From Escherichia coli (GTDB lineage Bacteria; Pseudomonadota; Gammaproteobacteria; Enterobacterales; Enterobacteriaceae), in the NCBI RefSeq assembly GCF_009931435.1, contig NZ_CP043414.1: a DNA stretch of 64,000 bases; one strand, given 5' to 3'. Positions within the stretch are counted from its first letter, which is position 1. Every line of letters begins with the position of its first letter. Shown piece by piece: positions 1 through 64,000 of this stretch. The position numbers were made by a program, and so were the translations under genes. The notes beneath the pieces are model-generated. The model was not told the DNA's origin. It searched no databases and worked only from the letters and a program-made list of their open reading frames with translations.

Positions 1-62
1 CCGACATAATTCACCTCCTTTTTAAGCTATCATCTGGCTTAATTAACTGTTTATTATTTAAC

Positions 63-245
63 TCATGGCAGATGTTTATTTCCATCTAAAATGGCATCAA
101 CGGGAAAATAAGCAATGTGTTTATTGTTATTCTTCTCATTTATTTTATTGGTATGGTTGTTTTTTAAATCAATTGTTGCTTCCTCTTTATATTTCTTGGT
201 TGCTTCTTCAGGCGTAAAAGAAGATTTTTTTATGTTTATGTTCAT
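63..245 (-). CDS. hypothetical small Lys/Asn-rich protein
   Basis: 60-aa ORF on the same strand, 9 bp downstream of the chaperone ORF. Very AT-rich. No motif recognised. Confidence 0.3.
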   Translation of the reverse strand: MNINIKKSSFTPEEATKKYKEEATIDLKNNHTNKINEKNNNKHIAYFPVDAILDGNKHLP

Positions 246-254
246 TTTGCCGAC

Positions 255-752
255 TCACTCTGTTTGAACTTCCTCTTCGGAATTGGCTGTCAAGAGTTCA
301 AGATAAGCATTAGCCATCTCTTTAACTTTTTCATTTTGACTGTAGGTTACGACTGTATTAAATAACTCCGTGGCCATTTTAATGTTTTTTAAGCCCATCT
401 GGCATTGGCCCATATAATAAACCAAAGAGAAATCGTTATCGGGAGATAGCATCAAACAGATATGATACATGTCGAATGCCTTTTGATATTCTTTCTTCAA
501 CTGACAGACGGCGGCATATCCCTTTAAATAATTATAATTTTGGAAATCATAAATACAGAGAAATTTAAAAAAGAGTTCAGCTTCGTCAAGTCTTCCTTTT
601 TCATAAAAGTTATAAGCGTAAGCATAAACGCCTTCAAGGGTATCCGGGGTTATGCCATGCAGTTCTGCAAGCGTTGCTCCCATACCTAGTGCACGTTCGA
701 ACTTACTGGCAATTTCTTTATTTTCTTCTAAATCCAGATTTGCGCTTTCCAT
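255..752 (-). CDS. type III secretion class II chaperone, SicA/IpgC/LcrH (TPR) family
   Basis: 165 aa. The block GATLAELHGITPDTLEGVYAYAYNFYEKGRLDEAELFFKFLCIYDFQNYNYLKGYAAVCQLKKEYQKAFDMY parallels Salmonella SicA (recalled from memory) almost position for position. Confidence 0.85.
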   Translation of the reverse strand: MESANLDLEENKEIASKFERALGMGATLAELHGITPDTLEGVYAYAYNFYEKGRLDEAELFFKFLCIYDFQNYNYLKGYAAVCQLKKEYQKAFDMYHICLMLSPDNDFSLVYYMGQCQMGLKNIKMATELFNTVVTYSQNEKVKEMANAYLELLTANSEEEVQTE

Positions 753-1053
753 CTCTACTCTCTCCTTTCGAACATTCTTTGTTCAGACTTCACCATTTTT
801 TAGAGGGTGGTGATATCAAAATTCGCTCATTTTTATGCCCATCCGTTGGACTTCCTTTTCTGCATTAAAAACAACTATTGTTTCAATGAGATAAGATTTT
901 CTATGTGATGAAATGAAAATAATGTAGAGGGAATTTTATCCACAATCCTGATGAACGGGTTCAATTCTGATTGGAATTTGAAAAAGCAGGTGATTTACTG
1001 ATGTGCGAGCGTACGTCAGTGGCTGCTGGCCTGAGCGCGGAGGTGTGCGAAAT

Positions 1054-1347
1054 TCACATATCCGGGCATTCCACCTTACCCAGCGCTTCCCAGTAGTTAT
1101 TCTGATTATTACGCTCCATCGCCACAATAGCTTCGCGGATATGTTGTTTGTTACTCTCATCAGACAACATTAATTTTTCCCACGCTTCGTCTGATAATGA
1201 CGCCTGTGGCGTGCAAATTTTACGTAAATCTTGCAATACCGTGGTCTTTTCTTTTGCCGACTGTAGAGAACTGAATGGCGACTCGGCCTGAGAAATGGCT
1301 GGGAAAGTCAGGAATACGGTAATCATGAGTAGCATCGTTGGCTTCAT
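1054..1347 (-). CDS. yicS: YicS, small secreted protein of unknown function
   Basis: Internal ATG at 1347 gives MKPTMLLMITVF...ALGKVECPDM with a signal peptide, matching the K-12 YicS I recall. The ORF-track N-terminal extension is unlikely to be real. Confidence 0.85.
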   Translation of the reverse strand: MKPTMLLMITVFLTFPAISQAESPFSSLQSAKEKTTVLQDLRKICTPQASLSDEAWEKLMLSDESNKQHIREAIVAMERNNQNNYWEALGKVECPDM

Positions 1348-1555
1348 AGCTGCAACCTTCTGCAAATGTGCATCGAATGAAGCATAAGTGTAGTTTGCTT
1401 TTGCCGCTCTCATCATGCTGTACGAAAGGTGTTTGCGTGGTCAGTAAGAAGTGCCAGTTTTATATACCTTTTTCTTCTATTCGATAGCTTTTCGTTTTTT
1501 AAATCGTAGTGATCTTGCCATTATAGTCAGTTAACGATTAAAAAAAGGATAAAAA

Positions 1556-2374
1556 ATGAAACTGACAACACATCATCTACGGGCGGGGGCCGCATTATTA
1601 CTGGCAGGAATTCTGCTGGCAGGTTGCGACCAGAGCAGCAGCGATGAAAAGCACATTAAAGTGGGCGTTATTAATGGCGCAGAACAAGATGTCGCGGAAG
1701 TCGCTAAAAAGGTGGCAAAAGAGAAATATGGCCTCGATGTTGAACTGGTAGGATTTAGCGGTTCGTTGCTACCGAACGATGCGACAAATCATGGCGAGCT
1801 TGATGCGAACGTCTTCCAGCATCGACCCTTTCTTGAACAAGATAATCAGGCGCATGGTTATAAACTGGTAGCGGTGGGAAATACATTTGTCTTCCCCATG
1901 GCGGGTTATTCCAAAAAAATCAAAACCGTGGCGCAAATAAAAGAAGGCGCGACAGTGGCGATCCCCAACGACCCGACCAACCTTGGTCGCGCGCTTTTAC
2001 TGTTGCAAAAAGAGAAGCTAATTACTCTGAAAGAGGGAAAAGGGTTACTACCTACCGCGCTGGATATAACCGAGAATCCTCGTCATTTGCAGATTATGGA
2101 ACTCGAGGGGGCGCAGCTCCCGCGCGTACTGGATGATCCCAAAGTTGATGTGGCGATTATCAGCACCACTTACATTCAGCAGACCGGGCTTTCTCCGGTG
2201 CACGACAGCGTATTTATTGAAGATAAGAATTCGCCGTATGTGAATATTCTGGTGGCACGGGAAGATAATAAGAATGCAGAAAACGTGAAGGAATTTCTGC
2301 AATCTTATCAATCGCCCGAAGTCGCTAAAGCGGCAGAAACCATCTTTAACGGTGGCGCGGTGCCTGGCTGGTAA
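1556..2374 (+). CDS. nlpA: lipoprotein-28 (methionine-binding NlpA family lipoprotein)
   Basis: 272 aa with lipobox LLAGC. Full-length match to the E. coli NlpA sequence as recalled. Sits in the K-12 gene order yicS-nlpA-yicL-setC. Confidence 0.95.
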   Translation: MKLTTHHLRAGAALLLAGILLAGCDQSSSDEKHIKVGVINGAEQDVAEVAKKVAKEKYGLDVELVGFSGSLLPNDATNHGELDANVFQHRPFLEQDNQAHGYKLVAVGNTFVFPMAGYSKKIKTVAQIKEGATVAIPNDPTNLGRALLLLQKEKLITLKEGKGLLPTALDITENPRHLQIMELEGAQLPRVLDDPKVDVAIISTTYIQQTGLSPVHDSVFIEDKNSPYVNILVAREDNKNAENVKEFLQSYQSPEVAKAAETIFNGGAVPGW

Positions 2375-2377
2375 TTC

Positions 2378-3301
2378 TCACTCATGCCGCGCCGGACGAT
2401 TTATTTTTCTGGCGCGGCGACGGGAATCCATTGAAATCAAAATCACCGATGACAGAATCAGCAGTGTGCCCAGCCAGTCCGGCAATGTGAACGTGATCCC
2501 CAGCAACAGCAAAGAGAGCAGCGCGCTACTTAATGGTTCTGCACAGCTCAAAATGCTGGCTTTTGGCCCGCCAATGAGCTGTGCGCCTTTCAGATATAGA
2601 CTAAAGGTTAGCGAAGTTCCGATTACCACCAGATAGAAAAACGCCAGAATCAGGCTGCCATTAACCACGAAGTTTGTTCCTTGCCCGGCATAGAAGGGCA
2701 GCAGGATTAGACCACCGATCAGCATACTCCAGCCGACGACCGGTAACGTGCCATAGCGGGCAATCAGCGTTGAGGGATAGGTGGTATAGAATGCAGCAGC
2801 AAATGCCGAGGCAATGCCCCAGAATAACGCGGCCGGAGAGATCGATAATGACGTCGGATTACCGTGTGTCACCAATAAAAAAGTCCCGATCAACGATGTC
2901 AAAATAGCGCAAAAAACCAGAATGCCCGGGCGGGATTTACGCACCAGTGAGAACCAGGCGACGATAATCGTCGGTGAGAGGAATTGCAGCACCGTTGCCG
3001 TGGCAGCATTCGATTTTTCAATGGTTAGCAAAAAAGTGAGCTGTACGGTTAGCGCGCCAACCACGGAAAAAATCAGCAGACTAATGGCATCTTTGTGATT
3101 GTTAATAATAGAAAAGATTTTATCGCCATGCACAAATGACAGCGTCAGCAGAATCAAACCGGCGAATATCAAACGCGTCATAGTCAAAAACTGCGACGAC
3201 ATCTGGCTTTGCTCCATGATGTATTGCGCGCAGACCCCTGAACTTCCCCACAACACGGCGGCAATCAGAACGTTCAGCATCCCCTTTCTGGTGGAACCCA
3301 T
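2378..3301 (-). CDS. yicL: EamA/DMT-family inner membrane transporter YicL
   Basis: 307-aa polytopic membrane protein, [23 protein letters not shown]... Synteny with K-12. Confidence 0.9.
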
Positions 3302-3411
3302 TTTTCCCTCTGCATACTGTTTTGTCGTTTATGTATGCAGGCATGATAGCAAAAATGGCGAGGATGGCTCTGTTTGCGCCACGCCGATTTTTCTTAGCTC
3401 AGACTGGTGAG

Positions 3412-4596
3412 CTAAATATCTTTAATAAACAGCAGGCAAATCATCGCAATACCCAACATCCCTATCGCCAGCCAGAACAACGAGTGGTAGCTCCAGATTT
3501 CAACCATAATTCCGTCAACAGAGCCGGCGATAATCCAGCCGACGCGTGAGGTATTTGCATATAACGTTGTCGCAGAGCCTATTTTTTCAGGCATCAGATC
3601 CTGAAAATAAAGCATGCCGATACCACAGAGAATACCAAGGAAAATGGCATTTAGAATTTGCAATTCCAGCTCAACTGCCGGAGTCGTCGCCATGAGTACG
3701 CTGGCGTAAAAACACATACCACTCACGATAGCAATGAGCATTAATAGTCGCTTGCCAATACGTTTCATGTAATAGCCTGCGATTAACATCATCGGAATTT
3801 CCAGACCGGCAGCAATACCAATCATTTCTCCAGCCAGTTTATCGGTTAGATGCAGTTCATCAATAATAAATAGCGGCATATTTATCATGTAGAGATTATT
3901 CGCCGCCCACATCATTGAACAGACTACAAAAAGTAGCCGTGTATCCCGCTTTCTATGGATGGAGGGTAAAATTTCTACGGGTTGGGTAACGACAGGAATA
4001 TTTCTTTGTATTGATGGCAAAAACAACCAGACTATCAGCCCGCAAATAACAAATGCGATGGCAGCGGTGAGATACATCACTTTAAAACTAAATCCCATTG
4101 CCAGCTCATAAGCGAGCGGTGGCCCGATAACCCAGGCAAGCGAGATCTGAGCACGTAAAAATGTACTGAACATGACCGTCTCACGGCCTGTTCTGTCGGC
4201 GTGTTCACGGGCGAGGGCGAACATTTGCGGGTTTGCAGTGGAAGCAAAACTACTCAGAAGTACGCCCGTAGAGAGGAGAATGAAGTAGTTGCGATTCCAC
4301 GCAAAAAGAGTGCAGGCCAACACTCCAAATAAGCAACATAGCAGGATCAGTAATTTACGGTCGCCTTGTTTATCGGAGTGCCTTGCCAGAAATTGACTGA
4401 CCAGAATTCCCATAATAGCGCTACCGGTGAAGAAAAAACCTACCATTATAGGACGGGCTTTCAGTTCATCTGCGAGGAATATACTTAGGGTGGGAGTCTG
4501 GAGAGCGCCCGCAATACCAGTCAGAAAGGCGACAAGTAAAAATGCCGCGGCAGTGAGATCAAGTATTTTTGATGGAGTGGTAGCCATTTTTTGCAT
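3412..4596 (-). CDS. setC: MFS sugar efflux transporter SetC
   Basis: 394-aa MFS protein, MQKMATTPSKILDLTAAAFLL... Matches K-12 SetC as recalled. In K-12 it is the gene next to selC. Confidence 0.9.
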   Translation of the reverse strand: MQKMATTPSKILDLTAAAFLLVAFLTGIAGALQTPTLSIFLADELKARPIMVGFFFTGSAIMGILVSQFLARHSDKQGDRKLLILLCCLFGVLACTLFAWNRNYFILLSTGVLLSSFASTANPQMFALAREHADRTGRETVMFSTFLRAQISLAWVIGPPLAYELAMGFSFKVMYLTAAIAFVICGLIVWLFLPSIQRNIPVVTQPVEILPSIHRKRDTRLLFVVCSMMWAANNLYMINMPLFIIDELHLTDKLAGEMIGIAAGLEIPMMLIAGYYMKRIGKRLLMLIAIVSGMCFYASVLMATTPAVELELQILNAIFLGILCGIGMLYFQDLMPEKIGSATTLYANTSRVGWIIAGSVDGIMVEIWSYHSLFWLAIGMLGIAMICLLFIKDI

Positions 4597-4979
4597 TCTT
4601 CTGAATCACCGGGCGACAAAATATAACTGAGTTACAAATAAGTACCAGTCGAATGAGTATTATATTAAGAATTTTTGAGTATCGCTGATACAACCAGAAA
4701 GCAATGCTAGCGCAATATTATAGGGCCAGCAATTGAGATTATTAGCAAAAGCATGTTAAGAATTAATCACCGAATTTATATATTAATTATAGTAAGGCAA
4801 TGAGCTATTTTTGATAGTAAAAATAAAACAAGTTTAATTGATATATTAAATGAAAAAATTAATCTTGATGGCAGTCTGATTATTGGTGAAGTTTATAGGT
4901 CAGTTTTTTTCGCCAGCGGTTAAAGGAATAGAATCGTCGTATAAAAAAAGGGTGTTTTGGGGCGTGTAAAACAACATCT

Positions 4980-5175
4980 TCACCTTAATGGCGATACAGT
5001 TGGCTGAGAGTCAGCAGGGGGGCAAATCACCTGCAAATAAACACGGCGCATGCTGGCGCGAATATCGCGGATGCGTTCGAGGACAGAAGAACCGACAGGC
5101 GGATTCTTCAGTCGCTCATCGTCCATCACAAAACCTTTGATCAGGTATTCCTGAAGTTGATTAAATATTGAGCAG
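4980..5175 (-). pseudogene. RhuM-family protein fragment (degraded)
   Basis: The minus-strand reading gives QLQEYLIKGFVMDDERLKNP...LERIRDIRASMRRVYLQV, then a stop at 4980-4982. These are the conserved RhuM blocks, but with no start codon and an internal gap. Confidence 0.5.
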
Positions 5176-5234
5176 TAGAAAATATCTGGATTGACTGTAT
5201 TACAAGGGGTTGGAGAACGTCAGTAGAAGCAAAT

Positions 5235-5258
5235 TGGCGGAAGATCACAGGAGTCGAA
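5235..5258 (-). repeat. 24-nt copy of the selC tRNA 3' end (island att/boundary repeat)
   Basis: tggcggaagatcacaggagtcgaa is the reverse complement of TTCGACTCCTGTGATCTTCCGCCA, the T-arm/acceptor/CCA end of tRNA-Sec as recalled. Identity stops after 24 nt. Confidence 0.75.
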
Positions 5259-5393
5259 TATGGGTGTTAATGTTTTGATTTTAAATGATTAATCTGTGTT
5301 GGATAAATGAGTAACCCCCATAAGAACCCCCAAATAACTTTGTGTAAGGGAATGAAGCTAAAATACACAATCGAATCAATTCTTAGAGCTTTA

Positions 5394-6236
5394 TTATGAA
5401 GGTAACACTCCCGGATAGTGTTTCGCAATAATATCATTCAGCCTGTCAACCAGTTCTGGTTTCCTGAACCTGATGTGCGCGGAGCCTTTCTTAAAGTATC
5501 TGATGCTGAACATCTCATCTTCATAGCATTCTTTACCCTGAACAGACCGGATGTGATCATCCAGACGAATAGTGATGTTTTCCCGGTTGTCGGGGATCGG
5601 TTTGCCGCTGAACAGATGTAGCATTCTTTCCAGGTCGACGAGTCGGTCAGTCTGTTGCCCGGTGATAAGATGAAACCCCCACCGGTCCCACCTCACCAGG
5701 TTGTTGACGATAATTTTACTGCCAAATTTGCAGGGGCAATTGGTTTTGTAATTCCAGCTCAGTCCCCTGAAGACGTTGATCACCCCTCGCTCAAACACCT
5801 CATCCTTATTCTGGTGTAGTTGTTCAAATGTGATCAGAATGTTCGCTTCACTGATTTCCGGAAAATTATCGTACTCCAGTGACCGGTACCATGTATCACG
5901 GGCCTGTGCATCCATTAAGGAAAGCATCCCTGAACGTTGCATCAGGTCACGCCAGATTTCGCGATCGAGATTGCGTGTGATGGCTTTCATTGCGGTTTCC
6001 GGTTTCTCCATCAGCCAGCAGCCGCAGCGAAAATCCTGTTTCATGGCCCAGCCCGGGGTGGCTTTACCGCCAATACTTTCTGTCATTGCTGATATTTCAG
6101 CCAGTTGCCGGATAAGTGTGTCGATTTGCAGCAGTGTACTCTTTCGTACAGCCAGAATGTGGCGGATACTGGTTGAGCAGATAACGTCCGTATGCCCGGT
6201 GACCACTTCCGGACGGGAGATTGTGATGTCTGACAT
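5394..6236 (-). CDS. DUF4942-type protein (terminal gene of CP4-like elements)
   Basis: 280-aa ORF downstream of the cbtA/yeeW-like genes. Position and sequence are typical of the DUF4942 family as I recall it. Confidence 0.65.
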   Translation of the reverse strand: MSDITISRPEVVTGHTDVICSTSIRHILAVRKSTLLQIDTLIRQLAEISAMTESIGGKATPGWAMKQDFRCGCWLMEKPETAMKAITRNLDREIWRDLMQRSGMLSLMDAQARDTWYRSLEYDNFPEISEANILITFEQLHQNKDEVFERGVINVFRGLSWNYKTNCPCKFGSKIIVNNLVRWDRWGFHLITGQQTDRLVDLERMLHLFSGKPIPDNRENITIRLDDHIRSVQGKECYEDEMFSIRYFKKGSAHIRFRKPELVDRLNDIIAKHYPGVLPS

Positions 6237-6320
6237 TATCGGTTTCCCTTTTGGTTTATAAACGAAAACGCCAGCCCTGTTCAGGCTGACGTCAGTGGAA
6301 TGAAGTATGGTGAGTGATAT

Positions 6321-6743
6321 TTACCGGTTCTGGTGCAGAAGCTGCAGATGACGAAGAGTACGGACATCCTCCCGGGCCTGTTCGATACAGGGCAACAGTG
6401 CTGCCGAATCCGTTTTATCCTCATCGTTGTCAAAGATAATTCCCGATTCGCAGTCGATATTGTCCTGCAGCCACGCAATGAGGATATCCAGCGCTGTTTC
6501 AGTGGTTAATGGCATCACGCTCTGTATCACTGTATTGTCTTCCGGCAACTGATGAGGGCTGGCAGAAGTCGCCGGTGTTTCGGTAGCGTCACGTTCATCC
6601 ACCACGCGGAGTGAATAACCGTTTTCAGCGACCTTGTTAATCAGTTCAATGAGATTAACACCATCGACGTCAACGACAATTCGCCCCATGTTCAGCGCCT
6701 GCACGTTAACGCTGTCGGCTTCCAGCGTCAGGGTCAGTTTCAT
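6321..6743 (-). CDS. YeeW-like (DUF5983-type) protein
   Basis: 140-aa ORF. Its start overlaps the cbtA-family stop by 4 bp, the usual position of yeeW homologues. Confidence 0.55.
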
Positions 6744-7117
6744 CGTTTCGCCTCCGGATGCTTACCCAGGGTGATATTGTTCACCGTTCTGTAGTTGTGG
6801 CTGGTCATCAGGCCTGTTGCCCGGCGAGCCCGGAGAATATCAATGCTGTTGATTAACTGCGACGAGGCTCCTGCGCTGAATCCCGGCTGGTCGGTACGTA
6901 CCAGCGCGTATTTCTCAACGAGAAAGTTCACCGCATCACACAGTGAAATGCCCGCTTCAATATGCTGCTCAATCACACGTTCATCAGCGAACGGTGTGTC
7001 ATTCAGCGCGAGGCCGTAGTGCTGGTCCAGCAGTCGGGTGAGCAGTGTCTGCCAGATGGTGACGGGAGACGGGCAGTGCGATGCCTCCCGTATGTGTGTG
7101 TCGGGTAATGTTTTCAT
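6740..7117 (-). CDS. cbtA: CbtA/YeeV-family type IV toxin
   Basis: 125 aa. [43 protein letters not shown]... closely resembles YeeV/YkfI/YpjF. Confidence 0.9.
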
Positions 7118-7206
7118 ACTGAAGATTTTCCTGATATGCAGAGATGAAAAATGGGAAAGTGGCGTGATGAAAGCACCTGGCTGGAGCAGAGGGTTATCTT
7201 GGTGGT

Positions 7207-7572
7207 TTACGTTTTTGTTTCGGGCGTCGGATAAACAGCCAGATAAACGTAACCACAGGAGCCGAAGGTGTCGGCTTCGCAGGTCAGTCCTTTCGCATAC
7301 AGCGTGACGGTATGCTGATAGCGAGGGCTGAGTTCACCACTGGTGAGCATGAGCTCCAGTTGTTTCATCAGCAGCGGAAAGGCCTGGTCCAGGTGGTACG
7401 AATCCGCGTCGCTGAACCGGCCTCTGATACCGGCGCGGTCTGCAAGGTAATGCAAGCGGTTACCCTCCTGCACCAGACGTGCCCCGAAACAGGGCATCAC
7501 GGTGCAGGGTAGCCCCCACCAGGGGCGGTTGTTGTTGTCGGGATGCGTTGTCCCGGGCAGTGTGTCTGACAC
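7207..7572 (-). CDS. cbeA: CbeA/YeeU-family antitoxin
   Basis: A GTG at 7572 gives [49 protein letters not shown]..., colinear with YeeU. The ATG at 7632 in the ORF track adds 20 non-homologous residues. Confidence 0.85.
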
Positions 7573-7650
7573 GATAAAGTCCTCACTGAAATCAGTTAAG
7601 AATAGTTCGATGGTGGCGATAATTCGGCTCATCAGAATGCCCTTCCTGAC

Positions 7651-7872
7651 TTAGTTCAGGGTGACGCTCATCAGCCGGACATACGGGCCAAAACTGTCCT
7701 TACGGCGTTCAGCAAACACGGCAAGAACGCCGGGAATATCCTGCACTTCACGACCGGTATACGCTTCAGCGCTGCCGTGCCAGCGGTACTTACCGGTACA
7801 GAACGGAAAAAGACGGGATGCAGGATGCTGTTGGTGAATACGCATGGCTTCACCACGGGTGATAATTTTCAT
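7651..7872 (-). CDS. DUF987 protein (YeeT-like)
   Basis: 73 aa, MKIITRGEAMRIHQQHPASRLFPFCTGKYRWHGSAEAYTGREVQD..., near-identical to YeeT as recalled. Confidence 0.85.
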   Translation of the reverse strand: MKIITRGEAMRIHQQHPASRLFPFCTGKYRWHGSAEAYTGREVQDIPGVLAVFAERRKDSFGPYVRLMSVTLN

Positions 7873-7934
7873 GATGGGATACCTCTGAAGACAGAAGATA
7901 AAAGTGAAAACAAGTGTGATGTAGTTGTGACGGG

Positions 7935-8411
7935 TTAAAGCAGACCGTGTTCCGCAAAGGAGAAAACCTGGTTGCCACCGACTATCAGATGGTCCGGCAC
8001 CCGGATATCCACCAGGGCCAGTGCCTGTACCAGACGTTCGGTGATAAGCCGGTCTGCCTTACTGGGTGTGACTTCACCGGACGGGTGATTGTGTGCCAGC
8101 ACCACGGCAGCGGCATTGTGATACAGGGCGCGTTTAATCACTTCCCGGGGATGGACTTCCGTGCGGTTGATGGTGCCGGTGAAGAGGGTTTCACCGGCAA
8201 TCAGCTGATTCTGGTTGTTCAGATACAGCACCCGGAATTCTTCACGCTCCAGTCCCGCCATGTTCAGAATCAGCCATTCCCGTGCCGCATGCGTGGAGGT
8301 GAAGGCCACGCCGGGTTCATGAAGATGGCGGTCCAGGGTTTTCAGGGCCCGCTGAATGAGGCTGCGCTCACCGGGCGTCATTTCTCCGGGCAGAAAGGAA
8401 ATCTGTTGCAT
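7935..8411 (-). CDS. RadC-like JAB-domain protein (YeeS/YkfG/YfjY family)
   Basis: 158 aa with the JAMM-like motif AAAVVLAHNHPSGEVTPSKAD. Canonical position in CP4-type elements. Confidence 0.9.
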   Translation of the reverse strand: MQQISFLPGEMTPGERSLIQRALKTLDRHLHEPGVAFTSTHAAREWLILNMAGLEREEFRVLYLNNQNQLIAGETLFTGTINRTEVHPREVIKRALYHNAAAVVLAHNHPSGEVTPSKADRLITERLVQALALVDIRVPDHLIVGGNQVFSFAEHGLL

Positions 8412-8425
8412 TGTTCCGGCCCCTT

Positions 8426-8911
8426 TCAGTCAATGATGCGCATAATGGCGCTGCATTCCGGATGCTGCAGGGCGTAATCCCGCAACCGATAATAATGGAC
8501 CGTCATGGCATAACACTCCGTACGACAGGCATGATGGCTGTACGTCATCAGACAGGCTGCAATGCCGGCGGCTTCCGGGCTCATTTCAGCGCGGTTACCG
8601 TTCATGGCATTGAACAGTATCCAGGTTTCTCCATCATCTTCATCCGGTTCAGGTGCTATAAATGCGCCACCGTTGTTCAGGGTGTACAGATTCCAGATAC
8701 CCCCGCAGTAGTCTTCACACAGACGGTCCATCCAGCCGAAGACACGGGGCTCCAGGGTCACCCACTGTGGAATGAGGCCAAAGTGCTGCGGCCAGAAGCT
8801 GATGCGCTGTTCATCAGGGACGGGAGTGGCAACCAGTTGAGACTGGTTATTCCCTGATGCAGTAGTTACGGAAACAGAAGGTGTGGTGGAGCTATGCGAA
8901 AAGGTTGTCAT
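8426..8911 (-). CDS. antirestriction protein (ArdB/KlcA-like, YfjX family)
   Basis: Start taken at MTTFSHSSTT (ATG at 8911). The block WPQHFGLIPQWVTLEPRVFGWMDRLCEDYCGGIWNLYTLNNGGAF is typical of this family. Confidence 0.8.
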   Translation of the reverse strand: MTTFSHSSTTPSVSVTTASGNNQSQLVATPVPDEQRISFWPQHFGLIPQWVTLEPRVFGWMDRLCEDYCGGIWNLYTLNNGGAFIAPEPDEDDGETWILFNAMNGNRAEMSPEAAGIAACLMTYSHHACRTECYAMTVHYYRLRDYALQHPECSAIMRIID

Positions 8912-9002
8912 GAGATGATTCCTTATAAAAAGTAAATGAATGGAAGAATGCATGGGGACTGGTACAGACGTGAGTCAGGGCTGCACTTTCAGGGAAACAG
9001 CA

Positions 9003-9821
9003 TCAGCGCATGCTCTCCAGCAGCGTTTCTGCCATCACCCACAACGCCCGGTTGAGCTTAATGTCGGTATCGATGCTGTGAATGGCCCGGGTATGGATAC
9101 GTTTTCCTCTGGCACTGCGACCGGAAATCCCGCCTTTCAGCATATTTTCCTGGATGGTCTGATAAGCACTCCACAGGTCCTTACCGTAATCCTCCCGGCG
9201 TCGTGGCGTCAGAATGTCGGTAGTGGTGACGGGCTGATGTTCATCACCATAACGGTAAGTCAGCGCCGCCTGTGCCAGCGCCTGGCGTGCCGGTGGCGGC
9301 AGGACCAGCGACTGCATGGCATCACGCTTTTCCTCAATCCGGTCAAACACGCCCACCACTTCGTAAGCACCTTCAATCACCCTGTCCACCACGTTTCCCC
9401 GGTGGGGCACCCGGACTTCTCCCAGCGACTGACCGCAGACCAAGCCATTGGTGCAGATGGCACGAAAATATCCGGGTAACATCTGGTAGCTGGATGAACC
9501 GTCATGGGAGTTGAGCAGAATAATTTCAGGCACATGCTGACCGGTTATCTGTCCGGCCCGCCGCAGACGCAGCATATGTTTGGTATATTCCCGGCGGCTC
9601 TGGTCGCGCACACGGGTCTGGCAGGCGAAGAACGGCTGAAAGCCTTCCCGCTGCAGATTTTCCAGGACGGTGATGGTGGGAATGTACGCATACCGTTCAC
9701 TGCGGGAGGTGTGCCGGTCTTCTCCAAAAATACTCGGGACGTGGTACATCAGTTCTTCGCGTGTCAGTGGGCGCTCCCGACGGATCTGATTTACATGACC
9801 AAAACGACTGGCTAATTGCAT
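9003..9821 (-). CDS. DUF932 protein (YafZ/YfjQ-like)
   Basis: 272 aa. MQLASRFGHVNQIRRERPLTREELMYHVPSIFGEDRH... resembles YafZ. Confidence 0.8.
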   Translation of the reverse strand: MQLASRFGHVNQIRRERPLTREELMYHVPSIFGEDRHTSRSERYAYIPTITVLENLQREGFQPFFACQTRVRDQSRREYTKHMLRLRRAGQITGQHVPEIILLNSHDGSSSYQMLPGYFRAICTNGLVCGQSLGEVRVPHRGNVVDRVIEGAYEVVGVFDRIEEKRDAMQSLVLPPPARQALAQAALTYRYGDEHQPVTTTDILTPRRREDYGKDLWSAYQTIQENMLKGGISGRSARGKRIHTRAIHSIDTDIKLNRALWVMAETLLESMR

Positions 9822-9910
9822 ACTTTGCTCCTTATGAATGAATTAGCGGTATAAACGAAAAGGCCGCGTCTCCCGGAGAAGACGCGGCCTGATGGATGAA
9901 ATGAAGACGT

Positions 9911-10144
9911 TTATTGCCTGAGAATTCCCTCACTGGCGAGATACGAATTTAGCTGTTTTCCGGCATCAGGTTCAAAATTCCAGCACCGCCAGCGTAGCTG
10001 CCCTTCGGCATTGCGGATAACCAGCCGGAAATGCGTTCCCTGGTCATCTTCAATAAGCACATTGCGGTAAGCTGTTGTGACGGCAACCGCCTGTTCGCGT
10101 GAGAAAGGGCCTTCGGGCAATAAAACAGGGTGGCAGTCCGACAT
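9911..10144 (-). CDS. DUF905-type small protein
   Basis: 77-aa ORF in the conserved slot between the lipoprotein gene and the DUF932 gene of CP4-type elements. Confidence 0.55.
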
Positions 10145-10149
10145 ACCGG

Positions 10150-10827
10150 CTATTTTCCGATAAATTCAACGCTGGCGCCGGTGGCATTACCGTCAGCACC
10201 AACCGTGACGGTCACTTTGTCGTACGCACGGTCTTCAGGATTGAATACTTCAAACTCAACCTTATTGCCTTTTACTTCGTAAGAGCCAAAATCAGCGGTT
10301 TCTGTTGTTTCCTCGTCATATTCCCGGGCGTATGCCTGCCGGGCTGCCTGCAGGACGGAATCTTTATTAATAGTGGTCGTCTGTTTCGGGGAAAAACCGG
10401 CAAGTGATGTGACAAATTTCGGACAGACCTTCAGCATATCACCGCGGGTGAATTCCATTCGTACACCAAATGCCTGTAAAACGGACACATCACGCTCTGC
10501 TATGGAGTGAACGGCTTTTTTGACCATTTCCGGCGCCTGTCCGATTTCCACCTCAACAGCCCTGAATCCCGTCTGCTGATTACACATTTGTGATGTGGGG
10601 ATCAGGTTACCGTTAATACTGATACGGCTGCCCAGGAGCGTCTGTACGCCATTCGGGCATCCCTGCATCAGGCCGGTAATACCAATCGTGCCATTTTTCA
10701 GCATTACCAGCGCCTGACCATCTTCCGTCATGGTCTGACACCAGCCGTTTTTGACAGCCCAGTTGCCGGCGGAGGCGGAGAATGATGCCACAGTGAACAG
10801 CAGGGGAAAAAGAGCTCTGGTATTCAT
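10150..10827 (-). CDS. exported protein or lipoprotein (YafY/YfjS-like)
   Basis: The internal ATG at 10827 gives [23 protein letters not shown]..., a signal peptide. The 35-aa upstream extension in the ORF track is unlikely. Confidence 0.5.
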
Positions 10828-10974
10828 GACTGACCTCTGAAATGAACGTACGGTGTTATTGATAATGATGGAAGGTATGCAGTGACTGTTCAGGGAATGA
10901 CGTAGCCGTATATTTAGTTTTCTGTTCAACATATTGTCTCCATACCTGTCGGGACGGCTTTGGCAGGCCGGCGA

Positions 10975-11655
10975 TCACAGGTTAAAGGTGTTGATAAGTT
11001 TATGGATGAAAGAGAAATGTGGCAGGGCGGAGATAAAACGCTCTTCAGCGACCAGACTGTGGATGTGGCCTCTCCGTTCAAACCGTTCTGATGTCAGGCT
11101 GACTGATTTGATATCTGCCAGAGGAAAGACCTGCAGTTTTCCCTTCTGTAACGCGATCAGATACCAGCTACCGCTGTAATAAATGAGCCGGCAGGGCTCC
11201 AGTGACGGATACCATCGCTCAGTCATCAGAGAGATGTGGATACACTGTCTTATTGCCAGGATGAGTTGCGAGAAACACTCGGGGAACGTTGCAGTGATAT
11301 CCGGCGCCGGTAGCCAGATAAGGCAGGGAGAGGGCTCCTGGTTGTCGGTAAGACAGGTTATCAGTCGTCCGTTCCGGAGCGGAAGTATCCGTGCGATCCC
11401 GGTATTCTGTATAAAAGAAAGCATTTCAGGGATCGCACCTGGGCTGCTCTGTCGTCTGAGGCTGTACCTGCCATTTCTGTACTCTAAATCCAGGTGAACC
11501 AGACGCTGATGAAAATCGCGCTGTAAAGTACGTTCTGTAACGCCAAATTCATCTGACAGTGTTTTTAGTGACAGAGATTCTCCGGCCATCAGTCGGCTGA
11601 TAATGAGTGATAAGCGAACCGCCAGGCGATCATGCCGGGAACGATTATCAGACAT
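10975..11655 (-). CDS. HTH + WYL-type transcriptional regulator (YfjR-like)
   Basis: 226 aa. N-terminal HTH (LKTLSDEFGVTERTLQRDF) with a WYL-like C-terminal region (SGSWYLIAL). Confidence 0.7.
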   Translation of the reverse strand: MSDNRSRHDRLAVRLSLIISRLMAGESLSLKTLSDEFGVTERTLQRDFHQRLVHLDLEYRNGRYSLRRQSSPGAIPEMLSFIQNTGIARILPLRNGRLITCLTDNQEPSPCLIWLPAPDITATFPECFSQLILAIRQCIHISLMTERWYPSLEPCRLIYYSGSWYLIALQKGKLQVFPLADIKSVSLTSERFERRGHIHSLVAEERFISALPHFSFIHKLINTFNL

Positions 11656-11857
11656 AGATGTGCACTCCGTAAGAAAACATCTTTTATTTCATGATGTTAT
11701 TATGCATCATGATGTTGAAAGGATGTGTCGCATCCGGATAATCAGGAATAAAATGCAGCAGAAAAAATATTCTTTTAATTATCTGATTTTTAAGCATGAT
11801 TTCATAAAAAGAAGAATGCTCGTTAATCCAGCGACACATCCTGTCGGCGTGAGTGTG

Positions 11858-12742
11858 TCAGAACAGACGCTCCCACAGTGTGATCAGCAGGTGGATAATG
11901 CGGTCCCGGGCTTTACGCAGAAGCTGTAACATCCAGGCCGGAAAACTGAAACGGGCAACGGCGACGTCAAAACTTTTCCCGATGGTTTCACCAAAAGTCT
12001 GTTGTGCGTGTTTCTGGGCCTGTTCAGAGCGGTTTTCTCCCCGGATATGTGAATACACCGCGCTGGTTGCCTGTGGTGGCAGTGCGTGGATCATCAGCGA
12101 CACAAACGCCGGAAGGTTCCAGCCGACAGGTGCAGCAACGGAGAGTACCGGAAATGATGAAGGGAACAGGGTTGCCACCCGGGCTGTAACCGTCGCCAGT
12201 GAGAGCGCCTGCTGACGGGACGGGCATTTTTCTGTGGCATTCCATTCTTCAGCAGGAAACACGCGATCGGCATGGCTGAGAACAAACAGAAAACGCGAGG
12301 GATCTGCGCCTTCATTCAGTAAAAACTGATGCATGGTAATGTCGGCGGCATACGCGCGTTCATCTGCCCGCAGGATCCAGATAATCAAATCCACTTCCGG
12401 CAGTAACTGACGGTAAAGCGCCCGGTATTCCTGATCATGTTGCGGCGTCTCTCCAATGCCGGGCAGATCGACCAGCGTCATTCTGCGTTCACCGATCTGC
12501 AGGGTAAGACGATGAGCCTGGCGGGTGCAGCCGTTCAGGGGATGCGTGGCACAGATATGGGACTGAAAAATAGCATTACACAGGCTACTTTTGCCGGTGC
12601 CGGATTTACCCATAATGCCAATCACGGGTTCGTAATGAATAACGCTGTGGAGATGTTCAAGAATTTTCTGACGAATTTCTTCAGGAAGAAACGTCAGATA
12701 TGATTTCACTTGTGCGGAGAGGGAAGAATGGCTGAATGACAT
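11858..12742 (-). CDS. YfjP/YeeP/YkfA-family GTPase
   Basis: 294 aa. P-loop GKSGTGKSSLCNAIF, G3 motif DLPGIGE. Conserved CP4-element gene. Confidence 0.85.
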   Translation of the reverse strand: MSFSHSSLSAQVKSYLTFLPEEIRQKILEHLHSVIHYEPVIGIMGKSGTGKSSLCNAIFQSHICATHPLNGCTRQAHRLTLQIGERRMTLVDLPGIGETPQHDQEYRALYRQLLPEVDLIIWILRADERAYAADITMHQFLLNEGADPSRFLFVLSHADRVFPAEEWNATEKCPSRQQALSLATVTARVATLFPSSFPVLSVAAPVGWNLPAFVSLMIHALPPQATSAVYSHIRGENRSEQAQKHAQQTFGETIGKSFDVAVARFSFPAWMLQLLRKARDRIIHLLITLWERLF

Positions 12743-12926
12743 ACCGGTATCCTGTTGATTTCACTGAACCGGATCACACTAATCCGGTTTATCATTCAGG
12801 TAATATGGGCGTGAAAAATGATGGAATGTCTGAATTACGGACATTATTGTTAAAGTGTAATGGAGTATGGCGTCAGTTTTTCAGAACGGGAACTAATGAC
12901 ATACTGCTGTTTCAGGAGATGAGAGG

Positions 12927-14057
12927 ATGACCGGACGTAAAAACAAATGTGTCAGAAAAAATTGTAACAATCAGGTTTTCTCAGTAAAAATGGCAGTGGA
13001 GAAAAGACTGTGCAGAAAACATTATGAGAGGTTTTGTGAGCTCAAAAAAAGAAGAGAGCAAAATCCTGTTCACAGATTAAATGAAGCATTGCCAAGAAAG
13101 GTAGAAGGCCCAAAAAGAAAGAGGAAATTAGTAAAAGAAAGAGAAATCATTAACAGCAGGACGAAACATAAACAGGAGCAGGGACCATCTCTGGCTGAAC
13201 TTAATAAAAAAGTTCGTGAGATACTGAAAACCCCGGCATGGAGAACGCTGGAAACGAGAATTCGAAGAAACGGTATCACATTTAATTCAAAAGCAGAGTT
13301 AGATGCGCTTTCTGAACTTTATGCAATTTATTCATGGGTTTCATATTGCAAACGGTGCGATAATTATTCTGTGTGGTTTTTGAATTGTCCGGATGTAAAT
13401 ATAAATCTTCATGTGTGCGAATGCCGGTCTTCTGAAAGCGATTGTTATCTGCCATCCCGTTTTATTATTCTTCCAGCTCCATTAAGGCAAAAAGTAAAAA
13501 GAAAATACTCTGCTAATTCGTCTGGGGTATCAGGACATAATGATTCAAAAAGTCTTTATAAGACAGTTTTGTCTGTTTGTGGTGGGAAAAGAGAAACCGA
13601 ATTGTTCTTTTATTCACTGCCAGTAAAGACTAATCATCATCCTTACTGGATTAAAAGTGGTGTGGTTAAAAGATTTCCTCCTGTTTTTGGTTTGTTGTTT
13701 TATGAACAGGAAAGATTAACAGGAGGTGTTTTTCGTTATGTGTTGATAAGGTTTTATAATACTTTTAAGGAGAATTTGTTTTTTGTTGAGATTGTCTCGT
13801 GCTGTTTTCTTGTTGAGCTTTTTCATGATATTGATTCGTTTTTTATAAATCAACGATTAAGTAAGCTGGAAAGTTTTATAGATAAGTGGAGGGAGGGTAA
13901 AGAAATCTGGATAAAAGCATATCTACAACTGATACATAATACATTGGGAATAACTGAAACAGAAAAACTCGTCAATCTATATAATTCATTTTTTACTGAT
14001 AAAGTGGTTATCTGGGATGAATCAGTAAAAAAAGTTAAGTGGATTTATGAGAAATAG
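12927..14057 (+). CDS. hypothetical AT-rich Lys- and Cys-rich protein (orphan)
   Basis: 376-aa ORF with a GAGAGG Shine-Dalgarno before the ATG. N-terminal CxxxxC...CxxH pattern (CVRKNC...CRKHYERF), a basic linker and a hydrophobic C-terminal half. No family recognised. Confidence 0.5.
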   Translation: MTGRKNKCVRKNCNNQVFSVKMAVEKRLCRKHYERFCELKKRREQNPVHRLNEALPRKVEGPKRKRKLVKEREIINSRTKHKQEQGPSLAELNKKVREILKTPAWRTLETRIRRNGITFNSKAELDALSELYAIYSWVSYCKRCDNYSVWFLNCPDVNINLHVCECRSSESDCYLPSRFIILPAPLRQKVKRKYSANSSGVSGHNDSKSLYKTVLSVCGGKRETELFFYSLPVKTNHHPYWIKSGVVKRFPPVFGLLFYEQERLTGGVFRYVLIRFYNTFKENLFFVEIVSCCFLVELFHDIDSFFINQRLSKLESFIDKWREGKEIWIKAYLQLIHNTLGITETEKLVNLYNSFFTDKVVIWDESVKKVKWIYEK

Positions 14058-14596
14058 TACCATTTAACTGAAAGCCACCATAACGTCTTTTTGACTACAT
14101 CCATGATAATGAGTCTCATTTTGATTTCGTTTTTTTGTTCCGGGAAATTTTCCGAACATCAGTGATAATGAGGGTTTTGTTGTTTTTGTTTCTGCAATGT
14201 TTGAGGGCTGTTCCTGGAGATGATTCGTTGCTTGTGAGCAAGAGGTGGTCCGCTTTACTGGACAAGTTTTGCATTTGTTGAGTGGTGAAATGGAAGTAAA
14301 AAGAGCCCCTTTCTGGCAATGACTGAAAAAGTCAGTAGCGTGTGACAGTAAAAACTAACATAAAGTGATTATCGTATGATTATGACAATGACTTATAACT
14401 TTTATGAAAAGAACAACAGAAACTATGAAACCATAGCAGATTCCTGAGACCATGTTTTTTGAGGTAGAGAAAATAATTCAAGAGTAAACCAGTTTGTTTT
14501 TTGATCAGTAAAGAACCATGCCTGATGTGAAAACGGGTAATCAACATTCAGTCTGCATGAGTGTCTGAGAATGTTGCTAATGTCGGTATGATACTA

Positions 14597-14740
14597 TATA
14601 CACATATTTTACTAAGTATTTTTACTAAGCATTTCAGTAAGTGTTATACACGTATTTTCTACTAAGTGTTTTACCAGACATACACGTATTTTCATAAACA
14701 CTTCTACAAGTGTTTTCATTAAGTATTGTTATACACATTG
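14597..14740. repeat. iteron-like array of AAGT(G/A)TT and ATACAC(G/A)TATTTT motifs
   Basis: AAGTATT/AAGTGTT occurs at about 14614, 14638, 14664, 14708 and 14721, with an inverted copy AACACTT at about 14697. ATACAC(R)TATTTT occurs at about 14598, 14646 and 14680, and a truncated ATACACATTG at about 14731. Confidence 0.6.
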
Positions 14741-15523
14741 CTTTGTCTGACACACATCCGGTTTAGTAAATCTTTACGTTAGCTAAAATCAGTTTAAAGC
14801 TGCTACAAAGCAATCTTTCCTGTTTAAGCAATCAAGATGACATTCTGTTTTTCTGAAGTTACGTTTAACCTTTTCTGAGTTTTTGTGTTTTTGGTCGTTA
14901 ACCGGAGAAAAGTATCTTTACGTAAAAACGCAAATCCGACTGAGATAACCTGGCGTGATTTACGGAGTGCTTACGACGATTTAGTTAAATGGTTTTATGG
15001 ATGATTTTGTAGCGATGAGGTTGATGAGATGATTAACTGGCCCTGGTGTTTTTTTTCTCAGAGCAAGGCTCTTTTCAGAAAAAGCGTGATGATTGGTTCT
15101 GGTGTTTTGATTCAGATGAGGTTTACGTTATCGATGGTTAATCGCTTTTATGGTGCGTAGTGAAACGTAACATTTTCAGGATGAGAAAATCGATTCTGAT
15201 GTTAGTGGTTTTTGTTCTTGGGGTGGGGTTATCTGTAAACAGGTTTTAAACGCGCTATTCGGCTCTGTGATTGAGTTGTGTGGTTAAGCTATAGGTTTTG
15301 GTGTTGTTGTTGATTCACAGCGCCAGAAATCGTTCTGATTGCGTTTTTGATGTTTTGTTTGCACGTTCTGTTGATCCGTTTCCCTTCTGACTTTTCTCGT
15401 CGTCCATGCCGTTTTTAAATTCATTTGCTGTTGTTGTGTTTTTTTACCATCTTTTCGTTTGTAGGGGATTCCATTTTTATCCGGAGTAGGTTGTGTTGCT
15501 CAATGGTGGGAGTTCGTAAAGTT

Positions 15524-15553
15524 TTACCGCGGTGATTAATGATGTGAAGTCAA
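15524..15553 (+). repeat. conserved leader motif copy 1 (TTACCGCnnTGATTAATGATGTGAA..AAGTCAA)
   Basis: ttaccgcggtgattaatgatgtgaagtcaa lies 25 bp upstream of the first Gp2-like gene. A near-identical copy lies at 16460-16500. Confidence 0.6.
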
Positions 15554-15578
15554 TCCAAATCAATGGAGATCTCTCATC

Positions 15579-16310
15579 ATGAATCAACCAATACACAATG
15601 CTTACTGGTTATCCCGTTTTGAAAGTATTCTCAACAGTGCCCTGGCGCAACACCGTGCCGTCTCGTTAATCCGGGTGGATTTACGTTTCCCTGAGTATAT
15701 GCCTGCCACCATTATGGATACCGATTTAGATTCAGCGGTGATTTCTCGTTTTTTCGAATCCCTGAAAGCAAAAATTCAGGCTTACCAGCGACATAAACGA
15801 CGTGCCAACAAGCGTGTGCATGCAACCACTCTGCGTTATTTCTGGTGCCGGGAGTTCGGCAAGGAAAAAGGCAGGAAACATTATCACGTGATATTACTGC
15901 TCAACAAAGATACCTGGTGCTCGCCAGGGGATTTCACCGTTCCTTCTTCGCTGGCGACGCTGATCCAACTGGCATGGTGCAGTGCTCTGCATCTTGAGCC
16001 CTGGCAGGGTAATGGACTGGTTCATTTTTCCAGGCGGACGCCTTTCCGTAAACCGACATCATCCGATGCTCGCCCTTCTTCCGATGACACGCCTTTACCT
16101 GGTGGATGTTCTGATACCCGGAAGGATTCTGACAAAAAGTCTGGTGGATCCGCTGTGCTCTGGATCAAGCGTGGTGATGTAGAAGCGATGCAGAAAGCCA
16201 TGGAGAGAGCCCGTTATCTCGTGAAGTATGAGACGAAGCAGCATGACGGTTCTGGTCAACGTAATTATGGTTGCAGTCGTGGAGCGGGGCGTCTACTGGA
16301 TGGCAGGTGA
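15579..16310 (+). CDS. inovirus-Gp2-like protein (YagK/YfjJ family)
   Basis: 243 aa. The blocks LIRVDLRFPE...YFWCREFGKEKGRKHYHVILLLNKD are typical of the YagK/YfjJ family as recalled. Confidence 0.7.
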   Translation: MNQPIHNAYWLSRFESILNSALAQHRAVSLIRVDLRFPEYMPATIMDTDLDSAVISRFFESLKAKIQAYQRHKRRANKRVHATTLRYFWCREFGKEKGRKHYHVILLLNKDTWCSPGDFTVPSSLATLIQLAWCSALHLEPWQGNGLVHFSRRTPFRKPTSSDARPSSDDTPLPGGCSDTRKDSDKKSGGSAVLWIKRGDVEAMQKAMERARYLVKYETKQHDGSGQRNYGCSRGAGRLLDGR

Positions 16311-16459
16311 ACCCTGTAAAACGGCATCCGGTGCCTGAGCGTATGCCACGGTAGGGCGTCAGCCAACGCCCTTACCTCGTATTCTGATCACTCATTCTGA
16401 AGTCATGCAACGGTATTTTTATCTGCTTCCGCTCTTGGAAACACTCCGTCGGTAAAAAC

Positions 16460-16500
16460 TTACCGCCTTGATTAATGATGTGAACCGAAGTCAACGGAGG
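16460..16500 (+). repeat. conserved leader motif copy 2
   Basis: ttaccgccttgattaatgatgtgaaccgaagtcaacggagg. It shares the TGATTAATGATGTGAA core and the downstream CAAyGGAG with copy 1. Confidence 0.6.
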
Positions 16501-16693
16501 TCATTCACCTTAAACCCACCTCAGGAATTTTACACCTGTCAGGTCTCCTGACTGTCCTGGCATACGACATCTGCCATCCCCGGTTCCACGGTTATTACAT
16601 CAACAACCTCTGTACACGACGCCTTCAGTTTCACAATACGCTCGTCTTTCGCTGGCGGGGATGCGTCGTGCGTTTCTATATGGAGCATATCTT

Positions 16694-17266
16694 ATGAATG
16701 GTATCCCTCATTTCGACTATAGCCTGGCGCCCTTCTGGCCGTCTTATCAGAACAAAATCATCGGTGTTCTCAACCGTGCGCTGCGTGAACAGTCCTGCTC
16801 CCGGGTACGGCGGATCCTGCTTCGTCTGCCATGTGAATATGACACTACCTTCAGTAGCAGAAAGACCTGGTTTGGTATGGACTTTATCGAAACTGTCAGT
16901 GCGCTGATGAATGCAAACCCCGGACGTGATCTCTGCTGGCTCCTGACTCGTCATCCGGAAAAGCCGGAATACCACGTGGTGCTGTGCGTCAGACAGGAGT
17001 ATTTCGACGGCCCCGAACTGGATCGGTTGATACTGGATGCCTGGAGCAACGTACTGGGCTTCGCGTCACCGGGTGAAGCGGCACCGTACCAGAAGCAGAT
17101 AACACGGGATGTGGTGCTGGACAGTCGTTCACCGGACTGCGAAGACATCCTCAAAGAGCTGATATGGGCATTCAGTGATTTCGCCCGCGATCGTCGTGGT
17201 GTGCGCGATCCGGAAGCCCGTTACCTCGTCGGTAATCCCTGGTATCCCGTAGCAGGCCAGCTCTGA
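16694..17266 (+). CDS. divergent Gp2-like (YfjJ-family) paralogue
   Basis: Start chosen at ATG 16694, which has GGAG 8 nt upstream. ILLRLPCEYD...EYHVVLCVRQEYF is colinear with the RVDLRFPE...HYHVILLL blocks of the 15579 gene. Confidence 0.5.
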   Translation: MNGIPHFDYSLAPFWPSYQNKIIGVLNRALREQSCSRVRRILLRLPCEYDTTFSSRKTWFGMDFIETVSALMNANPGRDLCWLLTRHPEKPEYHVVLCVRQEYFDGPELDRLILDAWSNVLGFASPGEAAPYQKQITRDVVLDSRSPDCEDILKELIWAFSDFARDRRGVRDPEARYLVGNPWYPVAGQL

Positions 17267-17334
17267 AAGCACAGTTCAGCAGATTCACCCGCATTTGCCC
17301 AACCTTCATAAATCTCACAAAGGACATTCTGACC

Positions 17335-17568
17335 ATGTTGACCACAACAAGCCACGACAGCGTATTGCTGCGTGCTGACGATCCCCTGATCGACATGAAC
17401 TACATCACCAGTTTCACCGGTATGACCGATAAATGGTTTTACAAGCTGATCAGTGAAGGCCATTTTCCTAAACCCATCAAACTGGGTCGCAGCAGCCGCT
17501 GGTACAAAAGCGAAGTGGAGCAGTGGATGCAGCAGCGAATCGAGGAGTCACGAGGAGCTGCTGCATGA
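17335..17568 (+). CDS. alpA: AlpA-family phage/island transcriptional regulator
   Basis: 77 aa. The MerR-like HTH ITSFTGMTDKWFYKLISEGHFPKPIKLGRSSRWYKSEVEQWM is the AlpA signature. Confidence 0.8.
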   Translation: MLTTTSHDSVLLRADDPLIDMNYITSFTGMTDKWFYKLISEGHFPKPIKLGRSSRWYKSEVEQWMQQRIEESRGAAA

Positions 17569-17833
17569 AACGTGTTGTAATACCGGTACGCTGGCGATGT
17601 GCAAAATGCCGGCGCTGGTATTGTGGAAATCAGCCCTGTCCCTGGTGCTGGCGACACTCTCGTTCATCTTTCTGCTGATACCCTCCTGTCAGTAGCGGGT
17701 TGTAGCTCTTCCCTGACCGATTTGTCATTCCACTCTTATTGTTTATAACGGGTATTGAGCCGGTACTGGCGTGTTTTCCTGCATGTTTGCACCGGTTCAG
17801 TAAAATTCAACAGGATTCGAAAAGGAACATTTC

Positions 17834-18382
17834 GTGCAAATAACCGAAGCATTACTTTCAGAGCCAGGGGAAATCCGGCGTTTTGTTCAGCAGGCGGTGG
17901 ATCACTGGCCGCATCTGTTGGCATTTCACTTCACGCTCCATTCGGCTGAAGAAAACATCAACGGGCAACGGGTTCAGACATTCTGTACTTCCTTTTACCG
18001 GCAGGTACACGAACGTATTGCTGAACGTAATCACACGGCCAGTCCATCATCGCCGTTGGTATTACGCTGGTTGCGGGAACAACATGGAAAAGCAACAATA
18101 CGATGCCTGTTGCTGCTCAGCCAGACGAGCATTTGCCATCCGCGAGCCAGTGTCACAGTTGATGAACAATGTTCGCAAGTGGTGGATTTACTGCAACATA
18201 GCTGGCAGGTGATAAGTGCTGGCGGACAATGCCGGGTGGAAAGGTGTTTTCGGGTTGCCCGGGGTGATACATCCGGTCAGTATGTTGCGTTAAAAACAGT
18301 CGCATTGTCTCTGGGGTTACCGGTTGTGACCGCCATTACCCATCGTCCGGTACAGCGCTGTACATTGATTACAGCTCAGTGA
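17834..18382 (+). CDS. third Gp2-like (YfjJ-family) paralogue, GTG start
   Basis: 182 aa. LLAFHFTLHSAE...IRCLLLLSQ pattern parallels the other two. Assignment is weak. Confidence 0.4.
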   Translation: MQITEALLSEPGEIRRFVQQAVDHWPHLLAFHFTLHSAEENINGQRVQTFCTSFYRQVHERIAERNHTASPSSPLVLRWLREQHGKATIRCLLLLSQTSICHPRASVTVDEQCSQVVDLLQHSWQVISAGGQCRVERCFRVARGDTSGQYVALKTVALSLGLPVVTAITHRPVQRCTLITAQ

Positions 18383-18383
18383 A

Positions 18384-18725
18384 TCAGCGCTTTCTGGCTT
18401 TTCGTCGGTCATTCAGCACCATTAGCCGGGCCTCTGCCTCTTTCTGTTCCTGTAGTGTCACTTCCCCGCACGGCAGCCCCTTCAGATCGTAACGGGCGCC
18501 ATCTGCCATTAACGCACATGAATAGTGCGGAGACTGCACATAAGACGCCACTGCCGCGTGTAATGTACCAGCGCCAAACGCCAGTTCTCTGATGGCGATA
18601 TCCTGTATCAGGTCGTCAGGTATCTCAACTTTAAGCGGTTGGGGTTTTTCCCGGTTGAATAACTCAGGCCAGAGTTCCACAAGACGATTAATACGCTTAC
18701 GGTTTTTACGCTGGCGTTTTGTCAT
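18384..18725 (-). CDS. ProQ/FinO-domain RNA-binding protein
   Basis: 113 aa. LVELWPELFNREKPQPLKVEIPDDL...YDLKGLPCGEVTLQEQKEAEARL is colinear with the ProQ N-terminal domain (FLAERFPHCF..RPLKIGI..DL...VDLDGNPCGELDEQH) as recalled. Confidence 0.8.
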   Translation of the reverse strand: MTKRQRKNRKRINRLVELWPELFNREKPQPLKVEIPDDLIQDIAIRELAFGAGTLHAAVASYVQSPHYSCALMADGARYDLKGLPCGEVTLQEQKEAEARLMVLNDRRKARKR

Positions 18726-19618
18726 ATGCCGCCACGGTGTTTTTTCAGCAGAGCAGGGCTCTGTTTATCGTTCAACTGTGGTATCCGTTCCCTGGCCTTC
18801 ACGTTGTGTGCAGTGTTCGTTTTATCCTGCAGCGGCGTTGCCGGTGATTTACTGAAAATGCCCTGTGGTTTACGGTTAATGGTCAGCGTTACCATCAGTA
18901 TTGTTACCTCATGCTGTCAATGGAAGTAGTACTCCATCCAGAGCCTTGGCGACCCCGGGGCTGAAAACGAAACAATAACCCGCGCACAGTGCGAGGAGCC
19001 CGGGCGTGAAGCAATCAGCAGGTAATATTAATGGCAAGACCAGTAGGTTCTTTAAACAAACGAACAATATCAGCAAATACGACAACTCCCGGAGAGGTAA
19101 AAAGTTTTTCACTTGAGCACTTCTTAAAAAAATGGAGACGAACAAAAATGGGGCGACATACCTGGAAAGTATTGCTACCAGATGATGCTAAAAAGCAGAA
19201 ATAGTGTTCCAGGCCTGAAAGGGATGAGAATCAGTATCTGTGTGTATTTATAACATCTTCTTGAAGAGGCTGGAGATTGTTAGTCCATTAGTATAATCGA
19301 TATTCGTGTTCCTGCGAATATGCAGGCTACACCAGATATATGATTGCTACCGAATTTCATCAGTTTGATGAAATTACGCATCATACTGCGGGTTTTTCTC
19401 ATTAACATTAACGAAAGTGAATGGACTCAGACAAGTAGTGACCGGCGCAATTTCGCTAAGTATCAAATACAAAGAACGTTCTCTTACTTTCTGCGATGGC
19501 CTTTCCTTCGGAAAGGAAGTGACGATTAAGTACCGAAAAATGTGATACACATATTATTTTTATGGTGAATCACCTGATAGGATTTGCCATAAATGAATGA
19601 AAAGCTGAGTGTTAATAA

Positions 19619-20053
19619 ATGAGTAAGAAGAAAATTCCTTTTGAAAATGAAGAGTTCATTACTTACCGGGCATTACTTCTGAGTATTGACTTTGTTAAAA
19701 AACTGGTTATAGAAATGTCTGATGAAGATTTAAATAAGGTTAAGGAAAACTTTGACATAGCTATTCAGCAACGTAATGAGCGAAAGGAAAATATGAAAGC
19801 TATCAAATCACTCATGGATGAACATGGTATATCTCTGGAAGATTTTTATTGTGAATTTGGCAAAAAATCACAGGCAGGCAGAAAAAGTGTGTCAGGAAGG
19901 CATAAATACGAGTATGACGATAACGGTAAAAGAATGTACTGGAATGGACAAGGACGTCGGCCTAAGGCCATAGCAGAGGCTATAAAAGCCGGAGGTTCTC
20001 TTGATGATTTTCTTATATCTCAGGAAGTATCATCTGGTCCTGATTATGAATAA
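19619..20053 (+). CDS. H-NS-family nucleoid-associated protein (island-borne paralogue)
   Basis: 144 aa. Coiled-coil N-terminus. The C-terminal YWNGQGRRPKAIAEAIKAGGSLDDFLI corresponds to H-NS [28 protein letters not shown]. Confidence 0.85.
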   Translation: MSKKKIPFENEEFITYRALLLSIDFVKKLVIEMSDEDLNKVKENFDIAIQQRNERKENMKAIKSLMDEHGISLEDFYCEFGKKSQAGRKSVSGRHKYEYDDNGKRMYWNGQGRRPKAIAEAIKAGGSLDDFLISQEVSSGPDYE

Positions 20054-20469
20054 CAGCAATATATATTTTGATCTGTATTAATATCAAGAAATATATAGTA
20101 AACACTTCTCCGGAGTTGATATATTATCGGCAGGGAATGAAAATGCCTGACTTCATGCTAATATATGGCAATAAAGATAAATGAGTTATACTGTAGAGTT
20201 ATGAAATAACGATAGTGATAAGAGCCAGTCAGCGAGACTGATTGTTTTATCTGTACTGGCAGCAGGCAGTTTACCATGGCTTACTGCTTCAGCTTCTGAA
20301 TCTGTGTTGATGATATTTATCTGTTTATAAGGCAAGGCTTGTCTCTGTGAGTTGGTAATCTTTATCCCGGGATAGCTTTTCTCTGTATTTTTAGTATAGC
20401 CAGTAATCGATTACTCCTGTATGCGCAAAAATATAGCAACTCATCCATGGTAAACATGTCAGCTTTTAC

Positions 20470-21042
20470 CTACATATAGATAAATTCATATTTCACGATA
20501 TACGACCCAATTTTATTAACACGAGCTGTTACCCATACACCTGTCATCCCCTGTTTATGGTGACTGCGCGGGAACTCTTTATTTGTACAAAGTTGTATCC
20601 ATCTGGAAGTGTTTTGATCTTTCAACCAGAGTCCCGCTTCACAATGTCCATACTTTCCTCTTGATGGTCCCGGAAAAACAACATCATATTCAGATTCATA
20701 GCTAATAACCTTATCCGGAAAAAGATAAACACAGACATCGTAACAGTTCAGACTCAGTATAAATCCAAGACAAAATCCCCCCGTGAATGCATTTAATAAA
20801 TACTTTAATGTTCTGTTAAAGGTGCGGATATAAAATGCATAAATAAAAGAAAGAGAACCGGTGGTTATACCGGTGCAAAAATATGTTGTCCATTCAGGTA
20901 CCGTATTTTGTAAAACAGTATAATGAGATATGGCGGATGCCCACAACATATACCAGCACAAACCACCTGCAATAAGATATGTTATTGCTGTGGAAAACCA
21001 TTTCCTGTATTTATTTTCAGGGTGATTGTTTTTGCCCATCAA
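20470..21042 (-). CDS. hypothetical membrane protein (about 3 TM helices plus a C-terminal soluble domain)
   Basis: 190-aa ORF starting 97 bp downstream of the dGTPase-family gene on the same strand. Hydrophobic segments at about aa 17-37, 52-72 and 84-104. No family recognised. Confidence 0.5.
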   Translation of the reverse strand: MMGKNNHPENKYRKWFSTAITYLIAGGLCWYMLWASAISHYTVLQNTVPEWTTYFCTGITTGSLSFIYAFYIRTFNRTLKYLLNAFTGGFCLGFILSLNCYDVCVYLFPDKVISYESEYDVVFPGPSRGKYGHCEAGLWLKDQNTSRWIQLCTNKEFPRSHHKQGMTGVWVTARVNKIGSYIVKYEFIYM

Positions 21043-21139
21043 CGCATTTCCAGAATATTTAAAAATAACCTGTCACCGAAACAGAATAAAGGCGCAATAA
21101 CCATAGCGGGAAAATATGCGCCTCTGGTAATCGACAGTG

Positions 21140-22393
21140 TTACTTCAGACAGTGAGTTTCCCATTCCTTGACTGCAAATGTATCCATCATACCTGAAATA
21201 TAGTCAACCACTGCTCGTTTTTTGCTGATTTTAAATATATAGGAATCTGGTTGGGGTAAGGTGAATTTAAGTTCAGGAGGCAGAAATTTATAATTCTCTC
21301 CTTCATTGTAAAAGTCATATAAATCCCTGATTATTTTATTTCCCCTGAACTCATAGGTGAGGATATTACGTTTTCGCATGATGACTTTAAAGAGAAGTTT
21401 TTTGAGCCCTTCGGATAACGCATTCAGTTTCCCGAATCCCAGTTCCTGAAAACCATTCAGGTTCGTTACTACAGAAATATCTGCAACGAGGCGATTGACA
21501 ATATTTGAAGTTAACTCCTTGCGGAATATGATGGCAAATTCTTCTGAGGTTTTCAGTAAGTTAGCCTGAAAAGCGGTGTTTCTCGACTGAGTAACGATTT
21601 CCCTGAACTGTTCCCTCGCTCCCCGGAATTCGTCAGAAATCTGAAACTCATATTCAATATCTTCAATCGTGACCATGTTCCTGCTAAGGGCATCTTCCAG
21701 GTCATGCGCGGCATAGGCAATCTCATCCGCGAGATCCATTATCTGCGCATCAATCGTTTTCTCTCCGGGATTCAGATCGAGCTGATTTTCAGCAAGCAGG
21801 TTAATGTAAAAATAGTAATCATCATCATAAATGAACTTGCCGGCAGTAGCTGCAGCGCGGGGGATGGGATACTTAACAACCGAAAGTAAACTACGGTGAG
21901 TCAGATTTAATCCGTTGCAGTATGAAAATTTCTTCTCCAGTTTTCTCAGGATACGTAGCGCCTGTGCATTGCCTTCATAGCCGCCGATTTCTTCAGACAG
22001 TTCATTAAGTAGTTTTTCACCGGAATGACCGAAAGGAGGATTTCCGATGTCATGCGCCAGAGCTGCCAGTTCAACCACCACCGGGTTAACCAGTTTGAGG
22101 TCTGACGCGATACTTCGGGCGATCTGAGCAACCTCAAGACTGTGCGTTAATCTGTTTCTGTTGAATTTTTCAGGATCAATTTCAAAAAGTTGCATCTTTC
22201 CCTGCAGCCTGCGAAATGATGATGAATACAGAATACGCGCATAATCCCGTTGATAATTATCCCGGCTTCTTGTTTCACCATCGGGGGACGGGTGCTCTCT
22301 GGTATCAGCAAGCGCACTGATAAGTTTTTGTTCCTGCTCTTGCGCAAATTCTTTTAATTCATTGCAGTACATATTTCTTCCTTTCTGGAGCAT
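21140..22393 (-). CDS. dGTPase-family HD-domain dNTP triphosphohydrolase (Dgt-like, short form)
   Basis: 417 aa. YQRDYARILYSSSFRRLQGKMQLF...NRLTHSLEVAQIARSIA...LAALAHDIGNPPFGHSGE is the dGTP triphosphohydrolase family signature (H..HD metal site). Confidence 0.9.
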   Translation of the reverse strand: MLQKGRNMYCNELKEFAQEQEQKLISALADTREHPSPDGETRSRDNYQRDYARILYSSSFRRLQGKMQLFEIDPEKFNRNRLTHSLEVAQIARSIASDLKLVNPVVVELAALAHDIGNPPFGHSGEKLLNELSEEIGGYEGNAQALRILRKLEKKFSYCNGLNLTHRSLLSVVKYPIPRAAATAGKFIYDDDYYFYINLLAENQLDLNPGEKTIDAQIMDLADEIAYAAHDLEDALSRNMVTIEDIEYEFQISDEFRGAREQFREIVTQSRNTAFQANLLKTSEEFAIIFRKELTSNIVNRLVADISVVTNLNGFQELGFGKLNALSEGLKKLLFKVIMRKRNILTYEFRGNKIIRDLYDFYNEGENYKFLPPELKFTLPQPDSYIFKISKKRAVVDYISGMMDTFAVKEWETHCLK

Positions 22394-22522
22394 GTTACCA
22401 AATCAGAATACCGGATGAACAAAACTGGTGGCTACATCCTGTAGGGATTATGTATTAGTAAGCTCTGGCCATTAGTGCCATTTCAGGTTATGTGATCCTA
22501 CTCACGTAATATGGACACAGGC

Positions 22523-23389
22523 CTAAGTGAGGTTCTGGTTTTCAAATTGTTCCGGACTGAGGCCGCCACACCAACTGTGCCGCCGCCACCGATTGTAATC
22601 ACATTCGATATAATTAAACACCGTTGCCCGCATTATTTCCCGGCTGATAAAGTGTTCTCCATGGATACATTCCACTTTCAGCGAATGAAAGAAGCTTTCC
22701 ACGCAGGCATTATCGTAGCAGCAACCTTTTGCGCTCATACTTCCACGCAGATTATGCCGCTTCAGTTGCGCCTGATAATCTGCTGAACAGTACTGGCCTC
22801 CACGGTCCGTGTGAACGATAACGTTCCGGGGCCTCTTACGCCGCCACAGCGCCATCTGCAGGGCATCGCAGGCCAGTTGCGCCGTCATGCGTGGCGACAT
22901 TGACCAGCCAATAACGGCACGTGACCACAGGTCAATGACCACTGCCAGATACAGCCAGCCTTCATCTGTACGTAAGTACGTGATGTCTCCTGCCCACTTC
23001 TGGTTCGGGCCACTGGCGTAAAAATCCTGCTCCAACAGATTTTCTGACACAGGCAGGCCGTGTGCGCGGTAGCTGACCGGGCTGAACTTCCGGGAGGCCT
23101 TTGCCCTCAGTCCCTGACGGAGCAGGCTTGCCGCCACGGTTTTTACGTTAAAGGGGTAACCCTGAGCACGCAGTTCATCCGTCAGGCGTGGGGCACCGTA
23201 ACGCTGTTTTGACCGGGTAAAAGCCGCGAGGACAACGCTGTCGCAGTGTTGGCGGAACTGCTGACGCGTGCTTATCCTTGTCCGCCGCTGACACCACGTA
23301 TACCAGCCGCTGCGGGCCACCCGGAGCACGCGGCACATTGCTTTGATGCTGAACTCAGCCTGATGTTTTTCAATAAAGACATACTTCAT
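22523..23389 (-). CDS. insF: IS3 transposase OrfB (InsF), DDE domain
   Basis: 288 aa, [32 protein letters not shown]..., near-identical to IS3 InsF as recalled. Confidence 0.95.
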
Positions 23390-23684
23390 TTCAGACGATT
23401 CGCAAAGTATGTCGCGGCCTTTTGGAGGATAGCCAGTTCCTCTGCCTGCTCCGCCAGTTGCCGCTTCAGGCGGGCATTTTCAGCGGCCAGTTCACTTTCA
23501 CGATCTGACGAACTCATTTGTTGCTGCAGTTTGCTGCGCCACGCATAGAGCTGTGATTCATACAGGCTGAGTTCACGGGCTGCGGCAGCAACACCGATGC
23601 GTTCAGCAAGTTTCAGGGCTTCACTGAGAAATTCAGGCGAATGCTGTTTACGGGGTTTTTACTGGTTGATACTGTTTTTGTCAT
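23386..23684 (-). pseudogene. insE: IS3 orfA (insE) with a 1-nt deletion in an A-run
   Basis: ATG at 23684 reads MTKTVSTSKNPVNSIRLNFSVKP then stop. Shifting one base after AGTAAAAA restores KPRKQHSPEF...[15 protein letters not shown] ending at 23386. The span is 299 nt, not a multiple of 3. The ORF track shows no 60-aa or longer minus-strand ORF here. Confidence 0.8.
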
Positions 23685-23851
23685 GTGAGTCACCTCTGAC
23701 TGAGAGTTTACTCACTTAGCCGCGTGTCCACTATTGCTGGGTAAGATCAAGTCTTACTTACCCTGTGAACCATGTTGATATTGATACTATATTGACTATA
23801 TGCCATACAGGTGGTAATGATTAGTTACTACCATACAGGAAAAGGTAGAAA

Positions 23852-24832
23852 ATGACTCTTTTGGTAACGGCTGAGTGTGTTGACGATCTGATAAACGATG
23901 TTCATCAAGCTATCCTAGCGGATGGACTCAGTAACGATCCTACAAAAGGATCAACTCTAGAGATTCTTGGTGCCTATCTTGTCCTTACCGACCCCCGCCG
24001 AAGAATAAGTAGAACAGAATCCCGAGGAAAACTAATTAGTTGCTTAGGTGAATTTCTGTGGTATCTCTCAGCTCAGAACGATCTTGAGTTTATAAAACAC
24101 TTCATACCACGTTACGCTGAATCCGCTGAGTCAGATGGGAAAATACATGGTGGTTACGGGCCACGGTTGTTTAATATGCGTGGTTTATATAATCAGCTAA
24201 AAAATGTCATCAACCTTTTGCAGGAGAAAAAACCTACCAGACGTGCAGTAATACAGCTTTTCGATGCCTCAGACTTGGTGCCCTCAAAAACTGAACAGCG
24301 AGAATACGTAGATATTCCTTGTACAATATCTATGCAGTTTATTGTCAGATGTGAAGAGCTGCATCTATTTGTTTGTATGCGTTCTAACGATGCCTTTATG
24401 GGGCTGCCTCATGATGTATTTGCGTTCACGATGCTACAGGAATTAGTTGCCCGCTTGATAGGATGCGAATTGGGTCACTATCATCACTTTGTATCCAGCC
24501 TACATCTCTATAAAAATGATTTAGAAAAAGTGAAGGCTCTTCAGAAAGAGGGGTTCATGAGCACCCTACCAGTCATGGGATCGATGCCTGAAATGCATTC
24601 CTTAGATGATATCTTACCCCTGCTTGAGGCAGAAAAAGCTCTTCGAGAGAATAAGGAATTTGATATTGACACTACTTCCTTGAATGACTACTGGAAGGAT
24701 TTATTGCGTATATTAAAAATCCACTTTTTGTTACGTTCACATACACCCAACCACAAAGGACTAGCCTTCCAAGAGTTGGCTGCAATGAAAAATCAGGAAT
24801 ATCGGTTTATTTTTGAAGGAAGACTACAATGA
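23852..24832 (+). CDS. thymidylate-synthase-fold pyrimidine-C5 transferase homologue (Asp at the ThyA Asn177 position)
   Basis: 326 aa. Ungapped match to the ThyA core as recalled: IPCTISMQF/APCHAFFQF, MRSNDAFMGLPHDVFAF/QRSCDVFLGLPFNIASY, LHLYKN/THLYSN, GEFLWYL/HELLWFL. Confidence 0.8.
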   Translation: MTLLVTAECVDDLINDVHQAILADGLSNDPTKGSTLEILGAYLVLTDPRRRISRTESRGKLISCLGEFLWYLSAQNDLEFIKHFIPRYAESAESDGKIHGGYGPRLFNMRGLYNQLKNVINLLQEKKPTRRAVIQLFDASDLVPSKTEQREYVDIPCTISMQFIVRCEELHLFVCMRSNDAFMGLPHDVFAFTMLQELVARLIGCELGHYHHFVSSLHLYKNDLEKVKALQKEGFMSTLPVMGSMPEMHSLDDILPLLEAEKALRENKEFDIDTTSLNDYWKDLLRILKIHFLLRSHTPNHKGLAFQELAAMKNQEYRFIFEGRLQ

Positions 24833-25773
24833 AAAGACATAATCAAATCAGTCAGCTGGTTAGTAATTTGCAAAATTTTAGCCGCAATGAACACAACCTA
24901 AATGGTCTAAGTTCTCCTGCCTGCTTTGATGTTTTAGCCTGTCAGATTATCGACAGTATACGTCGTATACGCTATGTGGAAACTCTTGCATTACGGACCG
25001 ATTATATGACTCCGTTACGAAAAGAGCCGAATTCTGATGTTTTTGATCCTCTCCGCGCTGCCTGCCTTTATCTTCGTGACAACAATTACGATGAAGCCTG
25101 CTGGCTGGTTTTCCTTGCCACACATTTCGGCAAGAGTAACAAAACCGGCTGGATTTTGTGTCGAGATATATACAGTGGACTCGGTACACAAACGTGGACA
25201 TGGGATACGATAACTGATGACTTTGCTGCTTTTGAACAATGGTTCGCCAGCGTCTCTGATGAGTTGACAGCTAACAGTAGCCTAAGACAATATGGTAACC
25301 ATCGGAAATATGAAACGAAGAAATATCACTCTCGTCGTTCAATACCTGCGGTTTTTCGCTCTTACATCGGATTCATTGGTGCTACACACAGTCATGAGGC
25401 TAGGTTTGCAGAGGCCAAGAGCTTTTCATCTTCACCAGAATCTTTATTCGAACTATTGTATTCAGGGCTAAATGCCGTGATCTCATTTGGACGAACCGCA
25501 AAATTTGATTACCTAACTATGCTCAAGAAAACGGGACTTCTGGATGTAGAGCCGGGTCATGCTTTTCTGAATGGAGCAACCGGGCCCCTTCAAGGAAGCC
25601 GGCTACTTTTCAGCAATAGCCGGACTGCTGGTGACACAATAGACGTATTGAATGAAAAACTAGCTGACCTTGCGGCAATTATTCCTGCACCCTACTTGAG
25701 AATGCAGGTTATTGAAGATGCGTTGTGCAACTGGCAGAAATCACCTGACCGTTATGTCTATTTCGGCGGCTGA
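24829..25773 (+). CDS. hypothetical protein translationally coupled to the TS-fold gene
   Basis: 314-aa ORF whose ATG overlaps the upstream stop (ATGA at 24829-24832). No motif assignable by eye. Confidence 0.6.
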   Translation: MKRHNQISQLVSNLQNFSRNEHNLNGLSSPACFDVLACQIIDSIRRIRYVETLALRTDYMTPLRKEPNSDVFDPLRAACLYLRDNNYDEACWLVFLATHFGKSNKTGWILCRDIYSGLGTQTWTWDTITDDFAAFEQWFASVSDELTANSSLRQYGNHRKYETKKYHSRRSIPAVFRSYIGFIGATHSHEARFAEAKSFSSSPESLFELLYSGLNAVISFGRTAKFDYLTMLKKTGLLDVEPGHAFLNGATGPLQGSRLLFSNSRTAGDTIDVLNEKLADLAAIIPAPYLRMQVIEDALCNWQKSPDRYVYFGG

Positions 25774-25775
25774 TA

Positions 25776-26858
25776 TCAGACGATATCTTCTTTACGGAAT
25801 CTCACTTTAAACCGATTAAGGTGAGAAAAAGGTATATTACCTTCATGCTGCAAATATCCCAGTACGATCCCTTTGGATACCCCCATTTTCCTAGCTAACC
25901 GGATGATCTCTTTCCAATGCCGGACACCATAGCGACTAAGTTGCTGCCGGTATTCTTCTGGGATAAGAACATCAACGGCAAATTTATCTGCTTCCTTTTC
26001 CTCTTCCGACGAAAGACTATCTTTACCTTCTACGCGAACTCGGACAGCTTCATGCAAGATGAGATGCCCAATCTCATGAAACAGCGTAAACCAAAAATGG
26101 TCATCGGTCAGATAACGGAAACTCATGACTAGGGTTGCGCGATCTGGTGTAAAAAAGCAGGTAGCACCACTTGCCCGACATCCCTTTGGCGTTGGCAACA
26201 CAACGAGAGAAACTCCAGCAGTGGCGAGAAGGTCGCGAATGTAAGGGATAAAAATCCTCATGTCGGGTTCATTTGTAGCTTTGCGCAGTTCTGGCAACAA
26301 TGCTATCAGCACCTCTTTATCCCATACAGCACAGTTTTGGTTTGAGGTAAGTTGTGCAGCCCTAGTCAGCCACACCAAATCGGCCATAGGCTCGGTTGCC
26401 AGATTAAGAGATTTACGAAAAGCGACCAAAGGAGCATCTGACTGAATTTTATAAAAAAAATCATTGACGGAATTTATTCCGAAAAACGATAGGCAGTGCT
26501 GGAATTTACTTTCCCGAGTTGTAGTTTTGGGGATCCAACCAAACTCCATCATATCACGTACAGGCAATGATTCGAGCCAATCATTATTCACTTTCTCGAG
26601 GTATCCAATTTGCTGGCGATAAGCGACTTCGCGCTTGATCCAGAAGTCTGTCGATACGTTGAATAACTCCTCAAGCTTACAAGCCAGAGACTCATTGAGT
26701 CGGATTTTTCCTTCAAGAAGTTGCTGACCCCGGATAAGAGACAATCCAATCCTCTTACTCAGTTCTTCACCAGAAAGCCCATGTTCATCCATTAGATCTA
26801 TAATTGTATCACCGGGTGGAGATACCCAGTCAGGCTGGAAGTCCTGCGTAACTATCAT
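25776..26858 (-). CDS. XRE-type HTH fused to an ImmA/IrrE-family zinc metallopeptidase
   Basis: 360 aa. N-terminal HTH (LSGEELSKRIGLSLIRGQQLLEG) and C-terminal HExxH (LFHEIGHLILHE). Confidence 0.8.
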   Translation of the reverse strand: MIVTQDFQPDWVSPPGDTIIDLMDEHGLSGEELSKRIGLSLIRGQQLLEGKIRLNESLACKLEELFNVSTDFWIKREVAYRQQIGYLEKVNNDWLESLPVRDMMEFGWIPKTTTRESKFQHCLSFFGINSVNDFFYKIQSDAPLVAFRKSLNLATEPMADLVWLTRAAQLTSNQNCAVWDKEVLIALLPELRKATNEPDMRIFIPYIRDLLATAGVSLVVLPTPKGCRASGATCFFTPDRATLVMSFRYLTDDHFWFTLFHEIGHLILHEAVRVRVEGKDSLSSEEEKEADKFAVDVLIPEEYRQQLSRYGVRHWKEIIRLARKMGVSKGIVLGYLQHEGNIPFSHLNRFKVRFRKEDIV

Positions 26859-27181
26859 TTCACGTCACCTATGAACACTAACCGTATCCGGCTAACTCGG
26901 GACCAGTTAATTGTATTATCTTGATTTTTGGGCTGAACTGTATTCCCACAGACAAATCCCATTTTTACATCACCGAGAATGGTAATTGTAATACACTCTT
27001 CCCCATCCTCAAAGCAGACCTCCGGCGAACCTACGGGCAACAGTAAAATGTTGTCTGTCACGGAAAGATCGGAAAGTCGCGAGCGTAGTCTTGATGCCAC
27101 TTTGTCACCAAAGATCTCATTTGCCTCATGCATACTCTCGCAAATAGTCCTTAACTTCTTGCTTTGAAAGGTAATGAACAA
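26855..27181 (-). CDS. small putative toxin (HigB/killer-protein-like N-terminus) upstream of the HTH-ImmA gene
   Basis: 108-aa ORF overlapping the downstream gene by 4 bp. MFITFQSKKLRTICES resembles the start of HigB-type killer proteins, but the C-terminal family motif is not evident. Confidence 0.4.
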   Translation of the reverse strand: MFITFQSKKLRTICESMHEANEIFGDKVASRLRSRLSDLSVTDNILLLPVGSPEVCFEDGEECITITILGDVKMGFVCGNTVQPKNQDNTINWSRVSRIRLVFIGDVK

Positions 27182-27324
27182 AATTATCCACTTTTATTTT
27201 TCTTGGTTGCTACGTTTATAGCAAACTCAACGCTCATTCACAAAATGAGATGTAGCGAATTAATGGACTCTGCACATATTAAATGTTAATGATGGACTTA
27301 AAATCACGGATTCGTAAGGGAAAC

Positions 27325-27588
27325 ATGAAAGGTAAACATCAAGACACTAAAGCCCTGTCTGACGTGCTAGCGGAAATGCAACGGCAGGATGCCAAATGGG
27401 GGGCAGACCGTAATCAAGATCCTTTTATCTGGGGAGCGATTCTCGGAGAAGAGGTGGGAGAATTTCATCAGGCTGTCCTCCATGATCGTTTTGGTGGTAA
27501 AGCAGCCGGTACCAGTAGGGAGGAAGCAGTACAAATTGCTGCTGTTGCACTGCAAATCATCGAATATTATGATCGCGTAATAGATTGA
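27325..27588 (+). CDS. MazG-like all-alpha NTP pyrophosphohydrolase (small form)
   Basis: ATG at 27325 preceded by AAGGGA. KWG....W..ILGEEVGEFHQAV...EEAVQIAAVALQIIEY fits the MazG-type EExxE metal motif and helical pattern. Confidence 0.6.
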   Translation: MKGKHQDTKALSDVLAEMQRQDAKWGADRNQDPFIWGAILGEEVGEFHQAVLHDRFGGKAAGTSREEAVQIAAVALQIIEYYDRVID

Positions 27589-27862
27589 TAAATTAGAATT
27601 AATCAACTAAGAGTCTTTTACACGCGAAGATGAACTCTGGCAGCCATCTACCTTCGTGGGCCTGTAGAACACATCTAATTGCAATACTCCCAGTTAATCA
27701 CTAACCAGCCTCTCCAGTAAGGCTGGTCGATTAGGTTTAATTAAACAGATATAACAAGCAATTCACTTGGTATTACGCGGTTCACACAGACTTCTTTAGT
27801 TGTGTCATATCCTATAACTTTCAGAGGCTTATTTACGGTATTATCACGAACGGTGCAAAAGT

Positions 27863-28710
27863 GGCTCTTCCGCAACCTAGGTGGAGATTTTCATGCCAGT
27901 GGACTCATTACCCTCTGCCTAAGTAGTTCAAATCCGGCTCGACCATACATCAGACGTTTCAGCATCTTCAGGCGATTTACATGACCTTCGACAACACCGT
28001 TACTCCAGCGGCTGCTGGTTGCCTCACATATAGCCGCGGCATCAGCTTCCATCCCCGCAGCCACGCGCCGAAGTTCTGCTGAACCGTTTTCGTGGACTCG
28101 AGTGAACCAACTGCTTAGATTTGATTTATTTGGGGTTTTCAGAATACGGTAGAACTCAAGTACTAGTTGCTGCGCTATTTTCAGCGCCGGTTCTTTTTCA
28201 CACATCAGACTAATAAATCGGGAAGCATAATTTTCTTCACCCCTGATTATTATCCAGGGCATCAACCAGCGGCTTACCCGGGACACTGAAGGAAGTCTGG
28301 CGGCAGTAGTAACTGGTGGGTTCCAGCCTTTACGCCATTTGGCAACAGCATCCCTGACGATGGTTTCACTGCCTGTAACCCCCGGGCCACCATTTCCCGC
28401 CATATCCAGTCGCTGGTGTGCTGAATTGGTCATGTATGAAGGAAGATATCAATGGTGGTATCTCCCTTTCAAAAGGAAGTGAAAAGCTTGATGCCTGCTG
28501 CCAGGCAATCAATATTACGTGCTTTTAACGACTATCCTAAATGGTGGTAGCTATGCAGAGCTCCCGGTCCTAGCGCTGGGAGCTTATCGCTTATCTTTAC
28601 CGTAAGCGTAAACGGACCGCCGTATGTAGCCATTAAACCAGTATTGGTAACGTAGATACCCACCTTTTCAAAAGGGAAGTGGATAAAAGATAGCGAAAAT
28701 GCGAAGAGTT
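27863..28710 (-). mobile_element. internally deleted ISL3-family element (remnant)
   Basis: GGCTCTTCCGCA-type terminal repeat at 27863 and an inverted ...GCGAAGAGTT end near 28710. It encloses only the C-terminal part of a transposase gene. Boundaries are approximate. Confidence 0.5.
27891..28433 (-). pseudogene. ISL3-family transposase, C-terminal fragment
   Basis: 180 aa ending ...SSRWSNGVVEGHVNRLKMLKRLMYGRAGFELLRQRVM, the conserved ISL3 transposase C-terminus. The N-terminal half is missing. Confidence 0.75.
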
Positions 28711-29012
28711 GATTAATGCATTGAAACAAAATTCATTAATGATGAACTTGGAGAAAAGCTCCATCGTTTTATTGGCTCAAAAAACATATCCCATAGATGA
28801 TCAGCCATACCTTCATTGGTTAGCAAGGTATCCTGTGAGTAGCCATGGCTGAAGATGCCCATTGATGGGCGAAAACCAAGGATCTGACCGTTAGAGCAGT
28901 TATGTCGTTAAACACATCACCACCATATGCCATCCGGCTCACTTCGTCGGCCAAATTAGTGTGATATTCTTTCCAGAAATGCTGTTGTATCCACGACATA
29001 AGGCGATGATTG

Positions 29013-32000
29013 ATGGAGCAGTCTCTCAATTTTGAAATGTTGCGCAGCCAGTGGCCGGAACTGGCTGAACTCGCGTGTATGGCGGAACGCTATGTTCACT
29101 CCGATCCGGAAAGTTGTCTGGTCAAGCTGCGCAACTACACTGAATTGATGGTGCGCTGGTTGTATCGTCAGGAGCGGTTGCCGGAAGGTATTAAGGCTAA
29201 TCTTTACGATTTAATGAATGCTGATGTCTTTACCAGCATGATGCCGGAAGCCATCATCATGAAAATGGATGCGCTGCGTATCCATGGCAACCGTGCCGCG
29301 CACGGCGGACGTATCAAAGCTAAAGATACTTACTGGCTGCTCAAAGAAGCGTATTTGTTGGGAATTTGGCTGTATGTTCGCTACGCCCACGGTAATGTTG
29401 ATGACTGCCCCAAATTTACACTCCCTCCATTAACACAATCTTCAGGTCGTGCAGATGAAAAACGTCTGGAAGATGCAATCAGGGCTCAGGATGAAAGCCG
29501 TGAGCGCGAACTGGCGCTGCAACGCGCACTACAGCAAGAACAGGAAAAGGCCGAACACCTCACTCAACGCCTGAATGAAGCCAGAGCGCGTAACCAGCAT
29601 GTTGCCGATATTCTCTCTATTGATGAAGCGGAAACCCGCCGTCGCCTGATTGACTCTCGCCTGCTTGCTGCTGACTGGAATGTAGGCGAAGGCCTTAAAA
29701 ATACCGATCAGGTTACGCAGGAACATCCCGTTAAAGAACAACCTACCGCGACCGGAGACGGTTATGCGGACTATGTCTTGTGGGATGAGGCACACAAACC
29801 GCTGGCGGTGGTGGAAGCAAAAAAAACCAGCGTCAATGCCGAGCAAGGACGAATTCAGGCCCGGCTGTATGCAGACTGGCTGGAAAAAGAATACGGCCAG
29901 CGTCCGATCATCTTCTACACCAACGGCTATGATATCTGGCTGTGGGATGACCATAAAACTCATGGTTATCCCCCGCGTCGGGTGTTTGGCTTCTACAGCA
30001 AGGAAAGCCTGCAATATCTTATTCAACAGCGTGAAACCCGTCTTCCGCTGAACAGTGTGCCGTACGTAAAAGATAACGAAGGTAAGGCCGTTGCCGGACG
30101 TTTGTACCAGCTTGAAACCATTGCCCGTGTCAGCGAGCGGTTTACCAACAAATACCGGCAATCGCTAATTGTTCAGGCTACGGGTACAGGCAAAACCCGC
30201 GTGGCAATAGCGCTAAGCAAACTGATGATTGATGCCCGCTGGGTAAAACGCGTCCTGTTTCTTTGCGACCGCAAGGAACTACGTAAACAGGCGGCGAATG
30301 CCTTTAATCAATTCACCAATGAGCCGCTGTATGTGGTCGGGAAATCGAAAAAAGCAGACAGGCAGAATGCTAGGATCTACATCGCCACCTATCCTGGTAT
30401 GATGAAAATCATGGACCATTTCGATGTTGGTTATTTCGATTTGATCATCGCCGATGAATCCCATCGCTCTATCTACAACGTTTACGGCGATCTGTTTAAG
30501 TATTTTGATGCCCTCCAGATTGGCCTGACGGCCACGCCGATTGACATGGTGAGTAAAACCACTTTCGGCCTGTTTGGTTGTGAAGGACGTATTCCTACCG
30601 CCAACTACAGCCTGGAAGATGCCATCGCCGATAACAATCTGGTTCCCTATGAGGTTGTCACGCACACCACAGAATTCCTGCGCGAAGGCATCAAACGGGA
30701 GAAATTAAGCGACGCACAAATCCGCGAGCTGGAAGAACAAGGCATAGATCCCAATACGCTGGAGTTTGATGGCAAGGCGCTGGATGAGGCGATCTACAAC
30801 AAAGACACCAACCGCTATATCCTGCGTAACCTGATGGAAAATGGCCTGAAAGATCGGGACGGCCAGTTGCCAGGTAAAACCATCATTTTCGCCCGTAACC
30901 ACAAACACGCGCTGCTGTTGAATGAATTATTCGACGATATGTACCCGCAGTTTGCCGGGCGCTTCTGCCAGGTCATCGACAATTACGATCCCCGCGCCGA
31001 GCAACTGATTGATGATTTTAAAGGGCTGGATGAAAGCACCAACAAAGAGCTGACCATCGCTATCTCCGTTGACATGCTCGATACCGGTATTGATGTCCCG
31101 GAAATTGTGAATCTGGTCTTTGCCAAACCGGTCAAATCAAAAGTGAAGTTCTGGCAGATGATTGGCCGTGGTACGCGCCTCTGTCCGGGGTTGTACGGTT
31201 ACGACGATAACGGCAAACCTCTGGATAAACAGAAATTCCGCATTTTCGATCACTGGGGCAATTTTGAGTATCACGAACTGCATACCGAAGAGGCCGAAGT
31301 CACAGCGACAAAATCGCTTGCACAAAAACGCTTCGAAGCGTGGGTTATGCTGGGGGCCGCTGCGCAACGTAAATTCGACAAACAGGCGGTGGATTTAGTT
31401 GCTCACCAGCTACGCGAGCAAATCAATGCACTGGATGAAAAGTCGATTGCCGTCCAGGAAAAGTGGCATCAAAAAGCGCAGTACAGCGATGAAAAAGTGC
31501 TGCGCCAGCTTTCCCCGAAAACACAGCAGGATTTGCTATCTGTCCTGGCCCCGCTGATGCAGTGGCTGGACGTGCGCGGGCAAAGCGACGCTATGCGCTT
31601 TGATATGGATATTCTGGCGGCGCAAACTGCCCGTTATACCAACCCGGAAGAGCTGGATGTGCTCTGGCCGGTCATCGTCGAAAAAGTGGAGCGCCTGCCG
31701 CCGCATTTGGCGCAAGTCCAACAGCAAGGACCGCGGATCAATCAGCTTCGTGATTTAGGCTGGTGGAAGCAGGCCAGCCTGGAAGAGCTGGAAGATATCC
31801 GCATTCATCTGCGCGGCATCATGCACCTGATGGAAAAAGACGCGACGCCGAAATTTGGTTCGATACAGGTGGATATTACCGAAGATGCGAACCTGATTCA
31901 GACGGAAAACCGCAAAACCAACATCCGCTCGATTGACTTCAAACTCTATCGCCAGCAGGTGCAGGGAGCGCTGGAGCCGCTGTTCCAGCAAAATCCGGTG

Positions 32001-32426
32001 CTGAAGAAAATCCGCAACGGCGAGCCTGTGACGCAAAGCGAGCTGGATGAACTGGCTAAACTGGTGCTGATCCAGAACCCTAACGTTGATATCCGGGCAC
32101 TGAAAGAGTTCTACCCGCAGGCGACCGCCAGCCTGGATAAACTATTGCGTACCATCATCGGGATGGACAGCGACGCGGTGGAAGTGCGCTTTGCTCAGTT
32201 CGCCGCTGATAACAGCCTGACCAGCCAGCAATTGCGCTTCCTGTCATTGCTGAAAAACCACATTCGCGATTACGGCACCATTGAAATGCGGCAGCTCTTT
32301 GAACAGCCTTTTACGCATATCCACAACGAAGGCGTTACCGGTGTGTTCCCTGATATAGAGCAGATCGCCCGCCTACAAAAGATAGTCGAAGAGCTGGGTG
32401 TTGTGACCGACGCAGCAACGGTATAA
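29013..32426 (+). CDS. hsdR: type I restriction enzyme R subunit (HsdR) with a DUF4145-like N-terminal domain
   Basis: ATG at 29013 (the ORF track starts at TTG 29010). PD-(D/E)xK GYADYVLWDE...VVEAKK. SF2 helicase motifs QATGTGKT and DESH. EcoEI-type C-terminal domain. Confidence 0.9.
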   Translation: MEQSLNFEMLRSQWPELAELACMAERYVHSDPESCLVKLRNYTELMVRWLYRQERLPEGIKANLYDLMNADVFTSMMPEAIIMKMDALRIHGNRAAHGGRIKAKDTYWLLKEAYLLGIWLYVRYAHGNVDDCPKFTLPPLTQSSGRADEKRLEDAIRAQDESRERELALQRALQQEQEKAEHLTQRLNEARARNQHVADILSIDEAETRRRLIDSRLLAADWNVGEGLKNTDQVTQEHPVKEQPTATGDGYADYVLWDEAHKPLAVVEAKKTSVNAEQGRIQARLYADWLEKEYGQRPIIFYTNGYDIWLWDDHKTHGYPPRRVFGFYSKESLQYLIQQRETRLPLNSVPYVKDNEGKAVAGRLYQLETIARVSERFTNKYRQSLIVQATGTGKTRVAIALSKLMIDARWVKRVLFLCDRKELRKQAANAFNQFTNEPLYVVGKSKKADRQNARIYIATYPGMMKIMDHFDVGYFDLIIADESHRSIYNVYGDLFKYFDALQIGLTATPIDMVSKTTFGLFGCEGRIPTANYSLEDAIADNNLVPYEVVTHTTEFLREGIKREKLSDAQIRELEEQGIDPNTLEFDGKALDEAIYNKDTNRYILRNLMENGLKDRDGQLPGKTIIFARNHKHALLLNELFDDMYPQFAGRFCQVIDNYDPRAEQLIDDFKGLDESTNKELTIAISVDMLDTGIDVPEIVNLVFAKPVKSKVKFWQMIGRGTRLCPGLYGYDDNGKPLDKQKFRIFDHWGNFEYHELHTEEAEVTATKSLAQKRFEAWVMLGAAAQRKFDKQAVDLVAHQLREQINALDEKSIAVQEKWHQKAQYSDEKVLRQLSPKTQQDLLSVLAPLMQWLDVRGQSDAMRFDMDILAAQTARYTNPEELDVLWPVIVEKVERLPPHLAQVQQQGPRINQLRDLGWWKQASLEELEDIRIHLRGIMHLMEKDATPKFGSIQVDITEDANLIQTENRKTNIRSIDFKLYRQQVQGALEPLFQQNPVLKKIRNGEPVTQSELDELAKLVLIQNPNVDIRALKEFYPQATASLDKLLRTIIGMDSDAVEVRFAQFAADNSLTSQQLRFLSLLKNHIRDYGTIEMRQLFEQPFTHIHNEGVTGVFPDIEQIARLQKIVEELGVVTDAATV

Positions 32427-32438
32427 TACGCACATGAC

Positions 32439-32465
32439 AAGCCCCGGCAGCGGGGCTTTTGTATT
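32439..32465 (+). terminator. rho-independent terminator after hsdR
   Basis: aaGCCCCGgcagCGGGGCtttt: GC-rich 6-8 bp stem, 4-nt loop and a T-run, 13 bp after the hsdR stop. Confidence 0.7.
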
Positions 32466-32489
32466 TAAAACAGGATATAAAAGCTAACA

Positions 32490-34124
32490 ATGATCACTGG
32501 TGACTTAAAAAGTAAAATCGACGGCCTGTGGGAAGATTTCTGGGTGGGTGGTATCACCAACCCGCTGACCGTAATCGAACAGATCACCTATCTAATGTAT
32601 TCCCGGATGCTGGATACTCAGGAACAACGCGACGAGAAGCGTAAACAAATCGCGGGTATTGATTTTAAACCGCGTTTTGCACCAGAACAGCAGGAGTTCC
32701 GTTTCAGTCACTATAGCAATCTTGGCTCGGATGAGATGATGGAAGTGGTGCGCGATGGTGTATTCCAGCATTTTCGTCAGCTCGGCCAGGCTGATGCGTC
32801 GAAGGTAACGCTGCTGGGCAACTTTATGAAAGATGCCCGTCTGGAGATTGTTAAGCCTTCATTGCTGACCAAAGCGGTTGAGGTGATCAAAAACCTGCCA
32901 TTGGATCGCGGCGACACCAAAGGCGACCTTTACGAATACCTGTTAAGCAAGCTGACCACTGCCGGAATCAACGGCCAGTTTCGCACACCGCGCCACATTA
33001 TCCGCACGATGGTTGAAATGATGGAGCCGAACCCCGCCCGCGGCGAGACGATTTGCGATCCGGCCTGCGGCACCGGTGGCTTTCTGGCAACCAGCTATGA
33101 ATATCTACTGGAGAAGTACAGCTCGCTGGAATCCATTCATACCGAGATTGGCACCAACGAACGTGGTGAGCTGGAAGAGCAAAAAATCTTTACCGGCGAT
33201 CTGTTGACCCCGTGGCGTAACCATGTGGATAACAATATGTTCCACGGTTACGACTTTGACACCACAATGTTACGTATCGCCGCCATGAACCTGATTATGC
33301 ACGGCGTGGAAGCGCCGGATATCCACTATCAGGACACCATGAGCCAGAGCTTCAGCACAAACTTCCCGCAGGCCAGTAAAAACGCTTTCAACCTGATTCT
33401 GGCAAACCCGCCGTTTACCGGTTCACTGGACGAAGAAGATATCGACTCCACGCTGTCGGCAATGGTGAAAACCAAAAAAACCGAACTACTGTTCCTGGCG
33501 CGTATTCTGCAAATGCTGAAAGTGGGCGGGCGCAGTGCCACTATCGTGCCGCAGGGCGTGCTGTTTGGCTCCAGTAAGGCGCACCAGTCACTTCGCAAAA
33601 CGCTGGTGGAAGATAACCAACTGGAAGCGGTGATCAACCTGCCTTCCGGCGTATTTAAACCTTACGCTGGCGTGGCGACGGCGATCCTGATCTTTACCAA
33701 AGGCGGTCAGACGGACGAGGTCTGGTTCTACGATCTGCAAAATGATGGCTACAGCCTGGATGACAAGCGTAACCCAATTAAAGACAACGACCTGCCGCAT
33801 CTGCTGGCAAGCTGGAAGCATTACCGTACTTTACGCGGGCTGCCGGTTGATAACTTTATGGGTGAGAAATTAGCCTCGTTGCTTAAACAGCAGCACCCGG
33901 AAGGGATTGATGTTGGCGTTGATTTTAAAGATCGCACGCAGGCGGCGTTTGTAGTTCCAAAAGAAGATATTGCTGCGCAGAAATACGATCTCTCTATTAA
34001 TCGTTATAACGAAGTGGTGTATCAGGCGGAGGAGTATGAAGATCCGAAGGTGATACTGAAACGATTAAAAGATCTGGAAAAAGAGATTCTGGCGGATCTG
34101 GATGAGCTGGAGGGGATGCTGTGA
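32490..34124 (+). CDS. hsdM: type I R-M N6-adenine DNA methyltransferase (HsdM)
   Basis: 544 aa. AdoMet motif DPACGTGGF and catalytic NPPF ([10 protein letters not shown]). Confidence 0.9.
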
Positions 34125-35287
34125 GTTGTCGTTATTTAAAAATTGAGGATTTTTGTAGCACCGGTAGCGGTGGAACACCCAGTAGGTCAAAGCCTGAGTA
34201 TTATGAGGGGGGAGATATCCCTTGGATTAAATCAGGAGACCTTAAAGATTCAAAAATTTATGAAGCAAATGAGTACATTACAGCCGCAGGGCTAGAAAAT
34301 AGCAGCGCGAAAATAGTTGAGAAAGACTCAATCTTAATAGCAATGTATGGAGCCACTGTTGGTCGCTTAGCAATTTTAGGAATTAATGCAGCCACGAATC
34401 AAGCTATTTGCAATATCAGGCCAGATACGACAATTGCTGATATGAAGTATCTCTATTACTTCTTGAAGAGCAAGTTCAGCTATTTTGTCGAAAATGCGGT
34501 TGGTGGGGCTCAACCTAATATTAGCCAAGGATTGATTAAGTCATTAGAAGTTCCCCTACCTTCTTTAGATGAACAAAAGCGTATCGCAGATATTCTTGAT
34601 AAAGCTGCTGGTGTATGCCAAAAACGCGAGCAAGCTATCAAACTGGCTGATGATTTTTTGCGGGCTAAGTTTCTAGAGATGTTTGGAACTCCTGCAAACA
34701 ACATACATCGTTTCCCGAAAGGAACGATTCGCGACTTGGTTGATTCAGTAAATTATGGAACTTCAGCAAAAGCCTCTATTGATTCTGGTGAATATCCTAT
34801 ATTACGGATGGGTAATATAACATATCAAGGTAGGTGGGATTTTACAGATTTAAAATATATTGATCTCAGTGTAAAAGAAAAGGATAAATATTTGGTTAAA
34901 GAAGGCGATCTTCTTTTCAATCGTACTAACAGTAAGGAACTTGTTGGTAAAACAGCTGTGTATGAAGAAGACAGGCCTATGGCATTTGCTGGATATTTAA
35001 TCCGCGTTAGACCTAATTCTATCGGAAATAACTACTATATTTCAGGGTATCTTAATTCCATCCATGGCAAAATCACATTGATGAATATGTGTAAAAGTAT
35101 TGTTGGCATGGCTAATATTAATGCACAGGAATTGCAGAATATAGAGATATTAATCCCACCTAAGCATCTACAAGATGAGTATGAGATTATTTATAAAAAA
35201 ATAAAAAAAGGACTAAGCATTTATGATAAAAGCGCAATGCAACTTCAACTTTTAGCATCAAACCTATCGAATAAATATTTCATGTAA
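34121..35287 (+). CDS. hsdS: type I R-M specificity subunit (HsdS), two target-recognition domains
   Basis: 388 aa. GTG start overlapping the hsdM stop (GTGA). Conserved central and C-terminal helices (LPSLDEQKRIADILD..., IPPKHLQDEY). Much more AT-rich than hsdR and hsdM. Confidence 0.85.
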   Translation: MSCRYLKIEDFCSTGSGGTPSRSKPEYYEGGDIPWIKSGDLKDSKIYEANEYITAAGLENSSAKIVEKDSILIAMYGATVGRLAILGINAATNQAICNIRPDTTIADMKYLYYFLKSKFSYFVENAVGGAQPNISQGLIKSLEVPLPSLDEQKRIADILDKAAGVCQKREQAIKLADDFLRAKFLEMFGTPANNIHRFPKGTIRDLVDSVNYGTSAKASIDSGEYPILRMGNITYQGRWDFTDLKYIDLSVKEKDKYLVKEGDLLFNRTNSKELVGKTAVYEEDRPMAFAGYLIRVRPNSIGNNYYISGYLNSIHGKITLMNMCKSIVGMANINAQELQNIEILIPPKHLQDEYEIIYKKIKKGLSIYDKSAMQLQLLASNLSNKYFM

Positions 35288-35295
35288 GGTTCATT

Positions 35296-36918
35296 ATGAA
35301 ATTAACTAAACTTGTACTTGAAAATTTCAGATCTGTTAGAGAGCGGCAGGAAATTGATTTTGCACCTGTAACATTACTATTGGGGCCAAACAGCGCGGGC
35401 AAGACTACTATTTTAATTGCATTATTTTATCTTCAACAAATATTAGACCGTGAGCAGTGTGATCCTATATATTTAGAAGCTATGGGGAACAGGCGCATAG
35501 ATGGATTTAGATCTCTAGTCCATAATGGGGATCTGAATAATGTAATTACTATTGGTATCGGTTTCGATCCTGAACAAACAATAGGTGTAGAATATAAAAC
35601 ATATTTAGAAGAACTTGGTGATATTTTCGATATTCATTTTATAAAAATGAAAGACATTGCAGATGAAACTGAAAAGGTTTATGTAGAATTTAAAATCGCA
35701 TGGTCACAATTGCACAGAGCAGCATATATAAAGAACTATGCTGTTTCTATAAATAATGAATTTATTGGAGAGCTAAGTAATGATGAGTATACTAAATCAT
35801 CTTTAGTAAATAGATTGAACTTTACTCATCCGTTGCTTCTTCCTATTGATTATAATTTATGGCTTGAATCTATTGATAAGGAAGGATTAGATACGATTGC
35901 CAGTGAATTTGAAATATCTTTAAATGACTTAATTCCTGGCTTAGAACGTAATAAAAGTGGTGCAACAGAGCGAGTAAAAACTGTTGATTATATATTTGAA
36001 GAAGATAAAGAAAAACCAATGTTTCCTGTTTTTTTAAAGACGAAAATTGGTGCGTTACCTCAACTGGGAAGAACTGTTGATACAAATTTGAAAGTTTTTG
36101 ATATATCCGAGCCAGTTGAGTATTTTAATCGAGATATAATCACCAGAGTGCTAACGCAAGTTTTTACTTCTCCGTTAGATAAATTAAATAATTATTTAAA
36201 GGCTAGCGTATCTATTGGACCGTTAAGAATTATACCTGATTCTTCATTTACGCCAAATCCTTATCCAGAACAAAATGGATGGTTTGATGGTACATCAGCA
36301 TGGGATAAGCTGTGTTTATCTCAACAAAATGATAGTGATTTGATTAAAAAAGTAAGTGATTGGTTTTCCAATAGAGATAAACTAAACACTAATTATAATA
36401 TATTTAGTGGAGGAGAATTTGATATAAAAACCTCCCCTCAACTTTTAGGTCTGAAAGATAATGTTTACTTCTGTAAAATAGATTCAAGCCAAATGTTATT
36501 TCCAAATCAAGTCGGTGTCGGATTAACTCAGATAGCACCTCTTATTATTGCAGCCAATATAGTTCAGGATGGATTAATTGCTATAGAGCAGCCTGAGCTA
36601 CATATTCATCCCGCTTTACAACTCGCTGTAGGTGATCTGTTTACCCAATATCCCCTTGATGTTAAAAGACCTATGTTTTTAGTCGAAACACATAGTGAGC
36701 ACATTTTGCTTCGAATTTTAAAAAGAATTAGACAAACAACGGACAATGAATTACCTGAATCAAATTACCCAGTAAAACCTGATTTTATATCAGTGATCGT
36801 TTTCGAGGATAATAATGGTTCGACTGTTACTAGGAAAATAGATATTACTGATGATGGTGACTTCAAACAAAAATGGCCCAAAGGTTTCTTCGAAGAAAGA
36901 AGGGGAGAGCTTTTTTAA
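35296..36918 (+). CDS. ABC/AAA_15-21-type ATPase (OLD/PtuA/AriA-like nucleotide-binding architecture)
   Basis: 540 aa, starting 8 bp after hsdS. Walker A GPNSAGKTT, Walker B/D-loop IAIEQPELHIHP, H-loop ETHSEHIL, with a long insertion between the Walker motifs. C-terminal KWPKGFFEERRGELF. Confidence 0.75.
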   Translation: MKLTKLVLENFRSVRERQEIDFAPVTLLLGPNSAGKTTILIALFYLQQILDREQCDPIYLEAMGNRRIDGFRSLVHNGDLNNVITIGIGFDPEQTIGVEYKTYLEELGDIFDIHFIKMKDIADETEKVYVEFKIAWSQLHRAAYIKNYAVSINNEFIGELSNDEYTKSSLVNRLNFTHPLLLPIDYNLWLESIDKEGLDTIASEFEISLNDLIPGLERNKSGATERVKTVDYIFEEDKEKPMFPVFLKTKIGALPQLGRTVDTNLKVFDISEPVEYFNRDIITRVLTQVFTSPLDKLNNYLKASVSIGPLRIIPDSSFTPNPYPEQNGWFDGTSAWDKLCLSQQNDSDLIKKVSDWFSNRDKLNTNYNIFSGGEFDIKTSPQLLGLKDNVYFCKIDSSQMLFPNQVGVGLTQIAPLIIAANIVQDGLIAIEQPELHIHPALQLAVGDLFTQYPLDVKRPMFLVETHSEHILLRILKRIRQTTDNELPESNYPVKPDFISVIVFEDNNGSTVTRKIDITDDGDFKQKWPKGFFEERRGELF

Positions 36919-37814
36919 TGTTCTACGAATGCGCCATTTCACCAGAGGCTTTGTTTGAGATCGCAATTGATCGGAGAAATTATCGTGACTTCATAAAAGG
37001 ATTTTCTACGGGCGGTAACTTTCTCTATAGTGAATTACCAAAGCTGAAGAGAAATAAAAAACAATTGCTTGGGCTATTAAATGCTAATCATAGTGAACTT
37101 CAAAAAAAACGATTAGAGGACCTTATTATTTTTTTGAAAAATAATAAGGTTAGTAGGGTTTATGATTATGTTGGTGACATGTCATGGTCAGATAACATCT
37201 CTGCTGTAAATCGAATTGAACAATTTGATCATGTAGTGAGTTCTACTCCTTGTGATAACCTTGATGTAACTAATATAGATGATTTCTTTGGGTTAAATTA
37301 TGCTCGGCAAAAAATTGTTGCTAGAATTGCTGAGGATATGATATCTATAATCTCACGCTTATTAAAAACATCAGAGCATATTATTATAGTTGACCCATAC
37401 TTTAGTGACAAACAAAGATGGTGGAATGTATTTATTTCATTACTTAGCGTTAGTGCTAATAACTCTTATAAAAAAAATTTAAAGATAGATGTTATATTTG
37501 ATGGGAGTAAAGAAAACTCCCCAACGGTGAATTATTTGGCTAATAAGTTGAACCGCGAAAACCTTGTCTTTCCAGACGATTTTAAATTATCAGTAACATT
37601 TAAGTCTTTAACTTCTCGCGAGGGTAATGAACGTCTGCATAATAGATATGTTCTTTCTAATGTTGCTGGAGTTTGTTTCATGCATGGTTTAGATGAGGGA
37701 GAAGGAACGGATGATGTCTCAATTTTGTCGAAAGAGGGATATAATAAAAGATGGGAACATTACACTACGAATAATGTTTTTGATTTAATAGAAGAGCGTG
37801 AAGTTATATGTTAA
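36918..37814 (+). CDS. hypothetical partner of the ATPase (possible PLD-fold-like C-terminal module)
   Basis: ATG at 36918 overlaps the ATPase stop (TAATG). 298 aa. C-terminal pattern IIIVDPYF ... LHNRYVLSN..G..FMHGLDEG. No Toprim, HNH or HEPN motif seen. Confidence 0.55.
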   Translation: MFYECAISPEALFEIAIDRRNYRDFIKGFSTGGNFLYSELPKLKRNKKQLLGLLNANHSELQKKRLEDLIIFLKNNKVSRVYDYVGDMSWSDNISAVNRIEQFDHVVSSTPCDNLDVTNIDDFFGLNYARQKIVARIAEDMISIISRLLKTSEHIIIVDPYFSDKQRWWNVFISLLSVSANNSYKKNLKIDVIFDGSKENSPTVNYLANKLNRENLVFPDDFKLSVTFKSLTSREGNERLHNRYVLSNVAGVCFMHGLDEGEGTDDVSILSKEGYNKRWEHYTTNNVFDLIEEREVIC

Positions 37815-37913
37815 GTATTTCCCTTACTGTTTTCAATTAAATCCTACAAACTTATTAGGACCCTTTAAAATTTATTCAACACGCCAATAAAAAATCTAAT
37901 TCTATTAATCTTG

Positions 37914-37940
37914 ACCTGGTCTATCAAAATGATAGACCAG
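37914..37940 (+). terminator. perfect 12-bp hairpin downstream of the operon (possible terminator)
   Basis: CCTGGTCTATCA-aaa-TGATAGACCAGG about 100 bp after the last gene. Only a weak T-rich tail follows. Confidence 0.4.
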
Positions 37941-38036
37941 GCTTCTGTTATCTACATTACTTCTAGTGAAATAGCCAACCAATCGTCCCTATAAGGCAGG
38001 TTAAATAGTTTTAATTTAGCAAATTTGATAAACAAC

Positions 38037-38270
38037 TCACTCGCCATTACCCCGATTGATCTTCGCATAGTCAAACGGCGTAATCGCTCTCTCCCGATTG
38101 GCATCCAGAAAATCTGCCCACCACTGCAGCATCAGCTTGCGCTCATCCAGATGCTCCGCTTTATGGATATACGCTGCCTGCACTGAGTTACGTCCATGTG
38201 GCTCATCTGACGTTCAGCCGCTTTATCTCGTGCTGTTCTGGTCTCAATACTTCCATGCCGTTGCAATTAC
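38037..38270 (-). pseudogene. P4/CP4-type tyrosine integrase, C-terminal remnant with a frameshift
   Basis: The minus strand reads ...DEPHGRNSVQAAYIHKAEHLDERKLMLQWWADFLDANRERAITPFDYAKINRGNGE then stop (38037-38039). AERQMSH lies in another frame upstream. The rest of the gene is absent. Confidence 0.7.
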
Positions 38271-38497
38271 CTCTTAAACCATTCCTTACCATTTTCATGT
38301 CTTCGATAAGAAATCTTCATCATGCATGATCGATTTTGTCGATCGATTCGATCGAATTTTCTCTTTTTACCCTGCCTTTTGCATGGTTTTAAAATAGGCA
38401 AAATTACTTGTCATTCGTGGAAAATGATGGCGGAGATAACTGAGCTTAAAAAGTTTCTCTTGTCTCCGTCACTTGCCATACCAGCCAGGAAAAGAAG

Positions 38498-38866
38498 ATG
38501 TCAGCACAAGAAAAAACAGTACAGATTGATTCTTTTGATGCGAAATTTTTAGATATAAATACATTAAGCAAGCTTATCTATGAACGTAAGAGTTTTGTGA
38601 TAGAAAATGTTTCCGATGTTAGTGAAACGGTAAAAAGAGTGGAGCATGAAATAGAGAAAAGGAAATTAAGTTGTCGTGTATATACTGAGTACAGGAGCAC
38701 AGCTTTAGCTGGTTCTTTATGGTCACCAACCGTAATTCTGGGAGTGGCGAGTGCAGTAGCAATAGGTGTTCATAATTTATCTACATGGAACCCCGATTAT
38801 GAAATCGGTAAGAACTATATTAAACGGAGATTATCGGTAAAATATAAAAAGGCAGAAGTATTGTGA
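38498..38866 (+). CDS. hypothetical small protein with one predicted TM segment
   Basis: 122-aa AT-rich ORF with hydrophobic stretch PTVILGVASAVAIGV. No homology recognised. Confidence 0.3.
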   Translation: MSAQEKTVQIDSFDAKFLDINTLSKLIYERKSFVIENVSDVSETVKRVEHEIEKRKLSCRVYTEYRSTALAGSLWSPTVILGVASAVAIGVHNLSTWNPDYEIGKNYIKRRLSVKYKKAEVL

Positions 38867-39083
38867 TCGGTTACTCCAGTGCCCCTGCCTGTTCGTATTC
38901 TGGTGAGGTTGTATACACATAATTTCAGGCTGGCGTTCACGTCCTCACTGAGGAAATATATTTATTTTGTGTAGAGTAAAAGTCTGGCTTCCGTAGTGTG
39001 GAGGGGGGAGGCTGCCTTTAGTCCGGTTTTTAAATATTAAAAATATATATTAAAGTGATGATACAATAACGGAGATAATTGAA

Positions 39084-39830
39084 ATGAAAAAGGTTTTTGC
39101 TGTTTCAGTGGTGGGCGCAGCCTGTGTATTTGCAGCAAATGCAGGTGCTGAGGACGGTAAAAGCGGTTTTTATCTGACCGGTAAAGCCGGTGCCTCTGTG
39201 GTGTCACTTTCAGACCAGCGTTTCCTGTCAGGAGATGAAGAAGAAACGTCAAAGTATAAAGGTGGGGATGACCATGACACGGTATTCAGTGGCGGTATCG
39301 CAGCCGGTTATGATTTTTATCCGCAGTTCAGTATTCCGGTTCGTACAGAACTGGAGTTTTACGCACGTGGAAAAGCTGATTCGAAGTATAACATAGATAA
39401 AGGTAAAGGCAGCTGGTCAGATGGTTACTGGCGTGATGACCTTAAGAATGAGGTATCACTCAACACTCTGATGCTGAATGCATACTATGACTTCCGGAAT
39501 GACAGTGCATTCACACCATGGGTATCAGCAGGGATTGGTTACGCCAGGATTCATCAGAAAACAACCGGTATCAGCACCTGGGATTACGGGTACGGATACA
39601 GTGGTCGTGAATCGTTGTCACGTTCAGGCTCTGCTGACAACTTCGCATGGAGCCTTGGCGCGGGTGTTCGCTATGACGTAACCCCGGATATCGCTCTGGA
39701 CCTCAGCTATCGCTATCTTGATGCAGGTGACAGCAGTGTGAGTTACAAGGACGAGTGGGGCGATAAATATAAATCAGAAGTTGATGTTAAAAGTCATGAC
39801 ATCATGCTTGGTGTGACTTATAACTTCTGA
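39084..39830 (+). CDS. hra: Hra1/Hek/Tia-family outer-membrane adhesin/invasin (8-stranded beta-barrel)
   Basis: 248 aa. Signal peptide MKKVFAVSVVGAACVFAANAGA and terminal ...GVTYNF. The sequence matches heat-resistant agglutinin 1/Hek as recalled. Confidence 0.85.
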   Translation: MKKVFAVSVVGAACVFAANAGAEDGKSGFYLTGKAGASVVSLSDQRFLSGDEEETSKYKGGDDHDTVFSGGIAAGYDFYPQFSIPVRTELEFYARGKADSKYNIDKGKGSWSDGYWRDDLKNEVSLNTLMLNAYYDFRNDSAFTPWVSAGIGYARIHQKTTGISTWDYGYGYSGRESLSRSGSADNFAWSLGAGVRYDVTPDIALDLSYRYLDAGDSSVSYKDEWGDKYKSEVDVKSHDIMLGVTYNF

Positions 39831-39908
39831 CGACACTGCTTCTGAACGATAATTGCGCATATTTCTGCAATTAAGATAATTACGTATTTCTGTAATTAAA
39901 AAGGAACA

Positions 39909-39945
39909 CCCTGCAGTAATATTATACTGCAGGGTTGTCTGTTAT
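39909..39945 (+). terminator. rho-independent terminator after the hra-like gene
   Basis: CCCTGCAGTA-atatta-TACTGCAGGG followed by a T-rich tract (ttgtctgttatctgttt). Confidence 0.7.
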
Positions 39946-40014
39946 CTGTTTCACAGATAACTTCTGATTTTTATTATCCTGTTCTCTTCATAATAATGTT
40001 GTCGATATACTCCG

Positions 40015-41517
40015 ATGAATATAAGAAAACTGTTTTGTCCGGGCAACACTCCCCGGATTATATTGTTTTTATTCTTTTTTGTTGTTTCTGTCATAACCAC
40101 AATTGCATGCGGATACACTGAGAAGAATGCCACCGGGAATGTGTTGCTGCTGTTCCTTCTTCTGCTCCTTGCACACAGAAATACCCTCACATCCATTACA
40201 GCGCTGTTATTTCTGTTCTGTTGTGCACTGTATGCGCCTGCCGGTATGACGTACGGAAAAATCAACAACAGTTTTATTGTCGCGTTGTTGCAGACCACGG
40301 CGGATGAGGCTGCGGAGTTTACCGGGATGATTCCTGTTTATCATTTTCTGGTCAGTGCCGCGATTCTGGTGTTCATGGTTATTTTCTGGCGGACACACCA
40401 CCGTGGTCAACGTAACGCGATGGCTCTGTTGTTATTCGTATTATGCTCTGTAAACAGCTGGCCGTTACGGATGGTTAAAGGAACAGTTGTGGGGACAACT
40501 GACACATTGCGTGAAATGCAGCGTTATGAACAACTGAGTCGGCACGGTGCTGACAGCTGGAAAATCCTGCCGGGAGCACCATTATATGACACGATTGTTA
40601 TTGTTACTGGTGAGAGTGTCCGCAGGGATTATATGTCGGTATATGGTTATCCCGAGCCAACCACACCATGGCTGAATACGGCTCCCGGTTTATTTATTGA
40701 CGGTTATACATCGGCAGCAGCCAGTACCGTACCTTCCCTGAGCCGGACACTGATTTATGACTATGAGCAGAACCCTGACTCCGGCAACAACGTGGTGGCG
40801 CTGGCAGCAAAAGCAGGATACAGCACATGGTGGATATCCAATCAGGGAAAGCTGGGGGAGCATGATACACGCATCTCTGTTATTGCTTCTGATGCGGAGC
40901 ATACCGTTTTCCTCAAGAAAGGCAGCTTTGCTTCCCGTAAAACGGATGACATGTTGTTGTTACAGGAAACAGAACGTGCGCTGGCAGATACATCCACTCC
41001 GAAGGTGATTTTCCTGCACATGATGGGGTCTCATCCGAACCCGTGTGATCGGCTTCACTCCTGGCAGAATAATTACCTGGAGCAGTATTCCCGAAAAATT
41101 GCCTGTTATCTTGCCAGCATCAGTAAACTGGATAACTTTCTCGGTCAGCTTGATGGTATCCTTCGCCGGTATTCCCGTCATTTTGCCATGCTTTACTTTT
41201 CTGACCATGGGCTGTCGGTCAGCGACAGTGCTAATCCTGTTCATCATGATGGTCATGTGCAGGGAGGCTACAGCGTTCCCCTGATTATTACCGCCAGTGA
41301 CATCACGTCTCATCAGTCTGTCAGCAGAAAAATCAGTGCCCGTCATTTCGCAGGTATTTTTCAGTGGCTGACCGGCATTCGTACTGAAAATATACCGCCA
41401 TTCAATCCGCTGACAGACGAAGATAATGAACCCATTATGGTTTTTAACGGAGACAAGAATGTACCGACAGACAGCCTTGAGTCACAGCCTCTGATTCTTC
41501 CGGGCAAGGGAAAATAA
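40015..41517 (+). CDS. phosphoethanolamine transferase-family membrane sulfatase-fold enzyme
   Basis: 500 aa. N-terminal TM helices. Periplasmic domain motifs VIVTGESVRRDYMSVYGY and HMMGSHPNPCDR, typical of the EptA/YhbX family. Confidence 0.75.
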   Translation: MNIRKLFCPGNTPRIILFLFFFVVSVITTIACGYTEKNATGNVLLLFLLLLLAHRNTLTSITALLFLFCCALYAPAGMTYGKINNSFIVALLQTTADEAAEFTGMIPVYHFLVSAAILVFMVIFWRTHHRGQRNAMALLLFVLCSVNSWPLRMVKGTVVGTTDTLREMQRYEQLSRHGADSWKILPGAPLYDTIVIVTGESVRRDYMSVYGYPEPTTPWLNTAPGLFIDGYTSAAASTVPSLSRTLIYDYEQNPDSGNNVVALAAKAGYSTWWISNQGKLGEHDTRISVIASDAEHTVFLKKGSFASRKTDDMLLLQETERALADTSTPKVIFLHMMGSHPNPCDRLHSWQNNYLEQYSRKIACYLASISKLDNFLGQLDGILRRYSRHFAMLYFSDHGLSVSDSANPVHHDGHVQGGYSVPLIITASDITSHQSVSRKISARHFAGIFQWLTGIRTENIPPFNPLTDEDNEPIMVFNGDKNVPTDSLESQPLILPGKGK

Positions 41518-41703
41518 GAGTAATGTTCATCACCAGGTTATGTACGATGAGTTTTCCACTGTTTATAGCAATTATCTTGCTAATAACCAGACAGGAGTAA
41601 CCAGACCAACCGAAAACACCGGGGAGGTGATTACCCGCTGGCAGAGGAGGTGATGCTGCCAACTTACTGATTTAGTGTATGATGGTGTTTTTGAGGTGCT
41701 CCA

Positions 41704-41979
41704 GTGGCTTCTGTTTCTATCAGCTGTCCCTCCTGTTCAGCTACTGACGGGGTGGTGCGTAACGGCAAAAGCACCGCCGGACATCAGCGCTATCTCTGCT
41801 CTCACTGCCGTAAAACATGGCAACTGCAGTTCACTTACACCGCTTCTCAACCCGGTACGCACCAGAAAATCATTGATATGGCCATGAATGGCGTTGGATG
41901 CCGGGCAACCGCCCGCATTATGGGCGTTGGCCTCAACACGATTTTCCGCCATTTAAAAAACTCAGGCCGCAGTCGGTAA
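41704..41979 (+). CDS. insA: IS1 InsA
   Basis: 91 aa, [43 protein letters not shown]... Confidence 0.95.
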
Positions 41980-42401
41980 CCTCGCGCATACAGCCGGGCA
42001 GTGACGTCATCGTCTGCGCGGAAATGGACGAACAGTGGGGCTATGTCGGGGCTAAATCGCGCCAGCGCTGGCTGTTTTACGCGTATGACAGGCTCCGGAA
42101 GACGGTTGTTGCGCACGTATTCGGTGAACGCACTATGGCGACGCTGGGGCGTCTTATGAGCCTGCTGTCACCCTTTGACGTGGTGATATGGATGACGGAT
42201 GGCTGGCCGCTGTATGAATCCCGCCTGAAGGGAAAGCTGCACGTAATCAGCAAGCGATATACGCAGCGAATTGAGCGGCATAACCTGAATCTGAGGCAGC
42301 ACCTGGCACGGCTGGGACGGAAGTCGCTGTCGTTCTCAAAATCGGTGGAGCTGCATGACAAAGTCATCGGGCATTATCTGAACATAAAACACTATCAATA
42401 A
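41898..42401 (+). CDS. insB: IS1 InsB frame (expressed as InsAB' by -1 frameshift at the A6C run, 41955-41961)
   Basis: The 167-aa frame matches IS1 InsB. The slippery A-run ttaaaaaac lies at the insA end. Confidence 0.9.
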
Positions 42402-42474
42402 GTTGGAGTCATTACCCCCCGGACGAGTGGGAATCCATGGTAGGGATTTTTACCGAAATGGAAGAACACTATTA

Positions 42475-42512
42475 GGGGGCACCTCAGAAAACGGAAAATA
42501 AAGCACGCTAAG
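42475..42512 (+). repeat. Tn21 38-bp terminal inverted repeat (mer end)
   Basis: Match to the Tn21/Tn501-type IR sequence as recalled. Confidence 0.9.
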
Positions 42513-42942
42513 GCATAGCTGACCTTGCCAGGCCTGCTTCGCCCTGTAGTGACGCGATCAACGGGCAGGAAACATTCCCCTTTCGTGCATGGCAGGCGCA
42601 CACGAGTTCAGACAGCACGGTTTCCATGCGCGCCAAGTCGGCCATCTTCTCGCGCACGTCCTTGAGCTTGTGTTCGGCCAGGCTGCTGGCCTCCTCGCAG
42701 TGGGTGCCATCGTCGAGCCGCAACAGCTCGGCAATCTCGTCCAGACTGAACCCCAGCCGCTGTGCCGATTTCACGAATTTCACCCGAACCACGTCCGCCT
42801 CCCCATAGCGGCGGATGCTGCCGTAAGGCTTGTCCGGTTCCCGCAACAGGCCCTTGCGCTGATAGAAGCGGATTGTCTCCACGTTGACCCCGGCCGCCTT
42901 GGCAAAAACGCCAATGGTCAGGTTTTCCAAATTATTTTCCAT
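42508..42942 (-). CDS. merR: MerR mercury-responsive regulator
   Basis: 144 aa from ATG 42942, [33 protein letters not shown]..., with Cys residues C82, C117 and C126. Confidence 0.95.
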
Positions 42943-42947
42943 ATCGC

Positions 42948-42978
42948 TTGACTCCGTACATGAGTACGGAAGTAAGGT
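42948..42978 (+). promoter_or_regulatory. mer operator/promoter (PmerT with 19-bp spacer and MerR dyad)
   Basis: -35 TTGACT (42948-42953), dyad TCCGTACATGAGTACGGA (42953-42970), -10 TAAGGT (42973-42978). Confidence 0.9.
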
Positions 42979-43013
42979 TACGCTATCCAATCCAAATTCA
43001 AAAGGGCCAACGT

Positions 43014-43364
43014 ATGTCTGAACCACAAAACGGGCGCGGTGCGCTCTTCGCCGGCGGGCTGGCCGCCATTCTTGCATCGACCTGCTGCCTGGGGCCGCTA
43101 GTACTGGTCGCCCTGGGCTTCTCCGGTGCTTGGATCGGCAACCTGACGGTGCTGGAACCCTATCGACCGTTGTTCATCGGCGCGGCGCTAGTGGCGCTGT
43201 TCTTCGCCTGGAAGCGGATTTACCGGCCCGTGCAGGCATGCAAGCCAGGTGAGGTCTGCGCGATTCCGCAGGTGCGCGCCACCTACAAGCTGATTTTCTG
43301 GATCGTGGCCGTGCTGGTCCTGGTCGCGCTTGGATTTCCCTATGTCGTTCCATTTTTCTATTAA
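43014..43364 (+). CDS. merT: MerT mercuric ion transporter
   Basis: 116 aa from ATG 43014, [31 protein letters not shown]... Confidence 0.95.
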
Positions 43365-43377
43365 CCAGGAGTTCATC

Positions 43378-43492
43378 ATGAAGAAACTGTTTGCCTCCCT
43401 TGCCCTCGCCGCCGCTGTTGCCCCGGTGTGGGCCGCTACCCAGACCGTCACGCTAGCGGTTCCCGGCATGACTTGCGCCGCCTGCCCGATCA
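43378..43492 (+). pseudogene. merP: merP 5' part (interrupted by the Tn3-family transposon)
   Basis: MKKLFASLALAAAVAPVWAATQTVTLAVPGMTCAACPI, then the reading frame runs into the transposon IR. Confidence 0.95.
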
Positions 43493-43639
43493 GGGGTCTG
43501 ACGCTCAGTGGAACGAAAACTCACGTTAAGGGATTTTGGTCATGAGATTATCAAAAAGGATCTTCACCTAGATCCTTTTAAATTAAAAATGAAGTTTTAA
43601 ATCAATCTAAAGTATATATGAGTAAACTTGGTCTGACAG

Positions 43640-44512
<873 letters not shown>

Positions 44513-44682
44513 TCAATATTATTGAAGCATTTATCAGGGTTATTGTCTCATGAGCGGATACATATTTGAATGTATTTAGAAAAATAAACAAATAGGGGTT
44601 CCGCGCACATTTCCCCGAAAAGTGCCACCTGACGTCTAAGAAACCATTATTATCATGACATTAACCTATAAAAATAGGCGTA

Positions 44683-45401
<719 letters not shown>

Positions 45402-48400
45402 ATGCCCGTTGATTTTTTGACCACTGAGCAGGTTGAGAGTTATGGCAGGTTCACTGGCGAACCCGATGAACTTCAGCTGGCGCGTTATTTTCATCTTGAT
45501 GAAGCGGATAAAGAATTTATCGGGAAAAGCCGGGGTGATCACAATCGACTTGGTATTGCCCTGCAAATCGGGTGTGTGCGTTTTCTGGGCACTTTTCTTA
45601 CTGACATGAATCATATTCCTTCCGGCGTCCGGCATTTTACCGCCAGACAGCTCGGGATTCGTGATATCACCGTTCTTGCAGAATACGGTCAGAGGGAAAA
45701 TACCCGCCGTGAGCATGCAGCGCTGATACGTCAGCACTATCAGTATCGTGAATTTGCCTGGCCCTGGACATTTCGCCTTACCCGTCTTTTATATACCCGG
45801 AGCTGGATAAGCAACGAACGTCCTGGCCTGCTTTTCGACCTGGCGACAGGGTGGCTTATGCAACATCGTATTATTCTCCCCGGAGCCACCACGCTGACCC
45901 GGTTGATTTCAGAGGTAAGGGAAAAGGCGACGTTGCGCCTGTGGAACAAACTGGCACTGATACCGTCAGCCGAACAGCGTTCACAGCTGGAGATGCTGCT
46001 GGGGCCAACTGATTGCAGCCGCCTGTCTTTACTGGAATCACTGAAAAAAGGCCCTGTGACCATCAGTGGTCCGGCGTTTAATGAAGCAATTGAACGCTGG
46101 AAAACTCTGAACGATTTTGGCCTGCATGCTGAAAACCTGAGTACACTCCCGGCTGTGCGCCTGAAAAATCTCGCACGTTATGCTGGTATGACTTCGGTGT
46201 TCAATATTGCCAGGATGTCACCGCAGAAAAGGATGGCGGTTCTGGTTGCCTTTGTCCTTGCATGGGAAACGCTGGCGCTGGATGATGCACTGGACGTTCT
46301 GGACGCCATGCTGGCCGTTATCATCCGTGACGCCAGAAAGATTGGGCAGAAAAAACGGCTCCGCTCGCTGAAGGATCTGGATAAATCTGCATTGGCGCTC
46401 GCCAGCGCATGTTCGTACTTGCTGAAAGAAGAAACACCGGACGAATCGATTCGTGCTGAGGTGTTCAGCTACATCCCTAGGCAAAAGCTGGCTGAAATCA
46501 TCACGCTTGTCCGTGAAATTGCCCGGCCCTCAGACGATAATTTTCATGACGAAATGGTGGAGCAGTACGGGCGCGTTCGTCGTTTCCTGCCCCATCTGCT
46601 GAATACCGTTAAATTTTCATCCGCACCTGCCGGGGTTACCACTCTGAATGCCTGTGACTACCTCAGCCGGGAGTTCAGCTCACGGCGGCAGTTTTTTGAC
46701 GACGCACCAACGGAAATCATCAGTCAGTCATGGAAACGGCTGGTGATTAACAAGGAAAAACATATCACCCGAAGGGGATACACGCTCTGCTTTCTCAGTA
46801 AACTGCAGGATAGTCTGAGACGGAGGGATGTCTACGTTACCGGCAGTAACCGGTGGGGAGATCCTCGTGCAAGATTACTACAGGGTGCTGACTGGCAGGC
46901 AAATCGGATTAAGGTTTATCGTTCTTTGGGGCACCCGACAGACCCGCAGGAAGCAATAAAATCTCTGGGCCATCAGCTTGATAGTCGTTACAGACAGGTT
47001 GCTGCACGTCTTGGCGAAAATGAGGCTGTCGAACTCGATGTTTCTGGCCCGAAGCCCCGGTTGACAATTTCTCCCCTCGCCAGTCTTGATGAGCCGGACA
47101 GTCTGAAACGACTGAGCAAAATGATCAGTGATCTGCTCCCTCCGGTGGATTTAACGGAGTTGCTGCTCGAAATTAACGCCCATACCGGATTTGCTGATGA
47201 GTTTTTCCATGCCAGTGAAGCCAGTGCCAGAGTTGATGATCTGCCCGTCAGCATCAGCGCCGTGCTGATGGCTGAAGCCTGCAATATCGGTCTGGAACCA
47301 CTGATCAGATCAAATGTTCCTGCACTGACCCGACACCGGCTGAACTGGACAAAAGCGAACTATCTGCGGGCTGAAACTATCACCAGCGCTAATGCCAGAC
47401 TGGTTGATTTTCAGGCAACGCTGCCACTGGCACAGATATGGGGTGGAGGAGAAGTGGCATCTGCAGATGGAATGCGCTTTGTTACGCCAGTCAGAACAAT
47501 CAATGCCGGACCGAACCGCAAATACTTTGGTAATAACAGAGGGATCACCTGGTACAACTTTGTGTCCGATCAGTATTCCGGCTTTCATGGCATCGTTATA
47601 CCGGGGACGCTGAGGGACTCTATCTTTGTGCTGGAAGGCCTTCTGGAACAGGAGACCGGGCTGAATCCAACCGAAATTATGACCGATACGGCAGGTGCCA
47701 GCGATCTTGTCTTTGGCCTTTTCTGGCTGCTGGGATACCAGTTTTCTCCACGCCTGGCTGATGCCGGTGCTTCGGTTTTCTGGCGAATGGACCATGATGC
47801 CGACTATGGCGTGCTGAATGATATTGCCAGAGGGCAATCAGATCCCCGAAAAATAGTCCTTCAGTGGGACGAAATGATCCGGACCGCAGGCTCCCTGAAG
47901 CTGGGCAAAGTACAGGCCTCAGTGCTGGTCCGTTCATTGCTGAAAAGTGAACGTCCCTCCGGACTGACTCAGGCAATCATTGAAGTGGGGCGCATCAACA
48001 AAACGCTGTATCTGCTTAATTATATTGATGATGAAGATTACCGCCGGCGCATTCTGACCCAGCTTAATCGGGGAGAAAGCCGTCATGCAGTTGCCAGAGC
48101 CATCTGTCACGGTCAAAAAGGTGAGATAAGAAAACGATATACCGACGGTCAGGAAGATCAGTTGGGAGCTCTGGGGCTGGTCACTAACGCCGTCGTGTTA
48201 TGGAACACTATTTATATGCAGGCAGCTCTGGATCATCTCCGGGCGCAGGGTGAAACACTGAATGATGAAGATATCGCACGCCTCTCCCCGCTTTGCCACG
48301 GACATATCAATATGCTCGGCCATTATTCCTTCACGCTGGCAGAACTGGTGACCAAAGGTCATCTGAGACCATTAAAAGAGGCGTCAGAGGCAGAAAACGT

Positions 48401-48407
48401 TGCTTAA
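45402..48407 (+). CDS. tnpA: Tn3-type transposase
   Basis: 1001 aa from ATG 45402 (MPVDFLTTEQVESYGRF...). The gene ends inside the terminal IR. Confidence 0.95.
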   Translation: MPVDFLTTEQVESYGRFTGEPDELQLARYFHLDEADKEFIGKSRGDHNRLGIALQIGCVRFLGTFLTDMNHIPSGVRHFTARQLGIRDITVLAEYGQRENTRREHAALIRQHYQYREFAWPWTFRLTRLLYTRSWISNERPGLLFDLATGWLMQHRIILPGATTLTRLISEVREKATLRLWNKLALIPSAEQRSQLEMLLGPTDCSRLSLLESLKKGPVTISGPAFNEAIERWKTLNDFGLHAENLSTLPAVRLKNLARYAGMTSVFNIARMSPQKRMAVLVAFVLAWETLALDDALDVLDAMLAVIIRDARKIGQKKRLRSLKDLDKSALALASACSYLLKEETPDESIRAEVFSYIPRQKLAEIITLVREIARPSDDNFHDEMVEQYGRVRRFLPHLLNTVKFSSAPAGVTTLNACDYLSREFSSRRQFFDDAPTEIISQSWKRLVINKEKHITRRGYTLCFLSKLQDSLRRRDVYVTGSNRWGDPRARLLQGADWQANRIKVYRSLGHPTDPQEAIKSLGHQLDSRYRQVAARLGENEAVELDVSGPKPRLTISPLASLDEPDSLKRLSKMISDLLPPVDLTELLLEINAHTGFADEFFHASEASARVDDLPVSISAVLMAEACNIGLEPLIRSNVPALTRHRLNWTKANYLRAETITSANARLVDFQATLPLAQIWGGGEVASADGMRFVTPVRTINAGPNRKYFGNNRGITWYNFVSDQYSGFHGIVIPGTLRDSIFVLEGLLEQETGLNPTEIMTDTAGASDLVFGLFWLLGYQFSPRLADAGASVFWRMDHDADYGVLNDIARGQSDPRKIVLQWDEMIRTAGSLKLGKVQASVLVRSLLKSERPSGLTQAIIEVGRINKTLYLLNYIDDEDYRRRILTQLNRGESRHAVARAICHGQKGEIRKRYTDGQEDQLGALGLVTNAVVLWNTIYMQAALDHLRAQGETLNDEDIARLSPLCHGHINMLGHYSFTLAELVTKGHLRPLKEASEAENVA

Positions 48408-48440
48408 CGTGAGTTTTCGTTCCACTGAGCGTCAGACCCC

Positions 48441-48606
48441 GATCACAGTCAAGAAAGCGCTCTCCAAGGTCGAAGGCGTGAGCAAGGTCGATGTGGGCTT
48501 CGAGAAGCGCGAGGCCGTCGTCACTTTTGACGACACCAAGGCCAGCGTACAGAAGCTGACCAAGGCCACCGCAGACGCCGGCTATCCGTCCAGCGTCAAG
48601 CAGTGA
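48441..48606 (+). pseudogene. merP: merP 3' part
   Basis: After the GATCA duplication the frame continues TVKKALSKVEGVSKVDVGFEKREAVVTFDDTKASVQKLTKATADAGYPSSVKQ. Confidence 0.95.
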
Positions 48607-48641
48607 GCCAGCAAGCCAACGACAACAGCGAGAGCCGCTTC

Positions 48642-49064
48642 ATGGGACTGATGACACGCATTGCCGATAAAACCGGCGCGCTCGGCAGCGTCGTTTCCGC
48701 GATGGGCTGCGCCGCCTGCTTTCCAGCCCTCGCCAGCTTCGGCGCGGCCATCGGGCTGGGCTTCTTGAGCCAGTACGAGGGACTGTTCATCAGCCGCCTG
48801 CTGCCGCTGTTTGCCGCGCTGGCCTTCCTGGCGAACGCGCTGGGTTGGTTCAGTCATCGGCAATGGCTGCGCAGTCTGCTCGGCATGATCGGCCCGGCCA
48901 TCGTGTTTGCGGCCACGGTCTGGCTGCTCGGCAACTGGTGGACGGCGAACCTGATGTACGTCGGCCTGGCCTTGATGATTGGGGTGTCGATCTGGGACTT
49001 CGTGTCGCCGGCGCATCGCCGTTGCGGACCGGACGGCTGCGAACTCCCCGCCAAGCGCTTGTGA
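48642..49064 (+). CDS. merC: MerC mercury transport membrane protein
   Basis: 140 aa from ATG 48642, MGLMTRIADKTGALGSVVSAMGCAACFPA... Confidence 0.9.
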   Translation: MGLMTRIADKTGALGSVVSAMGCAACFPALASFGAAIGLGFLSQYEGLFISRLLPLFAALAFLANALGWFSHRQWLRSLLGMIGPAIVFAATVWLLGNWWTANLMYVGLALMIGVSIWDFVSPAHRRCGPDGCELPAKRL

Positions 49065-50810
<1,746 letters not shown>

Positions 50811-50827
50811 GGACAAGGAGGTGTGCG

Positions 50828-51190
50828 ATGAGCGCCTACACGGTATCGCAACTGGCCCATAACGCTGGGGTGAGCGTACATATCGTGCGCGACTACCTGG
50901 TGCGCGGCTTGTTACGGCCGGTGGCCTGCACCACGGGCGGCTACGGCGTGTTCGACGATGCGGCCTTGCAACGGCTGTGCTTCGTGCGCGCGGCCTTCGA
51001 GGCGGGTATCGGCCTGGATGCCCTGGCGCGGCTGTGCCGTGCGCTCGACGCAGCGGACGGCGCACAAGCCGCAGCGCAGCTTGCCGTGCTGCGCCAGTTG
51101 GTCGAGCGGCGGCGCGCGGCGTTGGCCCATCTGGACGCGCAACTGGCCTCCATGCCAGCCGAGCGGGCGCACGAGGAGGCATTGCCGTGA
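50828..51190 (+). CDS. merD: MerD co-regulator
   Basis: 121 aa from ATG 50828, [29 protein letters not shown] (MerR-like HTH). Confidence 0.9.
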
Positions 51191-51423
51191 ACGCCCCTGA
51201 CAAACTGCCGCCCGAGACGCGCCAACCCGTTTCCGGCTACCTGTGGGGTGCGCTGGCCGTGTTGACCTGCCCCTGCCATCTGCCGATTCTCGCCGCCGTG
51301 CTGGCCGGGACGACCGCCGGTGCCTTCCTTGGCGAGCATTGGGGTGTTGCCGCGCTCGCGCTGACCGGCTTGTTCGTTCTGGCCGTAACGCGGCTGCTGC
51401 GCGCCTTCCGGGGCGGATCATGA
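51187..51423 (+). CDS. merE: MerE
   Basis: 78 aa. GTG start overlapping the merD stop. [35 protein letters not shown]... Confidence 0.85.
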
Positions 51424-52060
51424 CGAGTTCGCAGCCCGCCGGATGGACGGCGGCCGAGTTGGCGCAGGCGGCGGCGCGCGGACAGCTTGACCTGCATTAC
51501 CAGCCGCTGGTCGATCTGCGCGATCACCGGATCGCTGGCGCGGAAGCGTTGATGCGCTGGCGGCATCCGAGGCTTGGCCTGTTGCCGCCCGGCCAGTTCC
51601 TGCCGCTGGCCGAGTCGTTCGGCCTGATGCCGGAAATAGGCGCGTGGGTGCTGGGCGAGGCCTGTCGCCAGATGCACAAGTGGCAAGGACCGGCATGGCA
51701 ACCGTTCCGTCTTGCCATCAATGTGTCCGCCAGCCAGGTTGGGCCAACGTTCGACGACGAGGTAAAGCGGGTGCTGGCCGATATGGCCCTGCCCGCCGAG
51801 CTTCTGGAGATCGAACTGACCGAATCGGTCGCATTCGGCAATCCAGCCCTGTTCGCCAGTTTCGACGCCTTGCGCGCCATCGGCGTGCGCTTCGCCGCCG
51901 ACGACTTCGGCACCGGCTATTCCTGCCTGCAACATCTGAAATGCTGCCCCATCACCACATTGAAAATCGACCAATCCTTTGTCGCCAGGCTCCCGGATGA
52001 TGCCCGTGACCAAACTATCGTGCGGGCGGTGATCCAGCTCGCGCACGGGCTGGGCATGGA
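51420..52060 (+). pseudogene. urf2 5' part (EAL-domain gene split by the integron)
   Basis: [14 protein letters not shown]...QLAHGLGMD. EAL-domain motifs (ELTE, DDFGTGYS) are present. The gene is cut at integron IRt. Confidence 0.85.
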
Positions 52061-52201
52061 TGTCATTTTCAGAAGACGACTGCACCAGTTGATTGGGCGT
52101 AATGGCTGTTGTGCAGCCAGCTCCTGACAGTTCAATATCAGAAGTGATCTGCACCAATCTCGACTATGCTCAATACTCGTGTGCACCAAAGCGAGGTGAG
52201 C

Positions 52202-53881
52202 ATGGCGACGGACACCCCACGGATTCCAGAACAAGGCGTGGCCACTCTGCCTGATGAGGCTTGGGAGCGTGCGCGCCGTCGTGCGGAGATCATCAGTCCG
52301 TTGGCGCAGTCGGAGACGGTCGGGCACGAAGCGGCCGATATGGCGGCTCAGGCGCTGGGCTTGTCTCGGCGCCAGGTATACGTTCTGATCCGGCGTGCCC
52401 GGCAAGGCAGCGGCCTCGTGACGGATCTGGTGCCCGGCCAGTCCGGTGGAGGTAAAGGTAAGGGGCGCTTGCCGGAACCGGTCGAGCGCGTCATCCACGA
52501 GCTACTGCAAAAGCTGTTCCTGACCAAGCAGAAGCGCAGCCTAGCGGCCTTTCACCGCGAAGTCACTCAGGTGTGCAAGGCTCAAAAACTGCGAGTGCCG
52601 GCGCGCAATACCGTGGCCTTACGGATCGCTAGCCTTGACCCGCGCAAGGTCATCCGCCGGCGGGAAGGCCAGGATGCCGCTCGTGACCTACAAGGTGTGG
52701 GCGGCGAGCCTCCTGCCGTGACCGCGCCGCTGGAGCAGGTGCAGATAGACCATACGGTCATCGACCTGATCGTGGTCGATGACCGCGACCGGCAACCTAT
52801 TGGCCGCCCGTACCTGACCCTCGCCATCGACGTGTTCACCCGCTGCGTGCTCGGCATGGTCGTCACGCTGGAAGCGCCGTCTGCCGTTTCGGTTGGCCTG
52901 TGCCTCGTGCATGTCGCCTGCGACAAGCGCCCTTGGCTGGAAGGACTGAACGTGGAAATGGATTGGCAGATGAGCGGCAAGCCCTTGCTGCTCTACCTAG
53001 ACAACGCGGCCGAGTTCAAGAGCGAGGCCCTGCGCCGGGGTTGCGAGCAGCATGGCATCCGGCTGGACTATCGCCCGCTGGGACAGCCGCACTATGGCGG
53101 CATCGTGGAACGGATCATCGGCACGGCGATGCAGATGATTCACGACGAACTGCCGGGAACGACCTTCTCCAACCCTGACCAGCGCGGCGACTACGATTCC
53201 GAAAACAAGGCCGCCCTGACGCTGCGCGAGCTAGAGCGCTGGCTCACATTGGCGGTCGGCACCTACCACGGTTCGGTGCACAACGGCCTGCTCCAACCGC
53301 CGGCCGCGCGCTGGGCCGAGGCCGTGGCGCGTGTCGGCGTACCGGCCGTCGTCACACGCGCTACTTCGTTCCTGGTCGATTTTCTGCCGATCCTCCGGCG
53401 CACGCTGACCCGCACCGGCTTTGTCATCGACCACATCCACTACTACGCCGATGCGCTCAAGCCGTGGATTGCGCGGCGTGAACGCTGGCCGTCCTTTCTG
53501 ATCCGGCGCGATCCGCGCGACATCAGCCGTATCTGGGTCCTGGAACCGGAGGGACAGCATTACCTGGAAATTCCCTACCGTACCTTGTCGCATCCGGCTG
53601 TCACCCTCTGGGAACAACGGCAGGCGCTGGCGAAACTGCGGCAGCAAGGGCGCGAACAGGTGGATGAGTCGGCGCTGTTCCGCATGATCGGCCAGATGCG
53701 TGAGATTGTGACCAGCGCGCAGAAGGCCACACGCAAGGCGCGGCGTGACGCGGATCGCCGCCAGCACCTCAAGACATCAGCTCGGCCGGACAAGCCCGTT
53801 CCGCCGGATACGGATATTGCCGACCCGCAGGCAGACAACTTGCCACCCGCCAAACCGTTCGACCAGATTGAGGAGTGGTAG
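52202..53881 (+). CDS. tniA: TniA (Tn402-type transposase)
   Basis: 559 aa from ATG 52202 (MATDTPRIPEQGVATLPDEAW...). DDE transposase. Confidence 0.9.
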   Translation: MATDTPRIPEQGVATLPDEAWERARRRAEIISPLAQSETVGHEAADMAAQALGLSRRQVYVLIRRARQGSGLVTDLVPGQSGGGKGKGRLPEPVERVIHELLQKLFLTKQKRSLAAFHREVTQVCKAQKLRVPARNTVALRIASLDPRKVIRRREGQDAARDLQGVGGEPPAVTAPLEQVQIDHTVIDLIVVDDRDRQPIGRPYLTLAIDVFTRCVLGMVVTLEAPSAVSVGLCLVHVACDKRPWLEGLNVEMDWQMSGKPLLLYLDNAAEFKSEALRRGCEQHGIRLDYRPLGQPHYGGIVERIIGTAMQMIHDELPGTTFSNPDQRGDYDSENKAALTLRELERWLTLAVGTYHGSVHNGLLQPPAARWAEAVARVGVPAVVTRATSFLVDFLPILRRTLTRTGFVIDHIHYYADALKPWIARRERWPSFLIRRDPRDISRIWVLEPEGQHYLEIPYRTLSHPAVTLWEQRQALAKLRQQGREQVDESALFRMIGQMREIVTSAQKATRKARRDADRRQHLKTSARPDKPVPPDTDIADPQADNLPPAKPFDQIEEW

Positions 53882-54744
53882 CCGTGGACGAATATCCCAT
53901 CATCGACCTGTCCCACCTGCTGCCGGCGGCCCAGGGCTTGGCCCGTCTTCCGGCGGACGAGCGCATCCAGCGCCTTCGCGCCGACCGCTGGATCGGCTAT
54001 CCGCGCGCAGTCGAGGCGCTGAACCGGCTGGAAGCCCTTTATGCGTGGCCAAACAAGCAACGCATGCCCAACCTGCTGCTGGTTGGCCCGACCAACAATG
54101 GCAAGTCGATGATCGTCGAGAAGTTCCGCCGCACCCACCCGGCCAGCTCCGACGCCGACCAGGAGCACATCCCGGTGTTGGTCGTGCAGATGCCGTCCGA
54201 GCCGTCCGTGATCCGCTTCTACGTCGCGCTGCTCGCCGCGATGGGCGCGCCGCTGCGCCCACGCCCACGGTTGCCGGAAATGGAGCAACTGGCTCTGGCA
54301 CTGCTGCGCAAGGTCGGCGTGCGCATGCTGGTGATCGACGAGCTGCACAACGTGCTGGCCGGCAACAGCGTCAACCGCCGGGAATTCCTCAACCTGCTGC
54401 GCTTCCTCGGCAACGAACTGCGCATCCCGTTGGTTGGGGTAGGCACGCGCGACGCCTACCTAGCCATCCGCTCCGATGACCAGTTGGAAAATCGCTTCGA
54501 GCCGATGATGCTGCCGGTATGGGAGGCCAACGACGATTGCTGCTCACTGCTGGCCAGCTTCGCCGCTTCGCTCCCGCTGCGCCGGCCTTCCCCAATTGCC
54601 ACGCTGGACATGGCTCGCTACCTGCTCACACGCAGCGAGGGCACCATAGGGGAACTGGCGCACTTGCTGATGGCGGCGGCCATCGTCGCCGTGGAGAGCG
54701 GCGAGGAAGCGATCAACCATCGCACACTCAGCATGGCCTGTTGA
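53875..54744 (+). pseudogene. tniB: tniB truncated by IS1326 (tniBdelta)
   Basis: AAA+ P-loop GPTNNGKS. The frame terminates at a TGA supplied by the first bases of IS1326. The exact GTG start is uncertain (53875 or 53884). Confidence 0.85.
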
Positions 54745-54845
54745 GTTGCATCTAAAATTGACCCACTTAGGGTAAAGATTTGCGTCGAAATTTGACCCAC
54801 GTATGACACTGTTTCCCGTCTGGATATGGCGGGAGAAATCAAGGA

Positions 54846-56369
54846 GTGATAAACGTGGCGATATTGAGCGCAATTCGACGCTGGCATTTTCGCGATGGTG
54901 CGTCGATTCGGGAAATAGCCCGACGAAGCGGCCTGTCCAGGAACACCGTTCGCAAGTATTTGCAAAGCAAGGTGGTTGAACCGCAGTACCCAGCGCGAGA
55001 CAGCGTTGGCAAGTTAAGTCCTTTTGAGCCCAAGTTAAGGCAGTGGCTCTCCACCGAGCACAAAAAGACAAAGAAGCTGCGCAGAAACCTGCGCAGCATG
55101 TACCGGGATTTGGTCGCTTTGGGCTTTACCGGGTCTTATGACCGAGTGTGTGCCTTTGCCCGACAGTGGAAAGATTCCGAACAGTTCAAGGCGCAAACCT
55201 CGGGCAAGGGTTGTTTCATCCCCTTGCGCTTTGCTTGTGGCGAAGCCTTCCAATTCGATTGGAGTGAGGACTTTGCCCGCATAGCGGGCAAACAGGTCAA
55301 ACTTCAGATTGCCCAGTTTAAGTTGGCCCACAGCCGGGCCTTTGTGCTTCGGGCTTACTACCAGCAAAAACATGAAATGCTGTTTGATGCCCACTGGCAT
55401 GCCTTTCAAATCTTCGGTGGCATTCCCAAGCGCGGCATCTACGACAACATGAAGACCGCTGTGGATTCGGTGGGGCGTGGCAAAGAGCGCAGGGTCAATC
55501 AGCGGTTCACTGCCATGGTCAGCCACTACCTGTTTGATGCGCAGTTCTGTAATCCAGCATCGGGTTGGGAGAAAGGCCAGATTGAGAAGAACGTGCAGGA
55601 TTCCCGCCAACGCCTGTGGCAAGGGGCACCAGACTTTCAAAGCCTTGCTGATTTGAATGTGTGGCTTGAGCATCGCTGCAAAGCGCTGTGGTCTGAGCTG
55701 CGCCACCCCGAATTGGACCAAACCGTGCAAGAGGCCTTTGCCGATGAACAAGGCGAGTTGATGGCGCTACCCAATGCCTTTGATGCATTCGTGGAGCAAA
55801 CCAAGCGAGTCACTTCAACCTGCCTTGTTCACCACGAGGGCAATCGCTACAGCGTTCCTGCCAGTTACGCCAACAGGGCCATCAGCCTTCGGATTTATGC
55901 AGACAAGCTGGTGATGGCTGCCGAAGGCCAACACATTGCCGAGCATCCAAGATTGTTTGGCAGTGGCCACGCTCGGCGTGGCCACACACAATACGACTGG
56001 CACCATTACTTGTCTGTGCTTCAGAAGAAACCTGGGGCGTTGCGCAATGGTGCGCCATTTGCTGAATTGCCACCCGCGTTCAAGAAGCTTCAATCCATCT
56101 TGCTGCAACGCCCCGGCGGTGACCGTGACATGGTGGAAATTCTGGCCCTTGTATTGCACCACGATGAAGGTGCGGTACTCAGTGCTGTGGAATTGGCATT
56201 GGAGTGTGGCAAGCCATCGAAGGAGCATGTGCTTAATCTGTTGGGACGTTTGACCGAAGAACCTCCACCCAAACCGATTCCAATTCCCAAGGGGTTAAGG
56301 CTGACATTGGAACCACAGGCCAACGTGAACCGCTATGACAGTTTAAGGAGAGCCCATGATGCAGCATGA
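54846..56369 (+). CDS. istA: IS1326 IstA transposase
   Basis: 507 aa, IS21-family DDE transposase. GTG start per the ORF track. Confidence 0.9.
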
Positions 56370-57141
56370 AGGCCATGTGAGAATCCTCAAATCCTTGAAA
56401 CTCTTTGGCATGGCACACGCCATTGAGGAGTTGGGCAATCAGAATTCACCAGCATTTAATCAAGCCTTGCCCATGCTGGACAGCTTGATTAAAGCTGAAG
56501 TGGCAGAGCGTGAAGTACGTTCGGTGAACTATCAATTGCGGGTGGCCAAGTTCCCCGTGTATCGGGACTTGGTGGGCTTTGACTTCAGTCAAAGCCTGGT
56601 TAATGAGGCCACGGTCAAACAATTGCACCGGTGCGACTTCATGGAACAAGCCCAGAACGTGGTGCTGATTGGTGGGCCAGGCACAGGCAAGACTCACCTG
56701 GCCACAGCCATTGGTACACAAGCAGTGATGCACTTGAACCGACGGGTGCGTTTCTTCTCCACCGTGGATTTGGTCAATGCACTGGAGCAAGAGAAATCAT
56801 CTGGGCGTCAGGGACAAATCGCAAACCGTCTGTTGTATGCCGATTTGGTGATTCTGGATGAGCTGGGATATTTGCCTTTTAGCCAAACCGGTGGGGCACT
56901 GCTGTTTCACCTGCTCTCAAAGCTGTACGAAAAAACCAGCGTGATACTGACCACCAACTTGAGCTTCTCGGAATGGAGCCGAGTGTTTGGCGATGAAAAG
57001 ATGACAACAGCGTTGTTGGACCGACTAACCCACCACTGCCACATCCTGGAAACCGGCAATGAAAGTTACCGCTTCAAACACAGTTCAACTCAGAATAAGC
57101 AGGAGGAAAAACAGACCCGCAAACTGAAAATCGAGACATAA
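56356..57141 (+). CDS. istB: IS1326 IstB ATP-binding helper
   Basis: 261 aa. Walker [12 protein letters not shown] and Walker [10 protein letters not shown]. Confidence 0.9.
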
Positions 57142-57316
57142 TTCTGACAACAAGGGGTGGGTCAAAATTCAATGCAAATCCCGGGTCAAATTTGGGTGCA
57201 AATCAACAGATATCGACAACCTCTCGCGCAACCAAGACATCGCGGTCGGACTGCAAGTGATCTTGAAGCCACGGGCCCGTCCCACCCCGACATGGACCTC
57301 GATGCCCGAACGGACG

Positions 57317-57817
57317 TTAGATTTCGAGTTCTAGGCGTTCTGCGATGAAGGTTGGATCCCAGCCGGGATTGAAAGTGTCGACGTGGGTGAATCCGAGCCG
57401 CTCGTATAGGCCACGCAGGTTCGGGTGGCAGTCGAGCCGCAGCTTGGCGCACCCCTGCGTTCGCGCGGCATGGCGGCAAGCCTCGATCAGCGCGGAGCTG
57501 ACACCCCGGCCCGCATGTGTCCGTCGCACCGCGAGCTTGTGCAGATATGCGGCCTCCCCCTTGAGGGCGTCGGGCCAGAACTCGGGATCCTCGGCCGACA
57601 AGGTGCAACAGCCGACGATGCCGTCGCTGCAACTCGCGACTAGGAGCTCGGATCTCAGGACGAAGGTCTCCGCGAATGTCCGGTCGATCCGCGCGACGTC
57701 CCAGGCGGGCGTTCCCTTGGCGGACATCCACGCCGCAGCGTCGTGCATCAGCCGCACAACCTCGTCGATATCACCCGAGCAGGCGACCCGAACGTTCGGA
57801 GGCTCCTCGCTGTCCAT
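57317..57817 (-). CDS. orf5 of the 3'-conserved segment (GNAT-family acetyltransferase)
   Basis: 166 aa. MDSEEPPNVRVACSGDIDEVVRLMHDAAAWM... matches integron orf5 as recalled. Confidence 0.85.
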   Translation of the reverse strand: MDSEEPPNVRVACSGDIDEVVRLMHDAAAWMSAKGTPAWDVARIDRTFAETFVLRSELLVASCSDGIVGCCTLSAEDPEFWPDALKGEAAYLHKLAVRRTHAGRGVSSALIEACRHAARTQGCAKLRLDCHPNLRGLYERLGFTHVDTFNPGWDPTFIAERLELEI

Positions 57818-57944
57818 TCGCTCCCCTGGCGCGGTATGAACCGCCGCCTCATAGTGCAGTTTGATCCTGACGAGCCCAGCATGTCTGCGCCCACCTTCGC
57901 GGAACCTGACCAGGGTCCGCTAGCGGGCGGCCGGAAGGTGAATG

Positions 57945-58784
57945 CTAGGCATGATCTAACCCTCGGTCTCTGGCGTCGCGACTGCGAAATTTCGCGAGGG
58001 TTTCCGAGAAGGTGATTGCGCTTCGCAGATCTCCAGGCGCGTGGGTGCGGACGTAGTCAGCGCCATTGCCGATCGCGTGAAGTTCCGCCGCAAGGCTCGC
58101 TGGACCCAGATCCTTTACAGGAAGGCCAACGGTGGCGCCCAAGAAGGATTTCCGCGACACCGAGACCAATAGCGGAAGCCCCAACGCCGACTTCAGCTTT
58201 TGAAGGTTCGACAGCACGTGCAGCGATGTTTCCGGTGCGGGGCTCAAGAAAAATCCCATCCCCGGATCGAGGATGAGCCGGTCGGCAGCGACCCCGCTCC
58301 GTCGCAAGGCGGAAACCCGCGCCTCGAAGAACCGCACAATCTCGTCGAGCGCGTCTTCGGGTCGAAGGTGACCGGTGCGGGTGGCGATGCCATCCCGCTG
58401 CGCTGAGTGCATAACCACCAGCCTGCAGTCCGCCTCAGCAATATCGGGATAGAGCGCAGGGTCAGGAAATCCTTGGATATCGTTCAGGTAGCCCACGCCG
58501 CGCTTGAGCGCATAGCGCTGGGTTTCCGGTTGGAAGCTGTCGATTGAAACACGGTGCATCTGATCGGACAGGGCGTCTAAGAGCGGCGCAATACGTCTGA
58601 TCTCATCGGCCGGCGATACAGGCCTCGCGTCCGGATGGCTGGCGGCCGGTCCGACATCCACGACGTCTGATCCGACTCGCAGCATTTCGATCGCCGCGGT
58701 GACAGCGCCGGCGGGGTCTAGCCGCCGGCTCTCATCGAAGAAGGAGTCCTCGGTGAGATTCAGAATGCCGAACACCGTCACCAT
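57945..58784 (-). CDS. sul1: sulfonamide-resistant dihydropteroate synthase Sul1
   Basis: 279 aa from ATG 58784, [26 protein letters not shown]... Confidence 0.95.
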
Positions 58785-59125
58785 GGCGTCGGCCTCCGCA
58801 GCGACTTCCACGATGGGGATCGGGCGAGCAAAAAGGCAGCAATTATGAGCCCCATACCTACAAAGCCCCACGCATCAAGCTTTTGCCCATGAAGCAACCA
58901 GGCAATGGCTGTAATTATGACGACGCCGAGTCCCGACCAGACTGCATAAGCAACACCGACAGGGATGGATTTCAGAACCAGAGAAAGAAAATAAAATGCG
59001 ATGCCATAACCGATTATGACAACGGCGGAAGGGGCAAGCTTAGTAAAGCCCTCGCTAGATTTTAATGCGGATGTTGCGATTACTTCGCCAACTATTGCGA
59101 TAACAAGAAAAAGCCAGCCTTTCAT
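58778..59125 (-). CDS. qacEdelta1: QacEdelta1 SMR efflux protein (truncated form)
   Basis: 115 aa, [27 protein letters not shown]... Its end overlaps the sul1 start, as in the 3'-conserved segment. Confidence 0.95.
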
Positions 59126-59227
59126 GATATATCTCCCAATTTGTGTAGGGCTTATTATGCACGCTTAAAAATAATAAAAGCAGACTTGACCTGATAGTTT
59201 GGCTGTGAGCAATTATGTGCTTAGTGC

Positions 59228-59287
59228 ATCTAACGCTTGAGTTAAGCCGCGCCGCGAAGCGGCGTCGGCTTGAACGAATTGTTAGAC
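59228..59287 (-). repeat. attC (59-base element) of the aadA1 cassette
   Basis: On the minus strand: GTCTAAC...imperfect palindrome...GTTAGAT. 60 bp, immediately after the aadA1 stop. Confidence 0.85.
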
Positions 59288-59288
59288 A

Positions 59289-60080
59289 TTATTTGCCGAC
59301 TACCTTGGTGATCTCGCCTTTCACGTAGTGGACAAATTCTTCCAACTGATCTGCGCGCGAGGCCAAGCGATCTTCTTCTTGTCCAAGATAAGCCTGTCTA
59401 GCTTCAAGTATGACGGGCTGATACTGGGCCGGCAGGCGCTCCATTGCCCAGTCGGCAGCGACATCCTTCGGCGCGATTTTGCCGGTTACTGCGCTGTACC
59501 AAATGCGGGACAACGTAAGCACTACATTTCGCTCATCGCCAGCCCAGTCGGGCGGCGAGTTCCATAGCGTTAAGGTTTCATTTAGCGCCTCAAATAGATC
59601 CTGTTCAGGAACCGGATCAAAGAGTTCCTCCGCCGCTGGACCTACCAAGGCAACGCTATGTTCTCTTGCTTTTGTCAGCAAGATAGCCAGATCAATGTCG
59701 ATCGTGGCTGGCTCGAAGATACCTGCAAGAATGTCATTGCGCTGCCATTCTCCAAATTGCAGTTCGCGCTTAGCTGGATAACGCCACGGAATGATGTCGT
59801 CGTGCACAACAATGGTGACTTCTACAGCGCGGAGAATCTCGCTCTCTCCAGGGGAAGCCGAAGTTTCCAAAAGGTCGTTGATCAAAGCTCGCCGCGTTGT
59901 TTCATCAAGCCTTACGGTCACCGTAACCAGCAAATCAATATCACTGTGTGGCTTCAGGCCGCCATCCACTGCGGAGCCGTACAAATGTACGGCCAGCAAC
60001 GTCGGTTCGAGATGGCGCTCGATGACGCCAACTACCTCTGATAGTTGAGTCGATACTTCGGCGATCACCGCTTCCCTCAT
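59289..60080 (-). CDS. aadA1: aminoglycoside (3'')(9) adenylyltransferase AadA1
   Basis: 263 aa from ATG 60080, MREAVIAEVSTQLSEVVGVIERHLEPTLLAVHLYGSAVDGGLKPHSDIDLLV... Confidence 0.95.
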   Translation of the reverse strand: MREAVIAEVSTQLSEVVGVIERHLEPTLLAVHLYGSAVDGGLKPHSDIDLLVTVTVRLDETTRRALINDLLETSASPGESEILRAVEVTIVVHDDIIPWRYPAKRELQFGEWQRNDILAGIFEPATIDIDLAILLTKAREHSVALVGPAAEELFDPVPEQDLFEALNETLTLWNSPPDWAGDERNVVLTLSRIWYSAVTGKIAPKDVAADWAMERLPAQYQPVILEARQAYLGQEEDRLASRADQLEEFVHYVKGEITKVVGK

Positions 60081-60083
60081 GAT

Positions 60084-60145
60084 GTTTAACTTTGTTTTAG
60101 GGCGACTGCCCTGCTGCGTAACATCGTTGCTGCTCCATAACATCA
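60084..60145 (-). other. attI1 integron recombination site
   Basis: On the minus strand: ...GATGTTATGGAGCAGCAACGATGTTACGCAGCAGGGCAGTCGCCCTAAAACAAAGTTAAAC, with the core GTTAAAC at the cassette junction. Confidence 0.8.
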
Positions 60146-60196
60146 AACATCGACCCACGGCGTAACGCGCTTGCTGCTTGGATGCCCGAGGCATAG

Positions 60197-60225
60197 ACTG
60201 TACCCCAAAAAAACAGTCATAACAA
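60197..60225 (-). promoter_or_regulatory. integron P2 promoter, active form (17-bp spacer through GGG insertion)
   Basis: Minus strand TTGTTA-tgactgtttttttgggg-TACAGT. The spacer counts to 17 nt. Confidence 0.8.
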
Positions 60226-60228
60226 GCC

Positions 60229-61242
60229 ATGAAAACCGCCACTGCGCCGTTACCACCGCTGCGTTCGGTCAAGGTTCTGGACCAGTTGCGTGAGCGCATA
60301 CGCTACTTGCATTACAGCTTACGAACCGAACAGGCTTATGTCCACTGGGTTCGTGCCTTCATCCGTTTCCACGGTGTGCGTCACCCGGCAACCTTGGGCA
60401 GCAGCGAAGTCGAGGCATTTCTGTCCTGGCTGGCGAACGAGCGCAAGGTTTCGGTCTCCACGCATCGTCAGGCATTGGCGGCCTTGCTGTTCTTCTACGG
60501 CAAGGTGCTGTGCACGGATCTGCCCTGGCTTCAGGAGATCGGAAGACCTCGGCCGTCGCGGCGCTTGCCGGTGGTGCTGACCCCGGATGAAGTGGTTCGC
60601 ATCCTCGGTTTTCTGGAAGGCGAGCATCGTTTGTTCGCCCAGCTTCTGTATGGAACGGGCATGCGGATCAGTGAGGGTTTGCAACTGCGGGTCAAGGATC
60701 TGGATTTCGATCACGGCACGATCATCGTGCGGGAGGGCAAGGGCTCCAAGGATCGGGCCTTGATGTTACCCGAGAGCTTGGCACCCAGCCTGCGCGAGCA
60801 GCTGTCGCGTGCACGGGCATGGTGGCTGAAGGACCAGGCCGAGGGCCGCAGCGGCGTTGCGCTTCCCGACGCCCTTGAGCGGAAGTATCCGCGCGCCGGG
60901 CATTCCTGGCCGTGGTTCTGGGTTTTTGCGCAGCACACGCATTCGACCGATCCACGGAGCGGTGTCGTGCGTCGCCATCACATGTATGACCAGACCTTTC
61001 AGCGCGCCTTCAAACGTGCCGTAGAACAAGCAGGCATCACGAAGCCCGCCACACCGCACACCCTCCGCCACTCGTTCGCGACGGCCTTGCTCCGCAGCGG
61101 TTACGACATTCGAACCGTGCAGGATCTGCTCGGCCATTCCGACGTCTCTACGACGATGATTTACACGCATGTGCTGAAAGTTGGCGGTGCCGGAGTGCGC
61201 TCACCGCTTGATGCGCTGCCGCCCCTCACTAGTGAGAGGTAG
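60229..61242 (+). CDS. intI1: class 1 integron integrase IntI1
   Basis: 337 aa, [49 protein letters not shown]... Confidence 0.95.
60316..60344 (-). promoter_or_regulatory. integron cassette promoter Pc, weak variant (PcW)
   Basis: Minus strand TGGACA-N17-TAAGCT, located inside intI1. Confidence 0.85.
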
Positions 61243-61444
61243 GGCAGCGCAAGTCAATCCTGGCGGATTCACTACCCCTGCGCGAAGGCCATCGGTGCCG
61301 CATCGAACGGCCGGTTGCGGAAAGTCCTCCCTGCGTCCGCTGATGGCCGGCAGCAGCCCGTCGTTGCCTGATGGATCCAACCCCTCCGCTGCTATAGTGC
61401 AGTCGGCTTCTGACGTTCAGTGCAGCCGTCTTCTGAAAACGACA

Positions 61445-61795
61445 ATGGAGGTGGTAGCCGAGGGTGTGGAAACACCCGACTGCCTTGCGTGGTTGCGGCA
61501 GGCGGGTTGCGACACGGTGCAGGGTTTCCTGTTCGCCAGGCCGATGCCGGCGGCGGCCTTCGTCGGCTTCGTCAACCAATGGAGGAACACCACCATGAAC
61601 GCCAATGAACCGAGCACCAGTTGCTGCGTGTGCTGCAAGGAAATCCCGCTCGATGCCGCCTTCACGCCGGAAGGGGCCGAGTACGTGGAGCATTTCTGCG
61701 GGCTGGAGTGCTATCAGCGCTTCCAGGCGCGGGCCAGCACTGCGACCGAAACCAGCGTCAAACCGGACGCTTGTGATTCGCCGCCGTCAGGTTGA
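61445..61795 (+). CDS. tnpM: tnpM (3' part of the split urf2 EAL gene)
   Basis: 116 aa from the ATG created at the ATGGA duplication. [35 protein letters not shown] continues the EAL domain (EGVE motif). Confidence 0.7.
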
Positions 61796-61970
61796 GGCAT
61801 ACCCTAACTTGATGTCAGGCAGGGCCGCGCCGCTTCGTCAGAATAGAGTCTGCTTTCCCATTTTTTGACACATGCCCGCGAAGGTTATAGATTTCAGCCT
61901 GACAGAAATGGGCTTTGAGGCACAACGGAACAGAAAGTGCACTTAAGCCGCCTTCAACCAAGGAGACATC
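61796..61970. promoter_or_regulatory. Tn21 res region
   Basis: Intergenic region upstream of tnpR, where the Tn21 res sites lie. Subsites were not mapped. Confidence 0.55.
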
Positions 61971-62531
61971 GTGCAGGGGCACCGCATCGGCTACGTCCGG
62001 GTCAGCAGCTTTGACCAGAACCCGGAACGCCAGCTGGAACAAACCCAGGTGAGCAAGGTGTTCACCGACAAGGCATCGGGCAAGGACACCCAGCGCCCCC
62101 AGCTCGAAGCGCTGCTGAGCTTCGTCCGCGAAGGCGATACAGTGGTGGTGCACAGCATGGATCGGCTGGCCCGCAACCTCGATGACCTGCGTCGCTTGGT
62201 ACAGAAGCTGACTCAGCGCGGCGTGCGCATCGAGTTCCTGAAGGAGGGCCTGGTGTTCACTGGCGAGGACTCGCCGATGGCCAACCTGATGCTGTCGGTG
62301 ATGGGGGCCTTCGCTGAGTTCGAGCGCGCCCTGATCCGCGAGCGGCAGCGTGAGGGCATCGCCTTGGCCAAGCAGCGTGGCGCGTACCGGGGCCGCAAGA
62401 AAGCCCTGTCCGATGAGCAGGCTGCTACCCTGCGGCAGCGAGCGACGGCCGGCGAGCCCAAGGCGCAGCTTGCCCGCGAGTTCAACATCAGCCGGGAAAC
62501 CCTCTACCAGTACCTCCGCACGGACGACTGA
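61971..62531 (+). CDS. tnpR: Tn21 resolvase
   Basis: 186 aa. GTG start. MQGHRIGYVRVSSFDQNPERQLEQTQVSKVFTDKASGKD... Confidence 0.95.
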   Translation: MQGHRIGYVRVSSFDQNPERQLEQTQVSKVFTDKASGKDTQRPQLEALLSFVREGDTVVVHSMDRLARNLDDLRRLVQKLTQRGVRIEFLKEGLVFTGEDSPMANLMLSVMGAFAEFERALIRERQREGIALAKQRGAYRGRKKALSDEQAATLRQRATAGEPKAQLAREFNISRETLYQYLRTDD

Positions 62532-62534
62532 CAC

Positions 62535-64000
62535 ATGCCGCGTCGCTTGATCCTCTCGGCCACGGAGCGGGACACCCTGCTTGCGCTGCCGGAAAGCCAG
62601 GATGACCTGATCCGCTACTACACCTTCAACGACTCCGACCTGTCGCTGATCCGCCAGCGACGCGGCGACGCCAACCGCCTCGGCTTCGCCGTGCAGCTCT
62701 GCCTGCTGCGCTACCCCGGTTACGCGCTGGGAACCGACAGCGAGCTGCCCGAGCCGGTCATCCTGTGGGTGGCGAAGCAAGTCCAGGCCGAGCCGGCGAG
62801 CTGGGCAAAGTACGGCGAGCGCGACGTGACCCGTCGCGAGCATGCCCAGGAACTGCGCACCTACCTGCAACTGGCCCCGTTCGGCCTGTCCGACTTCCGC
62901 GCCCTGGTGCGCGAGCTAACCGAGCTGGCCCAGCAGACCGACAAAGGCTTGCTGCTGGCCGGTCAGGCCCTGGAGAGCCTACGGCAGAAACGACGCATCC
63001 TGCCGGCGCTGAGCGTGATTGACCGGGCCTGCTCGGAAGCCATTGCGCGAGCCAATCGGCGGGTCTACCGCGCCCTGGTCGAACCACTCACGGACTCGCA
63101 TCGGGCCAAGCTGGACGAGCTGTTGAAGCTCAAGGCCGGCAGCAGCATCACCTGGTTGACCTGGCTGCGCCAGGCACCGCTGAAACCCAACTCTCGGCAC
63201 ATGCTGGAACACATCGAGCGGCTGAAGACATTTCAGTTGGTGGACTTGCCCGAAGGCCTGGGCCGGCACATCCACCAGAACCGCCTGCTCAAGCTGGCCC
63301 GCGAGGGTGGGCAGATGACGCCCAAAGACCTCGGTAAGTTCGAGCCGCAGCGCCGCTACGCGACCCTGGCCGCCGTGGTGCTGGAGAGCACCGCGACCGT
63401 GATCGATGAGCTGGTCGATCTGCATGACCGCATCCTGGTCAAGCTGTTCAGCGGCGCGAAGCACAAGCATCAGCAGCAGTTCCAGAAGCAGGGCAAGGCG
63501 ATCAACGACAAGGTGCGCCTGTACTCCAGGATCGGCCAGGCGCTGCTGGAAGCGAAGGAAAGCGGCAGCGACCCCTATGCCGCCATCGAGGCGGTGATTC
63601 CCTGGGACGAGTTCACCGAGAGCGTCAGCGAGGCCGAGCTGCTGGCCCGGCCGGAAGGCTTCGACCACCTGCACCTGGTCGGCGAGAACTTCGCCACCCT
63701 GCGCCGTTACACGCCGGCCTTGCTGGAGGTGCTGGAACTGCGCGCCGCGCCGGCCGCGCAAGGCGTGCTGGCAGCCGTGCAGACCCTGCGTGAGATGAAC
63801 GCCGACAACCTGCGCAAGGTGCCGGCCGATGCACCCACGGCCTTCATCAAGCCGCGCTGGAAGCCGCTGGTGATCACCCCGGAAGGCCTCGACCGGAAAT
63901 TCTACGAAATCTGCGCCCTGTCCGAGCTGAAGAACGCCCTGCGCTCCGGCGACATCTGGGTCAAGGGCTCGCGGCAGTTCCGCGACTTCGACGACTACCT
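62535..64000 (+). CDS. tnpA: Tn21 transposase (5' partial, runs off the window)
   Basis: ATG at 62535, then an open frame to the window end: [51 protein letters not shown]... It is absent from the ORF track because it has no stop codon in the window. Confidence 0.9.

Follow-up and report, generated by a model that had tools for sequence, protein, structure and literature searches.

What do two genes placed directly behind a type I restriction-modification (R-M) operon of Escherichia coli amount to: an extension of the restriction enzyme, or an immune system of their own? The operon lies in a selC island, together with a dGTPase family gene and toxin-antitoxin genes (RefSeq annotation), within the 64,000-nucleotide stretch of contig NZ_CP043414.1 analysed here (the window). 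RefSeq labels the two products only "AAA family ATPase" and "hypothetical protein", a literature search with the RefSeq accessions WP_000499116 and WP_000778955 gave no results, and the BREX-diversity paper does not mention the module. A preliminary description of the locus had found no named system to match the pair and had likened it to prrC- and rlo-type genes, with the conjecture, which we retain as such, that it acts as a second line of defence when the R-M system is inhibited. Miller and colleagues are said to have described, in 2005, rlo genes embedded in type I R-M loci. Our analysis favours, with a probability of about 0.6, a self-contained anti-phage module of the NsnB/NsnC type known from Menshen, without the NsnA sensor and carried as 3′ cargo of the R-M operon.

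A gene pair appended to a type I R-M operon

All three R-M genes are present and intact on the plus strand, as judged from Pfam domains and RefSeq annotation: hsdR (29010–32426, 1138 aa; DUF4145, HSDR_N, ResIII/helicase and EcoEI_R_C domains in Pfam, DEAD/DEAH helicase family in RefSeq), hsdM (32490–34124, 544 aa; N6_Mtase at 1e-60, plus HsdM_N) and hsdS (34121–35287, 388 aa; Methylase_S in two stretches). A terminator-like hairpin on the same strand (32439–32458; 8-bp stem, six G-C pairs) occupies the gap between hsdR and hsdM. As first described, the 540-aa ATPase gene (35296–36918, plus strand) begins 8 nt after hsdS, with AAGG upstream of its start, and its TAA stop overlaps the ATG of the 298-aa partner gene (36918–37814, plus strand) at 36918 in the sequence TAATG. 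The unit is closed by a plus-strand hairpin, whose 12-bp stem (six G-C pairs) encloses a 3-nt loop and is followed by a T-rich tail, and which is the top-ranked terminator-like site of the 10-kb region scanned; the stem was described correctly, with coordinates that need shifting by one base, from 37914–37940 to 37915–37941. The same hairpin scan found no terminator between hsdS and the pair, which together with the 8-nt gap implies one transcript, and the pair is probably co-transcribed with hsdMS. Rfam gave 0 matches in 27000–40000.

Base composition changes within this operon. A composition scan showed G+C falling from ~51% to ~38% at hsdS, and the ATPase and partner genes have 30–37% G+C compared with ~51% for hsdRM, a contrast that indicates a separate origin. 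The first target-recognition domain of hsdS (34129–34564) is unlike that of strain RX24, the alignment to which breaks there.

An OLD-type ATPase related to NsnB and PDC-M55A

Pfam (AAA_15, 1e-22) and PADLOC both identify the first protein as an OLD/AAA_15-type ABC ATPase, in line with the architecture initially assigned to it; a DUF3696 match at residues 495–539 (0.0024) falls below the curated cut-off. The top PADLOC models were PDC-M55A (1.4e-40) and NsnB (3.2e-37), each matched partially, in two stretches, at ~130 bits. AriA, GajA and PtuA rank behind them: the AriA profile aligned end to end (positions 1–373 of 373, E = 5.5e-22), and the Septu, Gabija, OLD and AbiL/Rlo profiles matched mainly the first 45–60 residues. 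The HEC-03B match (7e-25) was restricted to the C-terminal half. On these profile similarities the ATPase appears to be a relative of NsnB and PDC-M55A and no clear member of either family.

The nucleotide-binding motifs and tail reported earlier are all present on the plus strand, and we computed their conservation over 69 family members. Walker A, GPNSAGKTT (residues 30–38; 35383–35409), follows a GxNSxGK(S/T) pattern that is at least 93% conserved. The ABC signature takes the variant form QVGVGLTQ (36508–36531), in which GxG replaces SGG and G407, G409 and Q412 are invariant. Walker B and the D-loop, IAIEQPELHIHP (residues 429–439; 36577–36612), carry E431-Q432 where D-E is usual; E431, P433 and E434 are invariant and Q432 is 97% conserved. 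E464 through E468 are invariant in the H-loop ETHSEHI (36685–36705), part of ETHSEHIL at residues 464–471, and a conserved GPxR is found, as reported for NsnB. The DUF3696-type C-terminal tail GDFKQKWPKGFFEERRGELF (36856–36915), with invariant G521, F523, W527, P528, G530, F531 and F532, ends in KWPKGFFEERRGELF. By analogy with AF3 models of Menshen, in which a dimer of NsnB holds the PIN-like domain of NsnC clamped between its tails, this tail is predicted to dock the effector.

A PIN-like and PLD-fold partner

No family in Pfam, PADLOC or PHROG covers the partner, Pfam found none of the Toprim, HNH or HEPN domains whose absence had already been remarked on, and a profile search of PDB sequences returned nothing meaningful. 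Structure prediction was more informative: an AF2 model built from a 51-sequence alignment reached a pLDDT of 94.5, compared with 45.8 when close enterobacterial homologues alone were supplied. In this model an N-terminal PIN-like domain (about residues 1–125; 36918–37292) is followed by a C-terminal domain with a PLD fold, MIT_C- or PB-PLD1-like (37305–37811), both on the plus strand. The motifs IIIVDPYF, LHNRYVLSN and FMHGLDEG are where the preliminary description placed them, and its comparison of the C-terminal part with PLD-fold MIT_C-type modules is borne out by the model; the PIN-like domain is what it had missed. At the profile level, Pfam MIT_C (PF16565) did not match the E. coli partner, and Pfam on 78 relatives produced one MIT_C match (E = 0.0012) and otherwise none.

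Three residues are essentially invariant across the partner family, D159 (37392–37394) and, within H241-N-R243 (37638–37646), H241 and R243. The latter two belong to a family motif HxR(x)4[D/E], which reads HNRYVLSN in E. coli, where position 248 has changed from D to N; relative to the superfamily motif HxK(x)4D, the E. coli protein thus carries K→R and D→N. The N-domain has also diverged, with the full set of four acidic PIN catalytic residues absent from the E. coli partner and family-conserved residues lost at position 8 (D/E→S), R35 (→F) and E97 (→V). A longer, 313-aa reading frame starting at 36873 was rejected, as every homologue opens with M-[IF]-[YH]-E and the conservation of M1 is 97%.

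In the Menshen NsnC proteins of the "inPIN + PB-PLD1" class, one strand is followed by an acidic residue and another is preceded by an H-D-R motif (PMC12065111), and the fold and motif description suggest the same architecture for the partner. By sequence the link is weak: the PADLOC NsnC model matched the E. coli partner at E = 0.0027 and, weakly, 5 of 51 family members. BrxL matched 5 of the 51 as well, consistent with the presence of this PLD-like domain reported for the C-termini of BrxL (PMC12065111).

A conserved two-gene unit

The partner family comprises ~1000 clusters at 50% identity in many phyla. A word-indexed search with the single protein found relatives of at least 74% identity only; an exhaustive profile search recovered more. 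Of 80 loci from many phyla, 78 have the ATPase gene directly upstream of the partner gene. The two proteins also co-diverge, with correlated distance matrices (Mantel r = 0.71, a value reached by 0 of 999 permutations). The pairing is therefore far beyond chance, as the preliminary description had supposed in treating the two genes as one unit. A partial match to an EH_Signature protein (P0210) was spurious and was discarded.

Within E. coli the pair occurs in ~5% of complete genomes, and ~250 of the 273 genomes that carry it have an intact copy with at least 99% identity; some strains have it interrupted by IS insertions. Relative to Enterobacter orthologues, dN/dS is 0.19 for the ATPase (from a codon alignment) and 0.18 for the partner, values that indicate purifying selection on the pair. 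Searches by tblastn returned no match in phages and only two distant ones in plasmids.

Relation to described systems

Profile and structure comparisons place the pair beside Menshen NsnB/NsnC and PDC-M55, so that the absence of any named-system match reported earlier no longer holds; assignment to a described system was what the preliminary description had itself counted against novelty, which is lowered to that extent. Menshen consists of NsnA, NsnB and NsnC (Millman et al. 2022; Li et al., NAR 2025, PMC12065111), and the latter paper cites experimental validation of its antiphage activity in one host. NsnB combines AAA_15 with DUF3696, a GxG signature and a Walker B in which D-E is replaced by E-N (PMC12065111); the ATPase here has the same organization, with DUF3696 below cut-off, E-Q in place of E-N and a partial PADLOC match. 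Both effectors join a PIN-like N-domain to a C-terminal toxin domain, here of the PB-PLD1 (MIT_C-like) class, and both systems are frequently linked to type I R-M and BREX.

The pair also differs from Menshen. The ATPase, at 540 aa, carries a much larger insert than the 345-position NsnB profile, which it matches only partly; the effector motif is H-N-R instead of H-D-R; and many relatives of the pair come with an RtcR-like/sigma-54 regulator. NsnA (ParB-DUF262 + ParBDB) is missing from the window and from ~76 of 80 related loci, so that the pair is not a full Menshen member. No ORF of the hsd-pair region contains a DGxQR motif, both matches to it in the six-frame translation of the window are interrupted by stop codons, and RefSeq annotates no DUF262 gene in the island. 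Among the 80 related loci, DUF262 proteins occur at four: downstream of the partner at L031 and L063, as a GmrSD-type protein between hsdM and hsdS at L049, and as a 90-aa fragment at L055.

PDC-M55, a PADLOC candidate discovered as cargo of BREX, DISARM and type I R-M loci (Payne et al., bioRxiv 2024, 10.1101/2024.01.29.577857), supplies the top model for the ATPase but is a three-gene cassette of ATPase, second family and DUF262 protein. Its PDC-M55B models matched neither the partner nor 51 relatives, and its C-type (DUF262) gene is absent from the window, with downstream counterparts among related loci at L031 and L063 only. HEC-03 is likewise a two-gene combination of ABC ATPase and PIN protein embedded in another defence system, validated and requiring both genes. 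Its partner, however, is a single active VapC-like PIN domain, whereas here a PLD domain is attached to the PIN-like one, whose acidic set is incomplete in E. coli; the two partners share no sequence match.

PARIS (AriA/AriB), Septu (PtuA/PtuB), Gabija (GajA/GajB), OLD and AbiL/Rlo also use an OLD-type ABC ATPase to scaffold or control a nuclease, but their effectors are Toprim, HNH or helicase proteins, none of which is encoded here. We rejected membership in PARIS, since AriA scores behind NsnB and PDC-M55A and the partner has no Toprim (DUF4435) domain in Pfam or PADLOC and a PIN + PLD fold, and in Septu, Gabija, OLD or AbiL/Rlo, given their short N-terminal matches and a partner without HNH, Toprim or UvrD-type domain. 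PrrC and RloC were likewise set aside: neither is among the best 25 of 127 PADLOC families matched by the ATPase, and there the ABC ATPase is fused to an anticodon-nuclease domain, in contrast to two genes with a PIN/PLD effector here.

Proposed mechanism and its trigger

Starting from the observed gene anatomy, motifs, fold, conservation as a unit and links to R-M and RtcR-like genes, we infer by homology the complex, trigger, substrate and defence phenotype of an NsnA-less module. The ABC ATPase would oligomerise, and its paired DUF3696 C-terminal tails would grip the PIN-like N-domain of the effector and hold it silent. A phage cue, probably read by the large variable insert of the ATPase, would alter ATP binding or turnover, upon which the effector would be freed or switched on. 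The PLD-type HxR domain, of which each effector chain has a single copy, would then work as a dimer and cut phosphodiester bonds, most likely in nucleic acid, and the phage would be stopped or the cell killed. If a module of the NsnB/NsnC type works without the ParB-DUF262 sensor, either the ATPase senses infection or the R-M system or RtcR-like regulator provides the signal, which bears on how Menshen itself is triggered. Such a system would also give the ABC-ATPase defence superfamily a PLD-type effector, in a host that is tractable, and the alignments of both families could supply a new model for defence-annotation tools.

Linkage to restriction was predicted at the outset, and neighbourhood analysis of the 52 loci with enough flank to be informative agrees: type I R-M precedes the pair in 30 of them (58%), far more commonly than by chance and often directly after hsdS; tight appending to hsdS recurs in many loci, those of Nitrospira and Enterobacter among them. 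This arrangement raises the possibility of a PARIS-like sentinel, in which the ATPase would detect inhibitors of the adjacent R-M enzyme (DNA mimics of the Ocr or ArdA type) and free the effector, a reserve defence used only once restriction has been blocked. The island itself encodes an antirestriction protein. PARIS indeed offers the precedent of a nuclease released from an ABC ATPase scaffold, with an anti-restriction protein as trigger, and the whole-length AriA alignment fits it. Against this stand at least 22 of 52 informative loci with no R-M in the flank examined, the occurrence in E. coli of other cargo after hsdS behind the same hsdRM type, an AriA score far below those of NsnB and PDC-M55A, and an effector that is not a Toprim/DUF4435 protein; we consider such a trigger possible but doubtful. 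It would be a specific version of the trigger step, operating through the same machine. The loci without R-M in the flank mean that the pair does not need R-M, and the idea that it does was rejected. Other defence genes lie between or beside these elements, namely OLD-like, AAA_13, BrxL, NACHT, Dsr1-like and GmrSD-like genes.

An RtcR-like activator in related loci

Nearly half of the informative loci (25/52), with or without R-M, encode an RtcR-like activator (RtcR/CARF + Sigma54_activat + AAA lid). Of 26 short intergenic regions immediately ahead of the ATPase gene or hsdR, 17 contain near-consensus sigma-54 sites of the −24/−12 type (TGGCAC-N5-TTGC, 0 or 1 mismatch), against a background of 0.045 per kb per strand. 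R-M-linked RtcR-like activators had already been noted in 2014, and Salmonella RtcR is proposed to respond to tRNA halves that end in a cyclic phosphate. These observations raise the tentative possibility that the two genes make up a distinct immune system of wide distribution, ancestrally switched by an RtcR-like CARF/sigma-54 activator. The module, together in some genomes with the entire type I R-M operon in front, would be transcribed only upon RNA damage or a nucleotide signal, and the E. coli copy would be a constitutive, R-M-driven derivative. If so, an induced second immune layer would tie the sensing of tRNA or RNA damage to restriction and abortive defence, and the sigma-54/RtcR-like link is a concrete, testable route to inducible immunity.

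Another reading, which we regard as unlikely, has the module also directed at RNA: in most lineages the operon would stay silent until the activator sensed damaged RNA or a different ligand of its divergent CARF domain, the PIN-like/PLD effector would act on RNA, in keeping with the RNA binding predicted for Menshen inPIN domains (PMC12065111), and the E. coli copy, having lost this control, would depend on read-through from hsdMS. However, tblastn found no RtcR-like gene or fragment in the 64-kb window, a sigma-54 promoter search of the window gave hits at chance level and none upstream of hsdR, and this reading accounts for regulation and not for effector chemistry.

Alternative roles of the two proteins

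The effector of the proposed NsnB/NsnC-type module need not be a nuclease. Arginine in place of the HKD-motif lysine would suit a PLD-fold domain that acts on or binds phospholipid, as a membrane-directed abortive effector or MIT_C-like anchor, or one that serves as a non-catalytic adaptor. We hold this to be improbable, since the PLD-fold nucleases NucT, Nuc, SauUSI, Zucchini, BfiI and PLD3/4 match the partner fold equally well, the C-terminal effector classes of NsnC with an assignable fold are, apart from PB-PLD1, all nucleases (PMC12065111), and the invariance of H241 and R243 argues for catalysis. Like Nuc, NucT, Zucchini, BfiI, SauUSI and the MIT_C domain of MITD1, the partner has a single HxK-like motif per chain, which implies that two chains together make up the active site; it differs in its arginine, its PIN-like fusion and its control by an ABC ATPase.

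That the pair supplies accessory subunits to the R-M enzyme, or is decaying cargo, is very improbable: the shared transcript and the IS-broken copies would fit, but many lineages carry the pair without any R-M in the flank examined, most E. coli copies are intact, both genes are under purifying selection, and their G+C sets them apart from hsdRM. At one related locus (L023), paralogous pairs stand in tandem.

Locus organization

The window represents a genomic island located at the tRNA-Sec gene selC of E. coli. The ORF listing and sequence place hsdR at 29010-32426, hsdM at 32490-34124, hsdS at 34121-35287 and the 540-aa ATPase ORF at 35296-36918; the start codon of the 298-aa partner ORF (36918-37814) overlaps the ATPase stop (TAATG). 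All ATPase and partner motifs quoted in the preliminary description were found in the sequence. The hairpin said to close the unit also exists, although its true position (37915-37941) differs by one base from that reported; with a 12-bp stem, it is the strongest terminator-like site of the region. No terminator-like site was found between hsdS and the pair. A G+C-rich terminator-like hairpin at 32439-32458 separates hsdR from hsdM, suggesting that hsdR and hsdMS-ATPase-effector are separate transcripts. G+C content is ~51% across hsdRM but 38-41% for hsdS, and drops further to 30-37% for the pair, which indicates an origin of the pair different from that of hsdRM.

Within 34000-35300, the G+C step is sharp and coincides with the hsdS start (51% to 38%). 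In hsdS, the first target-recognition domain (34129-34564) bears no relation to that of the E. coli comparison strain RX24, whereas the remainder matches at 99.6-99.9%; varied specificity alleles thus occur on the same hsdRM and pair.

An NsnB-like ATPase and a putative NsnC-class effector

The ATPase matched AAA_15 (1e-22), AAA_21 and SMC_N in Pfam, with a sub-threshold DUF3696 match at its C-terminus, and no NCBIfam family above cut-off. Its top PADLOC models were PDC-M55A (1.4e-40), from a candidate system, and the Menshen ATPase NsnB (3.2e-37), followed by HEC-03B (7e-25) and AriA (5.5e-22); GajA, PtuA and Old models matched mostly within residues 1 to 45-60. Alignment of 69 ATPases from related loci revealed a conserved Walker A (GxNSxGK(S/T)), GPxR311, an ABC signature of the form DVGxGxSQ, Walker B (I-E431-Q432-P-E) and H-loop (ETHSEH), together with an invariant tail, GxFxxxWPxGFFxER..EL. 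The peculiarities reported for NsnB, namely SGG to GxG, Walker B D-E to E-N, Q-loop glutamine to arginine and a DUF3696 helix (Menshen study, PMC12065111), recur in this family, with E-Q in the place of E-N.

The partner belongs to no Pfam, PHROG or NCBIfam family, and its sole PADLOC matches were weak (NsnC, 0.0027; mad2, 0.009). An exhaustive profile search nevertheless recovered relatives in 1018 clusters at 50% identity (E <= 1e-3), the best full-length ones all being ~300 aa. Conserved positions comprise M1, E4, P9, P41, R65 and W90, D159-P160 within VDPYF, H241-N-R243-Y-x-L-T-[D/E]248 and G257-L-D259; the E. coli protein departs from the family in its N-domain (position 8 D/E to S, R35 to F, E97 to V) and carries N, not D, at position 248. 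Foldseek supported a PLD fold (probability 1.0), and the architecture is that of the NsnC class "inPIN + PB-PLD1". The nearest profile of PB-PLD1 is MIT_C, and the class has an acidic residue following one strand and an H-D-R motif preceding another (Li et al., PMC12065111); the MIT_C likeness initially noted was therefore right, but the PIN-like half had been overlooked. PADLOC BrxL was matched by 5 of 51 partner relatives, fitting the observation that a PB-PLD1-type domain also terminates many BrxL proteins (Li et al., PMC12065111).

The pair as a conserved unit without NsnA

We compared 80 related loci (L-numbers) spanning Proteobacteria, Desulfobacterota, Binatota, Latescibacterota, Planctomycetota, Acidobacteriota, Nitrospirota and others. 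In 78 of them the ATPase gene immediately precedes that of the partner, and pairwise distances of the two proteins are correlated (Mantel r = 0.71, reached by 0/999 permutations). The ATPase and its partner have dN/dS values of 0.19 and 0.18, respectively, relative to Enterobacter orthologues; those of hsdR and hsdM are 0.02-0.03. A latescibacterotal locus (L023) carries two tandem paralogous pairs (5491-8150 and 8352-10951) whose partners share 19% identity (hhalign probability 99.8%), and the module therefore duplicates and diversifies in place.

NsnA, the ParB-DUF262 + ParBDB sensor that defines Menshen, is missing from the pair's locus: the annotated E. coli island has no DUF262 gene and the window no DGxQR-containing ORF. 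Motif and iterative searches across the 80 loci found DUF262 proteins in only four. In L031 and L063 the protein lies downstream of the partner and matches PDC-M55C, HEC-05 and, weakly, NsnA; in L049 a GmrSD-type gene sits between hsdM and hsdS; and in L055 (Thiorhodococcus, 5484-8293) the ATPase is directly preceded by a DUF262 fragment of 90 aa and by several short ORFs in the same orientation. None of ten genes checked directly upstream of the ATPase in related loci encodes DUF262; they include an RtcR-like activator, a NACHT protein, AAA_13, an OLD-like protein, BrxL, a helicase and further ABC ATPases. PDC-M55, whose cassette order is ATPase, family 2935 and DUF262 family, may be regarded as a Menshen-like system with its gene order permuted. 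Its B model does not match the window partner. The pair is therefore a Menshen/PDC-M55 relative normally without a DUF262 gene. A decayed NsnA-like gene could account for the L055 fragment, which hints at descent from a three-gene Menshen-like form; together with the L031/L063 arrangement, the fragment is compatible with descent from, or exchange with, such forms.

Linkage to type I R-M and putative sigma-54 control

HsdS is immediately beside the pair in 18 loci; in 17 more it lies farther upstream, separated from the pair by other genes that are often defence-related. Where >= 6 kb of upstream sequence was available (52 loci), a co-oriented type I R-M occurs in 30, an RtcR-like gene in 25, both in 10 and neither in 7. 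In a Nitrospira genome the gene order is identical to that in E. coli (hsdR-M-S-ATPase-partner), with 25% partner identity; one further, independently examined representative has this arrangement too.

The commonest neighbour family (33 loci) is a ~500-aa protein with RtcR/CARF, Sigma54_activat and AAA-lid domains, whose gene immediately precedes either the ATPase or hsdR. The short intergenic spacer that follows this gene contains TGGCAC-N5-TTGC with <=1 mismatch in 17 of 26 cases (9 perfect), against a background of 0.045 per kb per strand. In several genomes the entire hsdRMS and pair operon appears sigma-54 driven, an unusual arrangement for R-M. Neither an RtcR-like gene nor such a promoter is present in the E. 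coli window, where the pair is presumably expressed by read-through from hsdMS. Loci with RtcR-like genes by the pair or before hsdR include L007, L012, L015, L017, L020, L027, L032, L036, L043, L047, L053, L056, L060, L061, L063 and others, and near-perfect -24/-12 promoters occupy the short spacer at, for example, L020:8278-8292 and L053:2243-2257.

Distribution and novelty

The pair occurs in 273 of 5426 complete E. coli genomes, always on the chromosome, and the same hsdRM type in 427. By tblastn, phage copies were absent and only two, distant, plasmid copies were found. E. coli B-766 (L086, 13485-15492) carries other cargo after hsdS (582-aa and 88-aa hypothetical proteins), an IS3 family transposase gene truncates the ATPase in GPEC1210, and IS1 lies within the pair in one strain; the post-hsdS position is therefore an exchangeable slot for candidate defence genes. 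In B-766, the cargo is followed by genes for a 5'-nucleotidase and a phosphorothioated-DNA-binding restriction endonuclease.

OLD-type ABC ATPases with interchangeable effectors embedded in R-M are already well known (Rlo, PrrC, PARIS, HEC-01 to HEC-04, Menshen), as is the domain architecture of both proteins from Menshen; RtcR-like activators tied to R-M systems had likewise been noted (Makarova et al. 2014). What is new is a very large family, without a name or a model, of NsnB/NsnC-type pairs that occur without NsnA. Also new are how strongly it is linked to type I R-M and to RtcR-like/sigma-54 control, the latter link holding even without R-M, and its presence in ~5% of E. coli genomes. 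No published description of the pair was found, within incomplete literature coverage.

Working model

Drawing on homology with AF3 NsnB4-NsnC2 models and on PARIS and Septu structures, we propose that paired DUF3696 tails of an ATPase oligomer most likely hold the effector's PIN-like domain, while the large, variable ATPase insert most likely does the sensing. The E-Q Walker B makes slow ATP turnover probable. Release or activation of the single-motif PLD domain would most likely follow and, by analogy with the PLD-family proteins Nuc, NucT and Zucchini, this domain would have to dimerise to build an active site. Its substrate may be DNA, RNA or lipid. The main rivals to this model concern the trigger, which could instead be anti-restriction or RNA-damage induction, and the output, if the PLD domain were lipid-directed or non-catalytic.

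Other island contents

Upstream of the R-M genes, alignment to RX24 transferred coordinates for a dGTP triphosphohydrolase-family gene (~21140-22372, -), a thymidylate synthase gene that overlaps a hypothetical gene of 314 aa (~23852-25773, +), a divergent 360-aa XRE regulator (~25776-26858, -) and a MazG-like gene (~27325-27588, +), which may represent further nucleotide-directed defence or counter-defence. The same transfer located a CbtA/YeeU toxin-antitoxin pair (~6737-7569, -) and an annotated antirestriction protein (~8423-8908, -), so that restriction and anti-restriction genes coexist in one island. At 11000-16597, ~5.6 kb with several 200-376 aa ORFs takes the place of a sole IS3 family element in RX24. 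Genes for an outer-membrane protein and a 500-aa phosphoethanolamine transferase adjoin IS1 (39084-41517 and 41704-42401), and the match to RX24 ends at ~42416.
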